35,655 bases of DNA from an uncultured Candidatus Saccharibacteria bacterium (lineage in GTDB: Bacteria; Patescibacteriota; Minisyncoccia; RBG-13-40-8-A; JAUWHN01). The translations under genes and the position numbers were made by a program. Of this stretch, positions 1-35,655 are shown piece by piece. Every line of letters starts with the position of its first letter. Positions within the stretch are counted from its first letter, which is position 1. Location of the stretch: positions 1 through 35,655 of the forward strand of contig CAYRSI010000002.1 of the NCBI GenBank assembly GCA_964426965.1. The letters run 5' to 3'. The notes under the pieces were generated by a model. That model was not told the origin of the DNA. It made no database searches and was given only the letters and a program-made list of their open reading frames with translations.

Positions 1-2935
1 GAATCAATTTCATCATATAAATATAGCCAACTGTCACTTTTTGCATAAATTGTTCACCGCTTCGCCCGTCATAAAGTGTAACTTTTCCTGTTTCAGAAAA
101 ACCAGCCTTAACTAACTCTTCTTTAATCTCATCCCCCTTTACCCCGGAAAAGGAAGGGCTGTAAGTTTTATAACCTAAACGCTTTGCTGCCCAGCCCAAA
201 TGAGTTTCTGATATCTGACCAATATTCATTCGGGAAGAAACCCCTAAAGGGTTAAGAATAATATCTACTGGTGTGCCATCTTCTAAATAAGGCACGTCTT
301 CTTCTGGTAATATTTTTGAAATGACCCCTTTATTGCCGTGGCGCCCAGCTAATTTGTCGCCAACTGATATTTTTCTAAACTGAGCCACTTCTACTCGAAT
401 TGTCTTTATAACTCCGGCAGAAAGCTTATCTCCTTTATCTCTTGAAAATATCTTTATTCCAATAACCCGACCTCTTTTGCCATGAGAAAGATTTAAAGAA
501 CTATCTTTTACATCACGAGCTTTTTCGCCAAAAATAGCCCGAAGAAGTCTTTCTTCTGCTGTAAGATCAACCTCTCCTTTAGGAGAAATTTTTCCTACTA
601 AAATATCTCCTGGCCTTACCTCAGCTCCAATCCTCACTATCCCTTCCTCATCTAAATCCTTTAATCGTTCTTCTCCTACATTAGGAATGTCGGGCGTGAT
701 AATTTCCGGCCCTAATTTAGTGTCTCTAATATCGCAAGAAAACTCTTCAATATGAATCGAGCTGAACCTATCATCCTTAACTAATCTTTCAGAAATTATT
801 ATTGCATCTTCAAAATTAGCTCCTGCCCAAGGCAAAAATGCAACAAGAATATTTTGACCCAATGCTAATTCTCCTTTATCTGTTGAAGCTCCGTCTGCTA
901 AAGTATCGCCTTGTTTAACAATCTGATTCTTGCGAACTAATGGTTTCTGATTAATGCAAGTGTATTGATTAGACCGAGTAAAACTATGAAGTCGATAAAT
1001 TGTTTTGGTAAAATCAGGGCTAATCTCTACTAAGCCGCCTAATTTCTTTTTAGATTTACTAGTCTTAGAGGTAAAACTAATTCCCTTTCCTGATATAAGC
1101 TTATCGGATTTTATCTTCCTTGGGTGTTGGACAACGATATGGTCAGCGTCTACTTCTATAACCTTTCCATCTCCATAAGACAATGTTAGCTGCCCAGAAT
1201 CCTGAGCTACCTTTTTTTCAATCCCAGTTCCAACAAGCGGAGCTTCCGGATTAACCAAAGAAACAGCCTGGCGCTGCATATTTGAACCCATAAGAGCTCT
1301 ATTGGCATCATCCTGCTCTAAAAAAGGAGTAAGAGCTGTTGCTACGCTAATACACTGATAAGGAGAAACATCTATGTAATCAATCTTGTCTCTGTTGGCT
1401 ACTCCTGGTTCTCCTTTTATTCGGGCTTCAACTTTCTGATTTAAAAATCTATTATTTTTATCCAGTAACTCGCCAGTATGAGCAATAATATATTTTTGTT
1501 CTTGACTGGCATCTAAATAAACAATTTCTTTTGTTATTCTGCCATCTTTCACTTTTCGGTAGGGAGTTTCAATAAAGCCGTATTTATTAAGTCGGGCATA
1601 AGTAGCCAAGTGGCCAACCAAACCAATATTCGGCCCTTCAGGAGTCTGAATAGGACAAATCCGACCATAATGGCTTGAATGAACATCCCTAACCTCAAAT
1701 CCTGCTCTTTCTCGAGCTAATCCTCCGGGGCCCATGGCTGAAAGTCGACGCTTATGTTCAAGTTCAGCCAAAGGATTCACCTGATCCATAAACTGAGAAA
1801 GTGGAGAAGAGGTAAAAAATTCTTTAGTTGCTGCAATTAAAGGTCTTGAATTTATAAGCTGGGCAGAAGTTAGGGTATAAATATCAAGAGTTGACATTCT
1901 GTCTCGTGCAATGCGCTCCATCCTGGCAAATCCTACCCTAATCTTATTCTGCAAAAGTTCTCCTAATGACCTTACCCGCCGATTTCCTAAGTGATCAATA
2001 TCATCACCAACAGCCTTTGGATCATTGTTTAGTCGGATAATCTCCTTGACTATTAAAATTAAATCTTCAGAATGCAAAATTCTGTGCTCTTTATCTATAG
2101 GCGAATCAACTCCTAGGCGTTGATTCATTTTATATCTTCCCACCTCTGCTAAATCGTAACGGTCAAAGTTAAAAAACATATTCTCAATTAATTGCCTGGC
2201 ATTATCAATTGCAGCTAAATCACCCGGTCTAATTCTTTTATAAACCTCAAGTATCCCCTCGGCTCGGTTTTTTGAAATATCTCGCTTAAGAGTTTCTTCA
2301 ATATATTTGACATCTGGATTGTTATCAACATCTTTAAAATGACTAATTATCTCCTCGTCTTTTTCTATGCCAAAAGCCCGAATTAAGGCAGTAATCGGGA
2401 CTTTTCTTTTTCTGTCGATTTTAACTGAAATTACTCCGCTGGTATCTGTCTCAAGTTCAAGCCAAGCCCCTCGGTTAGGAATTATTTTTCCCCCATGTAA
2501 TTTTTTGCCCCTAATATATTCAGCAGTAAAAAAAACGCCCGGAGACCTAATGAGCTGGGAAACGATTACTCGCTCTACTCCATTCACTATAAAAGTCCCT
2601 CTGGGTGTTATAAGCGGAAGATCAGTTAAGAAAAGTTCCTGTTCTTTTGCTTGTTTAGTTCTTTTATTATTTAGCTTAATCTTGACTCGAAGAGCTGCCT
2701 CGTAAGAAAGGCCGTATTTTTTTGCTTCTGCTTCATTGCACTTAGCTTCATCTAAGGAATAATCCTCAAAACTTAGCTCTAAATCCTTGCCGCTGTAATC
2801 TTTAATCGGAGAAACCTCATCAAAAAGCTCTTTTAAGCCATAATCCAAAAACCACTGATAGCTAGCGAGTTGGGCTTCAATAAGATCAGGAAGAGGATAT
2901 AAATCTTTTGGGTATTTCGAAAAATATTTAATCAT
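1..2935 (-). CDS. rpoB: DNA-directed RNA polymerase beta subunit. N-terminus at 2935; the C-terminal part runs off the left edge.
   Basis: Absent from the ORF track because it has no stop in the window. My minus-strand translation from ATG 2935-2933 gives MIKYFSKYPKDLYPLPDLIEAQLASYQWFL...TPRGTFIVNGVERVIVSQLIRSPGVFF. At the left edge it reads ...VTVGYIYMMKLI. Both are classic RpoB blocks. Confidence 0.93.
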   Translation of the reverse strand, partial: MIKYFSKYPKDLYPLPDLIEAQLASYQWFLDYGLKELFDEVSPIKDYSGKDLELSFEDYSLDEAKCNEAEAKKYGLSYEAALRVKIKLNNKRTKQAKEQELFLTDLPLITPRGTFIVNGVERVIVSQLIRSPGVFFTAEYIRGKKLHGGKIIPNRGAWLELETDTSGVISVKIDRKRKVPITALIRAFGIEKDEEIISHFKDVDNNPDVKYIEETLKRDISKNRAEGILEVYKRIRPGDLAAIDNARQLIENMFFNFDRYDLAEVGRYKMNQRLGVDSPIDKEHRILHSEDLILIVKEIIRLNNDPKAVGDDIDHLGNRRVRSLGELLQNKIRVGFARMERIARDRMSTLDIYTLTSAQLINSRPLIAATKEFFTSSPLSQFMDQVNPLAELEHKRRLSAMGPGGLARERAGFEVRDVHSSHYGRICPIQTPEGPNIGLVGHLATYARLNKYGFIETPYRKVKDGRITKEIVYLDASQEQKYIIAHTGELLDKNNRFLNQKVEARIKGEPGVANRDKIDYIDVSPYQCISVATALTPFLEQDDANRALMGSNMQRQAVSLVNPEAPLVGTGIEKKVAQDSGQLTLSYGDGKVIEVDADHIVVQHPRKIKSDKLISGKGISFTSKTSKSKKKLGGLVEISPDFTKTIYRLHSFTRSNQYTCINQKPLVRKNQIVKQGDTLADGASTDKGELALGQNILVAFLPWAGANFEDAIIISERLVKDDRFSSIHIEEFSCDIRDTKLGPEIITPDIPNVGEERLKDLDEEGIVRIGAEVRPGDILVGKISPKGEVDLTAEERLLRAIFGEKARDVKDSSLNLSHGKRGRVIGIKIFSRDKGDKLSAGVIKTIRVEVAQFRKISVGDKLAGRHGNKGVISKILPEEDVPYLEDGTPVDIILNPLGVSSRMNIGQISETHLGWAAKRLGYKTYSPSFSGVKGDEIKEELVKAGFSETGKVTLYDGRSGEQFMQKVTVGYIYMMKLI

Positions 2936-3011
2936 ATAGTAAAAAATACCCCAATACTCCCTTCTCGATTAGGGTTAGGATTTTTAATATTAAATTGCTA
3001 TTTAGAAAAAG

Positions 3012-3302
3012 CTAAAATAGTTTTATTTTTAATGCTTTTTCAACGCTTTTAACTATTCTGTAAGAAGTATACCTATTTTTATTTAAATCGTCAACTTTTA
3101 TGCTTTTTATAGCAGTAATTCCTATTTTACTCTTTTTTAAAATTTTGTCAAGCCCCTCAAGTACTTTATCAGCACTTTCTACTGTTTTTTTGCCAATAAT
3201 TTTATTATTCTTTTCCAAGACAACCTCTACAGGAGCTTTTCCTTTCTGTTTGGTCCCTCTGGGATCCGAGTGAATATTTTTAATTTTGAAAATAAGATTC
3301 AT
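3012..3302 (-). CDS. Hypothetical small basic protein (96 aa)
   Basis: Intact ORF co-oriented between the SEDS gene and rpoB. No motif I can name. Confidence 0.5.
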   Translation of the reverse strand: MNLIFKIKNIHSDPRGTKQKGKAPVEVVLEKNNKIIGKKTVESADKVLEGLDKILKKSKIGITAIKSIKVDDLNKNRYTSYRIVKSVEKALKIKLF

Positions 3303-3309
3303 ATAAGTA

Positions 3310-4404
3310 CTACTTATTTCTCACAACAATACTCTGAATAATGCCTAAGGCAATAAAGCTCATGACCATACTACTGCCGCCGTAGCTGACAAAAGGCAAG
3401 GGAATCCCTACAATCGGCAATAATCCCATATTCATCCCTATATTAATAACAGCCTGAAAAAGAAACATGGTTGCTAAACCAGCAGAAAATAATCTGGCGA
3501 AATTATTAGGTGAAATCAAAGATATTTTAATTAATCTGTAAAGCAAGATTCCAAAAAGAACTAAAATAAAAAATGAGCCCAGAAAACCTAATTCTTCGGC
3601 AATAGTAGCAAAAATAAAATCAGTGTGTTGTTCGGGCAAAAAATGAAGTTGCGATTGAGTGCCATGACCTAAGCCCCGTCCAAAAAACTTTCCTGACCCA
3701 ATAGCAATAGTTGACTGAATAATATGATAGCCTTGACCCAGGGGATCTGAACCAGGATTTAAAAAAGATGTAATTCTTTCTTTCTGATAGTCCTGCAGCA
3801 AAAAGAACCAGCTAACAGAAAAGATAACTAAACCAATAAGAGCCAGGAGAACTAAATGCCTAATCCTTATTCCGGCAATAATAACCATGGCCAACCAGAC
3901 AAGAATTATAATCAAGACATAGCCTAATTCTGGCTGTAATAAAATTAGAACTAAAGGAAAAATAATATAAAGACCAGAAATAATCAAATGGCGCAAGCGG
4001 TAAACTTCAACATGACGCAAAGAAAAATATTTTGCCAAAACCAAAATAATAACTAATTTCATTAACTCAACCGGCTCAAATCCTAACTGACCTATTCGAA
4101 ACCAGCTGGAAACGCCCCTTATTTCTTTGCCCACCAGAAGAACGCCTGCTAAAAGCAAAAAACCAAAAAAATAAAGCCCTAAAAGAAAAAAACCATTATC
4201 CCTAAGAATACGATAATCAACTAAAACAAGTATAAGCATTAAAAAAACTCCCAAAGCAATATAAATTAACTGCCTTTGAAAAATTTTTGAATCCCCTTCT
4301 TGACCAATGCCAAAAATAGATAAAAGCCCCACCGTTACTAGCAGCAGGACTGTTATCAGTAATACCCAGTCTAATTTTCTAATCTGATTAAAACGTAAAA
4401 GCAC
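3310..4404 (-). CDS. SEDS-family peptidoglycan glycosyltransferase (FtsW/RodA/SpoVE)
   Basis: 364 aa and polytopic. Carries the family motifs ...LPEQHTDFIFATIAEELGF... and ...PLPFVSYGGSS.... Confidence 0.9.
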   Translation of the reverse strand: MLLRFNQIRKLDWVLLITVLLLVTVGLLSIFGIGQEGDSKIFQRQLIYIALGVFLMLILVLVDYRILRDNGFFLLGLYFFGFLLLAGVLLVGKEIRGVSSWFRIGQLGFEPVELMKLVIILVLAKYFSLRHVEVYRLRHLIISGLYIIFPLVLILLQPELGYVLIIILVWLAMVIIAGIRIRHLVLLALIGLVIFSVSWFFLLQDYQKERITSFLNPGSDPLGQGYHIIQSTIAIGSGKFFGRGLGHGTQSQLHFLPEQHTDFIFATIAEELGFLGSFFILVLFGILLYRLIKISLISPNNFARLFSAGLATMFLFQAVINIGMNMGLLPIVGIPLPFVSYGGSSMVMSFIALGIIQSIVVRNK

Positions 4405-4421
4405 AAGCTTAAAATTCTAAA

Positions 4422-5234
4422 TTAGTATTTTTGAAACTTTCCTCTACCCTCCCCATACCTTCTCATAAAATTTTCGTCCAAAAATACATTTGTTTTAGCT
4501 ACAACATCCATATTCTCAATCTGGACATCAATTAAGAAAAACCAGTTAATTTCGAAATAGCGACTCTCTTTGCTTAAAACGGTTCTAATCTCGGTCTTAC
4601 CTACTCCCTTTATATTAGACCCTACATCAAACAAAACGCTACAAATATCTATCCTATCAAAATCATAATTACTTCTGTTTTCTAATGTGCCTGATAGCCG
4701 GCTGGTATTATCTAACTGTTTAAATTCTAGATTTCTAATTAACAATTCCGGCTCCTCATAATCAACCAATTCCTGCCAAGGAATATCAGTCACTCTAAAT
4801 TCGATATTGTAAATTCTTGATTGGACTAAAACTTTCTGCTCAATAATATACTTGGTTTCTTGAGGTAAAATATAGGAGGTGCCCTGTTTAGAAATAATTA
4901 AATTCCCACTGGAGTCATACAGATAAAATACATAAGAAAATAATTCAGCGCCAAACTCTCTGTTGGGATTTCTTATTTTAGCTATTAAATCTGAATAATT
5001 ATCCTGAGTCTTTACTGTTTTAGTAAAAATAACCTCTAAATCTTTCTGAACCTGCCAAGGACAAAGAGAGCAAGGGCCGCCGCAATCTATGCCGGCTTCT
5101 CCTTGATTTTGAATACCATCATAGCAAGAGGGCAATTTTGATTTTATTAATAAATAAATTCCACCAACTATAGCTGCTAATATCAACAAATATACAAAAG
5201 CAATTTTAAGTTTTTTCTTATGATATTTGTTCAT
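4422..5234 (-). CDS. Hypothetical membrane-anchored protein with an N-terminal Cys-rich module
   Basis: N-terminal TM helix followed by CYDGIQNQGEAGIDCGGPCSLC. The rest has no recognisable domain. Confidence 0.65.
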   Translation of the reverse strand: MNKYHKKKLKIAFVYLLILAAIVGGIYLLIKSKLPSCYDGIQNQGEAGIDCGGPCSLCPWQVQKDLEVIFTKTVKTQDNYSDLIAKIRNPNREFGAELFSYVFYLYDSSGNLIISKQGTSYILPQETKYIIEQKVLVQSRIYNIEFRVTDIPWQELVDYEEPELLIRNLEFKQLDNTSRLSGTLENRSNYDFDRIDICSVLFDVGSNIKGVGKTEIRTVLSKESRYFEINWFFLIDVQIENMDVVAKTNVFLDENFMRRYGEGRGKFQKY

Positions 5235-5241
5235 ATAATTT

Positions 5242-5934
5242 TCACTTCCATCCTTTCTTTTTTATTGCTGCTTTAGCAGCTTTTTCCTGGGCTACTTGCT
5301 TGCTAGGGCCTTCTCCTTTGGCTATCATCTTCTCTCCCAAAAAAACTCCAACTATAAACTGCTTGGCATGGTCGGGTCCGCTCTCTCCTAAAACTTCGTA
5401 ACTTGGGGTAACTCCTGCTTTATCCTGGGCCTTTTCCTGAAAACGACTCTTAGGATCATGATACAATTTTCTCTCTAAAATTACTGGCAACTCTTTAATC
5501 AAATGCTTAATGATAAATTCATTGGCTTTTTCAAATCCTTGATCTAAATAAATAGCCCCTATCACTGCCTCAAAAGTATTGGCTAAAATAAATTGGCGAG
5601 CCCTGCCAGTATCATGAGACTCGCCCTTAGAAAGCAAAAGATGGTCATTAAACTTTAAACGATTAGCTGTATTAGCCAACATTTTACTATTAACCAGAGC
5701 AGCCCTCCAAATCGTCAACTCGCCTTCTGGGTTGGGATAATTCCCATACAAATGTTTGGTTACCACCAACTCTAAAACTGCATCCCCTAAAAACTCCATA
5801 CGTTCATTGTCATCAAGTTTGTACTTAGGATGCTCATTAAGATAAGACCTATGAACAAAAGCCTGCTGGAGCAAGTCTTTGTTCTTAAACGTGATACCTA
5901 AACTTTTTTCTAGTTTATTAAGATTTTTTGTCAT
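5242..5934 (-). CDS. rnc: Ribonuclease III
   Basis: Contains the [15 protein letters not shown] signature plus a C-terminal dsRBD (...GPDHAKQF...[17 protein letters not shown]). I prefer the start at [10 protein letters not shown] (5934). The track ORF extends to 6003 across the GC palindrome. Confidence 0.9.
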
Positions 5935-6433
5935 TTGATTTCCTGCCTGCCGGCAGGCAGGTGTTTTTGGGCCTTTCATCTTCTTTTGACTTTCCTGTCT
6001 CATCTTTCCCCGGCTCTCCTATCTCCCGATAGATTGTTCCCAATACCCCATTAATAAACTTTCCAGAAGACTCACCGCCATAAGTTTTAGCTAACTCAAT
6101 TGCTTCATTAATGGCTACTTTTGGCGGCACTTCTTTACGGTCACCAAAGAGAAGTTCATAAAGTCCAATTCGTAAAACATTCCTGTCAACAATAGTAATT
6201 TGCTCTAATGGCCATTCTGGCGCTGCCTTTTCAATAATCTTATCAATTTTAGGCTGAAACTTCATTACGCTCTTAGCTAAACTATGAATAAAATCAACAT
6301 CCTCAGCATCCGGAGTTAATGCCTCGATGTTTCTTCCAATGACTTTCTTAAGCTCATCTGATTTCCTCTTTCTAAAATCCCATTCATAAAGGGATTGTAA
6401 TACAATTGAACGAGCTAAATGACGAGATGCCAT
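5918..6433 (-). CDS. nusB: Transcription antitermination factor NusB with a C-terminal tail that reads through a GC palindrome
   Basis: [20 protein letters not shown]...[15 protein letters not shown]...[26 protein letters not shown]. It overlaps the rnc start by 17 nt. Confidence 0.88.
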
Positions 6434-6456
6434 AAAATTATAATTAGAAGCTTTGC

Positions 6457-6750
6457 TTATTTTTTGGACAGTTCTTCAGCGCTAAGTGGTTTTTTAGCTT
6501 GTTTTTCAACTTTCTCTTCTTCTTTTTTCGCCATTTCTTTTTCTTTTTTCTTTCTTTCTTTTTTAGTTAACTTTGCTAAGACATCAATTACTTCCCTTCC
6601 TTTGTAAGTTCCGCAAAAAGGACAAAAATGATGCGGCAAAATTGGCTCTTTGCATTTTGGACAAAGAGAAAGAGCTACCTTCTTCAAGGCATGATGAGAT
6701 CGACGCTTATTTCTCCGAGATTTAGTATGTCGTTTTTTCGGTACAGCCAT
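6457..6750 (-). CDS. rpmF: 50S ribosomal protein L32 with a ~40-aa K/E-rich C-terminal extension
   Basis: [24 protein letters not shown]...CPKC...CPFCG zinc ribbon. Start taken at the internal ATG (6750), not the track start at 6798. Confidence 0.9.
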
Positions 6751-6764
6751 AAAAATAACCCTAA

Positions 6765-6789
6765 GTCCGACCCGGATCGGGTCTAGGAC
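6765..6789 (-). other. GC-rich hairpin in the rpmF leader (GTCC-GACCCG-GAT-CGGGTC-TA-GGAC)
   Basis: Inverted repeat read directly, 15 nt upstream of the rpmF ATG. A related hairpin lies at 7896-7920. Confidence 0.6.
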
Positions 6790-6819
6790 AATTAACAATT
6801 AACAATTAACAATTAACAA
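6788..6819. repeat. 7-bp microsatellite, (ACAATTA) x4 plus a partial unit
   Basis: Direct reading: acaattaacaattaacaattaacaattaacaaa. Confidence 0.9.
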
Positions 6820-6824
6820 ACTTA

Positions 6825-6853
6825 ATAGTAGCAGAAAATAATTTTTATGACAA
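6825..6853 (-). promoter_or_regulatory. Putative sigma70-type promoter for rpmF-nusB-rnc
   Basis: Minus strand reads TTGTCA, 17 nt, TACTAT. Confidence 0.45.
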
Positions 6854-7015
6854 GTAAAACCATTAACCATTGACCCTGTTAAATAATCCGCCCTGGACGG
6901 ATCAAAAATCTAGAGATTTTTATTTAACCGGGTTGACCCCGTAGTAGATTTTTGACATATATTTTGCGAAGCAAAATATGAAAATGCGAAAAGCAGTCAA
7001 AAATTCACTACCGGG

Positions 7016-7043
7016 TTGACAAGTTGTTTTAAAAGAGTATAAT
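7016..7043 (+). promoter_or_regulatory. Near-consensus promoter for secE-nusG
   Basis: TTGACA (7016-7021), 16-nt spacer, TATAAT (7038-7043), 37 nt upstream of the secE ATG. Confidence 0.65.
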
Positions 7044-7080
7044 AAAAATAGATTAGCCCTTAGGGGCTTTTTAAAAAACC

Positions 7081-7272
7081 ATGAAAATTTTAACCCGAAG
7101 TATAACCTTTTTAAAAGAGGTAAAGGTTGAATTAAAAAAAGTCAACTGGCCAACAAAGCAAGAAACTATAAAATATACTCTAATCGTCATTGGAGTGAGT
7201 TTGGCTGTTATGATATTTTTAGGAGGTCTGGACTTTTTATTCACCTGGTTAATTGGTAAATATATACTGTAA
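7081..7272 (+). CDS. secE: Preprotein translocase subunit SecE
   Basis: 63 aa with a single C-terminal TM. Contains ...FLKEVKVELKKVNWPTKQET... and sits directly upstream of nusG. Confidence 0.9.
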   Translation: MKILTRSITFLKEVKVELKKVNWPTKQETIKYTLIVIGVSLAVMIFLGGLDFLFTWLIGKYIL

Positions 7273-7275
7273 TTT

Positions 7276-7821
7276 ATGACTAAACCAGAATTAGAATCTA
7301 AAAGAGAATGGTACGTACTTCATACCTACTCTGGGTATGAAGATGCAGTAGCCCATAATCTTAAGCAACGCATCGAATCTCTTGACATGGAAGACAGGAT
7401 TTTTAATGTTTTGGTTCCGAAAGAGAAAAAAATTAAGATAAAAGGAGGTAAAAGGCAAGTTGTAGAAGAAAAAATTTATCCTGGCTATGTGCTGGTGGAA
7501 ATGGTTGTTACTGATGATTCCTGGTATGTGGTCAGGAATACTCCTCGAGTAACTGGATTTATTGGCGCAGGAACCATTCCTGTACCAATCTCCGCTGAAG
7601 AGATTAAAAAAATACAAAAAAGAATGGGGGTTGAAGAACCAACTTACAAAATTGATGTTGAAGTTGACGATGCAGTAAAAATTATTGACGGTCCCTTTAG
7701 GGATTTTGACGGAAAAATAAACGAAGTAGATCAAGCAAAAGGAAAAATTAAAGTGCTGGTAAATATGTTTGGCAGAGAAACACCAGTCGAGCTAGACTTC
7801 TTGCAAGTCAAGAAGATATAG
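7276..7821 (+). CDS. nusG: Transcription termination/antitermination factor NusG
   Basis: WYVLHTYSGYEDAV..., YPGYVLVEM, and a C-terminal KOW (VKIIDGPFRDFDGKINEVD). Confidence 0.95.
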   Translation: MTKPELESKREWYVLHTYSGYEDAVAHNLKQRIESLDMEDRIFNVLVPKEKKIKIKGGKRQVVEEKIYPGYVLVEMVVTDDSWYVVRNTPRVTGFIGAGTIPVPISAEEIKKIQKRMGVEEPTYKIDVEVDDAVKIIDGPFRDFDGKINEVDQAKGKIKVLVNMFGRETPVELDFLQVKKI

Positions 7822-7996
7822 CTCAAATCACAAATAACAAGCACCAAATAACAAACAAATTCTAAGCACTAAATTCTAAATTCCAAACCCTACAGGTCCG
7901 AGACCTCGGGTCTATAGGACAGTTTTATATTTTGGTCATTGGAATTTGGAAATTGTTTGAGATGTTTGTGATTTGTAATTTGGGATTTAAACATTT
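7822..7996. repeat. Strand-skewed long imperfect inverted-repeat element, copy A: CA-rich arm, GC hairpin 7896-7920, GT-rich arm
   Basis: The left arm has only about 2 G and the right arm about 2 C. It shares gcaccaaataacaaacaaat (7841-7860) and attgtttgagatgtttgtgatttgt (7952-7976) exactly with 26835-26854 and 26924-26948. Confidence 0.85.
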
Positions 7997-8419
7997 ATGG
8001 CAAAGCCAATTAAAACAATTATAAAATTGCAAATAAAAGCCGGTCAGGCCAACCCGGCGCCGCCGATTGGGCCGGCCTTGGGTCAGCATGGGTTGGATAT
8101 CCAACAATTCTGCGCTCAATTTAATGAAGCTACTAAAGATAAGGGTAGCGATATTATTCCTGTAGAAATTACAGTTTATGAAGACAGAACTTTTGATTTC
8201 CAATTAAAAACTCCGCCAGCTTCTGATTTACTTAAAAAAGCAGCTGGGATTGAAAAGGGTTCTGGCATACCCCACAAAGAAAAAGTGGGCAAAGTAACTA
8301 GGAAACAAATCCGCGAAATCGCTGAAAAGAAACTGGTGGATTTAAATGCCAATGACATAAAAGCAGCAATGAAAATTATAGAAGGCACTGCGAGAAATAT
8401 GGGGATCAAGATAGTGTAA
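7997..8419 (+). CDS. rplK: 50S ribosomal protein L11
   Basis: [32 protein letters not shown].... Confidence 0.96.
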
Positions 8420-8431
8420 TAAATTAGCTAT

Positions 8432-9229
8432 ATGAACAAGAAGTTAAAAAATAAAGGAAAATTTACCCCTCACCTTTCGCAAGAAAAGAAGGATATCTCG
8501 CGGAAAAAACGGTTTATTGCAATGAATGGCAAGCGACTTTTTCGAAGAAAAAAAGGTGCGGGGTTTATTGTTATTGAGGGAACTGATGGATCTGGGAAGA
8601 CAGAACAGTTTAAAAAATTAATTGCGAGGTTAAAGTCTAATGGTTTTAAAGTTGCTACTTTTGATTTCCCACAATACGAAAAACCAAGTTCCTATTTTGT
8701 AAAAGAATATTTAAATGGCAAGTATGGTAGTTGGAAAAAAGTTGGCCCTCACAAGGCCTCTATTTTTTATGCTTTGGATAGATTTGGAGCGGGTAAAGAA
8801 ATAAAAAAAGAACTAAAAACAGGAAAAATAGTTATCTCAAACAGATACGTTGCTTCAAATATGGGCCATCAAGGCTCAAAAATTAAAAGCAAAAAACAAA
8901 GGATAAAACTTTACAAATGGTTATATGAGCTTGAATTTGAAATTTTAGGAATCCCCCGCCCTATGCTAAATATTGTTCTACATGTACCAGCTAAAACTGC
9001 CCAGAAGCTCGTTGACAAAAAAGGTAAGAGAGAATATCTAAAAGGCGCAAGACGAGATATTCATGAAGACGATATTGGGCATTTAAAACAAGCTGAGCAG
9101 GCTTACTTAGAAATTGTTAAACTCTTTCCAGGGGATTTCCGTTTAGTTGAATGCGTTGAAAATAAACGACTTTTGTCAATTGAGGAAATCCATGAAAAAG
9201 TTTGGAAAGTTGTAAAACAAGCTTTATAA
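8432..9229 (+). CDS. tmk: Thymidylate kinase. The true start may be the internal ATG at 8522.
   Basis: FIVIEGTDGSGKTEQ P-loop and a family-typical layout. Residues 1-30 are a low-complexity basic extension. Confidence 0.85.
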   Translation: MNKKLKNKGKFTPHLSQEKKDISRKKRFIAMNGKRLFRRKKGAGFIVIEGTDGSGKTEQFKKLIARLKSNGFKVATFDFPQYEKPSSYFVKEYLNGKYGSWKKVGPHKASIFYALDRFGAGKEIKKELKTGKIVISNRYVASNMGHQGSKIKSKKQRIKLYKWLYELEFEILGIPRPMLNIVLHVPAKTAQKLVDKKGKREYLKGARRDIHEDDIGHLKQAEQAYLEIVKLFPGDFRLVECVENKRLLSIEEIHEKVWKVVKQAL

Positions 9230-9254
9230 TAAACCGCGAAATAATAAATCCTCA

Positions 9255-9319
9255 CAAAACTACAGAACAAAACTACAGAACAAAACTACAGAACAAAACT
9301 ACAGAACAAAACTACAGAA
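9255..9319. repeat. Perfect tandem repeat, 5 x 13 bp (CAAAACTACAGAA)
   Basis: Direct reading. There are no spacers, so it is not CRISPR-like. Confidence 0.95.
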
Positions 9320-9336
9320 ACCATCTAAATGATTAA

Positions 9337-9368
9337 TCAGCATTTTAGACGATCGTCTAAAATGCTGA
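9337..9368. repeat. Perfect 32-bp palindrome TCAGCATTTTAGACGA|TCGTCTAAAATGCTGA
   Basis: Direct reading. A degenerate copy lies at 10048-10079. Confidence 0.95.
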
Positions 9369-9389
9369 ACAACTAACATTGGTTTTTAA

Positions 9390-9418
9390 TTGCAACCAAA
9401 AAAAACAATTAATATAAT
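9390..9418 (+). promoter_or_regulatory. Putative promoter of the 187-aa ORF
   Basis: TTGCAA, 17 nt, TATAAT, 15 nt upstream of the ATG at 9434. Confidence 0.55.
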
Positions 9419-9433
9419 AACAGATAAAGATCT

Positions 9434-9997
9434 ATGCCAATTAAACTCCCCTTTACTGAAAAATTTCTTTGGGATTTATATAAGTTTGTAAATAAAACTG
9501 AAGGTGTATTGAGCTTCTTTATAGCAGATAGGCCTTATGGGTTTAGAGGATTAGAAGAAATGACTTGGCCTGAAATTAAAGTCTTTAAAAGCAATTGGGA
9601 ATTCGAGTACAAGAAAAAGAAAAAAGATTTTGCTAAGCTTGTATATAGTCTTAAACAAAACGGTTATATTAAAACTCTCCGAATAAAAGATAAATCGGCT
9701 ATTATGTTAACTTCTAAAGGATTAAATAAGGTTTTTACAATTAAAATAAAATTAGTAGATAAGAAAATAAGACCAGATAAAAAATGGCAGATGGTTCTTT
9801 TTGATATTCCGGAAAAGAAAAGAAGGCAAAGAAATTTGTTTAGAAAAAATCTTCAATATTTAGGCTACAAAAAACTTCAAAGAAGTATCTGGGTTTGCCC
9901 ATATGATGTGTTAAATGAAACAAAAGATTTAATTAAAAGATATAGGCTTGAGCCGCATGTGGAATTATTATTAGTTAAAAAAATCGGCTTGGGTTAA
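9434..9997 (+). CDS. Putative DNA-binding regulator, PaaX-like (wHTH plus Cas2-like ferredoxin-fold module)
   Basis: WQMVLFDIPEKKRRQRNLFRKNLQYLGYKKLQRSIWVCPYD matches the PaaX/Cas2-fold beta-alpha-beta-beta pattern as I remember it. Upstream, LVYSLKQNGYIKT...LTSKGL looks like a wHTH. Confidence 0.45.
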   Translation: MPIKLPFTEKFLWDLYKFVNKTEGVLSFFIADRPYGFRGLEEMTWPEIKVFKSNWEFEYKKKKKDFAKLVYSLKQNGYIKTLRIKDKSAIMLTSKGLNKVFTIKIKLVDKKIRPDKKWQMVLFDIPEKKRRQRNLFRKNLQYLGYKKLQRSIWVCPYDVLNETKDLIKRYRLEPHVELLLVKKIGLG

Positions 9998-10047
9998 AGG
10001 ATTGATATTTAAATAATATTATTTGTTCTATCTTTATTTAGCATTTA

Positions 10048-10079
10048 TCAGCATTTATGACGATCGTTAAAAAAGCTGA
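10048..10079. repeat. Degenerate second copy of the 32-bp palindrome (TCAGCATTTATGACGATCGTTAAAAAAGCTGA)
   Basis: Same length and the same ends and centre (TCAGCATTT...GACGATCGT...GCTGA) as 9337-9368. Confidence 0.8.
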
Positions 10080-10146
10080 ACTCAAAGTCCAAATCCAGAA
10101 TGCTAAAACTTTATTTATCAAACTAAAAATGCTAACATAAAACTAT

Positions 10147-11643
10147 ATGAAATTTCAACCAACAATTGGATTAGAAATACACGTGCAATTAAAAACCAAA
10201 ACAAAAATGTTTTGTGGCTGTCTTAATAAGACAGAGGAAAAACAGCCCAATTTCAATATTTGTCCGATTTGTATGGGACATCCTGGAATTCTGCCAGTAA
10301 TTAATAAAAAGGCGGTCAGGGACGTTATAAAAACCGGCTTAACCCTAGACTGCCAAATTGTTGAAAAAACTTGGTTTGAGAGAAAAAATTATTTCTATCC
10401 TGATCTTCCAAAAAACTACCAAATAAGTCAGCGCGAAAGGCCCTTGTGTAAAAACGGAAAATTAAAAATAAAAAATCAAGCCGTTAAAATAAGGGAAATA
10501 CACCTAGAAGAAGATACGGGAAAGCTCTTTCATTCTGAAAAAGAAGAGAGTTCATTAATTGACTTTAATCGGGCTGGCATCCCTTTAATGGAATTAGTTA
10601 CTGAGCCGGATATTCATTCAGCTATTGAAGCCAGAAGATTCTGCGAAGAACTTCGATTAATTTTAAGATATCTTGGAGTTTCTGATGCTGATATGGAAAA
10701 AGGAGAGATGAGGTGCGAAGCGAATGTTTCTTTAAAAGAAAAAGAGGAATTAGGAACTAAAGTAGAAATTAAAAATCTAAATTCATTTAAGGCAGTAGAA
10801 AGAGCAATTGTTTATGAAATAAAACGACAAAAAGAACTTTTAGAAAGTGAAAAAAAAATCATCCATGAAACACGCGGCTGGAACGAAAATAAACAAAAAA
10901 CTTTCTCCCAAAGGACAAAAGAAACAGCAGGAGATTATAGGTACTTTATTGAACCGGACTTACCGCCTCTAAAAATCTCTAAGGAGGATATCATAAAAAT
11001 AAAAGCTGGAATTCCTGAGCTACCAGCTAATAGAAGAAAAAGGTTTAAACAAGAATATAAAATTTCTGAAAGCCACATAGAGGTTCTTACAAATCATAAA
11101 GCTTTAGGCGACTATTTTGAAAAAGTTGTCAGCGAACTGAAAAATTGGGAAAAAACCGCCACAGCGGGATTGTCGGGAAAAACATATAAATTAATTAAAT
11201 TAACTGCTAATTATTTAATTACTGAACTTCGTAAACTTTTGCGTGATTTTGAAGAAAAATATATTGAGAATTTAAAAATAGCCCCAGAAAACTTTGCCGA
11301 ATTTATAATCTTAGTTAACCAAGATAAAATTTCCAGCAGTGCCGCGCAAACAGTGCTCAAAGAAATGTTTGAAACCGGAGCTGATCCTTCTCATATTATT
11401 GAAGAAAAAGACTTAACCCAGGTAAGCGATGAAACAAAACTTAAGAAAATTATAGAAAAAGTAATAAAAAATAATCCCAAACCAGCAAGAGATTATAAAG
11501 ATGGTAAAGCCGAATCTATTCAATTTTTAATTGGTCAAGTTATGCAAGCCAGCAAAGGAAAGGCAAATCCTCAAATAGCTTCTAAGTTATTGGTTAAAGA
11601 ACTAAAATCTATTCCCAAACACATAAAAATTGTGAATTGTTAA
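10147..11643 (+). CDS. gatB: Asp/Glu-tRNA(Asn/Gln) amidotransferase subunit B
   Basis: IGLEIHVQLKTKTKMFCGC...ICPICMGHPG...NRAGIPLMELVTEPD, plus a C-terminal YqeY-like tail. Confidence 0.95.
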   Translation: MKFQPTIGLEIHVQLKTKTKMFCGCLNKTEEKQPNFNICPICMGHPGILPVINKKAVRDVIKTGLTLDCQIVEKTWFERKNYFYPDLPKNYQISQRERPLCKNGKLKIKNQAVKIREIHLEEDTGKLFHSEKEESSLIDFNRAGIPLMELVTEPDIHSAIEARRFCEELRLILRYLGVSDADMEKGEMRCEANVSLKEKEELGTKVEIKNLNSFKAVERAIVYEIKRQKELLESEKKIIHETRGWNENKQKTFSQRTKETAGDYRYFIEPDLPPLKISKEDIIKIKAGIPELPANRRKRFKQEYKISESHIEVLTNHKALGDYFEKVVSELKNWEKTATAGLSGKTYKLIKLTANYLITELRKLLRDFEEKYIENLKIAPENFAEFIILVNQDKISSSAAQTVLKEMFETGADPSHIIEEKDLTQVSDETKLKKIIEKVIKNNPKPARDYKDGKAESIQFLIGQVMQASKGKANPQIASKLLVKELKSIPKHIKIVNC

Positions 11644-11653
11644 CTAATTTACT

Positions 11654-11899
11654 ATGAATTTTGAGATACCGGAAAACAAAGAATTAAAAAAGAAAGAATT
11701 AGACGAGCAAATTGCAAAACTTGAAAAAGAAGTTCAAGATTTGGAGAAGGAAAAAAAGAAAGACGAAGAATCAAGAAAAAGAATAGCTGAAAGCTTAGAA
11801 AAAGATACTATTCCATGCAAGTATACTGATACAGGATTATCCGAAACAAAACAAAGATTAAATGAACTTAAACAAGAAAGAGAAAAACTCGAAGACTAG
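11654..11899 (+). CDS. Hypothetical K/E-rich coiled-coil protein (81 aa)
   Basis: ORF only. Its 3' end overlaps the convergent miaBA 3' end by 42 nt. Confidence 0.4.
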   Translation: MNFEIPENKELKKKELDEQIAKLEKEVQDLEKEKKKDEESRKRIAESLEKDTIPCKYTDTGLSETKQRLNELKQEREKLED

Positions 11900-13861
11900 T
11901 TTCTCGGCTTCTCGGTAATTACTTACCCAATGAATTCTTTTGTCACGCTTAAACCAAGTCATTTGGCGTTTTGCATAATGTTCAATTTCTTTTTGAAGTT
12001 TTTCAACCATTTCTTGTTTGGTTATTTTTCCTTGAAGATACTTAGCAATATAACGATACTCTAATCCAAAATCATCCAACCTTTTCCACGACAAGCCTCC
12101 GCCAGCTGGCGGATTTTTTAACTTTTTAACTTCAGCAATCATGCCTTTCTTAAGACGATGTAGCAATCGTTTTTTTATTAAGACTTTTAACTTTTGATTC
12201 GATTTTTTTATACCGACTATTAAAACATCCCGGCCTACGGCCTGCCTGCCGGCAGGACAGGATGGTCCGCCCGCTTCGCCGCGAGGCGAGCCGTAGACGG
12301 AAAATTGAAGAGGGGGCACTGGTTTGCCAGATTTAATAACTATCTCCAAGGCCCGGATTAAACGCCGCCTATTTTTGGAATCAATATTTTTAGCTCGACG
12401 GGGGTCGAGTTTTTTTAATTTTTTAAACAAAGCTTCGGTGGTTTCTTTTTCTAAATTTTTTCTTAGCCTTAAATCAGGTTTTACTCTTGGAATAATTAAT
12501 CCTTCAACAACTGCCTGAATATAAAATCCGGTTCCACCACAAAGAATTGGAACTTTTCCTTTTTTGTAAATTCTATTAATTGTCTGAAGTGCTTTTCTTT
12601 GATATTGAGCAACTGTAAATCTCCTCTTTGGATTAGCTGCATCTAAAAGATAATGCGGAATCCCCTGCATCTCTTTTTTAGTAATTTTGCCGGTCCCAAT
12701 ATCCATACCCTTATAAACCTGTCTCGAATCAGCAGAAATAATTTCTCCGTTAAACTTTTTAGCAAGCTTAACAGCTAAATCAGATTTTCCTGAAGCAGTT
12801 GGTCCCAAGACTACTATTAATTTCTCTTTCTTTTTAAGAATATCGTCTAATATCTTCCAACGGCGCTTCTTTTCATTCCATGATATACTATCTTTAAATT
12901 TAACAGCAGCTGTTCCCGACCTCGGAGAGTATTTATTAATATATGCTATATCATAATTAACTTGTTTAAATATCTTTACTGTGTTTTGAAATTGCTTTTT
13001 TGTTTCTCCTGGAAAACCAACAATAACGTCTGTAGATAACTTAACATTAGGAATCTTTTTTCTGATTTTATTAACCAAACTTAAATATTGTTTAACCGTA
13101 TATTTTCTGTTCATTTTCTTTAAAATCTCATCGTCCCCGCTTTGAATAGGCAAATGTATTTCCTTGACGACTTTTTCGCATTTGGCAATTGTATCAATTA
13201 ATTCATTAGACATATCCTTTGGGTGATTAGTTAAAAAATGAATTTTAAAATTGCCAGGAAGTTTATTAATTTTATTAAGCAAGTCAACAAAACCATATTC
13301 GCCCGCCTTACCGCAAGACAGGTAAGAATTAACATTTTGTCCTATTAGGGTTATTTTTTTATAACCATTTTTAATTAAGTTTTTTATTTCATCTATTATT
13401 TCTTGGACTGGCCTTGAAACTTCCCTTCCCCGAGTATAAGGAACTACGCAATAAGTACAAAAATTATCACAGCCAGTCATTATAGGAACAAAAGCTGAAA
13501 ATTTATTAATACATTTAGGTTTCAAAGATAGGTAATTTTTTCCCAGAAATTTTTCAATATCCAATACTTCGTCAAAAAACTTTCTGAACTTTATTCTATC
13601 AGACTTTAAAATACAGCCAGTTAATATTTTTTTAGCTTTCAGGCGAGCAAATTTTTGTTTCAGCCCGAAAATCCTATCTATTGCAGTTTGCCGAACCGAA
13701 CAAGCATTAACAACAATCAAATCAGCCTTCGCTAAAGCTTTGGCGGACGAGTCAGCCCCTTTTACGGGCTTATATCCTTTATTTTCCAAAACAGCTGCAA
13801 TCCGCTCACTATCAGAATAATTCATCTGACAACCAAAAGTTTTTATAAAATATGTTTTCAT
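11858..13861 (-). CDS. Fusion protein: radical-SAM methylthiotransferase MiaB (no TRAM domain) plus tRNA dimethylallyltransferase MiaA
   Basis: N-terminal half: MKTYFIKTFGCQMNYSDSE and CDNFCTYCVVPYTRGRE. C-terminal half: LIVVLGPTASGKSDLA...ISADSRQVYKGMDIGTGK...QRKALQ. It is one uninterrupted frame. Start chosen at 13861 (the track ORF begins at 13933, inside a terminator hairpin). Confidence 0.88.
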   Translation of the reverse strand: MKTYFIKTFGCQMNYSDSERIAAVLENKGYKPVKGADSSAKALAKADLIVVNACSVRQTAIDRIFGLKQKFARLKAKKILTGCILKSDRIKFRKFFDEVLDIEKFLGKNYLSLKPKCINKFSAFVPIMTGCDNFCTYCVVPYTRGREVSRPVQEIIDEIKNLIKNGYKKITLIGQNVNSYLSCGKAGEYGFVDLLNKINKLPGNFKIHFLTNHPKDMSNELIDTIAKCEKVVKEIHLPIQSGDDEILKKMNRKYTVKQYLSLVNKIRKKIPNVKLSTDVIVGFPGETKKQFQNTVKIFKQVNYDIAYINKYSPRSGTAAVKFKDSISWNEKKRRWKILDDILKKKEKLIVVLGPTASGKSDLAVKLAKKFNGEIISADSRQVYKGMDIGTGKITKKEMQGIPHYLLDAANPKRRFTVAQYQRKALQTINRIYKKGKVPILCGGTGFYIQAVVEGLIIPRVKPDLRLRKNLEKETTEALFKKLKKLDPRRAKNIDSKNRRRLIRALEIVIKSGKPVPPLQFSVYGSPRGEAGGPSCPAGRQAVGRDVLIVGIKKSNQKLKVLIKKRLLHRLKKGMIAEVKKLKNPPAGGGLSWKRLDDFGLEYRYIAKYLQGKITKQEMVEKLQKEIEHYAKRQMTWFKRDKRIHWVSNYREAEKLVFEFFSFLFKFI
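12231..12300. repeat. GC-rich composite palindromic element inside the miaA half
   Basis: CTACGGC-CTGCCTGCCGGCAGG...CGCCCGCTTCGCCGCGAGGCGAGCC-GTAG. It shares modules with 5942-5961 and 24178-24218. Confidence 0.85.
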
Positions 13862-13868
13862 AAAGAAT

Positions 13869-13897
13869 ATCATAACAGGTACTAAAAAGATTGACAA
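13869..13897 (-). promoter_or_regulatory. Putative promoter of miaBA, with the -10 only 7 nt from the ATG
   Basis: Minus strand reads TTGTCA, 17 nt, TATGAT, attcttt, ATG. Confidence 0.45.
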
Positions 13898-13916
13898 GAA
13901 TGCGCTTTGACTAAAA

Positions 13917-13948
13917 CAGCCCCGACGTAACATCGGGGCTGTTTTTTT
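13917..13948 (-). terminator. Rho-independent terminator hairpin (bidirectional in appearance) after the Kazal-domain gene
   Basis: CAGCCCCGA-cgtaaca-TCGGGGCTG, flanked by AAAA and TTTTTTT. Confidence 0.75.
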
Positions 13949-13976
13949 ATTAACGTTTTATCTATTTAACTTTCAT

Positions 13977-15239
13977 TTATTCTGCTTTTTTTAATCTTAA
14001 TTCAGGCCCAATGTTTTCTTTTGTCTCACATCTTCCTTTATGAGCGATTTCTACTCCGGCTAATTTAGCAAAACAGGCGTTGCTGTAAATTTTGCCATCT
14101 TTACCGCATACCGGATCCCAAGCCGCTATACAAGCCTGCTCTCGTACTTGCTCTTTTGCCTGTTCTTGGGTTTGTTCTTGGGCTCTCTCTTCAGCTTGCT
14201 CCTTTAGTTGAAGCATGTCTCTTTCTGTAACTTGGACCCTTTCTTGAACTCTTTCTGTGTTTTGTTCAATTTTCTGCCTTAAAGCGGGTGTTGGATTTTC
14301 TTGCTCTAGTTTTTCTAGAATCATTAAGTGCGTAGCTTGCTCTCCACCAATCTTATCTAAATAATCTTCAAACTTTTCTTGGTCCTCCAAAGACATCTGC
14401 TCAAGATTGTCATGAAGTCTTTTTAAGGCATTTCCCTGAGCCTGTTTAATTGCTTCTTTGGCTTGTTCAGGAACTTTTTCTTCAAGCTTCATCAAAACCT
14501 CAAGGTTCTTAAAATTCTTATACTTACTCCCTTCGATCTTTTCCATGTTTTTTTCTAATCGTTCTGGGATTTTATCTTTTTCTTCAAGGCGTTCTATTAC
14601 TTCACCAAAATGCTCTAAGGTTTTTTCTTTGGTGTTTTTAATTTGCTCTAATACTTCCGGCTTATCCGATAAATTCTTTTCTAAGCGGTCCATTGCTCTT
14701 TGATGCTTTATTGTTTTCTCAGTAAACTCATCAAGAAACTTGTCAATTTTTGGATTATCTGCTGCTTTTTCTTTAAATTTTTCAGCCTGTTTCTCAATTT
14801 TTTCAATGTCATTTTGGTATTTTTGTAAAGTTTTTTGGAAAACTTCTTCTTTTTCGGTTTTCTCTGCTAACTTCTTGGCTTCGATTAATTTCTCGTTGGC
14901 AAAGCGGAGTCGCAATTCAGCTTTTTGGACCTTATTAAAAGTAAAGGTGCTTCTTACTCCTCGCCAGAAATTCTTAATAAAATAAAATGGACTATCAGGT
15001 AAAAGCTTGGGCTCAGAAATCCCCAAATCTTCAGCAGTAATATCTTCATCAATAGTCACTTCTTCAATTTCTTCTTCGGTTGTATCTTCTGACTGATCAC
15101 CTTCCGGGCTTATAACAACCTCTCCTGTGTCAACATCTCCTGTATCATTTTCTTCAATATCTTGAGCCAAGCCATTAAAACCAATTACTAATCCAATAAC
15201 CACAAAAAGTGATATAAGAAATAATATTTTTGTTTTCAT
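13977..15239 (-). CDS. Secreted or anchored acidic coiled-coil protein with a C-terminal Kazal-like domain
   Basis: N-terminal signal/TM, then a D/E-rich stretch, a long K/E helix region and CIAAWDPVCGKDGKIYSNACFAKLAGVEIAHKGRC at the C-terminus. Confidence 0.8.
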   Translation of the reverse strand: MKTKILFLISLFVVIGLVIGFNGLAQDIEENDTGDVDTGEVVISPEGDQSEDTTEEEIEEVTIDEDITAEDLGISEPKLLPDSPFYFIKNFWRGVRSTFTFNKVQKAELRLRFANEKLIEAKKLAEKTEKEEVFQKTLQKYQNDIEKIEKQAEKFKEKAADNPKIDKFLDEFTEKTIKHQRAMDRLEKNLSDKPEVLEQIKNTKEKTLEHFGEVIERLEEKDKIPERLEKNMEKIEGSKYKNFKNLEVLMKLEEKVPEQAKEAIKQAQGNALKRLHDNLEQMSLEDQEKFEDYLDKIGGEQATHLMILEKLEQENPTPALRQKIEQNTERVQERVQVTERDMLQLKEQAEERAQEQTQEQAKEQVREQACIAAWDPVCGKDGKIYSNACFAKLAGVEIAHKGRCETKENIGPELRLKKAE

Positions 15240-15241
15240 AA

Positions 15242-15295
15242 TGTTAATTACTAAATGTTAATTGTTAAATGTTAATTGTTAATTGTTGTTGTTCG
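15242..15295. repeat. Degenerate GTTAATT/TGTTAAT microsatellite spanning the thrS stop
   Basis: tgttaattactaaatgttaattgttaaatgttaattgttaattgttgttgtt. It is the reverse complement of the repeat type at 6788-6819. Confidence 0.8.
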
Positions 15296-17047
15296 ACCTT
15301 TTATCTCCTTATTTATTATAACAATAAATTTATCTATTGTCATCATTCCGATATCCCCCCTCTTTCTGTCCCGAGCCCTGACTGAATTTAATTTCTGTTC
15401 CTTGTCACCGACGACCAACATATAAGGAATCCTTTGAATTTCTCCTTCGCGAATTTTCTTGGAAACAGTTTCGTTTTCATCTTTATTTTCTACTCTTAAT
15501 CCTTCGCTTTCTAGTTTTTTTGCCACTTCCTTAGCGTATTTATTGTGGCGACTACCTACTGGAACAACCCAAATCTGAACTGGCGCAAGCCAAGCAGGTA
15601 AGGCGCCAGCATAATGCTCTAAAAGAATGCCAATAAACCTTTCGATGCTTCCCAAAACAGTCCGATGGATCATTATTGGTTGTTGTTTTTTCCCCTTTTC
15701 ATCGATATAGGTCATCTTGAATCTTTCTGGAAGATTAAAATCGAGCTGAATAGTCCCACACTGCCACGATCGACCAATCGCATCTTTAACATGAAAATCT
15801 ATTTTGGGACCATAAAAAGTACCATCGCCAGGATTAAGCTGATATTTAATTTTTTTAACTTCTAAAGCTTTTTTAAGGGCAGCTGTGGCTTTACGCCAAA
15901 TTTCATCAGAACCGATTGACTTTTTTGGTCTAGTTGAAAGTTCCACGTGGTAATCTTTGAATCCGAAGATTTTATACACATGGAAGACTAAATCAACTAC
16001 TTTACAGAGCTCATCTAGCATCTGTTGCTTAGTGCAAATGATGTGAGCATCGTCTTGAGTAAAACCACGAGGCCGCATTAATCCGTGAAGTACTCCTGAT
16101 TTTTCGGCCCGATACACTGTGCCCAATTCTGCATATTTTAAGGGGAGATCCCTGTAACTTCTAATTTTAGATTTATAAACAAGAACATGGCCATTACAAT
16201 TCATTGGTTTAATGCCATATTCTCGATCTTCAATTTTGGTAAACATCATACTTTCTTTATACCAACCATGATGGCCAGAAATTTTCCACAGCTCACTGCT
16301 ATAAATGTGGGGTGTAACTAAAAAAGCATAACCTCTCTTTGTGTGTTCTTTTGTCCAAAAATCTTCAATGATTTTCCTTAAAATAACTCCTTTTGGCTGC
16401 CAAAGAACAAGGCCTGCCCCGGCTTCAGGGGGCATAATAAAAATTTCTAATTTCTGACCAATTATTCGATGGTCTCTTTTTTCTGCTTGTTCTTGTTTTT
16501 TAATATAATCACCAAGCTCTTTTTTTGTATTAAAGGCCACTCCATAAATTCGCTGAAGCATTGGATTTTTTTCATCGCCACGCCAATAAGCTCCGGCTAT
16601 TTTAGTTAATTTGAAAGCACCTGGGTTTATTTCCTTAGTAGATCTGACGTGAGGACCAGCACATAAATCTACAAAATCCCCGGATTTATAAATAGTAGCA
16701 TTCTTGATCTTTAATTCTTTAATGAGTTCTAATTTATATGGCTGATTTTTGAATAACTTCTTGGCCCCGACCTTAGAAACAATCTTTTTTTCAAATTTTA
16801 TATTTTGTTTAATCAATTCTCTCATTCGTTTCTCAATACGTGGTAAGTCCTCGGGCTTAAAGGCAAATCTCTCCTTCGCTGACGCTGCGGAGGGCAAGGC
16901 AAAATCATAATAAAATCCGTTTTCTATCGTCGGCCCAATACCAAATTTGACATCTTTAAAGATGTCCATCACCGCATGCGCCATTATATGAGATAAAGAA
17001 TGCCGGATTGTATCAATTTTCATGGTTTTTAAATTCTTTTGCTTCAT
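15272..17047 (-). CDS. thrS: Threonyl-tRNA synthetase lacking the N-terminal TGS domain
   Basis: IRHSLSHIMAHAV...GPTIENGFYYDF...AYWRGDEKNPMLQRIYG...KPMNCNGH...RGFTQDDAHI. An alternative start lies at 17023. Confidence 0.95.
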   Translation of the reverse strand: MKQKNLKTMKIDTIRHSLSHIMAHAVMDIFKDVKFGIGPTIENGFYYDFALPSAASAKERFAFKPEDLPRIEKRMRELIKQNIKFEKKIVSKVGAKKLFKNQPYKLELIKELKIKNATIYKSGDFVDLCAGPHVRSTKEINPGAFKLTKIAGAYWRGDEKNPMLQRIYGVAFNTKKELGDYIKKQEQAEKRDHRIIGQKLEIFIMPPEAGAGLVLWQPKGVILRKIIEDFWTKEHTKRGYAFLVTPHIYSSELWKISGHHGWYKESMMFTKIEDREYGIKPMNCNGHVLVYKSKIRSYRDLPLKYAELGTVYRAEKSGVLHGLMRPRGFTQDDAHIICTKQQMLDELCKVVDLVFHVYKIFGFKDYHVELSTRPKKSIGSDEIWRKATAALKKALEVKKIKYQLNPGDGTFYGPKIDFHVKDAIGRSWQCGTIQLDFNLPERFKMTYIDEKGKKQQPIMIHRTVLGSIERFIGILLEHYAGALPAWLAPVQIWVVPVGSRHNKYAKEVAKKLESEGLRVENKDENETVSKKIREGEIQRIPYMLVVGDKEQKLNSVRARDRKRGDIGMMTIDKFIVIINKEIKGRTTTINN

Positions 17048-20000
17048 TGCAAAGAATTTTTAGTTGGTCGTCTTTATCGCTCAAACGACCGGAAAGAATT
17101 ATAATTTTTCCTTCCTGCCAAACAATAGGATTTCGCTCAAGAATAGAAGGAAAAACCAAAACTTCAATTTTTCCGGTCAAATCTTCAAGCTCAACAAAGA
17201 GCATTGGCTTGCCGACTTTAGTAATAAACTTCTTTATCGTGTTTATTATACCAACAATTCGGACTCTTTTACCAGCCTGATTCAAGTCAAGACTTTTAAT
17301 GCTATCTGCATTTTCTTTTAAAAATGATTGATGTCTATCTAGGGGATGCTCTGAAACATAAATACCAAGCAGCTCCTTTTCCCAGGTCAGTTTTTCGCCA
17401 TCCTGAAACTCTGAAATGTCTTTTGCTCTTAAAGTAAAAAGGTTAGAAGACTGCGAAGAAATGGAGTCAAAAAGGCTTGTCTGCCTATTAGATTTTGCTT
17501 TATAAATTTCTCTGGAATAATTAAGCATTCCTTCTAAATTCGCCAGTAGTTGAACTCGTTCTCCTAACTGGTCAAAAGTGCCTGCCTTAATCAAGCTCTC
17601 AAGAGATTTTTTATTAAAATCTTTTGATTCTACCCTATCAAGAAAATCACCGATTGATTTATAGCGGCCGTTCTTTTTTCGCTCTTTGACAATTGCTTCA
17701 ACAACATTATGACCAACGTTTTTAATAGCTGTAAGCCCGAATCTAATAGAAGCCGGGGGAATCAAAGTAAAATTCTCAAGACTCTCATTAATATCAGGCG
17801 GCAAAACATCAATTCCTTCTTTCTTGGCTTCGCTCACTAAAACTGCTATTCTATCAATATCATTTTGCTCAGAATTCATCAAGGCAGTCATAAATTCTGA
17901 AGTATAATGAGCTTTAAGATAAGCAGTTTGATAGCCAATTAAAGCATAGCAGGTTGCATGACTCCTGTTAAACCCATAATTGGCAAAAGGTTCAATAAAT
18001 TCCCATATTCTTTGAGCTGTTCGTTCATCAATTTTGTTTTTAACCATTCCTTTAATCATTTTATCTGCTTGCTCATCAAGAAGTTTCTTGATTTTTTTAC
18101 CCACTGCCTTTCTTAAAACATCAGCTTCTGACAAACTAAATCCTGCCAAATCCCGAACAATTCGTAATAACTGCTCCTGATAAACAGCAATCCCATAAGT
18201 ACTCTTTAAGATCGGTTCTAATTTAGGATGAATATAGCCTATCTTTTTCTCACCGTGCTTCCTTGCTATAAATTCAGGAATAAGCTCAATGGGACCCGGT
18301 CTATATAAAGCAACCATTGCTATAATGTCCTCAAATTCTGTTGGCTTGAGCTGTTGAAGATATCGTTTCATTCCTGACGACTCTAGTTGAAAAACGCCAG
18401 TAGTATTTGCCTTTTGAAAAAGTTTAAAAACTTTCTTATCATTTAAAGGAATATTATCAATATCAATTTCTTTATTTCTTAGTTTTTTAATAATATTAAT
18501 AGCATTTTCTATAGTAGTTAAATTCTTTAACCCAAGAAAGTCCATTTTTAAAAGGCCTAAATCTTCTATGGCATGCATTTCGTATTGAGTCACAATAGTC
18601 TCATCATCCCGAGAAGCCCGTTGCCTTGGAGTATAATTATCAATATTGTCCTTGGTTATTACTACCCCGCAAGCATGAGTAGAAGCATGACGAGCCACTC
18701 CTTCTAATTTTCTGGCTAAATCAATAAGTCGTTTAGTTTGAGGATCAGTTTCATAACTTTCCTTTAGTTCCGGTACTTTTTTAAGAGCTTGCTCTAGTGA
18801 CCAAGAAAAAGGAATCGCTTTTGCTAACTGGTCACAAAATGTATATGTATAATTTAAAGCTCTCCCAACGTCTCTAATTACAGCCCGGGCTGCCATGGTT
18901 CCAAAGGTAATAATCTGAGCCATATGATCCCGGCCATATTTCTGAGCCACATAATCAATAACTTCGTCTCTTCGAGTATCAGCAAAATCTAAATCAATAT
19001 CAGGCATACTAATTCTTTCGGGATTTAAAAATCTCTCAAAAAGAAGACCAAATTTTAACGGATCAACGTTGGTAATATTCAAAAGATAAGCAACAAGACT
19101 TCCTCCCACGCTTCCTCGACCAGGTCCCACTACTATTCCTTTGTCTTTTGCCCAATTAACAAAGTCCTGAACAATTAAAAAATAAGAGGCAAAACCAGTT
19201 TTTTTAATAACCTCAAGTTCATAATCTAAACGTTTCTTTGCCTCTGAACTGACTTTTTTATATCTTTCTTTAAATCCCTTCAAGCACATTTTTTTCAAAT
19301 ACATATCAGTACTTATTCCTTTAGGGAGAGAAAAATGGGGCAGCTCTATTTTCCCCAATTCAATTTCTAAATTACACTGTTCTACAATCTTTTGGGTATT
19401 TCTAATGGCTTCTGGGACATCTTTAAAAGATTTAATCATTTCTTCTTTGCTCTTCATGGAAAAATCATCGTCCATTATCAGCCTATCTTCATCTTCAATT
19501 GTATGATTGGTTTGAATGCACATTAAAATTTCCTGAGCTTCAGCATCTTCTGGATTAATATAATGAACATCATTGGTAGCTACTAAAGGTATGCCTGTTT
19601 TTTTTGAAATTTCTTTTAGGGCTTTATTTACCTCTGTTTGTCCTTCCAGATTGTGGTGAGGAAGCAACTCTAAATAAAAATTACCTTGGCCAAAAATATC
19701 CTGATATTCAAGAGCTACTTTTTCAGCTTTTTTAATATCGCCACCTAAAACTGTCTTGGCAATTTCGCCACCAAGACAAGCTGACATAGCTACTAAGCCC
19801 TCAGCATGCTCTTTAAGAAGCCCCTTATCAACCCTGGGCTTATAATAAAACCCTTCTAAATGAGCCCTGGTAATTAACTGGATTAAATTATGATAACCAA
19901 TTTTGTTTTTAGCCAAAACAATAAGGTGCCATCTTTTTTTATCAACGTTTGGTCTTTTAAAATGTCTTCCTTCTGGAGCAATATAAAGCTCAGCTCCGAT

Positions 20001-20192
20001 TATTGGTTTTATGCCAGCTTTTTTAGCTTTCTGATAAAACTCTATTGCTCCGTAAAGCACTCCGTGATCAGTAAGAGCCAAGGAATCCATATCTAATTCC
20101 TTGGCTCTTTTAATAAGCTGGTCAATCTTCGTCAAGCCATCGAGTAAAGAGTAGTGAGAATGAACATGTAAATGGGTAAATTTAGAAGACAT
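17013..20192 (-). CDS. dnaE: DNA polymerase III alpha subunit
   Basis: PHP motif FTHLHVHSHYSLLDG, then ...GPGRGSVGGSLVAYLL...DIDLDF.... Confidence 0.96.
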   Translation of the reverse strand: MSSKFTHLHVHSHYSLLDGLTKIDQLIKRAKELDMDSLALTDHGVLYGAIEFYQKAKKAGIKPIIGAELYIAPEGRHFKRPNVDKKRWHLIVLAKNKIGYHNLIQLITRAHLEGFYYKPRVDKGLLKEHAEGLVAMSACLGGEIAKTVLGGDIKKAEKVALEYQDIFGQGNFYLELLPHHNLEGQTEVNKALKEISKKTGIPLVATNDVHYINPEDAEAQEILMCIQTNHTIEDEDRLIMDDDFSMKSKEEMIKSFKDVPEAIRNTQKIVEQCNLEIELGKIELPHFSLPKGISTDMYLKKMCLKGFKERYKKVSSEAKKRLDYELEVIKKTGFASYFLIVQDFVNWAKDKGIVVGPGRGSVGGSLVAYLLNITNVDPLKFGLLFERFLNPERISMPDIDLDFADTRRDEVIDYVAQKYGRDHMAQIITFGTMAARAVIRDVGRALNYTYTFCDQLAKAIPFSWSLEQALKKVPELKESYETDPQTKRLIDLARKLEGVARHASTHACGVVITKDNIDNYTPRQRASRDDETIVTQYEMHAIEDLGLLKMDFLGLKNLTTIENAINIIKKLRNKEIDIDNIPLNDKKVFKLFQKANTTGVFQLESSGMKRYLQQLKPTEFEDIIAMVALYRPGPIELIPEFIARKHGEKKIGYIHPKLEPILKSTYGIAVYQEQLLRIVRDLAGFSLSEADVLRKAVGKKIKKLLDEQADKMIKGMVKNKIDERTAQRIWEFIEPFANYGFNRSHATCYALIGYQTAYLKAHYTSEFMTALMNSEQNDIDRIAVLVSEAKKEGIDVLPPDINESLENFTLIPPASIRFGLTAIKNVGHNVVEAIVKERKKNGRYKSIGDFLDRVESKDFNKKSLESLIKAGTFDQLGERVQLLANLEGMLNYSREIYKAKSNRQTSLFDSISSQSSNLFTLRAKDISEFQDGEKLTWEKELLGIYVSEHPLDRHQSFLKENADSIKSLDLNQAGKRVRIVGIINTIKKFITKVGKPMLFVELEDLTGKIEVLVFPSILERNPIVWQEGKIIILSGRLSDKDDQLKILCNEAKEFKNHEN

Positions 20193-20241
20193 ACTGCTTA
20201 TATTATATTTTAAATTTTAAAATGAGGCAAATGTTTAATAA

Positions 20242-20263
20242 AACCGCACATCGATGTGCGGTT
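20242..20263 (-). terminator. Terminator hairpin after gyrB
   Basis: AACCGCACA-TCGA-TGTGCGGTT, followed on the minus strand by TTTTATT. Confidence 0.7.
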
Positions 20264-20292
20264 AAAAAATTATACAAATATTTTTATAACTT

Positions 20293-24448
<4,156 letters not shown>

Positions 24449-24458
24449 TTCTTCCTCG

Positions 24459-24522
24459 CGAATTACGAATTTCATCGAATTACGAATATTCGTAATTCGT
24501 GTTTGATTCGTAATTCGTAGGA
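24459..24522. repeat. Cluster of four 12-mers (2x cgaattacgaat, 2x attcgtaattcg), including a perfect 24-bp palindrome, in the pheS-pheT spacer
   Basis: 12-mers at 24459-24470, 24476-24487, 24488-24499 and 24506-24517. Positions 24476-24499 are a perfect palindrome. Confidence 0.9.
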
Positions 24523-24525
24523 TAT

Positions 24526-25527
24526 TTAAAACTGTTTTAAAAACCTCAAATCCCCTTTATAAAATAATCTTATATCATCAATCCCATATTTCATCATGGC
24601 AATCCTATCAAGACCCATGCCAAAGGCAAAACCCTGCCAATTGGCTGGATTATAACCCACTGCTTTAAAAACATTAGGATGAACCATTCCGCATGGAATT
24701 ACTTCTATCCAGCCCCTTTGTTCGCAAGTGGAACACCCCCTACCCTTACAGACACTACAGCCCATCAATAAATCCAAACCTGGCTCCACAAATGGATAAT
24801 AGCTTGGCTGCCATCGCAATTTAACCTCTGAACCATAAAATCGTTTCATAAACTCCTCTAAAACACCCTTCAAATTAGCTAAAGAAATATCCTTGCCCAC
24901 CATTAAACCTTCCACCTGATGAAATGTAGCCTCATGAGAAGCATCAGTAGCCTCATGACGAAAACAACGGCCAGGCACAATAATCCGCAATGGCGGATTA
25001 TTTTTTTCCATATAACGCACCTGCATCGGACTAGTGTGAGTCTTTAACAATAAGTGCTTAGGCTTTGTTTTTAACCAAAACGTATCCCACAAATCTCTGG
25101 CTGGATGGTCTTCTGGAATATTCAAGGCATCGAAATTATAATATTCAGTTTCAATGTCTGGCCCCTCAACAACCTCGAATCCCATTGACTGAAAAATCTC
25201 TTCTGCTTGTCGCAAAACTTGAGTTATTGGATGAAGATGACCTTGAGGCAATTTAATGCCCGGGGCAGTAATGTCAATTTTTTCTTTCTCCCTCTTTTTT
25301 CTTACTTCTAATTTCTTGATTCTTGATTCTAATTCGCCTTTAAATCTATTTGCTTCCTGGCCAACTTTCTTTCTCTGGATTACAGGTAAGTCTCTCAAGG
25401 ATCGTAAAGTATCCGCCAATTCTCCTTTGCGGCCTAAATACTTTATACGAAACGCCTCCAGCTCATCTGGGTTTTTAACTTTTTCTATTTCTTCAAAAGC
25501 TTGTTTTCTTATTTGCTTTAATTCCAT
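24526..25527 (-). CDS. pheS: Phenylalanyl-tRNA synthetase alpha subunit
   Basis: ...HPITQV...FDALNIPEDHPARD...FRHEATDASH...CSVCKGRGCSTCEQRGWIEVIPCGMVHPNV...FAFGMGLDRIAM... Start at MELKQIRK (25527). Confidence 0.95.
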   Translation of the reverse strand: MELKQIRKQAFEEIEKVKNPDELEAFRIKYLGRKGELADTLRSLRDLPVIQRKKVGQEANRFKGELESRIKKLEVRKKREKEKIDITAPGIKLPQGHLHPITQVLRQAEEIFQSMGFEVVEGPDIETEYYNFDALNIPEDHPARDLWDTFWLKTKPKHLLLKTHTSPMQVRYMEKNNPPLRIIVPGRCFRHEATDASHEATFHQVEGLMVGKDISLANLKGVLEEFMKRFYGSEVKLRWQPSYYPFVEPGLDLLMGCSVCKGRGCSTCEQRGWIEVIPCGMVHPNVFKAVGYNPANWQGFAFGMGLDRIAMMKYGIDDIRLFYKGDLRFLKQF

Positions 25528-25528
25528 G

Positions 25529-25897
25529 TTATTTTTTCTTAAAATAAATTTCAAAAATTATTATTACTAAAACGATTATTCCCCCGCTCCACCAGTTCAA
25601 GATTCTAAAGCTTTGTAATAATAAAAAACCAGTTAAAATTAAAGAAATTAAAATCCCTTGCCTAAAAGATGTTCTTAATAATCTATATGCTATTTTTTTC
25701 TTGACAAACAATTTCCGTAAATAAAATACTGATAAAATAAAAAGTCCAGCTACGGCTACAAAAAAACTTAAATAAAACAAAGCAAAATTTAAAATAGTGG
25801 TACTGCGAGGATCAATACTTGTCAAAATAAAAGTTAAAGAAGCTAAAGAAACCAAGGTTAAAAAACTTATCCCCAAGAGAAACGTCCTTAAGCTCAT
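25529..25897 (-). CDS. Hypothetical polytopic membrane protein (122 aa)
   Basis: About four predicted TM helices. Co-oriented and abutting pheS. Confidence 0.6.
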   Translation of the reverse strand: MSLRTFLLGISFLTLVSLASLTFILTSIDPRSTTILNFALFYLSFFVAVAGLFILSVFYLRKLFVKKKIAYRLLRTSFRQGILISLILTGFLLLQSFRILNWWSGGIIVLVIIIFEIYFKKK

Positions 25898-25935
25898 ATA
25901 CTTAAATTATACACCATTTTAAAGCAAAAAACAAT

Positions 25936-25963
25936 AAAAAGCACCTTAAACAAAGTGCTTTTT
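25936..25963 (-). terminator. Terminator after the tRNA cluster
   Basis: AAAGCAC-9 nt-GTGCTTT, followed on the minus strand by TTTTATTGTTTTTT. Confidence 0.6.
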
Positions 25964-25973
25964 ATAAAATTTG

Positions 25974-26047
25974 CGGAGCCGATGGGATTTGAACCCACGA
26001 TCTTCTGCGTGACAGGCAGACGCTTTAAGCCACTAAGCTACGGCTCC
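25974..26047 (-). tRNA. tRNA-Asp (anticodon GTC)
   Basis: Minus strand GGAGCCGTAGCTTAGTGG...TCTGC-CTGTCAC-GCAGA...GTGGGTTCAAATCCCAT CGGCTCC G. Cloverleaf drawn by hand. No encoded CCA. Confidence 0.9.
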
Positions 26048-26051
26048 AAAG

Positions 26052-26125
26052 TAGCGGGGGTGGGGATCGAACCCACGACCTCGAGCTTATGAATCTCGCG
26101 CTCTAACCAACTGAGCTACCCCGCC
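26052..26125 (-). tRNA. tRNA with CAT anticodon, elongator type (Met, or Ile2 if lysidinylated)
   Basis: GGCGGGGTAGCTCAGTTGGTTAGAGC G CGAGA-TTCATAA-GCTCG AGGTC GTGGGTTCGATCCCCAC CCCCGCT A. Confidence 0.85.
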
Positions 26126-26151
26126 TGGTTTACGCTGAGCTTGTCGAAGTG

Positions 26152-26223
26152 TTGCGGGGGCAGGAATTGCACCTGCGATCTCCAGGTTATGAGCCTGGCG
26201 AGATACTACTTCTCCACCCCGCG
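26152..26223 (-). tRNA. Initiator tRNA-fMet (CAT)
   Basis: CGCGGGGTGGAG...CCAGG-CTCATAA-CCTGG...CCCCGCA A. It has the C1:A72 mismatch and strong similarity to the E. coli tRNA-fMet acceptor. Confidence 0.88.
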
Positions 26224-26234
26224 ATAATGAACTT

Positions 26235-26262
26235 ATTATATCATGGTTTTTATTTTTTGCAA
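26235..26262 (-). promoter_or_regulatory. Putative promoter of the tRNA cluster
   Basis: Minus strand reads TTGCAA, 16 nt, TATAAT, 11 nt before the tRNA-fMet 5' end. Confidence 0.6.
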
Positions 26263-26266
26263 TTCT

Positions 26267-26812
26267 TTAGATCACTTCCAATTCTTCCAGAGCTTTTCTA
26301 TAAGCACCAACAGCTCTTTCGGCATCAATAACAATCAATTTATAATCCACATCATGAACAATGCTATTGCGAATCTTATGGGCGCTCCAAATGTCATCAA
26401 TGTTAGCCATTTGACTAGGATTTATTTTTTTCAAACGCCCTCCCATATCCTTACCAAGATAACCAATTCTTTTCAGAATATCATCAAAGAATTTATCGGC
26501 CTCAATTACTGCTAATTTTAATTCGGTCTCCTGTCCTGATTCCAATCTTTTTTCAATTTGACCCCATTTTTTCACCAACTTTTTCTTAGGCAAATAATGC
26601 GGAATTGCTAAAAGCTTCAAGGCCCTTTTAGTCCTATGAATAACCCTTAAGCCCAAAATAGCAAATATTATTCCTATAAAAAGTAAAAAGGAAATAACTA
26701 CAGAAATCGACTTAAGAACAGCAACTATTTTAGACCAAGGAAGCGAAATAAGAGAATCCTTGACAATGAGAAAAAAATCTTTAATTGTGTCAACTATTTG
26801 AAATATATCCAT
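26267..26812 (-). CDS. Hypothetical membrane protein with a C-terminal helical domain
   Basis: One or two TM helices, then ...AVIEADKFFDDILKRIGYLGKDMGGRLKK...WSAHKIRNSIVHD... I cannot name the family. Confidence 0.7.
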   Translation of the reverse strand: MDIFQIVDTIKDFFLIVKDSLISLPWSKIVAVLKSISVVISFLLFIGIIFAILGLRVIHRTKRALKLLAIPHYLPKKKLVKKWGQIEKRLESGQETELKLAVIEADKFFDDILKRIGYLGKDMGGRLKKINPSQMANIDDIWSAHKIRNSIVHDVDYKLIVIDAERAVGAYRKALEELEVI

Positions 26813-26961
26813 AAGTTAAAATCACAAGCACCAAGCACCAAATAACAAACAAATACCAAGCACCAAATTCTAATGACTAAAACGGAAAATTACTGTTTGG
26901 AATTTAGGATTTTGAATTTGGATATTGTTTGAGATGTTTGTGATTTGTTATTTGAGATTTA
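26813..26961. repeat. Strand-skewed long imperfect inverted-repeat element, copy B. Its right end contains the gatA stop codon and last four codons.
   Basis: Shares the same two exact blocks as copy A, in the same order and orientation. The left arm is G-poor and the right arm C-poor. Confidence 0.85.
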
Positions 26962-28384
26962 GCTGTTCGTACAGCTTCGCTGTTTCTAATACTAAATCAT
27001 CTTGAAATTGTGGTCCAATAATTTGAAGACCAACGGGCAAAACGCCGACCTTGCCACAAGGAACTGAAATCGCTGAAACATTACCTATATTAGCTGGAGC
27101 AGTATAGATATCAGCCAAATACATAGACAAAGGGTCTTGTTTTTCACCAATCTTAAAAGCTACGGTTGGTGAAGTTGGGGTCAAAAGAATATCAACTTCT
27201 TCAAAAACATCTTTAAACTCTTTTTCTATTAACGCTCTTACTTTCTGGGCTTTATTATAATAAGCATCTTTATAGCCAGCAGATAAAATATAAGTTCCCA
27301 ACATTATCCTTCTCCTCGCCTCATCTCCAAAGCCCTCTGCCCGAGTTTTTAAATAATTTTCCAATAAATCTTTACTCTTCTTTGAATAACCATATTTAAT
27401 ACCGTCATATCGAGCTAAATTAGCGCTAATTTCGGCTGGCATGATTACGTGATAAACAGCTAAAGCATATTCTGTATAAGGCAAGCTCACTTCTTTTATT
27501 TCTGTTCCTATTTTTCCAAAAATTTTAATCGCTTTTTCAACCATCTTTTTTACCTTTTCGTCAATCCCTTCTTCAAAGTACTCCTTTGGTATCCCGATCC
27601 GCAAGTTTTGGATTTTGCCCCGCGATGCTGAAGGATCAGCCATGGGCTGAGATCTCAAATCAATAGTTGTTGAATCAAGCTCGTCATGACCGCGAATCAC
27701 TTCAAAAACCAATCTTGCATCCTCGACTGTTTTGGCAAGAGGTCCGATTTGATCCAATGAAGAAGTCATGGCAATCAAACCGTATCGAGAAACCATCCCA
27801 TAGGTTGGCTTCAACCCAACTACTCCACACAAACTAGCTGGCTGACGAATTGAACTGGCTGTGTCGGAACCCAGGGCCACCACACACTGATTAGCTGCTA
27901 CAGCAGCTGCTGAACCGCCGGATGAACCGCCAGGAACCCTTGTTATATCATGAGGATTTTTTACAGCACCAAATGCTGAATTTTCAGTAGAAGAACCCAT
28001 ACCGAATTCATCCATATTAGTCTTGCCTAAAATCACAACCCCGGCTTTTTTCAGTCTTTCTATGACTGTAGCATCATAAGCAGCTGTATAATTTTCTAAA
28101 ATTTTTGAACCAGCAGTTGCCTTATATCCTTCAACTAAAATATTGTCTTTAATTGCTGTGGGAATCCCCTCTAAAAGACCTATTTTTTCTTGATGAGCGA
28201 TTTTTTCATCAACTTTCTTAGCCTGGCCTAAAGCTAATTTGTCGGTTACAGTCAAAAACGTGTTGAGTTTTTTGTTCTCTTTCCTTATCTTATCCAAATA
28301 AGCCCGAGTTAATTCAGTGCAAGAAAACTTTTTTTTAATAAACCCGTCATGGGCTGTTTCAATTGTTAGGTTTTCTAATTTCAT
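26948..28384 (-). CDS. gatA: Asp/Glu-tRNA(Asn/Gln) amidotransferase subunit A
   Basis: Amidase signature ...GKTNMDEFGMGSSTENSAFG...GGSSGGSAAAVAA...GSDTASSIRQPAS.... Confidence 0.96.
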   Translation of the reverse strand: MKLENLTIETAHDGFIKKKFSCTELTRAYLDKIRKENKKLNTFLTVTDKLALGQAKKVDEKIAHQEKIGLLEGIPTAIKDNILVEGYKATAGSKILENYTAAYDATVIERLKKAGVVILGKTNMDEFGMGSSTENSAFGAVKNPHDITRVPGGSSGGSAAAVAANQCVVALGSDTASSIRQPASLCGVVGLKPTYGMVSRYGLIAMTSSLDQIGPLAKTVEDARLVFEVIRGHDELDSTTIDLRSQPMADPSASRGKIQNLRIGIPKEYFEEGIDEKVKKMVEKAIKIFGKIGTEIKEVSLPYTEYALAVYHVIMPAEISANLARYDGIKYGYSKKSKDLLENYLKTRAEGFGDEARRRIMLGTYILSAGYKDAYYNKAQKVRALIEKEFKDVFEEVDILLTPTSPTVAFKIGEKQDPLSMYLADIYTAPANIGNVSAISVPCGKVGVLPVGLQIIGPQFQDDLVLETAKLYEQLNLK

Positions 28385-28719
28385 TCTAATATTTTTGGCA
28401 CTTTAATATAATCACCTTTTTTAGATGGTGCTTCTTTTAGTAATTTACTTTGAACTTTGGACTTCGGACTCTTAATTTCTTTGTCTTCTCTCATTACATT
28501 CTCTAATCCTGTTACCTGCGCTATTGGCTCTACTTCTGAAGTATCAATCTGGTTTAATTTCTCAACATAATCCAAAATCGAGGAAAGATCTTTAGTGAAC
28601 TTTTCCTTTTCTTTTTCAGTCAGCTCAATCCGAGCCAACTCAGCAATATGTTCCACTTGCCCGACAGAAAGCTTTTCAGCTTTCTGTTTTAGGGCTTGCT
28701 CTTTAGAAATATTTGACAT
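28381..28719 (-). CDS. gatC: Asp/Glu-tRNA(Asn/Gln) amidotransferase subunit C
   Basis: ...VEHIAELARIELTEKEKEKFTKDLSSILDYVEKLNQIDTSEVEP... It overlaps the gatA start by 4 nt. Confidence 0.9.
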   Translation of the reverse strand: MSNISKEQALKQKAEKLSVGQVEHIAELARIELTEKEKEKFTKDLSSILDYVEKLNQIDTSEVEPIAQVTGLENVMREDKEIKSPKSKVQSKLLKEAPSKKGDYIKVPKILE

Positions 28720-28741
28720 AGACTTTATAATATGCTATAAT
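28713..28741 (+). promoter_or_regulatory. Consensus sigma70 promoter divergent from gatC; the -35 overlaps the gatC start codon
   Basis: TTGACA (28713-28718), 17 nt, TATAAT (28736-28741). Confidence 0.65.
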
Positions 28742-28759
28742 CATAGCAGAAGTAAAAAA

Positions 28760-28969
28760 ATGAAAGATACGACTTTCGTGTTAATGAGGGGCTCGAAACC
28801 CTCTGTTGAACCTGAACTGCAAAAAAGAATTAACGAATCAGTACAAGGACTTGAAAGAAAGATCGCTGTGGGAAAAGCACTGGAAATATTAGCTACCGCG
28901 GGCCAAAAAGCATTATGCGGTATTCCTGTCGCAGAAAATCCAAACGAATGCGTCATTTTCTTAGAGTAA
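28760..28969 (+). CDS. Hypothetical small protein (69 aa); could instead be a non-coding transcript
   Basis: MKDTTFVLMRGSKPSVEPELQKRINESVQGLERKIAVGKALEILATAGQKALCGIPVAENPNECVIFLE. The ATG is 18 nt after the consensus -10. The region is GC-richer than its surroundings. Confidence 0.4.
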   Translation: MKDTTFVLMRGSKPSVEPELQKRINESVQGLERKIAVGKALEILATAGQKALCGIPVAENPNECVIFLE

Positions 28970-29076
28970 AACCTAAATCTAATAGAGTTATAGCAGAGAT
29001 AAAAATATTTCAAGCGTCGACACCAAGTCTGGCGCTTTGTTTTATATAAAAAGTTCTACTTGTGGATAAATAAGAC

Positions 29077-29105
29077 TTGACAACAATTTTCTTTCTTGCT
29101 AATAT
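29077..29105 (+). promoter_or_regulatory. Promoter-like element facing the 3' end of the NYN gene
   Basis: TTGACA, 17 nt, TAATAT, about 17 nt before hairpin 29122-29146. Confidence 0.35.
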
Positions 29106-29121
29106 AAAAGCACTAAACATG

Positions 29122-29146
29122 AAAAGGATCCTACATGGGTCCTTTT
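29122..29146. terminator. Bidirectional terminator hairpin 3 nt beyond the NYN gene stop
   Basis: AAAAGGATCC-tacat-GGGTCCTTTT, then CTTTTATTTT on the plus strand. Confidence 0.65.
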
Positions 29147-29149
29147 CTT

Positions 29150-29821
29150 TTATTTTCGATTAATAGAATTAAATTTAATTAATTCACGTAAATAATGAAA
29201 ATCTCGAAAATTGCCTCCAGCTAATTGTTTAATTTCTATAGCAACCCTTTCAGCTCTAGCTAAAACAGTTACCTTTCTTTTCTTTTTCTTTAGATAATTT
29301 AATACAATTGCAAAATCACCATCGCCCGACAAAATAACCGTTCCTGAATATTGTTCCATTAAACGCATTAAATCAAAGGTCATATCAACATCGCAATTCG
29401 CTTTTTTTGTAGTATTGCCATCTTCATCCGTAAATATCTTTACGGGTTTCAGTCTTAACTCATATCCAAATTGTTTTAATTTCCTATAAAACTTTGCTCG
29501 CTGAGTATGCCTACCTAAAAGCAGTATTTCTGCCTCATTAAGATAATTGCCAACCTTTAATTTGTTTTGCAAGTGCTTGATAAGATTATCTAAATCAATT
29601 GTTTTCTTATCTAAAACAGAATAATTATAATCATAAATCTCTATCCCGCCATAATAGAATATTTTTCTTGCTTTATATTTTTCTTTCAGATATTTAAACA
29701 ACTTCTTATAGTCAATACTCCAGCCTAAACTTTTTTCTCCGCCATAAAAAAGATTAGAGGCATCAATAAATGAATAAACGGGTTTTTCTCTTTTTCTAAT
29801 TACTCTAGCAACTTTAATCAT
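29150..29821 (-). CDS. NYN/LabA-like (PIN-like) domain protein
   Basis: ...SFIDASNLFYGG... and ...VILSGDGDFAIVLNYL..., typical of NYN/DUF88. It lies 1 nt downstream of ligA. Confidence 0.75.
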   Translation of the reverse strand: MIKVARVIRKREKPVYSFIDASNLFYGGEKSLGWSIDYKKLFKYLKEKYKARKIFYYGGIEIYDYNYSVLDKKTIDLDNLIKHLQNKLKVGNYLNEAEILLLGRHTQRAKFYRKLKQFGYELRLKPVKIFTDEDGNTTKKANCDVDMTFDLMRLMEQYSGTVILSGDGDFAIVLNYLKKKKRKVTVLARAERVAIEIKQLAGGNFRDFHYLRELIKFNSINRK

Positions 29822-29822
29822 A

Positions 29823-31868
29823 CTATTTTACCATCTTTAAAAATTGCCTTTCGGATAATATTTTTATTCCTAATTTACGTGCTTTATCAAATTTTGACCC
29901 CGGCTCCTCTCCTACTACAACCCAATCCGTGCTTTTGGAAACCGAACTCGAGATATCTCCGCCAAGCTGGCGGATTTTTTCTTTTGCTTGTTCGCGACTC
30001 AAGCTCTCTAGCTCACCAGTTAGAACAAAAGTCTTGGCTTGTAGCTTTTTCCGCCCAGGGCGGACCAGCCTTGGGCTGGTTATCTTTACTCCCACTCTAC
30101 CTAATTTTTCTAATAATTTCAAATTCTTTTTATCCCTAAACCAATTATAAAGGCTTTTTGCCATTATTTCGCCAATATCCTTAACCTTGGAAAAATCCTC
30201 AATTTCCGCTTTTTTTAAGTTTTCTAAGTTCCCGTAATAATTTGCTAAATTAATCGCGCTTTCCTCGCCAACATGCCTGATGCCTAAAGCAAAAATAAAT
30301 TTATGAAAGGGGATGATTTTACTTTTTTCAATTCCTATTGCTAAATTGGAAGCTGACTTTTCAGCAAATTTCTCCAAGGAAATTAAATCTCCTTGTTTTA
30401 GTTCAAATACATCAGAAAAATTAGAAACCAATCCTTGATCCACTAACTGATTTATTATTTTTGGTCCCAATCCCTCTATATCAAAGGCTTTTTTGCAAAC
30501 AAAATGATAAAGCTTTCGTCTTTGAATTGCTCCGCATTGAGGATTACTGCAGCGATGAGCTGCTTCTCCTTTTGGTCGGACGACTAAGGATCCGCAAACA
30601 GGACATTTTTTGGGCATGTAAAATTTCTTTTCTTTACCAGTTCTTAAACGAGGCAAAACTTGAGTCACGTCAGGAATAACGTCTCCGGCTCGCTGAATAA
30701 TCACCGTATCCCCTATTTTTACACCCAGTCTTTTAATTTCATCTTCATTATGAAGAGTAGCTCGGGTAATGGTCGTTCCTCCAACTTGTACCGGCCTTAA
30801 ATAAGCAACCGGGGTTAATGCACCTGTTCGACCTATCTGAACTTTAATATCTTCAATCACTGTTGCTGCCTGTTCGGCTGGAAATTTAAAAGCAACCATT
30901 CCTCGATGAGCCTTACCAACAGAGCCCAATCTTTCAAAAACTCTATTATTATTAACACCAACAACCACCCCGTCAATCTGGAAGGGCAGTTTCTTCCTTT
31001 CTCTCATTGCTTTTTTCCAGAAAACTACTGCTTGTTCTAAATTTTTACAGTATTTTCCTTCGTCAGTTTTAAATCCTAAATCTTTGGAAATCTGATGTTC
31101 TTCCTGATGAGTCGTTTGCCCTAAATCAGTTACTAAATCATAGGCTAAAAAGTTCAAATCCCTAGAAGCAGCAAGCTCTGGATTCAACTGCCTGATACTG
31201 CCGGCTGCAGTATTGCGGGGATTAGCATATAAGAGTAGTTTTTGTTTTTTTCTTTCTTTGTTAACTTTCTCAAAAGCTTTCTTATCCATATAAACCTCAC
31301 CCCTGATTTCGACCTCTCCATTTTTAATTAATTGGCTTGCCTTCTGCTTAATCTTTCTATTTGGTAATTTGCCATGAATATCAATTCGAAGAGGAATCGA
31401 GGCGACTGTTTTAAGATTCTGAGTAACGCCTTCTCCAATCCTGCCATCGCCTCTAGTTGAACCTTGAACAAAAACTCCATTTTTATAAATTAAAGCAATG
31501 CCAAAACCATCAATTTTCATCTCAATAAAATAGTCTAATTTTTCACGAGGCACCAATTTTTGAATCCTCTCTTGCCAAGCTCTTAATTCTTCTTCAGAAA
31601 AAATATCTTCAATAGAAAGCATGGACACTTTATGATGAACCTTTTCAAATTTCTCCAAAGGCTTGCCCCCGACCCGCTGAGTTGGGGAATCTGACGTAAT
31701 AAACTCTGGATATTCTTGCTCTAATTTATACAGCTCATGTTTTAAAGAGTCAAAAGCTGCGTCTGGAATCTCCGGGCGATCTAAAACATGATAAAGATAA
31801 CGATGATAATTTATCACTTTTTTTAGCTTCTCAATCCGTTGTTTAGCTTGTTTTTTGTCCATCATCAC
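29823..31868 (-). CDS. ligA: NAD-dependent DNA ligase
   Basis: ...EMKIDGFGIALIY... (KxDG), a Zn finger CPVCGS...CSNPQC, HhH repeats and a C-terminal BRCT (FVLTG...GGDISSSVSKSTDWVVVGEEPGSK). Confidence 0.96.
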   Translation of the reverse strand: MMMDKKQAKQRIEKLKKVINYHRYLYHVLDRPEIPDAAFDSLKHELYKLEQEYPEFITSDSPTQRVGGKPLEKFEKVHHKVSMLSIEDIFSEEELRAWQERIQKLVPREKLDYFIEMKIDGFGIALIYKNGVFVQGSTRGDGRIGEGVTQNLKTVASIPLRIDIHGKLPNRKIKQKASQLIKNGEVEIRGEVYMDKKAFEKVNKERKKQKLLLYANPRNTAAGSIRQLNPELAASRDLNFLAYDLVTDLGQTTHQEEHQISKDLGFKTDEGKYCKNLEQAVVFWKKAMRERKKLPFQIDGVVVGVNNNRVFERLGSVGKAHRGMVAFKFPAEQAATVIEDIKVQIGRTGALTPVAYLRPVQVGGTTITRATLHNEDEIKRLGVKIGDTVIIQRAGDVIPDVTQVLPRLRTGKEKKFYMPKKCPVCGSLVVRPKGEAAHRCSNPQCGAIQRRKLYHFVCKKAFDIEGLGPKIINQLVDQGLVSNFSDVFELKQGDLISLEKFAEKSASNLAIGIEKSKIIPFHKFIFALGIRHVGEESAINLANYYGNLENLKKAEIEDFSKVKDIGEIMAKSLYNWFRDKKNLKLLEKLGRVGVKITSPRLVRPGRKKLQAKTFVLTGELESLSREQAKEKIRQLGGDISSSVSKSTDWVVVGEEPGSKFDKARKLGIKILSERQFLKMVK

Positions 31869-31901
31869 TTATTATAACTCTTTTTTTGATTAAAAAAAAC
31901 T

Positions 31902-31934
31902 AAAAATTGACCAAGTTTAACTTGGTCAATTTTT
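31902..31934 (-). terminator. Perfect-stem bidirectional terminator between the thioredoxin-like gene and ligA
   Basis: AAAAATTGACCAAGT-tta-ACTTGGTCAATTTTT. Confidence 0.75.
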
Positions 31935-31954
31935 GCAAACTCTAATAACAAATA

Positions 31955-32926
31955 CTACTCACATCCTCCTGAAACTGAACTGCCTTCGCTGCTCAATGTT
32001 TGAGAACATTCATCCGGCGCAGAAATAAATGCTGAACAAATTCCCTGCTTATAAGCTTCAGAATTTCTTGAACCCTGATACTCTGCCTCGTTTATTATTA
32101 ATTGAGGAGATCCCCTAACTCCATATTTTTCATTCAATTCCACTTCCTGGGCTAAGATATCTAAGGCTTCATCTTTCTGGCAGGTTTTCACTTTTGCAAC
32201 ATCAACTCCGATCTTCTTGGCAATTCCCTCCCAGCAAGAATCAACGTCTTGATAATTACAATTACTATTTATCTCTTTTACAAAATCCCAAAATTTATCT
32301 TTTTGATACTTTTGAACACAGAGCTCTCTCACGCCCTGATTAAGCTCCTGAATCCCATGCATAGAGCAATATTTAGCTTCTTTGTCTAAACAATAATTTG
32401 GGCCGCCATCTCCATAATTACTATAAATCACATAATGAAGTTTGATATCTGCCTTATCTCCTAAAAGTTCTGCCACCGGCATCATAAGTTCTTCGGCTTG
32501 ATCGCCGTAAGGGCAAAAGCTCATAACAAACAGTTCAACCTTAGGAATATCAGTTTTGGAGAATTTTGACTCCTCTGGAGTTCCTGAATCCGAGATTCCT
32601 GGATCGGTAATTTCTTCTGTAATCTCTGCTCCCGGAGGAAGTAAAAGCTTCCCATCTTTGGTTACATAAGAGTCATATTCCTCTCCTTCAATCTCTATAT
32701 GAATTTTATAAAGCCCGCTTTCTTCATTCGCTTCTAACAAAGAGGCTGTAGCCTGCCCATTTAAAGCAACCCGGTTAATAAAATTCATTGCTCTCTCAAC
32801 AGCATCTTCCTGAGACAATGTTCCCGGAATTTTTTCACGATTAATACTGTACAATCCCTGAACAATTATAATAGCTGCTATTACAATAGCTGCGGGAATT
32901 AAAAATTTGATTATGTTTTTTATCAT
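31955..32926 (-). CDS. Membrane-anchored thioredoxin-fold/DsbA-like protein with a CPYG motif
   Basis: TM anchor, then ...VELFVMSFCPYGDQAEE... and many further Cys. Start taken at MIKNIIKF (32926); the track ORF extends to 32998. Confidence 0.6.
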   Translation of the reverse strand: MIKNIIKFLIPAAIVIAAIIIVQGLYSINREKIPGTLSQEDAVERAMNFINRVALNGQATASLLEANEESGLYKIHIEIEGEEYDSYVTKDGKLLLPPGAEITEEITDPGISDSGTPEESKFSKTDIPKVELFVMSFCPYGDQAEELMMPVAELLGDKADIKLHYVIYSNYGDGGPNYCLDKEAKYCSMHGIQELNQGVRELCVQKYQKDKFWDFVKEINSNCNYQDVDSCWEGIAKKIGVDVAKVKTCQKDEALDILAQEVELNEKYGVRGSPQLIINEAEYQGSRNSEAYKQGICSAFISAPDECSQTLSSEGSSVSGGCE

Positions 32927-32998
32927 AAATTTATTTATTTTACTTACTTTTAATAATTTTAGCACACTATCCAAGAAATTGCAACCCCTAGGCGCCAA

Positions 32999-34165
32999 TT
33001 ATATCCCTGAAAATATTTTTAAATAATTATACTCTCCGAAGTCAATGATTTTTGTTTTACCTTGTTCAACATCTAACTCAATTAAATTAAATTTCTCATC
33101 AGTTTCTTTTTCAATAAAATACAGATGCTTGCCAGAACCATCGGGAACTATTTGGCTAATATAATTTCCTGAATAAATTTCTTTATCCTCGTTTGCTTTT
33201 AAATTCACCAGATGAATTTTTTCTCTTAATCCAATTTTGGGATGTTCCACCTGTTCAGTATAAATAACTGACTTTTCATCGGGGAGCCACAAACGGTCAC
33301 TAACATAATTAACCCTTAAAATCTCCCAGGATTTTTTCCCATCAAAACTTTCAACAAATAATTTTATAATCTTTTTACCTTCTTCAACTAAACCAACTTC
33401 ATAAATAAATAACTCTCCTGAATGAGAAAATGTAAAATTTTTGCAATTCTCCAAATTTTCTGTACAATACTTTGGTTTTACATACTCAACTCGTCCATTT
33501 TTAACATTAATTCTTCCCAGGCTGTAATGCCCCATACTCGGAATTCCCCAAAAATAGATATAATTATCATGCCACTTTTGAAGCAAAATAACTTTTTGGT
33601 CTAAGGTTGCTAAATGCTTGGCATTTTTTCCATCAGGATTACTCAACCAAACTTGCCTTTTTTTCCCAGTTGATTCAAGCTGTTCCACGGTTGCTTCTTC
33701 AACTGTTAAAACCCAGGCAATCTTTTTATCATTTGGAGAAAACACCAAACTAACCGAATCTATATCTTGCTCAATATCTTTCATAGAACCGCTCTTTAAA
33801 TCAACGTATTTTGGTTTATACACTATTTTATATGCTACAAAACCCTCAGAAACTTCTCCAATAGGAATTTCTTCAGTTCTTTCAAAATAAACCAATGTCT
33901 TGCCATTATGAGAAAGATAACTGTGCTTAGGAACTTTGTATCTGTTTAAATCTATTTCTTCTGAAGGCAATGTAATTAAATGTTCGGGCTCTTTGCCAAT
34001 GCTCATATAAAAAAGATTGGAATCTTTACCCTCTGTCTTATAATAAAATACTGCTCCTTCCAAAGAAGACTTGTTTGCTCTGCTTATCACTAAAATTGCC
34101 CCAAGGACCACTATCATCAGAACGCAGGAGATAACAAAAATTTTCATGTTTATCTGCTTCATCAT
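32999..34165 (-). CDS. Membrane-anchored beta-propeller-like protein (TolB/PD40-like repeats)
   Basis: N-terminal TM. Recurrent SP(N/D)GK-type blades: FSPNDKKIAW, SNPDGKNAKHL, SHSGELFIY, LPDEKSVIY, VPDGSGKHLYF. Confidence 0.6.
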   Translation of the reverse strand: MMKQINMKIFVISCVLMIVVLGAILVISRANKSSLEGAVFYYKTEGKDSNLFYMSIGKEPEHLITLPSEEIDLNRYKVPKHSYLSHNGKTLVYFERTEEIPIGEVSEGFVAYKIVYKPKYVDLKSGSMKDIEQDIDSVSLVFSPNDKKIAWVLTVEEATVEQLESTGKKRQVWLSNPDGKNAKHLATLDQKVILLQKWHDNYIYFWGIPSMGHYSLGRINVKNGRVEYVKPKYCTENLENCKNFTFSHSGELFIYEVGLVEEGKKIIKLFVESFDGKKSWEILRVNYVSDRLWLPDEKSVIYTEQVEHPKIGLREKIHLVNLKANEDKEIYSGNYISQIVPDGSGKHLYFIEKETDEKFNLIELDVEQGKTKIIDFGEYNYLKIFSGI

Positions 34166-34209
34166 TTTAGTTATATCACGATACTGAAAAAATTACTAAT
34201 TATGATATC

Positions 34210-34923
34210 TTAACGATATCGCAAGCCGTTAAGTTTGGATTTAATCCTCTTCTTATCTTTATCCATTTCCTTTTTTATCCGCTTCCCTAGCGCATCTCTC
34301 TTTTTAACAAAATTTACTTGCTCTTCTAAAACATTACCTTTATAAACAATAAAATAATATAAACTACCAAGAGCTGCATGGGAGGCGCCAAGCAAAATTA
34401 TGTTAGGACTACTTAAAAATAGAATTGCCCAAACCACGCCAGCCAAAAGAGTAAAAAAGCCAAATGTAAAACCTTTAAGCTTCCAGTCCCAATGAAAGGC
34501 AGAATAAAAAACACTGGAAAAAATCACTGCCAAAACAGTATTGTCTAACAATTCCCTTAATGTATGAGTAATAATTGATTGAAAAAATGTCTGCTGTAAA
34601 ATACCGAAAAACAAATACAATGTTAAAAGAGATAAAAACCACTTAATGATTTTAAATTTTTTGGCCTTAAAACGCATGACGCTTAGAATTGCTATGCCCA
34701 ACATAGTAAAAATAATAGTTGGCAATAGGGTATCGTTAATGTTATCGATGCGAAATCCCAATGACTTAAAATCACTAAGCAAAAAAAATTTAATTCCCAA
34801 AAGATATGCTGACAATATAATTAATACCCCTCCCTGCTTAGAAAGCAAGGATTTCATTTTCTTAAAAACAAAAAGTATTAATAAGCTTGCAATTATGAGC
34901 GTTAAATTCAAAAAAATCTCCAT
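34210..34923 (-). CDS. CPBP/Abi-like polytopic membrane protein with degenerate catalytic motifs and a K-rich tail
   Basis: QQTFFQS sits where EExxFR is expected. SAFHW and SHAALG resemble CPBP motifs 2 and 3. Confidence 0.45.
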   Translation of the reverse strand: MEIFLNLTLIIASLLILFVFKKMKSLLSKQGGVLIILSAYLLGIKFFLLSDFKSLGFRIDNINDTLLPTIIFTMLGIAILSVMRFKAKKFKIIKWFLSLLTLYLFFGILQQTFFQSIITHTLRELLDNTVLAVIFSSVFYSAFHWDWKLKGFTFGFFTLLAGVVWAILFLSSPNIILLGASHAALGSLYYFIVYKGNVLEEQVNFVKKRDALGKRIKKEMDKDKKRIKSKLNGLRYR

Positions 34924-35032
34924 AGATTTATTTATTTTTAACTTTTTTCATACTTTTATTATAACAAAAAACCGCCCACTTGTCCCGATTTAATAGAGGG
35001 AAAAGGCGATTTTCTGGCATTTAATCTTTTAG

Positions 35033-35236
35033 TTAACCCATATTTTTTCTTTCTTCCAACGAAAACGATGTAAGCCATAAAATGAATGGCCTTCTAAGCT
35101 TATCAATGGACCACTCATTATCTTTAAACAACGATGCCTTTTCTGTCTTAAAACGAGAAAGCATTTCCATTGTAGTCTGCAAATCTAAAGAAGACAACCT
35201 ATTGTGTTCCAATAAAAATTGTTGTTTTTTGCTCAT
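35033..35236 (-). CDS. Hypothetical protein (67 aa)
   Basis: ORF only. A possible promoter TTGATT, 17 nt, TAAGAT ends 6 nt before the ATG. Confidence 0.35.
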   Translation of the reverse strand: MSKKQQFLLEHNRLSSLDLQTTMEMLSRFKTEKASLFKDNEWSIDKLRRPFILWLTSFSLEERKNMG

Positions 35237-35271
35237 CTTTCCATCTTACCAGTTTAGGAAAATAAAATCAA

Positions 35272-35348
35272 GCCCGGCAGTGAAACTTCGACATAATTTC
35301 ATTTTTCGGTCCCGCGTTGCGGGATCAGTCGAGGTTCTACTGCCGGGC
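35272..35348. other. 77-nt nested hairpin of unknown function
   Basis: GCCCGGCAG/CTGCCGGGC outer stem, CTTCGAC/GTCGAGG middle stem and TCCCGC-gtt-GCGGGA inner hairpin. The minus-strand version is followed by UUGAUUUUAUUUU. Confidence 0.5.
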
Positions 35349-35357
35349 AAGTAAACA

Positions 35358-35380
35358 AATGCCCCATAATATGGGGCATT
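35358..35380 (-). terminator. Terminator-like hairpin
   Basis: AATGCCCCAT-aat-ATGGGGCATT, followed on the minus strand by TTGTTTACTT. Confidence 0.5.
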
Positions 35381-35502
35381 AATGAGGCATTTATTTTTGG
35401 GGAATAGACTTGACACAGTTTTTCTTTTAAGGGTTTTTCCGGGCTCTCTCCGACGCGCCTGCCCGTCCAAAGCTGAAAGCGAAGGAGGGTCTCGGTCGGG
35501 TC

Positions 35503-35530
35503 AAAATGAGACACTCGAGTGTCTCATTTT
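35503..35530. terminator. Perfect 28-bp palindrome; probable bidirectional terminator
   Basis: AAAATGAGACACTC|GAGTGTCTCATTTT. Confidence 0.55.
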
Positions 35531-35655
35531 CCCGATTTTAAAGCTAAATGAGACAAATGAGACAGTGGTTTAAACTAATTTTAGTCTCCTCAACGCCACG
35601 CATAAAGCCTGGGGATCGTTAGTTGTTAAAACATAAGCTCTTTTTTTACCTTCGA

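Follow-up and report, generated by a model that had tools for sequence, protein, structure and literature searches.

The perfect 20-nt palindrome located in the final codons of nusB, a few nucleotides ahead of rnc, is very likely a recent, frame-preserving copy of a GC-rich repeat family with units of about 20–22 nt, tolerated in the C-terminal tail of NusB and not selected as a regulator. The stretch of DNA analysed here (35,655 nt, hereafter the window) belongs to G000, a 929-kb, 35% GC genome of a CPR/Patescibacteria (Paceibacteria-type) bacterium. A preliminary description of this DNA pictured a hairpin remodelling two gene ends and regulating RNase III; that claim fails and the locus is mostly ordinary. 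The nusB copy is an ultra-small repeat whose insertion is cleanly dated by an empty site between flanks that are 96–98% identical; a regulatory role for the nusB/rnc copy is possible but unsupported.

The genes concerned are arranged in the order rpmF–nusB–rnc, followed downstream by a 270-aa ORF and then by ftsW, and nusB is found next to rnc in 177 of 189 related loci. The elements of the locus are as follows.

6798..6457, minus strand: rpmF (L32), likely true start ATG 6750, with an L32p Pfam match and a Lys/Glu-rich tail.
6433..5918, minus strand: nusB, an ORF of 171 aa with PF01029 at residues 7–136.
6025–5921, minus strand: Lys/Glu-rich tail of NusB, aa 137–171 (~35 aa), also present in relatives.
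5942..5962, minus strand: net in-frame 21-nt insertion (ACC TGC CTG CCG GCA GGC AGG) defined by alignment with relatives, its boundaries uncertain by 1–3 nt.
5942..5961, no strand assigned: perfect palindrome CCTGCCTGCCGGCAGGCAGG, as RNA an 8-bp stem with a CCGG loop.
5918..5934, minus strand: 17-nt nusB/rnc overlap, ATGACAAAAAATCTTAA, ancestral and common to palindrome-free relatives.
5934..5242, minus strand: rnc (RNase III), 230 aa, start ATG 5934, with PF14622, PF00636 and dsrm domains.
5935..6003, minus strand: open extension of the rnc frame in the ORF list (23 codons, ATG 6003), not conserved, with a TAA in L311.
5942..5971, plus strand: antisense hairpin followed by TGTTTTTGGG, terminator-like by prediction and probably incidental.

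NusB proteins of this class nearly always run beyond the fold into a Lys/Glu-rich tail. In the window, nusB reads the palindrome as (T)CLPAGR (NusB residues 158–164), outside the NusB fold, since PF01029 stops at residue 136. The nusB stop codon (5920–5918) lies 17 nt into rnc, whose start at ATG 5934 is supported by alignments to all 40 relatives, each opening within query residues 1–11. In many Paceibacteria (L010, L026–L028, L030 and others) a Nudix domain (PF00293) is joined to the NusB C-terminus, giving proteins of ~290–305 aa, and the short Lys/Glu tail of the window aligns with the linker of these NusB–Nudix fusions. A shortened palindrome, CCTGCCTGCGCAGGCAGG, is also seen at L272:1560–1577, in the N-terminal coding part of the nusB of another lineage, just past the conserved ...EWDF motif.

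The geometry given in the preliminary description, a perfect 20-bp palindrome at 5942–5961 placed 8 nt before the rnc ATG, is correct: 8 nt separate the palindrome end from the A of ATG 5934, with 7 nt in between. The isolated hairpin has a predicted fold energy of −13.9 to −15.0 kcal/mol, with a stem of 8 bp (at most 10) and a 4-nt loop, and the flanks contribute no extra pairing. As the source MAG is fragmented (120 contigs) and some of its contigs end in family copies, the palindrome might be regarded as an assembly or sequencing artefact, or else as a chance palindrome; either is hardly conceivable. Positions 5853–6212 are covered, with 0–2 differences, by independent contigs (X1, X4, X5) from several marine-sediment metagenome runs belonging to two studies, and a palindrome seen in independently assembled contigs is not an assembly artefact of this MAG. 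Moreover, the reading frame is kept, the exact sequence is found at four other loci of the genome and in cultured isolates of other phyla, and matches to CCTGCCTGCCGGCAGGCAGG with up to 3 mismatches number 0 in 100 dinucleotide-preserving shuffles of the window. No joint lacking the 21 nt (the empty-site allele) was found in the contigs of four runs, contigs being known to drop rare variants.

Relatives carry the empty form of the site. Searches with NusB of metagenome and genome contigs gave a best identity of 78%, and closer relatives were retrieved from a protein index; no empty site was found in a same-species genome, the closest being a mosaic relative, L311, whose NusB (P0002) is 87% identical overall. 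Over 6109–5817, L311 is 96–98% identical to the window and lacks exactly 21 nt, apart from a few adjacent substitutions. At the junction, the window reads CCCAAAAAC[ACCTGCCTGCCGGCAGGCAGG]AAATCAAATG and L311 reads CCCAAAATA--AAATCAAATG. P0002 ends ...GKDETGKPKKDKKPKIKSNDKKS and has 164 residues versus 171 in the window, the shortfall being precisely the seven residues that the palindrome encodes; its tail is otherwise identical, save for the codon adjoining the seven inserted ones. The same seven residues are missing, with the same ending, in L321, L322, L323, G002 and about 15 further NusB homologues, and the proteins P0003, P0004, P0008, P0014 and P0018 as well as the NusB of G002 end in ...K(S/T/L)NDKK(S/P)* without the insert. 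The nusB/rnc overlap measures 17 nt in the palindrome-free G002, L311, L321 and L322, and 20 nt in L323.

These alignments show that the palindrome arrived after the nusB stop, the tail and the 17-nt overlap were in place. The preliminary description had proposed comparing nusB stop positions and nusB–rnc spacing among related genomes, holding that the palindrome had created the NusB tail, moved the nusB stop and made the overlap. None of the three survives the comparison, in which relatives without the palindrome share both tail and overlap, the very result that the description had named as refuting its view: the ~35-aa tail is present in them, only seven residues (21 nt) having been added in the window; L311, L321, L322 and G002 have the same ending; and the overlap is identical. 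A further claim, that the palindrome opens an upstream extension of rnc, stands in part. In L311, the rnc frame is closed by a TAA that precedes the ATG by two codons; in the window this stop is gone at the insertion point, leaving the frame open to ATG 6003. Use of the 23-codon extension is nevertheless unlikely, because G002 likewise lacks a stop before the rnc ATG and all Rnc homologues start at the aligned Met; judged by sequence comparison, the extension is probably not translated as part of RNase III.

With empty sites in relatives, L311 included, parsimony favours an insertion, and the absence of exactly 21 nt between flanks that are 96–98% identical points to a recent and frame-preserving one. 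The codon beside it is AAC in the window, ACA in L321 and L322, ATA in L311 and GCA in L323; as this adjacent codon differs, a single 21-nt insertion does not by itself convert the inferred ancestral sequence into that of the window. Either a 21-nt unit (A plus palindrome) entered beside a variable codon or, with an equally good fit, the 20-nt palindrome entered together with one extra A in the adjacent A-run, which restored the frame. The seven extra residues in the disordered NusB tail are probably neutral. The converse history, in which the palindrome is ancestral here and was precisely lost (21 nt) in the relatives, would draw on the deletion-prone nature of palindromes and on mosaic recombination around the junction in relatives; it is very improbable, however, as at least six independent empty lineages, outgroups included, share an uninterrupted ...PK(T/I/A)K(S/L)ND..., the copy is still a perfect palindrome with no sign of decay, and its flanks remain nearly identical to those of the empty L311. 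The mosaicism itself is apparent in the identity profiles over 6583–5700. The sister contig (L312/L320) is 100% identical to the window over 6583–6230 (3' end of rpmF and 5' half of nusB) and then 70–85% identical through the junction, whereas L311 displays the opposite pattern, with 52–58% at 6523–6410 and 96–98% at 6109–5817. These reversed patterns indicate that segments have been exchanged by recombination among related populations, with breakpoints near gene junctions.

The inserted unit is a member of a multi-copy family. The exact 20-mer occurs five times in the 929-kb genome, and family copies number 24, 32 and 40 at up to 2, 3 and 4 errors, respectively, versus 0 for the reversed control; the commonest form is the 21-nt CCTGCCTGCCGGCAAGGCAGG. 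The genome contains 193 GC-rich islands, and the palindrome family is one of several GC-rich hairpin families. Two further copies lie in the window.

12241..12261, no strand assigned: second copy, part of a composite element in miaA, absent from sister contig L320.
24178..24219, no strand assigned: third copy, in pheT, a 21-nt variant with a nested 21-nt unit, CGCTTCGCAGCGAGGCGAGCC, at its exact centre.

The preliminary description had called the palindrome a mobile-looking hairpin related to the pheT element, and this is borne out: both belong to the same repeat family, which is multi-copy, and the site is empty in relatives. Its equation of the palindrome with the joined outer arms of the pheT element is accurate to within one base, the pheT arms CCTGCCTGCC and GGCAAGGCAGG giving the 21-nt variant. 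Stop codons are missing from all six frames of the family unit, which yields LPAGRQ, PACRQAG or CLPAGR according to frame. In G000, ORFs of at least 120 aa contain 84–88% of the copies, the same share as for random 20-mers (84%).

Some copies sit at particular positions within genes. At C5:5532–5552 of G000, outside the window, a CATG-variant of the palindrome spells out a full type IV prepilin-like leader, MPAGRQG|FTLIELL; the same CATG-variant leader is found at G002:C36:11394–11413 (L324) and G008:C1:9817–9836 (L325), that is, in three different pilin-like genes of three genera. Since the variant encodes the whole leader, start codon, basic residue and the Gly at −1 all come from the repeat, and these copies may reflect its domestication or else hint at where it originated. 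In a holB-like gene (DNA polymerase III delta'), G000 carries, also outside the window, two perfect copies (C112:1169–1188 and 1287–1306), the first of which interrupts a Walker-A-like motif (GP-DLPAGRQ-GRSGKKT); removal of 21 nt would restore GPGRSGKKT.

The family extends well beyond this genome. Searched with at most one mismatch, it turns up in 18 of 41 same-class relatives (control 0), and the exact 20-mer occurs in at least 110 contigs assigned to Patescibacteria, Omnitrophota, Bacteroidota, Planctomycetes, Gamma- and Deltaproteobacteria, Thermodesulfovibrio and others, including the cultured Bacteroidota Winogradskyella, Flagellimonas and Longitalea. By our own arithmetic, chance would account for ~0.5–9 exact 20-mers in the 596 Gb concerned. 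Among the matches listed, median local GC at the exact-20-mer loci is 43%, and 45 of 116 cross-phylum copies fall within ORFs of 120 aa or more, a location more extragenic than in G000; with so few of them in long ORFs, the coding bias of G000 reflects gene density and is not a property of the element.

Comparison with sister contig L320 (17 kb syntenic, ~90% nucleotide identity), which is without the nusB copy, reveals further turnover. The composite element of miaA (window 12231–12300; +60 nt in the window) is missing from L320 and is therefore a recent gain or loss too. Conversely, gatB of L320 harbors two family copies (3503–3545 and 3744–3761; +36 and +18 nt), with none in the gatB of the window (~10749 and ~10544). 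The net gain of only 18 nt at the second of these suggests that the end of the element overlaps the target by microhomology (CCT/TCT); one of the gatB copies is accompanied by a TTGAC-type short repeat module. All four differences between the window and L320 are multiples of 3, and as gains and losses run both ways, the turnover is recent. The nusB insertion and the three nearby gains or losses relative to the sister genome show that 20–22-nt GC-rich palindromes remain active in present-day CPR bacteria and that no event survives unless it keeps the frame; such filled and empty pairs are also the raw material for working out the copying mechanism of the family.

By analogy with REP/RAYT, the most plausible candidate mechanism of mobilisation is a hairpin-recognising enzyme acting in trans. 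Y1_Tnp is matched seven times in G000, in six cases above the Pfam cut-off, by RAYT-like Y1/HUH proteins of 222–250 aa that bear an HUH motif (MPNHxHLL) and a YxHxNP tyrosine motif.

C12:14783-15451, C1:45841-46536, C6:6597-7310, C11:7414-8166, C5:19987-20703, C8:16432-17118 and C45:4591-4869: RAYT-like genes, six full-length and one truncated.

These 6–7 RAYT-like Y1 (HUH) paralogues, which would act in trans on DNA hairpins, are the best candidates in the genome for a mobiliser. Similar multi-copy RAYT-like sets occur in some relatives (G012, G021, G032). No family copy was found within 400 nt of any of the seven Y1_Tnp genes of G000, and among the cross-phylum matches listed a RAYT-like gene is near 1 of 111 loci. 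Across 41 genomes, Y1_Tnp and palindrome counts correlate weakly (Spearman rho 0.28, p 0.08; Fisher p 0.52), and five genomes possess the repeat with no Y1_Tnp match. A DUF559 (PF04480) nuclease was considered as mobiliser and rejected, G000 having no PF04480 match.

The position of the nusB copy raises the question as to whether it affects rnc. The preliminary description rightly placed it in the translation-initiation region of that gene: the hairpin spans −27..−8, with an AGGA at −11..−8 in its 3' arm, AGGA being taken here as a generic Shine–Dalgarno motif since the MAG yielded no 16S 3' end with an anti-Shine–Dalgarno sequence to compare. Opening −20..+13 around the rnc ATG is predicted to cost 14.2 kcal/mol in the window, compared with 2.4 kcal/mol in L311 and 3.3 kcal/mol once the 21 nt are deleted from the window sequence in silico; the hairpin raises the predicted opening cost of the initiation region by ~11 kcal/mol. 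A stable hairpin over a start region should suppress independent initiation, leaving translation to coupling. On these folding predictions, an influence on rnc translation may be considered one plausible side effect of the insertion.

Whether the hairpin is in addition a selected regulatory element of rnc, by sequestering the initiation region (coupling or attenuation) or as an rncO-like target for RNase III autoregulation, is a matter on which its position at −27..−8, the added ~11 kcal/mol and the AGGA in its 3' arm speak in favor, as do independent copies located 17–18 nt upstream of the rnc ATG, in the nusB–rnc spacer, in two other Paceibacteria lineages (L196 and L252). Nine family matches are present in 189 nusB loci (604 kb), and three of these (window, L196, L252) fall within 30 nt upstream of the rnc ATG, that is, in 0.9% of the sequence; under a uniform model, the Poisson P is 8e-5 for all three and 0.002 without the window. 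Under a model in which only spacers and tails are permissive (~12% of the sequence, an assumed figure), however, P rises to 0.03, and to 0.12 with the window left out. The L196 and L252 copies hint at something beyond neutral tolerance, not significant under the permissive-sites model. We take the clustering near rnc to mean that a compact operon offers few spots where an insertion can survive, and treat it only as a lead. L012 and L014, from two other genera, carry a family palindrome in frame within the tail of rpmF, just ahead of nusB. Selection for regulation is unlikely overall, since the hairpin is absent from L311, L312/L320, L321–L323 and G002, all the nearest relatives, and is thus not conserved; nusB-translating ribosomes must unwind it anyway; and a scan of the junction against Rfam 15 gave no match at gathering score, only RsaOG at 22.6 bits versus 50 (E = 0.57). 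Three metatranscriptomes from a related study contained no contig of this organism on the operon. As for autoregulation, which the preliminary description had put forward, an ideal RNase III substrate measures ~22 bp, about two helical turns (PMC3867540), and E. coli rncO is a long irregular 5'-UTR hairpin cleaved by RNase III (Matsunaga et al. 1996, via PMC3867540). With its 8-bp stem and no added pairing from the flanks, and being absent from the nearest relatives, the monomeric hairpin is unlikely to serve in this way.

Two other readings of the hairpin carry still less weight. The unit is self-complementary, so two carrier transcripts could pair as a perfect 20-bp duplex of about the size preferred by RNase III; the position upstream of rnc might then be no accident, tying RNase III synthesis to the load of palindrome RNA in the cell and rendering rnc translation strictly dependent on that of nusB. 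This is a long shot; if it were true, the L196 and L252 insertions 17–18 nt upstream of rnc would reflect selection for such a feedback. It is exceedingly improbable that the hairpin terminates antisense transcription, for which the plus strand offers a hairpin followed by TGTTTTTG, listed as terminator-like: within the operon no plus-strand gene lies upstream, the T-run is a mere complement of the Lys/Asn codons of the tail, and the hairpin is missing in relatives. A sense-strand intrinsic terminator was likewise rejected, as on the minus strand the hairpin is followed by AAAUCAAAUG and the T-run exists on the antisense strand only.

The preferred reading of the nusB copy as a recent, tolerated insertion can be summarized in terms of mechanism. 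A family copy entered the lineage of the window recently, adding a net 21 nt and keeping the frame. It came to lie in the C-terminal tail of NusB, which is disordered and rich in Lys/Glu, 8 nt before the overlapping start of rnc; the floppy tail and the kept frame make the site tolerant, and this tolerance would explain its persistence. From its position at −27..−8, the hairpin should hinder free 30S initiation on rnc. Translation of rnc would then rely more strictly on nusB-translating ribosomes, which would melt the hairpin and terminate 14 nt beyond the rnc ATG, a configuration suited to termination–reinitiation coupling. The nusB/rnc junction is in this respect a natural test case of how a stable hairpin within overlapping genes acts on translational coupling.

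In the literature, searches by the sequence CCTGCCTGCCGGCAGGCAGG and by the peptides LPAGRQ and PACRQAG found no paper, and a search for in-frame palindromes in CPR bacteria found nothing specific. Several known systems nonetheless invite comparison. REPs lie mostly outside genes, are species-specific and imperfect, and as a rule border the RAYT gene that belongs to them. The present family resembles REP/REPIN in consisting of short GC-rich palindromes that form DNA hairpins, in a genome with 6–7 RAYT-like proteins; unlike them, it has ~85% of its G000 copies inside genes and does not border the RAYT-like genes. Membership of the REP/REPIN–RAYT system was rejected on these two counts, the repeat-flanked RAYT and, in G000, the mainly extragenic location. 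Small dispersed repeats (SDRs) are reported from cyanobacteria in 'Very small mobile repeated elements in cyanobacterial genomes' (Elhai et al. 2008, Genome Res 18:1484). They reportedly share with the family a length of ~21–27 nt, a palindromic and nested organization, coding as well as non-coding locations and the lack of a known transposase; the sequences differ, however, the hosts here are CPR bacteria and many other phyla instead of cyanobacteria, the unit here fits the reading frame in length, and its copies lie in coding sequence as often as random 20-mers do. With E. coli rncO, the nusB copy has in common a hairpin directly upstream of the rnc coding sequence, but its 8-bp stem lies within the coding sequence of the upstream gene, is not conserved and is well below ~22 bp.

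The Rickettsia palindromic elements (RPEs) offer a further comparison. RPEs are ~100–150 bp long, fall into ten Rickettsia-specific families, RPE-1 to RPE-10 (Ogata et al. 2000/2002, via PMC10969869), and each encode a conserved peptide in one frame (PMC10969869). Like RPEs, the present repeats are dispersed hairpins inserted in frame in unrelated and often essential genes and translated in tolerant parts of proteins (PMC10969869). Unlike RPEs, the family unit is only 20–22 nt, is open in six frames, nests in other units and recurs letter for letter across many phyla; assignment to the RPEs proper was rejected on account of this unit length, compared with 100–150 bp, and of the CPR-type host. 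The palindrome family is not a member of the RPEs, the cyanobacterial SDRs or the REP/RAYT system as these are defined. It does display RPE-like behaviour, being a multi-copy hairpin repeat with in-frame gene insertions for which empty sites exist, in nusB, miaA and gatB.

Follow-up and report, generated by a model that had tools for sequence, protein, structure and literature searches.

A heptamer-built palindromic repeat in the nusG–rplK spacer of a Patescibacteria genome and its relatives at other loci

Several bacteria carry small palindromic repeats in intergenic DNA that are transcribed along with operons, among them the Correia elements of Neisseria, ERIC/IRU of enterobacteria, and RUP and BOX of pneumococci; transcripts of Correia and ERIC elements are processed or affect the stability of the flanking mRNA. 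The Rickettsia palindromic elements (RPE) form longer conserved families that have no 7-nt periodicity. Among repeats built from heptamers, the oldest example is the cyanobacterial STRR class of Calothrix and Nostoc, in which STRR2 has the unit TTGGTCA. Knowledge of heptanucleotide repeats goes back to 1990, and where they come from and what they do still await explanation (PMC4692102; PMC4679880). Such repeats are over-represented in bacteria and mostly intergenic, with flanking genes that run in the same direction; some are arranged as inverted pairs, and they diverge quickly even among close relatives, with GGGAATC of Xanthomonas and GGGGA(T/C)T of Nostoc as examples (PMC4692102). TAACTGA repeats occur in Beggiatoaceae, Cyanobacteria and Bacteroidetes, where some lie directly upstream of start codons (PMC4679880). 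REPs are 20–40-nt GC-rich palindromes tied to RAYT transposases (PMC3116915).

The element described here, best filed with the heptanucleotide repeat arrays, lies in a 35,655-nt stretch of DNA (contig CAYRSI010000002.1, positions 1 to 35,655; hereafter the window) from Patescibacteria (candidate phyla radiation, CPR), with a G+C content of 35.6%. The closest relatives of its NusG, RpoC and GatA come from MAGs labelled Portnoybacteria, Falkowbacteria, Patescibacteria group or "Saccharibacteria," and two JGI contigs, Ga0309839_1000307 (72 kb) and Ga0111033_1036440 (34 kb), are 99.95–100% identical to the window DNA. We refer to the element as copy A. It occupies the entire gap between the nusG stop codon and the rplK start, and the locus is laid out as follows.

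7016–7043, plus strand: secE promoter of the sigma-70-type consensus (TTGACA-16-TATAAT), 12/12 consensus positions matched
7276–7821, plus strand: nusG ORF (Pfam NusG, from the identical contig), whose stop codon TAG (7819–7821) adjoins the 5' base of the predicted stem
7822–7888, plus strand: copy A left arm, about 9–10 degenerate CAANNNN heptamers, G-poor (composition, lag-7 autocorrelation of 0.62, Tandem Repeats Finder)
7889–7918, plus strand: copy A apex stem-loop, GC-rich, 12 pairs, with ACAG and then a U-rich run downstream (predicted fold)
7919–7984, plus strand: copy A right arm, about nine degenerate heptamers complementary to the left arm, C-poor (Tandem Repeats Finder period 7 at 7965–7988)
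7985–7999, plus strand: unpaired 12-nt linker ATTTAAACATTT and the rplK start codon (predicted fold)
7997–8419, plus strand: rplK ORF (Pfam Ribosomal_L11)

The gene downstream of rplK is tmk, and rplA is missing from the locus, as a prior sequence-only reading of this DNA had noted. The secE promoter is the sole good plus-strand promoter match upstream of rplK. A promoter and terminator scan called no plus-strand promoter-like or terminator-like site within 7822–7996; rplK therefore most likely relies on read-through, and copy A is probably read through from the secE promoter.

Copy A (7822–7996, 175 nt, 33% GC) is an imperfect inverted repeat with the strand skew that had been described. Its left arm is almost free of G (2 in 73 nt, 7822–7894) and its right arm almost free of C (2 in 76 nt, 7921–7996), and the two are imperfect reverse complements with 71–100% identity by segment (for example, 78% between 7817–7843 and 7963–7989, and 100% between 7824–7834 and 7965–7975). 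The GC hairpin reported at the center is real, but it sits at 7889–7918 rather than at 7896–7920. On the plus strand the element folds at −51.8 kcal/mol (z −5.05), a value that none of 200 dinucleotide shuffles equaled, and z remained −5.0 against shuffles preserving the composition of each arm; the fold thus exceeds shuffled controls, a check that the sequence-only reading had proposed. The predicted hairpin is as long and A-U-rich as had been suggested, with 36 A-U and 18 G-C pairs, but G-U pairs, also said to be prominent, number only six. A matrix of duplex energies between left-arm and right-arm segments was weakly diagonal and not diagnostic.

The skew follows from a regular architecture. 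Each arm of copy A is a tandem series of roughly ten degenerate heptamers, CAANNNN on the left and the complement on the right, and the arms of a second copy treated below (copy B) are heptamer arrays as well. Units of this form with A, C or T at the variable positions contain no G, which accounts for the G-poor left arm. In register, the left arm of copy A reads CAAATCA CAAATAA CAAGCAC CAAATAA CAAACAA ATTCTAA GCACTAA ATTCTAA ATTCCAA, and its right-arm units are TTGGTCA TTGGAAT TTGGAAA TTGTTTG AGATGTT TGTGATT TGTAATT TGGGATT, although alignments of heptamer arrays allow several registers and are ambiguous in this respect. Arm autocorrelation at lags of 7, 14 and 21 was 0.52–0.62, compared to 0.36 in shuffles, and these peaks were significant in all four arms of copies A and B (P <= 0.0135). 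Tandem Repeats Finder (TRF) independently called period-7 arrays at 7824–7855, 7857–7887, 7965–7988, 26825–26841 and 26937–26960; unit matches were 70–82%, reaching 100% for CAAGCAC x2.4 only. The unit TTGGTCA/TGACCAA is present in copy A at 7932–7938 and also in relatives.

A search of Rfam returned no family match for the element, even at E values up to 10, and it is not a REP/BIME, a Correia element or a MITE with terminal inverted repeats and target-site duplications, families among which the sequence-only reading could not place it. It can, however, be assigned to the heptanucleotide tandem-repeat arrays. Like these, it has a 7-nt unit, and its arrays mostly lie in intergenic DNA flanked by co-directional genes and in many cases stop shortly before a start codon; they mix unit variants, occasionally form inverted pairs, and are occasionally present in ORFs. 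Length and sequence also turn over fast, from 175 nt in the window to 112 nt in the nearest relatives. Unlike the STRR-type repeats, however, its units are degenerate (70–82% by TRF), the array and its complement make up one composite palindrome of 150–175 nt, and this palindrome fills a stop-to-start spacer and is copied whole to other loci. The host, moreover, is a member of the Patescibacteria, for which literature searches gave no description of such repeats. The class of heptamer repeats has been little studied; what is new here is that both arms are degenerate heptamer arrays that together form a composite palindrome.

The second copy that had been reported about 19 kb away, in the same order, was confirmed. 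Copy B (26813–26961, 149 nt) is collinear with copy A in the same plus-strand orientation, with 87% identity between left arms over 60 nt and 83% between right arms over 66 nt (nhmmer E 1e-15 to 7e-17). Of the two exact blocks described as shared, the 25-nt block stands (7952–7976 = 26924–26948), while the one given as 20 nt is in fact 23 nt (7838–7860 = 26832–26854). Arm-wise shuffles of the two copies gave a longest exact block of 16 nt, so the likeness is not a chance effect of low complexity. The parts of copy B are as follows.

26813–26883, same plus-strand orientation as copy A: left arm, with units AAATCAC AAGCACC AAGCACC AAATAAC AAACAAA TACCAAG CACCAAA TTCTAAT
26884–26895: apex, lacking the GC hairpin
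26896–26961: right arm, whose minus strand encodes the last four codons and the stop (26950–26948) of gatA

The genes flanking copy B lie on the opposite strand from those flanking copy A, although the absolute orientation of the two copies is equal. Accordingly, the reverse complement of the left arm of copy B is the 5' leader of a minus-strand gene encoding 181 aa (ATG 26812–26810). The plus strand of copy B folds with z −2.8 (−2.7 against shuffles preserving arm composition), whereas its minus strand, the sense strand here, gave z −0.9 to −1.0, no better than shuffles, and a role for the hairpin is therefore not supported for every copy.

Relatives of this second site were located through homologues of the neighboring 181-aa gene (86%, 83% and 76% identity), since loci found through gatA in the genome contig collection were at most 62% identical and too distant to inform on it. 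In every relative found (L186–L193), gatA and the 181-aa gene are spaced by 5–6 nt. At this site, about 14 nt of target (ATATCATAAAAATT) are replaced by the 149-nt element, and the tail of GatA reads ...EQLNLK* in the window as compared to ...EQIS* in relatives, with the stop codon supplied by copy B. Comparison of filled and empty sites showed no visible target-site duplication at copy B. Copy B is the newer copy, placed very recently in a 5–6-nt spacer and rewriting the end of gatA.

Extending the source contig through a member of its RpoC cluster brought the genome covered to about 49 kb in total and revealed a third copy about 12 kb beyond the window, so that one of the proposed checks, a search for further copies, had a positive outcome. 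Copy C (L184 19903–20039, 137 nt) fills the spacer between a glutaredoxin gene and a thioredoxin-reductase-like gene. It has the same layout, with the G-poor arm preceding the C-poor one, and, like copy A, it terminates in ...GACATTT ATG; its similarity to copy A is partial (nhmmer E 0.017), and its predicted folds are strong on either strand (z −3.2 and −3.75). These comparisons point to a family of at least three copies in about 49 kb, comprising A and B (about 85% alike) and the diverged C. Another palindrome, built from 7/8-mers, lies at L184 22876–22968, and lag-7 periodicity was significant in 7–8 of the 22 spacers of at least 43 nt in the same 49 kb. Among them are the following arrays in the window.

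6788–6819: ACAATTA x4.6, a single, perfect heptamer array upstream of rpmF
15240–15297: TGTTAAT x6.6, a single heptamer array without a partner, spanning the DNA from the thrS end up to the start codon that follows
24459–24525: CGAATTA heptamer palindrome filling the pheS–pheT spacer

The unit sequences CAAATAA, ACAATTA, CGAATTA, AGCTTTT and ATTTCTA coexist in one genome.

We then considered the nusG–rplK spacer in relatives. In many of 36 Patescibacteria nusG–rplK loci the two genes lie 0–15 nt apart, and the loci with the most similar NusG have gaps of 2 nt (L001), 4 nt (L002), 5 nt (L011) and 1 nt (L008). Empty sites for copy A, with gaps of 1–5 nt, are found in these four, in L018 and in others. 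Other relatives carry GC hairpins in this spacer (L003, L025, L036) or unrelated periodic, skewed repeats of a similar style (L029, L013, L014, L020–L026, L027). With nusG and rplK 1–5 nt apart in most related genomes, copy A is a lineage-specific gain rather than an ancestral leader. Target-site duplications and empty sites had been named together as a check; empty sites were found for both A and B, but comparison with them showed no visible duplication at copy A either.

Closer relatives were found through RpoC: L177, which shares its sample with the source, and L178, which comes from a different one, each with about 86% DNA identity to the window. Both carry an orthologue of copy A in the same spacer, a further relative of the element in what is a sister species. 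It is 112 nt long and shares with copy A the apex-proximal AGTTTT..TTGTCATT and the ending ..AAACATT ATG. The GC stem-loop at 7889–7918 has no counterpart in the alignment with either copy B or this orthologue, and its 31-nt sequence is unique within the window and without an exact match in the genome contig collection; the stem-loop is a later, nested addition to copy A. Between copy A and the orthologue, the left-arm units AAATTCT/AAGCACT/AAATTCT/AAATTCC correspond to AAATCCG/AAGCACG/AAATCCG/AAATCCG, and in the right arm TTGG is replaced by TTTG three times and TTTG by TTTC(G) three times. Units of the orthologue have changed in concert within arrays and in a manner matched between arms. The orthologue in L177 is predicted to form one long hairpin with a modest z of −1.8. 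In both relatives rpoC closes with 14 codons that nearly replicate the left arm of copy B (CAAGCACCAAGCACCAAAAAACAAACAAATCC...). Within the source population itself, three assemblies showed no variant inside copy A or copy B.

Patescibacteria genomes are among the most streamlined, yet about one third of the longer spacers examined here are heptamer arrays. Some were inserted between essential, formerly translationally coupled genes (nusG–rplK, gatA and its neighbor), and some rewrote protein C-termini. The locus provides a natural series, from an empty site through a 112-nt orthologue to a 175-nt element with a nested hairpin, together with a second site filled very recently, and this series shows units and arms evolving in concert.

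Several features are shared with the small palindromic repeats of other bacteria. Like Correia, ERIC, RUP and BOX elements, the copies are 100–200 nt long, dispersed, located inside operons and capable of forming long hairpins. They differ in that their inverted repeats are not confined to discrete termini, in that neither TA nor any other target sequence is duplicated, in being AT-rich and heptamer-periodic, in the few copies seen, and in showing no sequence similarity. The likeness to RPE is that of palindromic repeats in a reduced genome that lie between genes and also in frame in or at the ends of ORFs, here in the GatA tail, the RpoC tail in L178 and a PheT linker; again there is no sequence similarity, and the heptamer periodicity sets the present elements apart. 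With REP, BIME and REPIN sequences they have in common short, dispersed extragenic palindromes that leave no target duplication, but they are AT-rich, 150–175 nt long and heptamer-phased, and no transposase or RAYT-like gene was seen within the roughly 49 kb of genome examined.

Taking these observations together, we hold with moderate confidence that copy A is a non-coding, heptamer-built palindromic repeat of an STRR-like class, gained by slippage, template switching and occasional copying into short operon spacers, and transcribed along with its operon as a hairpin. Arrays would grow and homogenize through replication slippage in 7-nt steps. In quasipalindrome template-switch mutagenesis, known from E. 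coli genetics, a mutation arising in either arm of an imperfect palindrome is templated onto the opposite arm. Such a mutational process, which is not an element family, would give the parallel arm changes between copy A and L177, and intra-strand switching of this kind, rather than selection on one RNA strand, may keep the arms complementary. The sense strand is the better folder in A and L177 and the worse in B and C, and this lack of a consistent sense-strand advantage fits complementarity maintained at the DNA level. Whole composite copies would occasionally be copied into new short spacers, leaving no duplication. Copy A would be transcribed within a secE–nusG–rplK–tmk mRNA and fold as a long, mainly A-U hairpin that is a plausible substrate for RNase III. 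In the predicted folds (A plus, B minus), the stem begins, at its 5' base, 0–1 nt from the stop codon, and its 3' base is followed after 6–12 nt by the start codon. The base of the hairpin would thereby place the stop codon of the upstream gene a few nucleotides away from the start region of the downstream gene, and insertions between formerly translationally coupled genes may be tolerated because stop and start are kept close. Most likely, the element is a selfish or neutral insertion that is tolerated and alters expression of the downstream gene modestly at most; our sequence comparisons and folds gave no evidence of a sequence-specific regulatory role.

An alternative that we consider unlikely, if worth serious attention, is that the element is a selected RNA device, acting as an RNase III processing or stabilizing site, as protection of a 3' end, or as a module that couples or insulates translation within a polycistronic mRNA. 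The significant folds of A and C, the single long hairpin of the L177 orthologue and the constant stop-stem-start geometry agree with such a role, and the matched changes in both arms of the orthologue could also be caused by selection for pairing. The RNase III gene rnc is itself encoded in the window (5242–5979), and a precedent exists in a Haemophilus 5'-UTR hairpin that is associated with heptamer repeats and cut by RNase III (PMC12721329). However, the element is missing from the corresponding spacers in most relatives, so these essential genes can do without it; the sense strand does not consistently fold better, with that of copy B at z about −1; and an alignment of five elements (MAFFT with RNAalifold) yielded 20 apex-proximal pairs with no net covariation support, the registers being ambiguous.

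Doubtful, in our view, is a reading in which the arrays bind protein, one protein or domain per single-stranded unit (cold-shock-type OB folds or ribosomal protein S1), and serve as enhancers or regulators of translation that are independent of Shine-Dalgarno sites. Shine-Dalgarno motifs are scarce upstream of genes in the window, the arrays stop 6–12 nt short of start codons, and single arrays without an inverted partner lie directly before start codons (6788–6819 and 15240–15297; L020–L026, L181, L182). Identical unit types moreover recur across phyla, and the same idea has been proposed for TAACTGA repeats, with heptamer binding by CspB as a precedent (PMC4679880). Against this, the many unit sequences that coexist in one genome argue against one sequence-specific binder. 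Orientation is not fixed either: A and B are opposite, and CPR matches comprise 7 CAA-type arrays in sense and 4 in antisense to the downstream gene, as determined with crude ORF calls. In the inverted form, furthermore, the start-adjacent array would be paired.

Each of the remaining three readings, a classical MITE, a plain terminator and an L11-operon leader, has a direct test against it. A non-autonomous transposon with terminal inverted repeats, mobilized by a transposase encoded elsewhere, would explain why unrelated loci harbor two to three related copies, why relatives have clean empty sites and why copy B is inverted relative to local transcription. It is nevertheless improbable: A and B lack target-site duplications, with about 14 nt of target replaced at B; the ends are inverted (7824–7834 against 7965–7975), but so is the rest of the element, with no discrete terminal repeat; 7-nt periodicity and unit turnover are not features of MITEs; and the 49 kb of genome contain no transposase. 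Scans with 19–23-nt cores likewise gave no matches beyond chance, as the 23-nt right-arm core was not matched in the genome contig collection, a 19-nt core had 11 matches in the metagenome contig collection, every one in an unrelated context, and neither arm core was matched in the viral contig collection.

A terminator or attenuator after nusG, formed by the whole hairpin or by the apex GC stem and U-rich run, is suggested by the 12-pair stem, by the UUUUAUAUUUU that follows it after the 4-nt ACAG, and by the GC hairpins that L003, L025 and L036 carry in this spacer. We regard it as very improbable, since the scan that calls canonical terminators (a GC stem with a T-run) elsewhere in the window does not call this one, shuffles fold as well as the apex stem (z −0.7), and the GC stem is absent from copy B, copy C and the L177 orthologue; with no promoter between the stem and rplK, full termination would also silence an essential gene. 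Hardly credible, and effectively refuted by the empty sites in relatives, is the L11-operon leader or ribosomal-protein autoregulatory RNA hinted at in the sequence-only reading, which has in its favor position alone, directly upstream of rplK, and against it the lack of any Rfam match, the presence of related elements at gatA, beside an unrelated gene, and at a glutaredoxin gene, and a sequence not conserved even in the sister species. A CRISPR-like array, a riboswitch and a promoter inside the element were also considered and rejected. So were the TIGR arrays of CPR and phages, described in PMC12045711 as regular repeat-spacer arrays next to a Tas (Nop-domain) gene: the element has no repeat-spacer organization, and its neighbors are nusG, rplK and gatA rather than Tas.

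Returning to the preferred reading of a heptamer-built repeat, we also assessed how widely such arrays occur. Searches of the literature for such elements in Patescibacteria or Anaerolineae, and for GCACCAA repeats, returned no description of either. Strict heptamer arrays, defined by a lag-7 value of at least 0.70 over 49 nt, were present in nusG loci of Patescibacteria (7 in 202 kb) and in gatA loci of Anaerolineales (7 in 562 kb), as compared to 0 in 718 kb from other bacteria (258 kb of nusG and 460 kb of gatA loci). Those of Anaerolineales are inverted pairs just upstream of gatA. A looser detector, requiring a G-poor arm, a C-poor arm and at least 28 cross pairs, returned mostly false positives in coding DNA, and its output serves as leads only.

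A two-unit pattern, CAAGCACCAAGCACCAAA, was found at no fewer than 118 loci in a scan of 185,579 species genomes. Among the matches listed, several genomes had hits on three or four contigs, including a Kaiserbacteria MAG, an Omnitrophota MAG, Aminicenantes, Hymenobacter montanus, a Roseivirga MAG, a Bacteroidales MAG and others. Outside the searched pattern, the flanks of the listed matches follow the phased consensus ...CAAAT.C [CAAGCAC CAAGCAC] CAAATTC CAAACAA..CCAAA..CCAAAT, and a complementary arm lies within 220 nt in 68/130 of them, as compared to 30/128 in a reversed control. The unit types GCACCAA, ATTCCAA and TGACCAA occur in many phyla and are multi-copy in particular genomes. The claim that units are shared across phyla rests on this clustering by genome and on the shared flanks, not on the size of the enrichment.

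Recurring unit types are not predicted by random slippage alone and may point to active spreading or to a conserved factor that binds the units. On this basis one might propose, tentatively and with the chances clearly against it, an actively propagating cross-phylum class of (CAANNNN)n palindromes that share a GCACCAA/ATTCCAA/TGACCAA vocabulary, are made or spread by a templated mechanism or recognized by a conserved factor, and act as coupling or translation modules, independent of Shine-Dalgarno sites, in lineages that make little use of such sites. The proposed class may span Patescibacteria, Omnitrophota, Bacteroidota, Acidobacteriota, Aminicenantes, Cyanobacteria and others. The recurrence of units in such distant phyla makes it testable whether polymerase slippage or an active mechanism generates these arrays, and whether they are junk or translation modules. 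Within Patescibacteria, the layout of stop codon, CAA-type arm, apex, TTG-type arm and ATG is also seen in L206, L253 and L271, and the right arm of L271 ends in ...TTTGTAATTTGGAATTTGTGATTTGGGATTTAG, close to the ending of copy A.

Heptamer arrays of the kind that builds the palindromic elements also occur within coding sequences, both in the window and in the sister species.

Window 24219-24243, minus strand: heptamer array inside the pheT ORF.
L178 12219-12270 and L177 13427-13494 (sister species): heptamer sequence at the 3' end of rpoC.

In the window, the PheT linker that follows ...AALLNSK is coded by AAATTCC units and a GC-rich insert, and the corresponding linker in the relative L188 (7822-7915) is coded by four CAAGTTA units (...LQVTSYKLQES...). 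Such linkers resemble in-frame RPE-like insertions. The final 14 codons of the sister-species rpoC (...KSQAPSTKKQTNPKSK*) are a near-copy of the left arm of copy B, the element beside gatA; an ordinary GC terminator comes next, and the right arm is absent. The RpoC tails of L179 (94% RpoC identity) and of the window genome differ from the tail shared by L177 and L178.

We also observed heptamer palindromes and related inverted pairs in two other phyla.

L125 9871-10025; L137 6023-6152 and 7570-7670; L133 3940-4126; L131 311-373: heptamer palindromes in Anaerolineales (Chloroflexota).
L263 1752-1960 and L256 7501-7565: large inverted pairs in a Hymenobacter MAG (Bacteroidota, 61-62% GC).

The Anaerolineales palindromes lie immediately upstream of gatA and share the build of the window elements with the arm order reversed (for example, GAGATTA/GGTAATT ... 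CCAATTA/CTCTAAT). The inverted pairs of the Hymenobacter MAG consist of (TTGGTGC)n ... (GCACCAA)n around a GC-rich palindrome, with a start codon at the end. Given its presence in this high-GC genome, the GCACCAA unit type is not bound to AT-rich genomes.

Another repeat, a perfect 20-nt GC palindrome, recurs within and beyond the window.

Window 5942-5961: CCTGCCTGCCGGCAGGCAGG, within the nusB/rnc overlap.
Window 12241-12260: copy with 3 mismatches, within the miaB-miaA fusion ORF.
L023 3310-3329; L029 5406-5425; L271 6238-6257: exact copies in unrelated CPR genomes.

The nusB/rnc copy is translated as ...CLPAGR... and ...PACRQAG..., and the RpoC tail of the window genome (...GACLPARQA) looks like a translation of this same palindrome. 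In L271 the exact copy lies at the apex of a heptamer palindrome. CCTGCCTGCCGGCAGGCAGG is a second dispersed repeat family, one whose copies land in ORFs.

Around rplK (window 7997-9229), a thymidylate kinase gene follows rplK in place of rplA/rplJ/rplL, and rpoB-rpoC lies upstream on the opposite strand, a layout common to L177 and L178. One Parcubacteria subgroup has been reported without L1, and the layout, as judged from this locus alone, fits that subgroup. At 7016-7080, a GC hairpin with a T run (7055-7075) lies downstream of a consensus promoter and immediately ahead of the secE start codon; it may serve as a leader or attenuator, or it may terminate divergent transcription.

At the 3' end of the window, ~730 nt without a long ORF (34924-35655) show long-range pairing (CCCGGCAGTGAAACTTCGAC ... 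GTCGAGGTTCTACTGCCGGG). Rfam returned no credible match for this segment (best E 0.014, a yeast snoRNA model). It may encode an RNA not yet catalogued, or it may be what is left of a decayed gene.

Further repeats accompany a PaaX-like regulator gene (9434-9997).

Window 9254-9319: perfect tandem repeat of a 13-nt unit, ACAAAACTACAGA, 5.1 copies.
Window 9338-9367 and 10049-10078: 30-nt palindromes, CAGCATTTTAGACGATCGTCTAAAATGCTG and a variant.

The two palindromes sit either side of the gene and may be operator sites.

What the first reader, a model, noticed from the sequence alone, without database searches (positions are those of the whole stretch)
11858..13861. Single-polypeptide MiaB-MiaA fusion in which MiaA replaces the MiaB TRAM domain
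One uninterrupted frame encodes a MiaB-type methylthiotransferase (FGCQMN N-domain, CDNFCTYC radical-SAM cluster). It stops being MiaB-like right after ...EKKRRWKILDDILKKKEK, which matches E. coli ...EEKKQRLYILQERINQQ, the point where the RNA-binding TRAM domain should begin. It continues directly into a full MiaA (GPTASGKS P-loop, DSRQVYKGMDIGTGK). MiaA makes i6A37 and MiaB converts it to ms2i6A37. The fusion therefore joins consecutive steps on the same nucleotide, and tRNA binding by MiaA could substitute for TRAM. I am not aware of this architecture being characterised.
Basis: partly seen in the sequence, partly recalled or inferred. Interest (0 to 1): 0.62.

Follow-up and report, generated by a model that had tools for sequence, protein, structure and literature searches.

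The report
Fused MiaB-MiaA tRNA enzyme lacking TRAM
One real gene in this small-genome Patescibacteria bacterium joins the two enzymes that build the tRNA base ms2i6A37 into one protein that lacks MiaB's usual RNA-binding TRAM tail; the arrangement is common in this lineage, I found no paper describing it, and it is a variant of well-known enzymes.

Summary
Window 11858-13861 on the minus strand is one open frame of 667 aa. Residues 1-345 are a MiaB-type methylthiotransferase core (UPF0004 plus radical SAM, all six cluster cysteines). Residues 346-667 are a full-length MiaA. There is no TRAM domain, and only about two residues separate the last MiaB helix from the first MiaA strand.

Independent contigs from four runs and two samples cross the junction without any difference. 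More than 110 full-length homologues share the architecture. The genome has no other MiaB, MiaA or TRAM. It has eight UNN-reading tRNAs with A36-A37-A38.

A careful tree shows that in this lineage the fusion came first, because the sister clade is fused and still has TRAM. TRAM was then lost once. Two relatives later split again, leaving stand-alone TRAM-less MiaB cores. Across Patescibacteria, fusion/fission changed at least 13 times and TRAM presence at least 9 times.

"MiaA sits where TRAM was" is therefore true. "MiaA functionally replaces TRAM" is untested and only partly supported. I found no paper on this architecture. It is a new variant of a known kind and of moderate interest.

The parts
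11858..13861 (-). Whole miaB-miaA fusion ORF, 667 aa plus the TAA stop
   Evidence: junction confirmed in independent contigs
13574..13852 (-). MTTase N-terminal domain (UPF0004, aa 4-96) carrying auxiliary-cluster cysteines C11, C54 and C83
   Evidence: Pfam PF00919, E 3e-17. C54 and C83 are invariant. C11 is present in every homologue that is not N-terminally truncated.
12974..13489 (-). Radical SAM domain (aa 125-296) with C131-x3-C135-x2-C138
   Evidence: Pfam PF04055, E 3e-32. The three cysteines are invariant in 64 of 64 homologues. The fold matches MiaB structures 7mjv-7mjz.
12833..12880 (-). Last MiaB helix (aa 328-343, NEKKRRWKILDDILKK). In canonical MiaB this helix leads into TRAM.
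   Evidence: AF2 predicts a helix at 328-343 with pLDDT about 90. Alignment to B. uniformis MiaB ends here.
12821..12832 (-). Fusion junction (aa 344-347, K-E-K-L). It leaves no room for a TRAM domain.
   Evidence: The MiaB profile ends at residue 344 and the MiaA profile starts at 348. AF2 goes from helix 328-343 to strand 346-352. Contigs from 2 samples cross it with no differences.
11861..12826 (-). Full-length MiaA half (aa 346-667), including the P-loop GPTASGKS (12782-12805) and the DSRQ motif
   Evidence: TIGR00174 scores 246 bits against a cut-off of 149 and covers profile positions 1-284 of 288. Foldseek TM-scores (normalised to the target) to the MiaA-tRNA complexes are 0.85 for 3foz and 0.83 for 2zm5. 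G353, K359, D378 and Q381 are invariant.
12236..12301 (-). In-frame GC-rich repeat insertion within the MiaA half (aa 521-542, SPRGEAGGPSCPAGRQAVGRD). It is a disordered loop and is not at the junction.
   Evidence: It is absent from most homologues and has pLDDT below 50. Its modules are repeated elsewhere in the genome.
12099..12112 (-). 14-nt palindrome CCGCCAGCTGGCGG, which encodes a small extra PPAGG insertion in the MiaA half
   Evidence: There are 5 copies in the genome against 1e-4 expected. It appears as a 4-aa insertion relative to homologues.
13869..13897 (-). Promoter-like site (TTGTCA, 17 nt spacer, TG-TATGAT) ending 7 nt before the ATG. This suggests a leaderless or near-leaderless mRNA.
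   Evidence: Consensus scan, 10 of 12 positions match. This is a pattern match only.
13913..13945 (.). 13-bp GC-rich hairpin between the upstream gene (13977-15239) and the fusion ORF. It is probably the upstream gene's terminator.

Best explanation
The ORF is a genuine gene for a bifunctional tRNA-A37 hypermodification enzyme.

Proposed activities:
- The C-terminal MiaA half transfers the dimethylallyl group of DMAPP to N6 of A37 in the eight tRNAs that read UNN codons, which carry A36-A37-A38.
- The N-terminal MiaB core has two [4Fe-4S] clusters and two SAM-dependent steps. It then methylthiolates C2 of i6A37 to give ms2i6A37.

Proposed origin:
- The gene arose from an ancestral Patescibacteria miaB-miaA operon in which the miaB stop overlaps the miaA start.
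- In the window's lineage the two genes fused first, with TRAM still present.
- The roughly 65-80 aa TRAM domain was then deleted once, leaving a junction of about two residues.

What is shown: the anatomy, the conservation of both catalytic halves, the presence of substrates, and the order of evolutionary events.

What is inferred: that both activities are retained. Also inferred is that RNA docking formerly helped by TRAM is now supplied by the MiaB core itself, by proximity to MiaA's anticodon-arm clamp, or by both. That proximity could be covalent here and possibly non-covalent in relatives that split again.
For: - One open frame with full MiaB-core and MiaA profiles.
- The junction is identical in contigs from 4 runs and 2 samples.
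- More than 110 fused TRAM-less homologues at 55-78% identity come from JGI, ENA, NCBI and Logan.
- The two halves are equally conserved, with mean pairwise identity 63.5% and 60.8%. All six cluster cysteines, the P-loop and the DSxQ motif are invariant.
- This is the only MiaB/RimO-family gene and the only IPPT gene in a 92%-complete genome. There is no TRAM anywhere in it.
- Eight tRNAs (Cys, 2 Leu, Phe, 2 Ser, Trp, Tyr) carry A36-A37-A38.
- The AF2 model has mean pLDDT 83, and the last MiaB helix runs straight into MiaA strand 1.
- The halves match solved MiaB and MiaA-tRNA structures.
- The careful IQ-TREE has three well-supported features:
  - An 18-row clade (98/99) splits into 3 fused/TRAM+ rows and 15 TRAM-less rows.
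  - The TRAM-less clade has 100/100 support.
  - 2 split forms are nested inside that clade.
- Relatives have overlapping miaB stop and miaA start codons, for example ATGA.
- Anton et al. 2010 (PMC2952846) found that B. subtilis MiaB with the TRAM domain of YqeV (MtaB) swapped in still made ms2i6A. [quoted passage not shown]
Against: - There is no biochemical, transcript or proteomic evidence. No RNA run holds the sequence.
- The MiaB half falls just below the NCBIfam MiaB equivalog cut-off (346.9 against 355.3 bits), because TRAM is missing.
- No DMAPP-producing enzyme was found in the genome. IspH, IDI-1 and IDI-2 are absent although UppS is present.
- Stand-alone TRAM-less cores exist in relatives. 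A covalent tether to MiaA is therefore not needed for the core gene to persist.
- TRAM loss is not significantly associated with fusion.
- TRAM-less proteins show no compensating gain of positive charge.
- The relative orientation of the two halves is uncertain, with pTM 0.64.
- MiaA and MiaB each need A37 in their own active site, so they cannot act on the same anticodon loop at the same moment. This last point is my own reasoning from the solved complexes, not a test made here.
Confidence: 0.7

Rival explanations
1. Neutral fusion with no functional coupling. In streamlined genomes with overlapping miaB and miaA genes, a single-base change fuses or splits them without consequence. TRAM is simply dispensable for these MiaB enzymes, and MiaA does not compensate for it. 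The two halves act independently and happen to be joined.
For: - Fusion/fission changed at least 13 times and TRAM presence at least 9 times among 51 representatives. The larger trees give 11-14 and 10-12 changes.
- Close sister pairs differ only in fused versus split state.
- TRAM-less cores persist after fission, even with an intervening gene on the opposite strand.
- The traits show no significant association.
- Linker length varies from about 5 to 20 aa.
Against: - In every Patescibacteria locus examined, TRAM-less MiaB sits next to miaA or is fused to it.
- The fused TRAM-less state is stably kept across a 78-row clade and in 10 of 16 genomes of the window's order.
- No TRAM-less MiaB without a miaA neighbour was confirmed. 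Two candidate loci with no miaA hit, L019 and the Omnitrophota locus L049, were not examined further.
Confidence: 0.3
2. Assembly or frameshift artefact. The two genes are really separate and were joined by a sequencing or assembly error in the A-rich junction.
For: The junction is A-rich (CTTAAAAAGAAAGAGAAATTAATAG). Such sequence is prone to indel errors. Some relatives are split at the same point.
Against: - Contigs from 4 runs and 2 samples are identical across the junction.
- More than 110 independent fused homologues exist.
- There is no start codon or stop in any suitable position.
- MiaA residues 346-352 continue the frame directly.
Confidence: 0.02
3. The MiaB-like half is catalytically dead or repurposed, for example as a scaffold or an Fe-S sensor. 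Only the MiaA activity would remain, as in the many relatives that keep MiaA alone.
For: - 13 of 25 same-class genomes gave only a MiaA-half match, so ms2 is dispensable in many relatives.
- TRAM is missing.
Against: - All six cluster cysteines and the radical-SAM motifs are invariant.
- The MiaB half is as conserved as the MiaA half, at 63.5% against 60.8%.
- The fold matches MiaB with confident pLDDT.
Confidence: 0.06
4. The methylthiotransferase half has a different substrate. It could be MtaB-like and make ms2t6A, or RimO-like and modify a protein, so the two halves would not act on the same nucleotide.
For: - The score is below the MiaB equivalog cut-off.
- TRAM, one of the three canonical domains, is missing.
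Against: - The MiaB profile is the best-scoring subfamily at 347 bits. MtaB scores 265, archaeal-type MtaB 232 and RimO 213.
- The closest solved relative is MiaB at 38% identity.
- Constant linkage with miaA argues for an i6A substrate.
- Anton et al. [quoted passage not shown]
Confidence: 0.04

Closest known systems
MiaB, tRNA-i6A37 C2-methylthiotransferase (NCBIfam TIGR01574; Bacteroides uniformis MiaB, PDB 7mjv-7mjz)
   Same: It has the UPF0004 domain with three cysteines and the radical-SAM CxxxCxxC domain. It is 38% identical to B. uniformis MiaB and has the same fold over about 380 aligned columns. MiaB is the best-scoring MTTase subfamily.
   Different: The C-terminal TRAM domain, about 65-70 aa, is missing. 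The polypeptide continues into MiaA instead. The score is just under the equivalog cut-off.
MiaA, tRNA dimethylallyltransferase (TIGR00174; E. coli MiaA-tRNAPhe complexes, PDB 3foz and 2zm5)
   Same: The profile match is full length and above the cut-off. The P-loop and DSxQ motifs are present. The TM-score normalised to the target is 0.83-0.85 against the tRNA-bound structures.
   Different: It has no start codon of its own and is fused behind MiaB. It carries a 22-aa disordered insertion encoded by a GC-rich repeat, plus a 4-aa insertion.
Fused MiaB(+TRAM)-MiaA proteins of Patescibacteria (for example P0023, P0031, and L085 from the window's own family)
   Same: They have the same domain order and the same lineage. 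They form the sister clade of the window's TRAM-less clade.
   Different: They keep a recognisable TRAM domain (PF01938) between the radical-SAM domain and MiaA.
Split TRAM-less miaB next to miaA in Patescibacteria (for example L006, L010, L012, L086, L090)
   Same: The MiaB core is truncated at the same helix, and miaA lies immediately downstream.
   Different: These encode two polypeptides. The stop and start codons overlap (ATGA), or a small gene on the opposite strand lies between the two genes.

Membership tests
MiaB (canonical three-domain tRNA methylthiotransferase, TIGR01574) | N-terminal UPF0004 domain with three conserved cysteines for the auxiliary [4Fe-4S] cluster | tested here: met
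   PF00919 at aa 4-96, E 3e-17. C11, C54 and C83 are conserved.
MiaB (canonical three-domain tRNA methylthiotransferase, TIGR01574) | Radical-SAM domain with the CxxxCxxC motif | tested here: met
   PF04055 at aa 125-296. C131, C135 and C138 are invariant in 64 of 64 sequences.
MiaB (canonical three-domain tRNA methylthiotransferase, TIGR01574) | C-terminal TRAM RNA-binding domain | tested here: not met
   There is no PF01938 or PF18693 hit at E<=1. Only 5 of the 64 alignment members hit TRAM, and 4 of the 6 long-linker members already hit it at E<=0.01, so at most one of the 58 short-linker members can. No beta-barrel appears in the model. The genome holds no TRAM at all.
MiaB (canonical three-domain tRNA methylthiotransferase, TIGR01574) | Score above the NCBIfam equivalog cut-off | tested here: not met
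   It scores 346.9 bits against a cut-off of 355.3. It does pass the broader MiaB/RimO family model TIGR00089, at 359.5 against 251.
MiaB (canonical three-domain tRNA methylthiotransferase, TIGR01574) | Converts i6A37 to ms2i6A37 | not testable with these tools
   This needs complementation with LC-MS or in vitro reconstitution.
MiaA (tRNA dimethylallyltransferase, TIGR00174) | Full-length profile match above the equivalog cut-off, including the P-loop and the DSxQ substrate motif | tested here: met
   It scores 246.4 bits against 148.65 and covers profile positions 1-284 of 288. G353, K359, D378 and Q381 are invariant.
MiaA (tRNA dimethylallyltransferase, TIGR00174) | MiaA fold with the helical insertion (clamp) domain | tested here: met
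   Foldseek TM-score normalised to the target is 0.85 for 3foz_A and 0.83 for 2zm5_A, both tRNA complexes.
MiaA (tRNA dimethylallyltransferase, TIGR00174) | Substrate tRNAs with A36-A37-A38 are present in the genome | tested here: met
   Eight tRNAs carry the motif: Cys-GCA, Leu-TAA, Leu-CAA, Phe-GAA, Ser-GGA, Ser-CGA, Trp-CCA and Tyr-GTA.
MiaA (tRNA dimethylallyltransferase, TIGR00174) | The DMAPP donor is available in the cell | tested here: inconclusive
   IspH, IDI-1 and IDI-2 were not found, while UppS is present. The genome is 92% complete.

The most novel reading that the evidence does not exclude
In this Patescibacteria clade, MiaA and the TRAM-less MiaB core may form an obligate two-step A37 module. 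The module would be covalent here and non-covalent where the genes split again. MiaA's anticodon-arm clamp would supply the RNA hold that TRAM gives in canonical MiaB. i6A37-tRNA would then pass from the MiaA site to the MiaB site without being released into solution.
Probability: 0.3. Interest if true: 0.55.

Novelty: new variant of a known kind. Interest (0 to 1): 0.4.

Why it matters
MiaA and MiaB are textbook consecutive enzymes, and no paper I found describes them as one protein. A natural fusion that is widespread in one bacterial radiation is Rosetta-stone evidence that the two can work as a unit.

The lineage also holds all four states: fused or split, each with or without TRAM. That is a ready-made natural experiment on what TRAM contributes to methylthiotransferases, whether a generic RNA clamp or specificity.

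There is a practical consequence too. Of the homologues whose sources give a name, nearly all are labelled as only MiaA or only MiaB. Surveys of tRNA-modification capacity in CPR genomes can therefore miscount one of the two activities.

Tried and rejected
- **Charge compensation.** I asked whether TRAM-less proteins gain positive charge in the MiaB core or the MiaA half. Eleven sister comparisons went both ways, so there is no signal.
- **Association test.** I tested TRAM loss against fusion on phylogenetically independent pairs. Only 7 supported pairs were available and the result is not significant.
- **Transcript evidence.** No RNA run holds the sequence.
- **MiaB-tRNA structure paper.** The paper behind PDB 7mjv-7mjz (DOI 10.1038/s41586-021-03904-6) is not held in the library. 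Statements here about TRAM contacts rest on Anton et al. 2010 and on general knowledge.
- **Literature.** Searches for MiaB-MiaA or MiaA-MiaB, for MiaA/MiaB with fusion or Patescibacteria, for MiaB with TRAM or CPR, and for tRNA modification with Patescibacteria found no description of the fusion.
- **Junction built from a repeat element.** Earlier scan notes raised this idea. Here the GC-rich repeats lie inside the MiaA half at aa 521-542 and 584-588, not at the junction.
- **Longer ORF from ATG 13933.** Rejected, because that start lies inside a hairpin and homologues begin at MK(Y)F.
- **Inter-domain geometry.** I could not analyse it, because model coordinates are not exposed and pTM is only 0.64.
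Full report

The ORF listing finds one open frame on the minus strand, 11858-13933.

The upstream in-frame ATG at 13933 lies inside a 13-bp GC-rich hairpin (13913-13945). That hairpin follows the upstream gene. Homologues start at MK(Y)FIKTFGCQMN, so 13861 is the likely start. A promoter-like site, TTGTCA-17-TG-TATGAT, ends 7 nt before that ATG. This is a pattern match only.

Pfam gives UPF0004 at aa 4-96, Radical_SAM at 125-296 and IPPT at 381-640, with the IPT match starting at 348. There is no TRAM hit even at E<=1.

NCBIfam results:
- The MiaB equivalog TIGR01574 matches profile positions 1-368 of 437 and ends at residue 344.
- MiaA TIGR00174 matches positions 1-284 of 288 and begins at residue 348.
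- The MiaB/RimO family model is passed (359.5 against 251 bits).
- The MiaB equivalog is narrowly missed (346.9 against 355.3), as expected when TRAM is absent.
- MiaB still beats MtaB (265), archaeal-type MtaB (232) and RimO (213).

**2. Is it an artefact?**

No. Logan contigs from four public runs of two marine-sediment samples cover the ORF. Two runs cover 11800-13553 in a single contig. Two low-depth runs from the other sample cover 12693-13438, which includes the junction. None shows a substitution, indel or joint.

Two caveats apply. These are assembler contigs, not raw reads. One of the samples may be the source of the MAG.

Independent support comes from a search of 5.8 billion proteins. 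Its top 120 hits are all full-length fused proteins at 55-71% BLAST identity, drawn from JGI, ENA, NCBI and Logan.

**3. Is there a cryptic TRAM?**

No.
- The distance from the radical-SAM motif to the MiaA P-loop is 210-250 aa in almost all homologues. It is 277-311 aa in seven longer ones.
- The longer proteins carry PF01938 (TRAM) between the radical-SAM domain and MiaA.
- In a scan of 64 aligned members, TRAM was hit by 5. Four of the six long-linker members already hit it, so at most one of the 58 short-linker members can.
- The AlphaFold2 model has mean pLDDT 83.4 and pTM 0.64. It shows helix 328-343 followed directly by strand 346-352, which is the first strand of the MiaA P-loop fold. 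There is no beta-barrel anywhere.
- phmmer against PDB aligns the query only up to about residue 385-392 of the 457-aa B. uniformis MiaB.
- Foldseek matches MiaB (7mjv-7mjz, 38% identity) with the first half. It matches the MiaA-tRNA complexes (3foz, TM-score normalised to the target 0.85; 2zm5, 0.83) with the second half.

**4. Genome context**

The MAG has 929 kb in 120 contigs and is 92% complete. It has one MiaB/RimO-family gene and one IPPT gene, both of which are this ORF. It has no TRAM domain at all.

ARAGORN finds 45 tRNAs. The eight that read UNN codons all carry A36-A37-A38, the MiaA recognition motif. They are Cys, two Leu, Phe, two Ser, Trp and Tyr.

UppS is present. IspH, IDI-1 and IDI-2 were not found, so the source of DMAPP is unresolved.

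The neighbouring genes show no functional link. They are:
- gatB;
- an 81-aa ORF that overlaps the 3' end of the fusion convergently;
- a DUF5667-Kazal protein;
- thrS.

**5. Are both halves likely to be active?**

In 64 aligned fused proteins the MiaB half and the MiaA half are equally conserved, with mean pairwise identity 63.5% and 60.8%.

C54, C83, C131, C135 and C138 are invariant. So are G353, K359, D378 and Q381. C11 is missing only from N-terminally truncated gene calls.

**6. Evolution**

I examined GTDB-representative loci and genomes of the window's own family and order. All four states exist:
- **Split/TRAM+.** This is often found with the miaB stop overlapping the miaA start, for example ATGA in L008.
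- **Fused/TRAM+.** Examples are P0023, P0031 and L018. L085, from the window's own family, has a clearly readable TRAM sequence.
- **Fused/TRAM-.** This includes the window.
- **Split/TRAM-.** L006 and L009-L012 have overlapping stop and start codons. In L086 and L090 a small hydrophobic ORF on the opposite strand is inserted between the core and miaA.

One apparent split, G401, is only an assembly break. Its two contig ends overlap by 55 nt at the junction.

A careful IQ-TREE of 51 representatives used the MiaB core plus MiaA with linker columns excluded. It gives the following:
- An 18-row clade has support 98/99.
- Within it, three fused/TRAM+ rows (100/100) are sister to a 15-row TRAM-less clade (100/100).
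- That TRAM-less clade contains the window.
- The two split/TRAM- genomes are nested inside it, next to fused proteins (95/82 and 100/100).

The order of events in this lineage is therefore: fusion, then one TRAM deletion, then two secondary fissions.

Across the sample, fusion/fission needs at least 13 changes and TRAM at least 9. The 152- and 159-row FastTrees give 11-14 and 10-12. The two traits are not significantly associated on independent pairs, though only 7 supported pairs were available.

In the window's order, 10 of 16 genomes are fused/TRAM-. One more is fused/TRAM+ and two are split/TRAM-. In two the gene is broken at contig ends, and one gave no match. Thirteen of 25 other same-class genomes gave only a MiaA-half match. 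MiaB is therefore often lost altogether.

One caveat applies. The junctions are A-rich, so some single-base fused/split differences between close MAGs could be sequencing errors.

**7. Mechanism**

Shown:
- the anatomy;
- the conservation of both catalytic halves;
- the presence of substrate tRNAs;
- the order of evolutionary events.

Inferred: the protein prenylates A37 through the MiaA half using DMAPP. It then methylthiolates C2 through the MiaB core, which has two Fe-S clusters and uses SAM as both radical initiator and methyl donor. These chemistries are established for the two families.

Anton et al. 2010 (PMC2952846) found that B. subtilis MiaB with the TRAM domain of YqeV (MtaB) swapped in still made ms2i6A. 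[quoted passage not shown] This makes it plausible that TRAM can be lost when another RNA-holding module is close by.

However, TRAM-less cores survive as separate genes. No compensating increase in charge is seen. Each enzyme needs A37 in its own pocket, so any help from MiaA would come through tethering or hand-off, not simultaneous binding. That last point is my own reasoning. The neutral alternative, that TRAM is dispensable and the fusion is incidental, remains a serious rival.

**8. Comparison and novelty**

The protein is a MiaB/RimO-family methylthiotransferase of MiaB type joined to a bona fide MiaA. It fails the canonical MiaB definition on one tested feature, TRAM.

No paper in the searchable library mentions a MiaB-MiaA fusion. 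Of the hits that carry a source name, nearly all are labelled as MiaA only or MiaB only; one JGI name lists both enzymes and one gives the family name.

Earlier notes of this scan record the same fusion in at least 30 other genomes. They are AI notes, not independent evidence. I re-tested their main claims here and agree with them.

Verdict: real, common in this lineage, undescribed in the literature I could search, and a new variant of a known kind. Interest is moderate.

Noticed in passing
window 12229-12296, 12099-12112, 24181-24211, 5946-5957, 8045-8084, 35439-35468: Short islands of at least 77% GC, built from palindromic repeat modules, occur in a 35% GC genome. CCTGCCGGCAGG occurs 7 times genome-wide (0.003 expected) and CCGCCAGCTGGCGG 5 times (1e-4 expected). 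A 25-nt module has copies at about 95% identity on at least 6 other contigs. Two islands lie in frame in the MiaA half of the fusion. The peptide is GSPRGEAGGPSCPAGRQAVGRD, with pLDDT below 50, and most homologues lack it. One island lies in frame in pheT (22313-24556) and gives a similar peptide, [12 protein letters not shown]. They resemble the in-frame hairpin repeats that earlier scan notes describe in Patescibacteria. The islands at 8045-8084 and 35439-35468 were not examined further.
   Followed up: partly
whole genome G000: IspH, type-1 IDI and type-2 IDI were not detected, although UppS (C26:5458-6150) and MiaA both need isoprenoid diphosphates. The DMAPP/IPP source is unresolved. It could be scavenging, an unrecognised route, or the missing 8% of the genome.
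   Followed up: partly
whole genome G000: No TRAM domain (PF01938) exists anywhere in the genome at E<=1. All 14 control genomes have one.
   Followed up: yes
L086 1418-1714 (-) and L090 1296-1541 (-): In two relatives nested inside the fused/TRAM- clade, a small hydrophobic ORF (98 aa and 81 aa) on the opposite strand sits exactly between the MiaB core and miaA. These look like independent insertions that split the fusion. I saw no obvious similarity between the two small ORFs by eye and did not align them.
   Followed up: partly
window 13977-15239 (-): The upstream gene encodes a 420-aa protein with an N-terminal hydrophobic segment, a DUF5667 domain, a long acidic coiled-coil-like region and a C-terminal Kazal-type protease-inhibitor domain.
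   Followed up: partly
window 13869-13897 and ATG 13861 (-): The promoter-like -10 element (TG-TATGAT) ends only 7 nt before the start codon, with no room for a Shine-Dalgarno sequence. This suggests a leaderless or near-leaderless transcript.
   Followed up: no
window 11654-11899 (+): An 81-aa highly charged ORF with no Pfam match converges on the fusion ORF and overlaps its last 42 nt.
   Followed up: no
window about 12815-12826 (-): Immediately after the junction, the +1 frame reads AAT TAA TAG TAG, three consecutive stops at the domain boundary. This could be a relic of the ancestral miaB stop region, or chance in AT-rich DNA.
   Followed up: no
The genome search, same-class genomes: 13 of 25 genomes from other families of the same class matched only the MiaA half. 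MiaB, and hence the ms2 step, appears to be lost often in this class while MiaA is kept.
   Followed up: partly

What the first reader, a model, noticed from the sequence alone, without database searches (positions are those of the whole stretch)
12231..12300. Composite copy of the GC-rich palindromic element inside the MiaA half of the fusion gene
The sequence is cggCCTACGGC-CTGCCTGCCGGCAGG-acaggatggtc-CGCCCGCTTCGCCGCGAGGCGAGCC-GTAGacgg. Terminal inverted repeats CTACGGC and GCCGTAG enclose both modules seen elsewhere: the CCTGCC(TGCC)GGCAGG palindrome of 5942-5961 and the CCCGCTTCGC-N-GCGAGGCGAGCC core of 24186-24208. It is translated as SVYGSPRGEAGGPSCPAGRQAVGRD. The corresponding linker in E. 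coli MiaA (from memory) is about 17 aa shorter. Both this copy and the pheT copy yield an -AGRQA- peptide, so the same frame of the element is tolerated at both sites.
Basis: partly seen in the sequence, partly recalled or inferred. Interest (0 to 1): 0.72.

Follow-up and report, generated by a model that had tools for sequence, protein, structure and literature searches.

The report
Nested GC-rich palindromes inserted in miaA
A 75-base GC-rich hairpin sequence, built from three small palindromic modules nested inside one another, sits in frame in a surface loop of the tRNA-modifying enzyme MiaA of an AT-rich ultra-small (Patescibacteria/CPR-type) bacterium. It belongs to a widespread family of tiny, apparently selfish DNA hairpins that add loops to essential proteins.

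Summary
Window 12230-12304 is about 70% GC in a 35.6% GC window and is translated in frame inside the MiaA half of a real MiaB-MiaA fusion ORF. Two further assemblies reproduce it at 100% identity.

It is an insertion. The closest syntenic relative (84% aa identity outside the loop) has the plain 11-aa loop, as do about 80% of some 200 orthologues. Solved MiaA structures are 14-15 aa shorter here. AlphaFold models the insert as a low-confidence coil.

It is composite. Natural intermediates sit at the same Phe|Asp codon junction:
- L135 carries a 30-nt double hairpin (B).
- L005 carries B plus a 21-nt CCTGCC...GGCAGG palindrome (P).
- The window carries B+P plus a 21-nt CCCGCTTCGC-N-GCGAGGCGAG hairpin (C).

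P, B and C recur in pheT, nusB and ligA, and in dnaE, gatB, thrS and gyrB of relatives, each absent from the other genomes. C occurs in many phyla, in both orientations and all six frames, with loops of 0/3/6/9 nt. P also occurs in viral contigs.

Best reading: non-autonomous, REP/RPE/GC-cluster-like selfish palindromes that nest into each other and survive in permissive loops. The mobilising enzyme is unknown. This is a new variant of a known kind.

The parts
12230..12304 (-). Whole composite insert (75 nt; coding strand TTTTCCG...GGCCGG), encoding F-SVYGSPRGEAGGPSCPAGRQAVGR between the conserved Phe and Asp of the MiaA loop
   Evidence: It is absent from syntenic L001-L004. The alignment breaks at window 12229/12321 and the net difference is 60 nt. 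GC is about 70%. Fold is -43.1 kcal/mol, z = -3.6.
12269..12289 (+). Module C: a 21-nt hairpin GCCCGCTTCGCCGCGAGGCGA. Its boundaries are ambiguous by the 3-nt GCC repeated at both junctions.
   Evidence: This is exactly the 21-nt gap when the window is aligned to L005. The same core lies at 24186-24208 and in at least 63 low-GC loci of other genomes.
12239..12259 (.). Module P: a 21-nt CCTGCC(TGCC)GGCAGG-type palindrome inserted in the loop of B hairpin 2
   Evidence: L005 has the homologous 21 nt (TGCCTCGCCGGTAGGCGGGCC). L135 and the other plain B copies lack it. P stands alone at 5942-5961.
12290..12304 (-). B remnant: T-run plus 5' arm, loop and part of the 3' arm of hairpin 1 (coding strand TTTTCCGTCTACGGC).
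   Evidence: Aligned with plain B copies TTTTCCGCC-NNN-GGCGGA in L005, L135, window ligA, L180 and L187.
12260..12268 (-). B remnant: end of hairpin 1 plus 5' arm of hairpin 2 (coding strand GGACCATCC; GGACCAGCC in plain B)
12230..12238 (-). B remnant: loop plus 3' arm of hairpin 2 (coding strand GTAGGCCGG; TCGGGCTGG in plain B).
   Evidence: In the window copy it pairs with 12290-12304 to close one long stem.
11858..13933 (-). Host gene: a 691-aa MiaB-like (UPF0004 + radical SAM) - MiaA (IPPT) fusion ORF
   Evidence: Pfam domains. All 49 columns invariant in 81 MiaA sequences are kept. Relatives have two genes separated by an opposite-strand ORF. The junction is reproduced in L259/L260.
12098..12113 (.). 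A second, small palindrome in the same gene, TCCGCCAGCTGGCGGA (PPAGGG). It is 12 nt longer than L005 here.
   Evidence: It is patchy among orthologues: KNPPAGGGLSW against KKSGLSW.
24178..24219 (.). pheT copy: module C (24186-24207) nested off-centre in a P palindrome. Translated as [15 protein letters not shown].
   Evidence: The linker is 46 aa against a mode of 31-32 in 120 orthologues and is 15 aa longer than solved PheT.
5942..5961 (.). Plain P: a perfect 20-nt palindrome CCTGCCTGCCGGCAGGCAGG at the nusB 3' end / rnc start
30050..30079 (+). Plain B: double hairpin TCCGCC-CAG-GGCGGA-CCAGCC-TTG-GGCTGG in ligA, in the opposite orientation to the gene (peptide SPRLVRPGR)
   Evidence: Fold z = -3.4 to -3.5.
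17750..17765 (-). Empty site in window dnaE, where relative L001 carries a 60-nt composite containing a C-type core (ASTRVGPLRRIEASEPTRGG)

Best explanation
The segment is a nested composite of three tiny, non-autonomous GC-rich palindromic DNA elements, that is, selfish hairpins.

The three layers:
- **B:** a 30-nt double hairpin lies between the Phe (TTT) and Asp (GAY) codons of a MiaA surface loop.
- **P:** a 21-nt CCTGCC...GGCAGG palindrome lies in the loop of B's second hairpin.
- **C:** a 21-nt CCCGCTTCGC-N-GCGAGGCGAG hairpin lies in the 3' arm of B's first hairpin.

Why it persists: each layer is a multiple of 3 nt and free of stop codons, so the gene stays open. The 24 extra residues are translated as a disordered loop away from the conserved core.

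Shown:
- presence/absence polymorphism at this and many other sites;
- the modular 21-nt steps;
- multiple copies in unrelated genes, genomes and phyla;
- use of both orientations and all frames;
- retention of all invariant MiaA residues.

Inferred:
- The modules are copied in trans by a hairpin-recognising, single-strand DNA enzyme (HUH/RAYT-like or unknown), or spread by short-patch recombination.
- They prefer existing GC hairpins and easily melted AT-rich low-complexity linkers as targets.
- The peptide itself has no function.
For: - **Insertion status.**
  - L001-L004 (82-88% nt identity, syntenic) have PIPVLKAESSF|DVL where the window has PVPPLQF-[24 aa]-DVL.
  - 99 of 121 and 67 of 81 orthologues have an 11-13-aa loop.
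  - Solved MiaA structures are 14-15 aa shorter here.
  - AlphaFold gives pLDDT below 50 for residues 188-206 only, with a confident fold elsewhere.
- **Nested series.** L135 carries B, L005 carries B + 21 nt, and the window carries B + 21 + 21 nt at the same codon junction. Four further plain B copies fix the ground state.
- **Mobility.** An unbiased indel scan of the window against L001 and L005 finds lineage-specific in-frame GC palindromes:
  - gatB (+18 and +36, P-type);
  - thrS (+21, P-type);
  - gyrB (+15);
  - dnaE (+60 with a C core, and +33);
  - miaB (+33).
- **Family breadth.**
  - The C core is found in at least 120 stretches of GTDB genomes.
  - 63 of those lie in loci below 50% GC from many Patescibacteria classes, Omnitrophota, Lentimicrobiaceae, Pirellulales and others. 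Similar C-core repeats sit in 55-58% GC Nitrospira contigs.
  - It is often flanked by P arms.
  - 36 of the 63 lie inside ORFs of at least 150 aa, in both orientations and all six frames.
  - Loop lengths are 0/3/6/9 in 55 of 63, against 5 of 41 chance hits in high-GC genomes.
  - The exact P 20-mer occurs in 35 viral stretches.
- **Hairpin excess.**
  - GC-rich hairpins are 3-fold over expectation in 542 kb of CPR loci.
  - They are 11-fold over expectation in the window.
- **Independent assemblies.** They reproduce the element.
- **Gene integrity.** All 49 invariant MiaA columns are kept.
Against: - No transposase or other candidate mobilising gene lies in the window, and none was identified elsewhere.
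- No consistent target-site duplication was found. The GCC at both 21-nt junctions shrinks to 1 nt in other P+C composites.
- No GTAG/CGTC tag is enriched next to C.
- The three hosts carrying B, B+P and B+P+C are not sister lineages. The simple story of stepwise nesting in one vertical line cannot be literally true. It needs either repeated site-specific insertion or short-patch transfer.
- Translation of the insert is inferred from the open frame, not observed.
- Stem-preserving double changes between the window and L005 copies could mean the structure itself is under selection, which fits a selfish element but also a function.
Confidence: 0.7

Rival explanations
1. The hairpin is a selected cis-acting structure in the mRNA or DNA of this gene. 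It could be a translational pause or folding spacer between MiaA subdomains, an RNase III/E processing or stabilising site in the fused miaB-miaA message, or a gyrase/nucleoid-protein site as proposed for REP/BIME. On this view it is not passive selfish DNA.
For: - The predicted stem is very stable (-43 to -47 kcal/mol, z about -3.6).
- Between the window and L005 copies, several positions of the long-range stem differ on both sides yet still pair (sequences).
- rnc is encoded in the window.
Against: - The nearest relative and about 80% of orthologues lack any insert here.
- About 18% carry unrelated palindromes of other families at the same loop.
- The same modules sit in pheT, ligA, nusB, dnaE, gatB, thrS and gyrB in either orientation, with no common position relative to gene features.
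- Only two or three sequences are available for covariation.
Confidence: 0.1
2. The motifs are DNA-uptake-signal-like sequences. They would be enriched because these bacteria import DNA and recombine it, and they would accumulate in tolerant parts of proteins as USS/DUS do in Haemophilus and Neisseria.
For: - Short over-represented motifs, sometimes as inverted pairs, are located preferentially in poorly conserved protein segments.
- The patchy distribution among non-sister lineages, with only a short shared flank, would fit short-patch recombination.
Against: - The differences are clean 15-60-nt insertions, not substitutions.
- Several unrelated motif families coexist.
- Density is a few per 35 kb, not about 1 per kb.
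- The same 20-22-mers occur across phyla and in high-GC viral contigs, unlike species-specific uptake signals.
Confidence: 0.05
3. This is ordinary lineage-specific loop expansion (slippage, duplication, GC-biased drift) or an assembly artefact. The palindromy and the shared strings would then be coincidental.
For: The loop is variable in length among orthologues, and the flanking linkers are low-complexity.
Against: - Shared exact 15- and 22-mers have expectations of 0.00-0.02 in shuffles.
- The same modules occur in other genes and genomes.
- Three independent assemblies are identical.
- Relatives' inserts are reproduced in three to four assemblies each.
Confidence: 0.02
4. This is a variant of the best explanation. 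The composite was not built in place. It was assembled elsewhere and arrived as a ready-made B+P(+C) unit, or was imported with about 15 nt of flank from another lineage by recombination.
For: - The window, P0002/L005 and L135 each have closer MiaA relatives without the insert.
- The window and L005 share CCTCTTNAATTTTCC immediately upstream, plus a host loop 4 aa shorter. The window's flanks further out are L001-like.
Against: - No other B+P or B+P+C composite was seen in about 2 Mb of fetched sequence.
- Window-L005 element identity (74% over 39 nt) is no higher than that of the surrounding gene (about 69-72%).
Confidence: 0.3

Closest known systems
Rickettsia palindromic elements (RPE; Ogata et al. 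2000, from my own knowledge; summarised in PMC3733652)
   Same: They are palindromic repeats inserted in frame into intact, functional ORFs, including dnaE, in a small AT-rich genome. They are tolerated because they land in permissive protein regions, and they are polymorphic between relatives.
   Different: RPEs are about 100-150 bp, are not notably GC-rich and are confined to Rickettsia. PMC3733652 says they carry a CGTC tag. Here the units are 15-30 nt, more than 70% GC, modular and nested, and found across phyla. There is no sequence similarity, and NCBIfam gave no hit.
REP/BIME elements and intragenic REPs (Di Nocera et al. 2013, PMC3733652)
   Same: They are short imperfect palindromes. 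That paper reports REPs inside replication, repair, ligase and aminoacyl-tRNA synthetase genes, and REPs inserted within small target palindromes such as CCGSSCC(n3,4)GGSSCGG. Both features are seen here. REPs are thought to be mobilised in trans by HUH tyrosine transposases (RAYTs).
   Different: No GTAG or CGTC tag is enriched beside module C, although the window copy happens to have GTAG/CTAC at both ends. More than half of the low-GC copies are intragenic. No RAYT was identified. The host is a CPR bacterium.
Mobile GC clusters of yeast mitochondrial DNA (e.g. GC42; Wu & Hao 2015, PMC4478555)
   Same: They are GC-rich hairpin elements scattered in a very AT-rich genome. Their stems are conserved more than their loops. 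They show presence/absence polymorphism. [quoted passage not shown] Their transposition mechanism is unresolved.
   Different: They are organellar, mostly intergenic, 30-50 bp, and have an AG target-site duplication. The present modules are bacterial and viral, frequently in frame in essential genes, and have no consistent duplication.
Double-hairpin and repetitive hairpin elements of organelles (Allomyces DHEs, cited in PMC4478555; sponge RHEs, PMC2800124; Nematomorpha coding palindromes, PMC6649704)
   Same: They share the two-hairpin architecture (module B) and the occurrence of hairpins within coding sequence.
   Different: The hosts, sequences and sizes differ, and there is no evidence of homology.

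Membership tests
REP/BIME (RAYT-mobilised) | Short (20-40 bp) imperfect palindrome, repeated in the genome | tested here: met
   B, P and C are 15-30-nt palindromes with several copies in the window and in relatives.
REP/BIME (RAYT-mobilised) | Conserved GTAG (or CGTC) tetranucleotide at one end of the hairpin | tested here: not met
   Within 25 nt of 63 C copies, GTAG was found 0 times upstream and 5 downstream, CTAC 3 and 4, and CGTC 4 and 5. About 2.5 per side is expected. The GTAG/CTAC ends of the window copy are not shared by L005 or L135.
REP/BIME (RAYT-mobilised) | Associated RAYT / IS200-IS605-type Y1 transposase in the genome | not tested
   The window ORFs that were profiled and the gene calls of the syntenic relatives show no transposase domain. 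The remaining window ORFs were not scanned, and whole genomes were not available.
REP/BIME (RAYT-mobilised) | Predominantly extragenic location | tested here: not met
   36 of 63 low-GC C copies lie in ORFs of at least 150 aa. All the window's B/P/C copies listed under parts lie within ORFs.
Rickettsia palindromic elements (RPE) | In-frame insertion into ORFs that stay intact | tested here: met
Rickettsia palindromic elements (RPE) | About 100-150-bp unit with sequence similarity to the RPE-1..8 consensus or protein-level RPE models | tested here: not met
   The units are 15-30 nt. NCBIfam gave 0 families for the insert peptide at E <= 1. Rfam had no match.
Yeast mitochondrial GC clusters | GC-rich hairpins dispersed in a very AT-rich genome, polymorphic between strains, forming composites | tested here: met
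   Composites.
Yeast mitochondrial GC clusters | AG/TAG target-site duplication; mitochondrial host | tested here: not met
   The junctions show GCC, C or no repeat. The host is bacterial.
MITE | Terminal inverted repeats matching a parent IS, fixed-length target-site duplication, 50-500 bp | tested here: not met
   The modules are 15-30 nt. There is no fixed duplication. No parent IS was seen. Flanking 7-14-nt direct repeats are part of low-complexity host sequence.
DNA uptake sequences (USS/DUS) | One species-specific 9-12-nt motif at about 1 per kb, arising by substitution | tested here: not met
   There are several motif families, a few copies per 35 kb, a cross-phylum distribution and an indel origin.

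The most novel reading that the evidence does not exclude
B, P and C are members of a so far undescribed, cross-phylum (and phage-borne) class of 15-30-nt 'nano-transposons'. On this reading:
- They are mobilised by an unknown enzyme specific for hairpins in single-strand DNA.
- They preferentially nest into one another in 7-codon (21-nt) steps.
- They have been shaped by selection to be coding-compatible: length a multiple of 3, no stop codons, any frame.

They would then act as a general generator of new surface loops in essential proteins, and of long variable arms in tRNAs, in streamlined CPR genomes. The same Phe|Asp codon junction of MiaA would have been hit repeatedly because of target specificity.
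Probability: 0.25. Interest if true: 0.8.

Novelty: new variant of a known kind. Interest (0 to 1): 0.6.

Why it matters
In-frame selfish palindromes are textbook for Rickettsia and organelles. They are not described for Patescibacteria/CPR in the literature I could search. None of five copy-specific strings of modules C and P searched occurs in 8.3 million papers, and no Rfam or NCBIfam model matches.

- **A layer-by-layer record.** Natural intermediates at one codon junction (B, then B+P, then B+P+C) show how such elements build composites and lengthen protein loops in 7-codon steps.
- **Annotation and phylogenetics.** Annotators and phylogeneticists working on CPR proteins should expect GC-rich 'PAGRQA / GSPRGEAG / PPAGGG'-type peptides that are not homologous residues. 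About 18% of MiaA and many PheT orthologues carry some such insert.
- **An open transfer question.** The cross-phylum and viral spread of identical 20-22-mers raises the question of who mobilises them and how they are transferred.

Tried and rejected
- **Rfam.** The whole window at gathering threshold, 12150-12400 at E <= 10, and 15 C-bearing loci gave only tRNAs, chance hits and an unrelated group II intron.
- **NCBIfam** on the insert peptide gave nothing.
- **Literature.**
  - Searches for the exact strings gave no paper.
  - Searches for CPR plus palindromic, GC-rich or in-frame terms gave no paper describing this.
- **GTAG/CGTC tag enrichment** next to C was not significant, so a classical REP assignment was dropped.
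- **'PVPP' upstream motif.** The idea that it marks insert-bearing alleles was not supported (9 of 33 against 33 of 168, p = 0.35).
- **Exact-protein look-ups.** The fusion protein, GatB and FtsW were not on record. The neighbouring 81-aa ORF worked instead.
- **Simple vertical history** (one gain, nested additions): rejected as stated, because the three hosts are not sisters and P0001 keeps the full ancestral loop.
- **Flanking 7-14-nt direct repeats as target-site duplications:** judged unreliable, because the flanks are themselves tandem low-complexity sequence.
- **ligA 29958-29974** (TCCGCCAAGCTGGCGGA) could not be shown to be an insert. It encodes the conserved BRCT 'LGG' region.
Full report
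**1. The observation**

The window is 35.6% GC. Positions 12223-12302 form its largest GC island, at about 70% GC.
- The inverted repeats CTACGGC (12235-12241) and GCCGTAG (12290-12296) are there.
- CTGCCTGCCGGCAGG recurs at 5943-5957, giving 2 loci against 0.02 expected from dinucleotide-preserving shuffles.
- CCCGCTTCGCNGCGAGGCGAGCC recurs at 24186-24208, giving 2 matches against 0.00 expected, even with 3 mismatches allowed.
- The mRNA-sense 75-mer folds at -43.1 kcal/mol (z = -3.6; 0 of 200 shuffles as stable). The antisense strand folds less well (z = -2.2).
- Two independent read-set assemblies (Logan SRR3085435 and SRR3085416) match window 11520-13558 at 100%. That span includes the element, so it is not an assembly artefact.

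**2. Gene context**

The element lies in ORF 11858-13933 (minus strand, 691 aa). This ORF contains UPF0004 + radical SAM (MiaB-like, no TRAM domain) followed by a complete IPPT/MiaA domain.
- In the syntenic relatives L001-L004 and L005-L007 the two genes are separate. An opposite-strand ORF of 146-156 aa lies between them. The window has lost about 540 nt and fused the two genes.
- The junction is also reproduced in L259/L260.
- The window MiaA keeps all 49 columns that are invariant in an 81-sequence alignment, so the gene looks functional.
- MiaA hits are Patescibacteria (Pacebacteria, Parcubacteria, Minisyncoccales).

**3. It is an insertion in a permissive loop**

- L001-L004 are 82-88% identical in nucleotides, and their MiaA is 84% identical in amino acids outside the loop. 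They read ...TGKPIPVLKAESSF|DVLMVGIKKS. The window reads ...SGKPVPPLQF-SVYGSPRGEAGGPSCPAGRQAVGR-DVLIVGIKKS, a net gain of 20 aa or 60 nt.
- Loop lengths among orthologues:
  - Among the window plus 120 database orthologues, 99 have 11-12 residues between the conserved GK and DVL. The other 22 have 19-37.
  - Among 80 further metagenomic loci plus the window, 67 have 10-13.
- The long loops carry many different inserts rich in Gly, Arg, Pro and Ala. Examples are SVIPAQAGIH..RFRGDD, PPFREGWGG, AGSRTRQ.LPRTDLG and TSDV..RRTS. At DNA level, where available, they are GC-rich palindromes. This loop is therefore a hotspot.
- Solved MiaA structures (2QGN, 3D3Q) are 14-15 aa shorter here.
- An AlphaFold2 model has mean pLDDT 81.7. 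It places the insert between helix 163-176 and strand 210-216 as coil, with pLDDT below 50 for residues 188-206. The rest of the fold is confident.

**4. Anatomy: three nested modules with natural intermediates**

On the coding strand the window reads:

TTTTCCGTCTACGGC [TCGCCTCGCGGCGAAGCGGGC] GGACCATCC [TGTCCTGCCGGCAGGCAGGCC] GTAGGCCGG | GAT

The segment lengths are 15 + 21 + 9 + 21 + 9 nt.
- **L005 (P0002)** has, at the same Phe|Asp junction, TTTTCCGCCCCAGGC GGACCAGCC [TGCCTCGCCGGTAGGCGGGCC] TCGGGCTGG | GAC. This is the window version minus exactly 21 nt.
- **L135** has TTTCCCGCCGAAGGCGGACCAGCCTCGGGCTGG | GAT. This is L005 minus another exactly 21 nt.
- **Module B.** The L135 form is a double hairpin, TCCGCC-N3-GGCGGA followed by CCAGCC-N3-GGCTGG. 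It also occurs alone in window ligA (30050-79), elsewhere in L180 (in its MiaA N-terminal part) and in L187.
- **Module P.** The first 21-nt unit is a CCTGCC..GGCAGG palindrome lying in the loop of hairpin 2.
- **Module C.** The second 21-nt unit is the hairpin CCCGCTTCGC-N-GCGAGGCGAG lying in the 3' arm of hairpin 1. Both 21-nt junctions are ambiguous by a repeated GCC.
- **Remodelling in the window copy.** The insertion disrupted hairpin 1, and the two former B loops (now TAC and GTA) have become complementary. L005 and L135 fold as separate hairpins.

**5. The modules behave as a dispersed, polymorphic family**

*In the window:*
- P stands alone at 5942-5961, at the nusB tail.
- P+C lies in pheT (24178-24219). 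That linker is 46 aa against a mode of 31-32 in 120 orthologues, and 31 in the 75%-identical P0121. Other orthologues carry P-type peptides (LPAGRQG, CLPVGRR) in the same linker.
- B lies in ligA.
- A 12-nt-longer palindrome TCCGCCAGCTGGCGGA lies elsewhere in miaA.

*Indel scan of syntenic blocks.* An unbiased scan found lineage-specific, in-frame GC palindromes:
- **L001:** gatB +18 (ACCTGCCTGCCGGTAGGC), gatB +36 (P-type), dnaE +60 (a composite with a C-type core; the window is the empty site at about 17757), dnaE +33, and miaB +33.
- **L005:** thrS +21 (AACCTGCCTGCCGGTAGGCAG) and gyrB +15 (TCCGCCTTTGGCGGA).

*Scan of one genome per GTDB species for CCCGCTTCGC-N(0-10)-GAGGCGAGC:*
- Of 121 matches, 63 are in loci below 50% GC. 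These come from many Patescibacteria classes, Omnitrophota, Lentimicrobiaceae (several contigs of one MAG), Pirellulales and AT-rich Gammaproteobacteria. Nitrospira carries a similar C-core repeat on 55-58% GC contigs.
- The matches are frequently embedded in P arms (cctgcctgccgg-C-aggcagg, or cctgcctg-C-cggcaaggcagg).
- 36 of the 63 lie in ORFs of at least 150 aa, in both orientations (22 to 14 by my count) and all six frames.
- Loop lengths are 0, 3, 6 or 9 nt in 55 of 63, against 5 of 41 for chance hits in loci of at least 60% GC.

*Other evidence:*
- The exact P 20-mer occurs in 35 IMG/VR stretches. One lies in the variable arm of a 92-nt tRNA-Met.
- GC-rich perfect hairpins number 66 against 21 expected in 542 kb of CPR loci, and 8 against 0.7 expected in the window.

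**6. Most likely mechanism**

*Shown:*
- These are insertions, polymorphic between close relatives.
- They are modular and recur at unrelated sites.
- They do not depend on frame or orientation.
- They are tolerated in loops of genes that otherwise remain conserved.

*Inferred:*
- They are non-autonomous selfish hairpins copied in trans. Single-strand hairpin recognition by an HUH/RAYT-like enzyme is the best precedent, and it would explain the lack of a consistent target duplication.
- They prefer existing GC hairpins (hence nesting) and AT-rich low-complexity linkers.
- Only variants whose length is a multiple of 3 and that lack stop codons persist, because about 90% of such genomes is coding.
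- The encoded peptide is a by-product.

I put 0.7 on the reading 'mobile selfish palindrome family, nested composite, neutral passenger loop'. I put much less, about 0.3, on any specific enzyme.

**7. What does not fit**

- The hosts of B, B+P and B+P+C are not sister lineages. Each has closer relatives with the plain loop.
- P0001 keeps the full ancestral loop, whereas the window and L005 share a host loop 4 aa shorter.
- So either the same TTT|GAY junction was hit repeatedly, or a short patch (the element plus about 15 nt) moved laterally. The window's flanks further out are L001-like, not L005-like. This is unresolved.
- Module C keeps one G.T and one C.A position in its stem in all copies, which suggests sequence-specific recognition.

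**8. Rivals**

- **A selected regulatory hairpin for this gene** is unlikely. The insert is absent from the nearest relative, unrelated palindromes occupy the same loop, and the modules are scattered over unrelated genes.
- **Uptake-signal-like motifs** are unlikely. The origin is by indel, several families coexist, density is low, and the motifs are shared across phyla and with viruses.
- **Chance or artefact** is excluded.

**9. Comparison with known systems**

- **What it works like:** Rickettsia palindromic elements, intragenic REPs, and yeast mitochondrial GC clusters, including their mergers into composites (PMC3733652, PMC4478555).
- **Membership:**
  - **GTAG/CGTC-tagged REP:** not a member.
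  - **RPE:** not a member, on size, sequence and host.
  - **MITE:** not a member, because there is no parent IS and no fixed target duplication.
  - **Rfam:** the modules match no Rfam family.
  - **Literature:** none of the five copy-specific strings of modules C and P that I searched occurs in the searchable literature.

**10. Verdict**

It is a new variant of a known kind, not a new category. Three things raise its interest:
- the layer-by-layer natural series at one codon junction;
- the very small module size;
- the breadth of hosts, which includes CPR essential genes and viral contigs.

Noticed in passing
window 11858-13933 (junction about 12824-12860): miaB-like and miaA form one continuous 691-aa ORF. 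In relatives L001 and L005 they are separate genes with a 146-156-aa opposite-strand ORF (about 540 nt) between them. The fusion junction is identical in two further assemblies (L259, L260).
   Followed up: partly
L248 2239-2330 (P at 2284-2303); also L225 8616-8635 and L255 515-534: The exact P palindrome CCTGCCTGCCGGCAGGCAGG sits in the variable arm of a 92-nt tRNA-Met called by ARAGORN in a viral contig. In L255 it sits in a tRNA D-loop-like context. P also occurs in 35 IMG/VR stretches, many at 60-68% GC, often between short direct repeats.
   Followed up: partly
window 7820-7989 and 26814-26961: There are two intergenic structures of about 150-170 nt. Each has inverted arms made of 7-nt AT-rich repeats (CAAATAA-like / TTTGGAA-like). 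The first surrounds a GC palindrome (7887-7918 ACCCTACAGGTCCGAGACCTCGGGTCTATAGG) and is absent at that position in L005.
   Followed up: no
window 9332-9370 and 10043-10081: Two copies of a palindrome of about 32 nt (TCAGCATTTTAGACGATCGTCTAAAATGCTGA) bracket the PaaX_M-like ORF 9434-9997. In L001 the orthologous ORF lies next to gyrB instead, so the cassette has moved.
   Followed up: no
window 12098-12113: The 16-nt palindrome TCCGCCAGCTGGCGGA encodes PPAGGG in MiaA. It is 12 nt longer than L005 here and patchy among orthologues (KNPPAGGGLSW against KKSGLSW). The same TCCGCC-N-GGCGGA hairpin is a 15-nt L005-specific insert in gyrB.
   Followed up: partly
L001 4336-4409 (dnaE); L001 inserts at window positions 10544 and 10744 (gatB); L005 insert at window position 16949 (thrS): Relatives carry their own in-frame GC palindromes where the window is empty. 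dnaE has a 60-nt composite with a C-type core. gatB has 18- and 36-nt P-type inserts. thrS has a 21-nt P-type insert.
   Followed up: yes
window 23987-24262 (PheT aa 72-163 region; linker aa 79-124): The PheT linker is a second insertion hotspot. The window has the longest linker of 121 sequences. P0233 (LPAGRQG), P0123 (CLPVGRR) and P0126 (AEGGSASGG) carry P- or B-like peptides there.
   Followed up: partly
window 9254-9332: A perfect tandem repeat of a 13-nt unit (ACAAAACTACAGA), about 5 copies, lies in an intergenic region.
   Followed up: no
L005 10001-10990 (P0002 residues about 54-76): P0002 has a second, AT-richer palindromic insert of about 54 nt in the MiaA N-terminal part (GCCTGCCCCGTACTAAAATTCGAATAATTTTTAGTATCGGGG; peptide PDTKNYSNFSTGQAKKKYIFTH). 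It is absent from the window.
   Followed up: no
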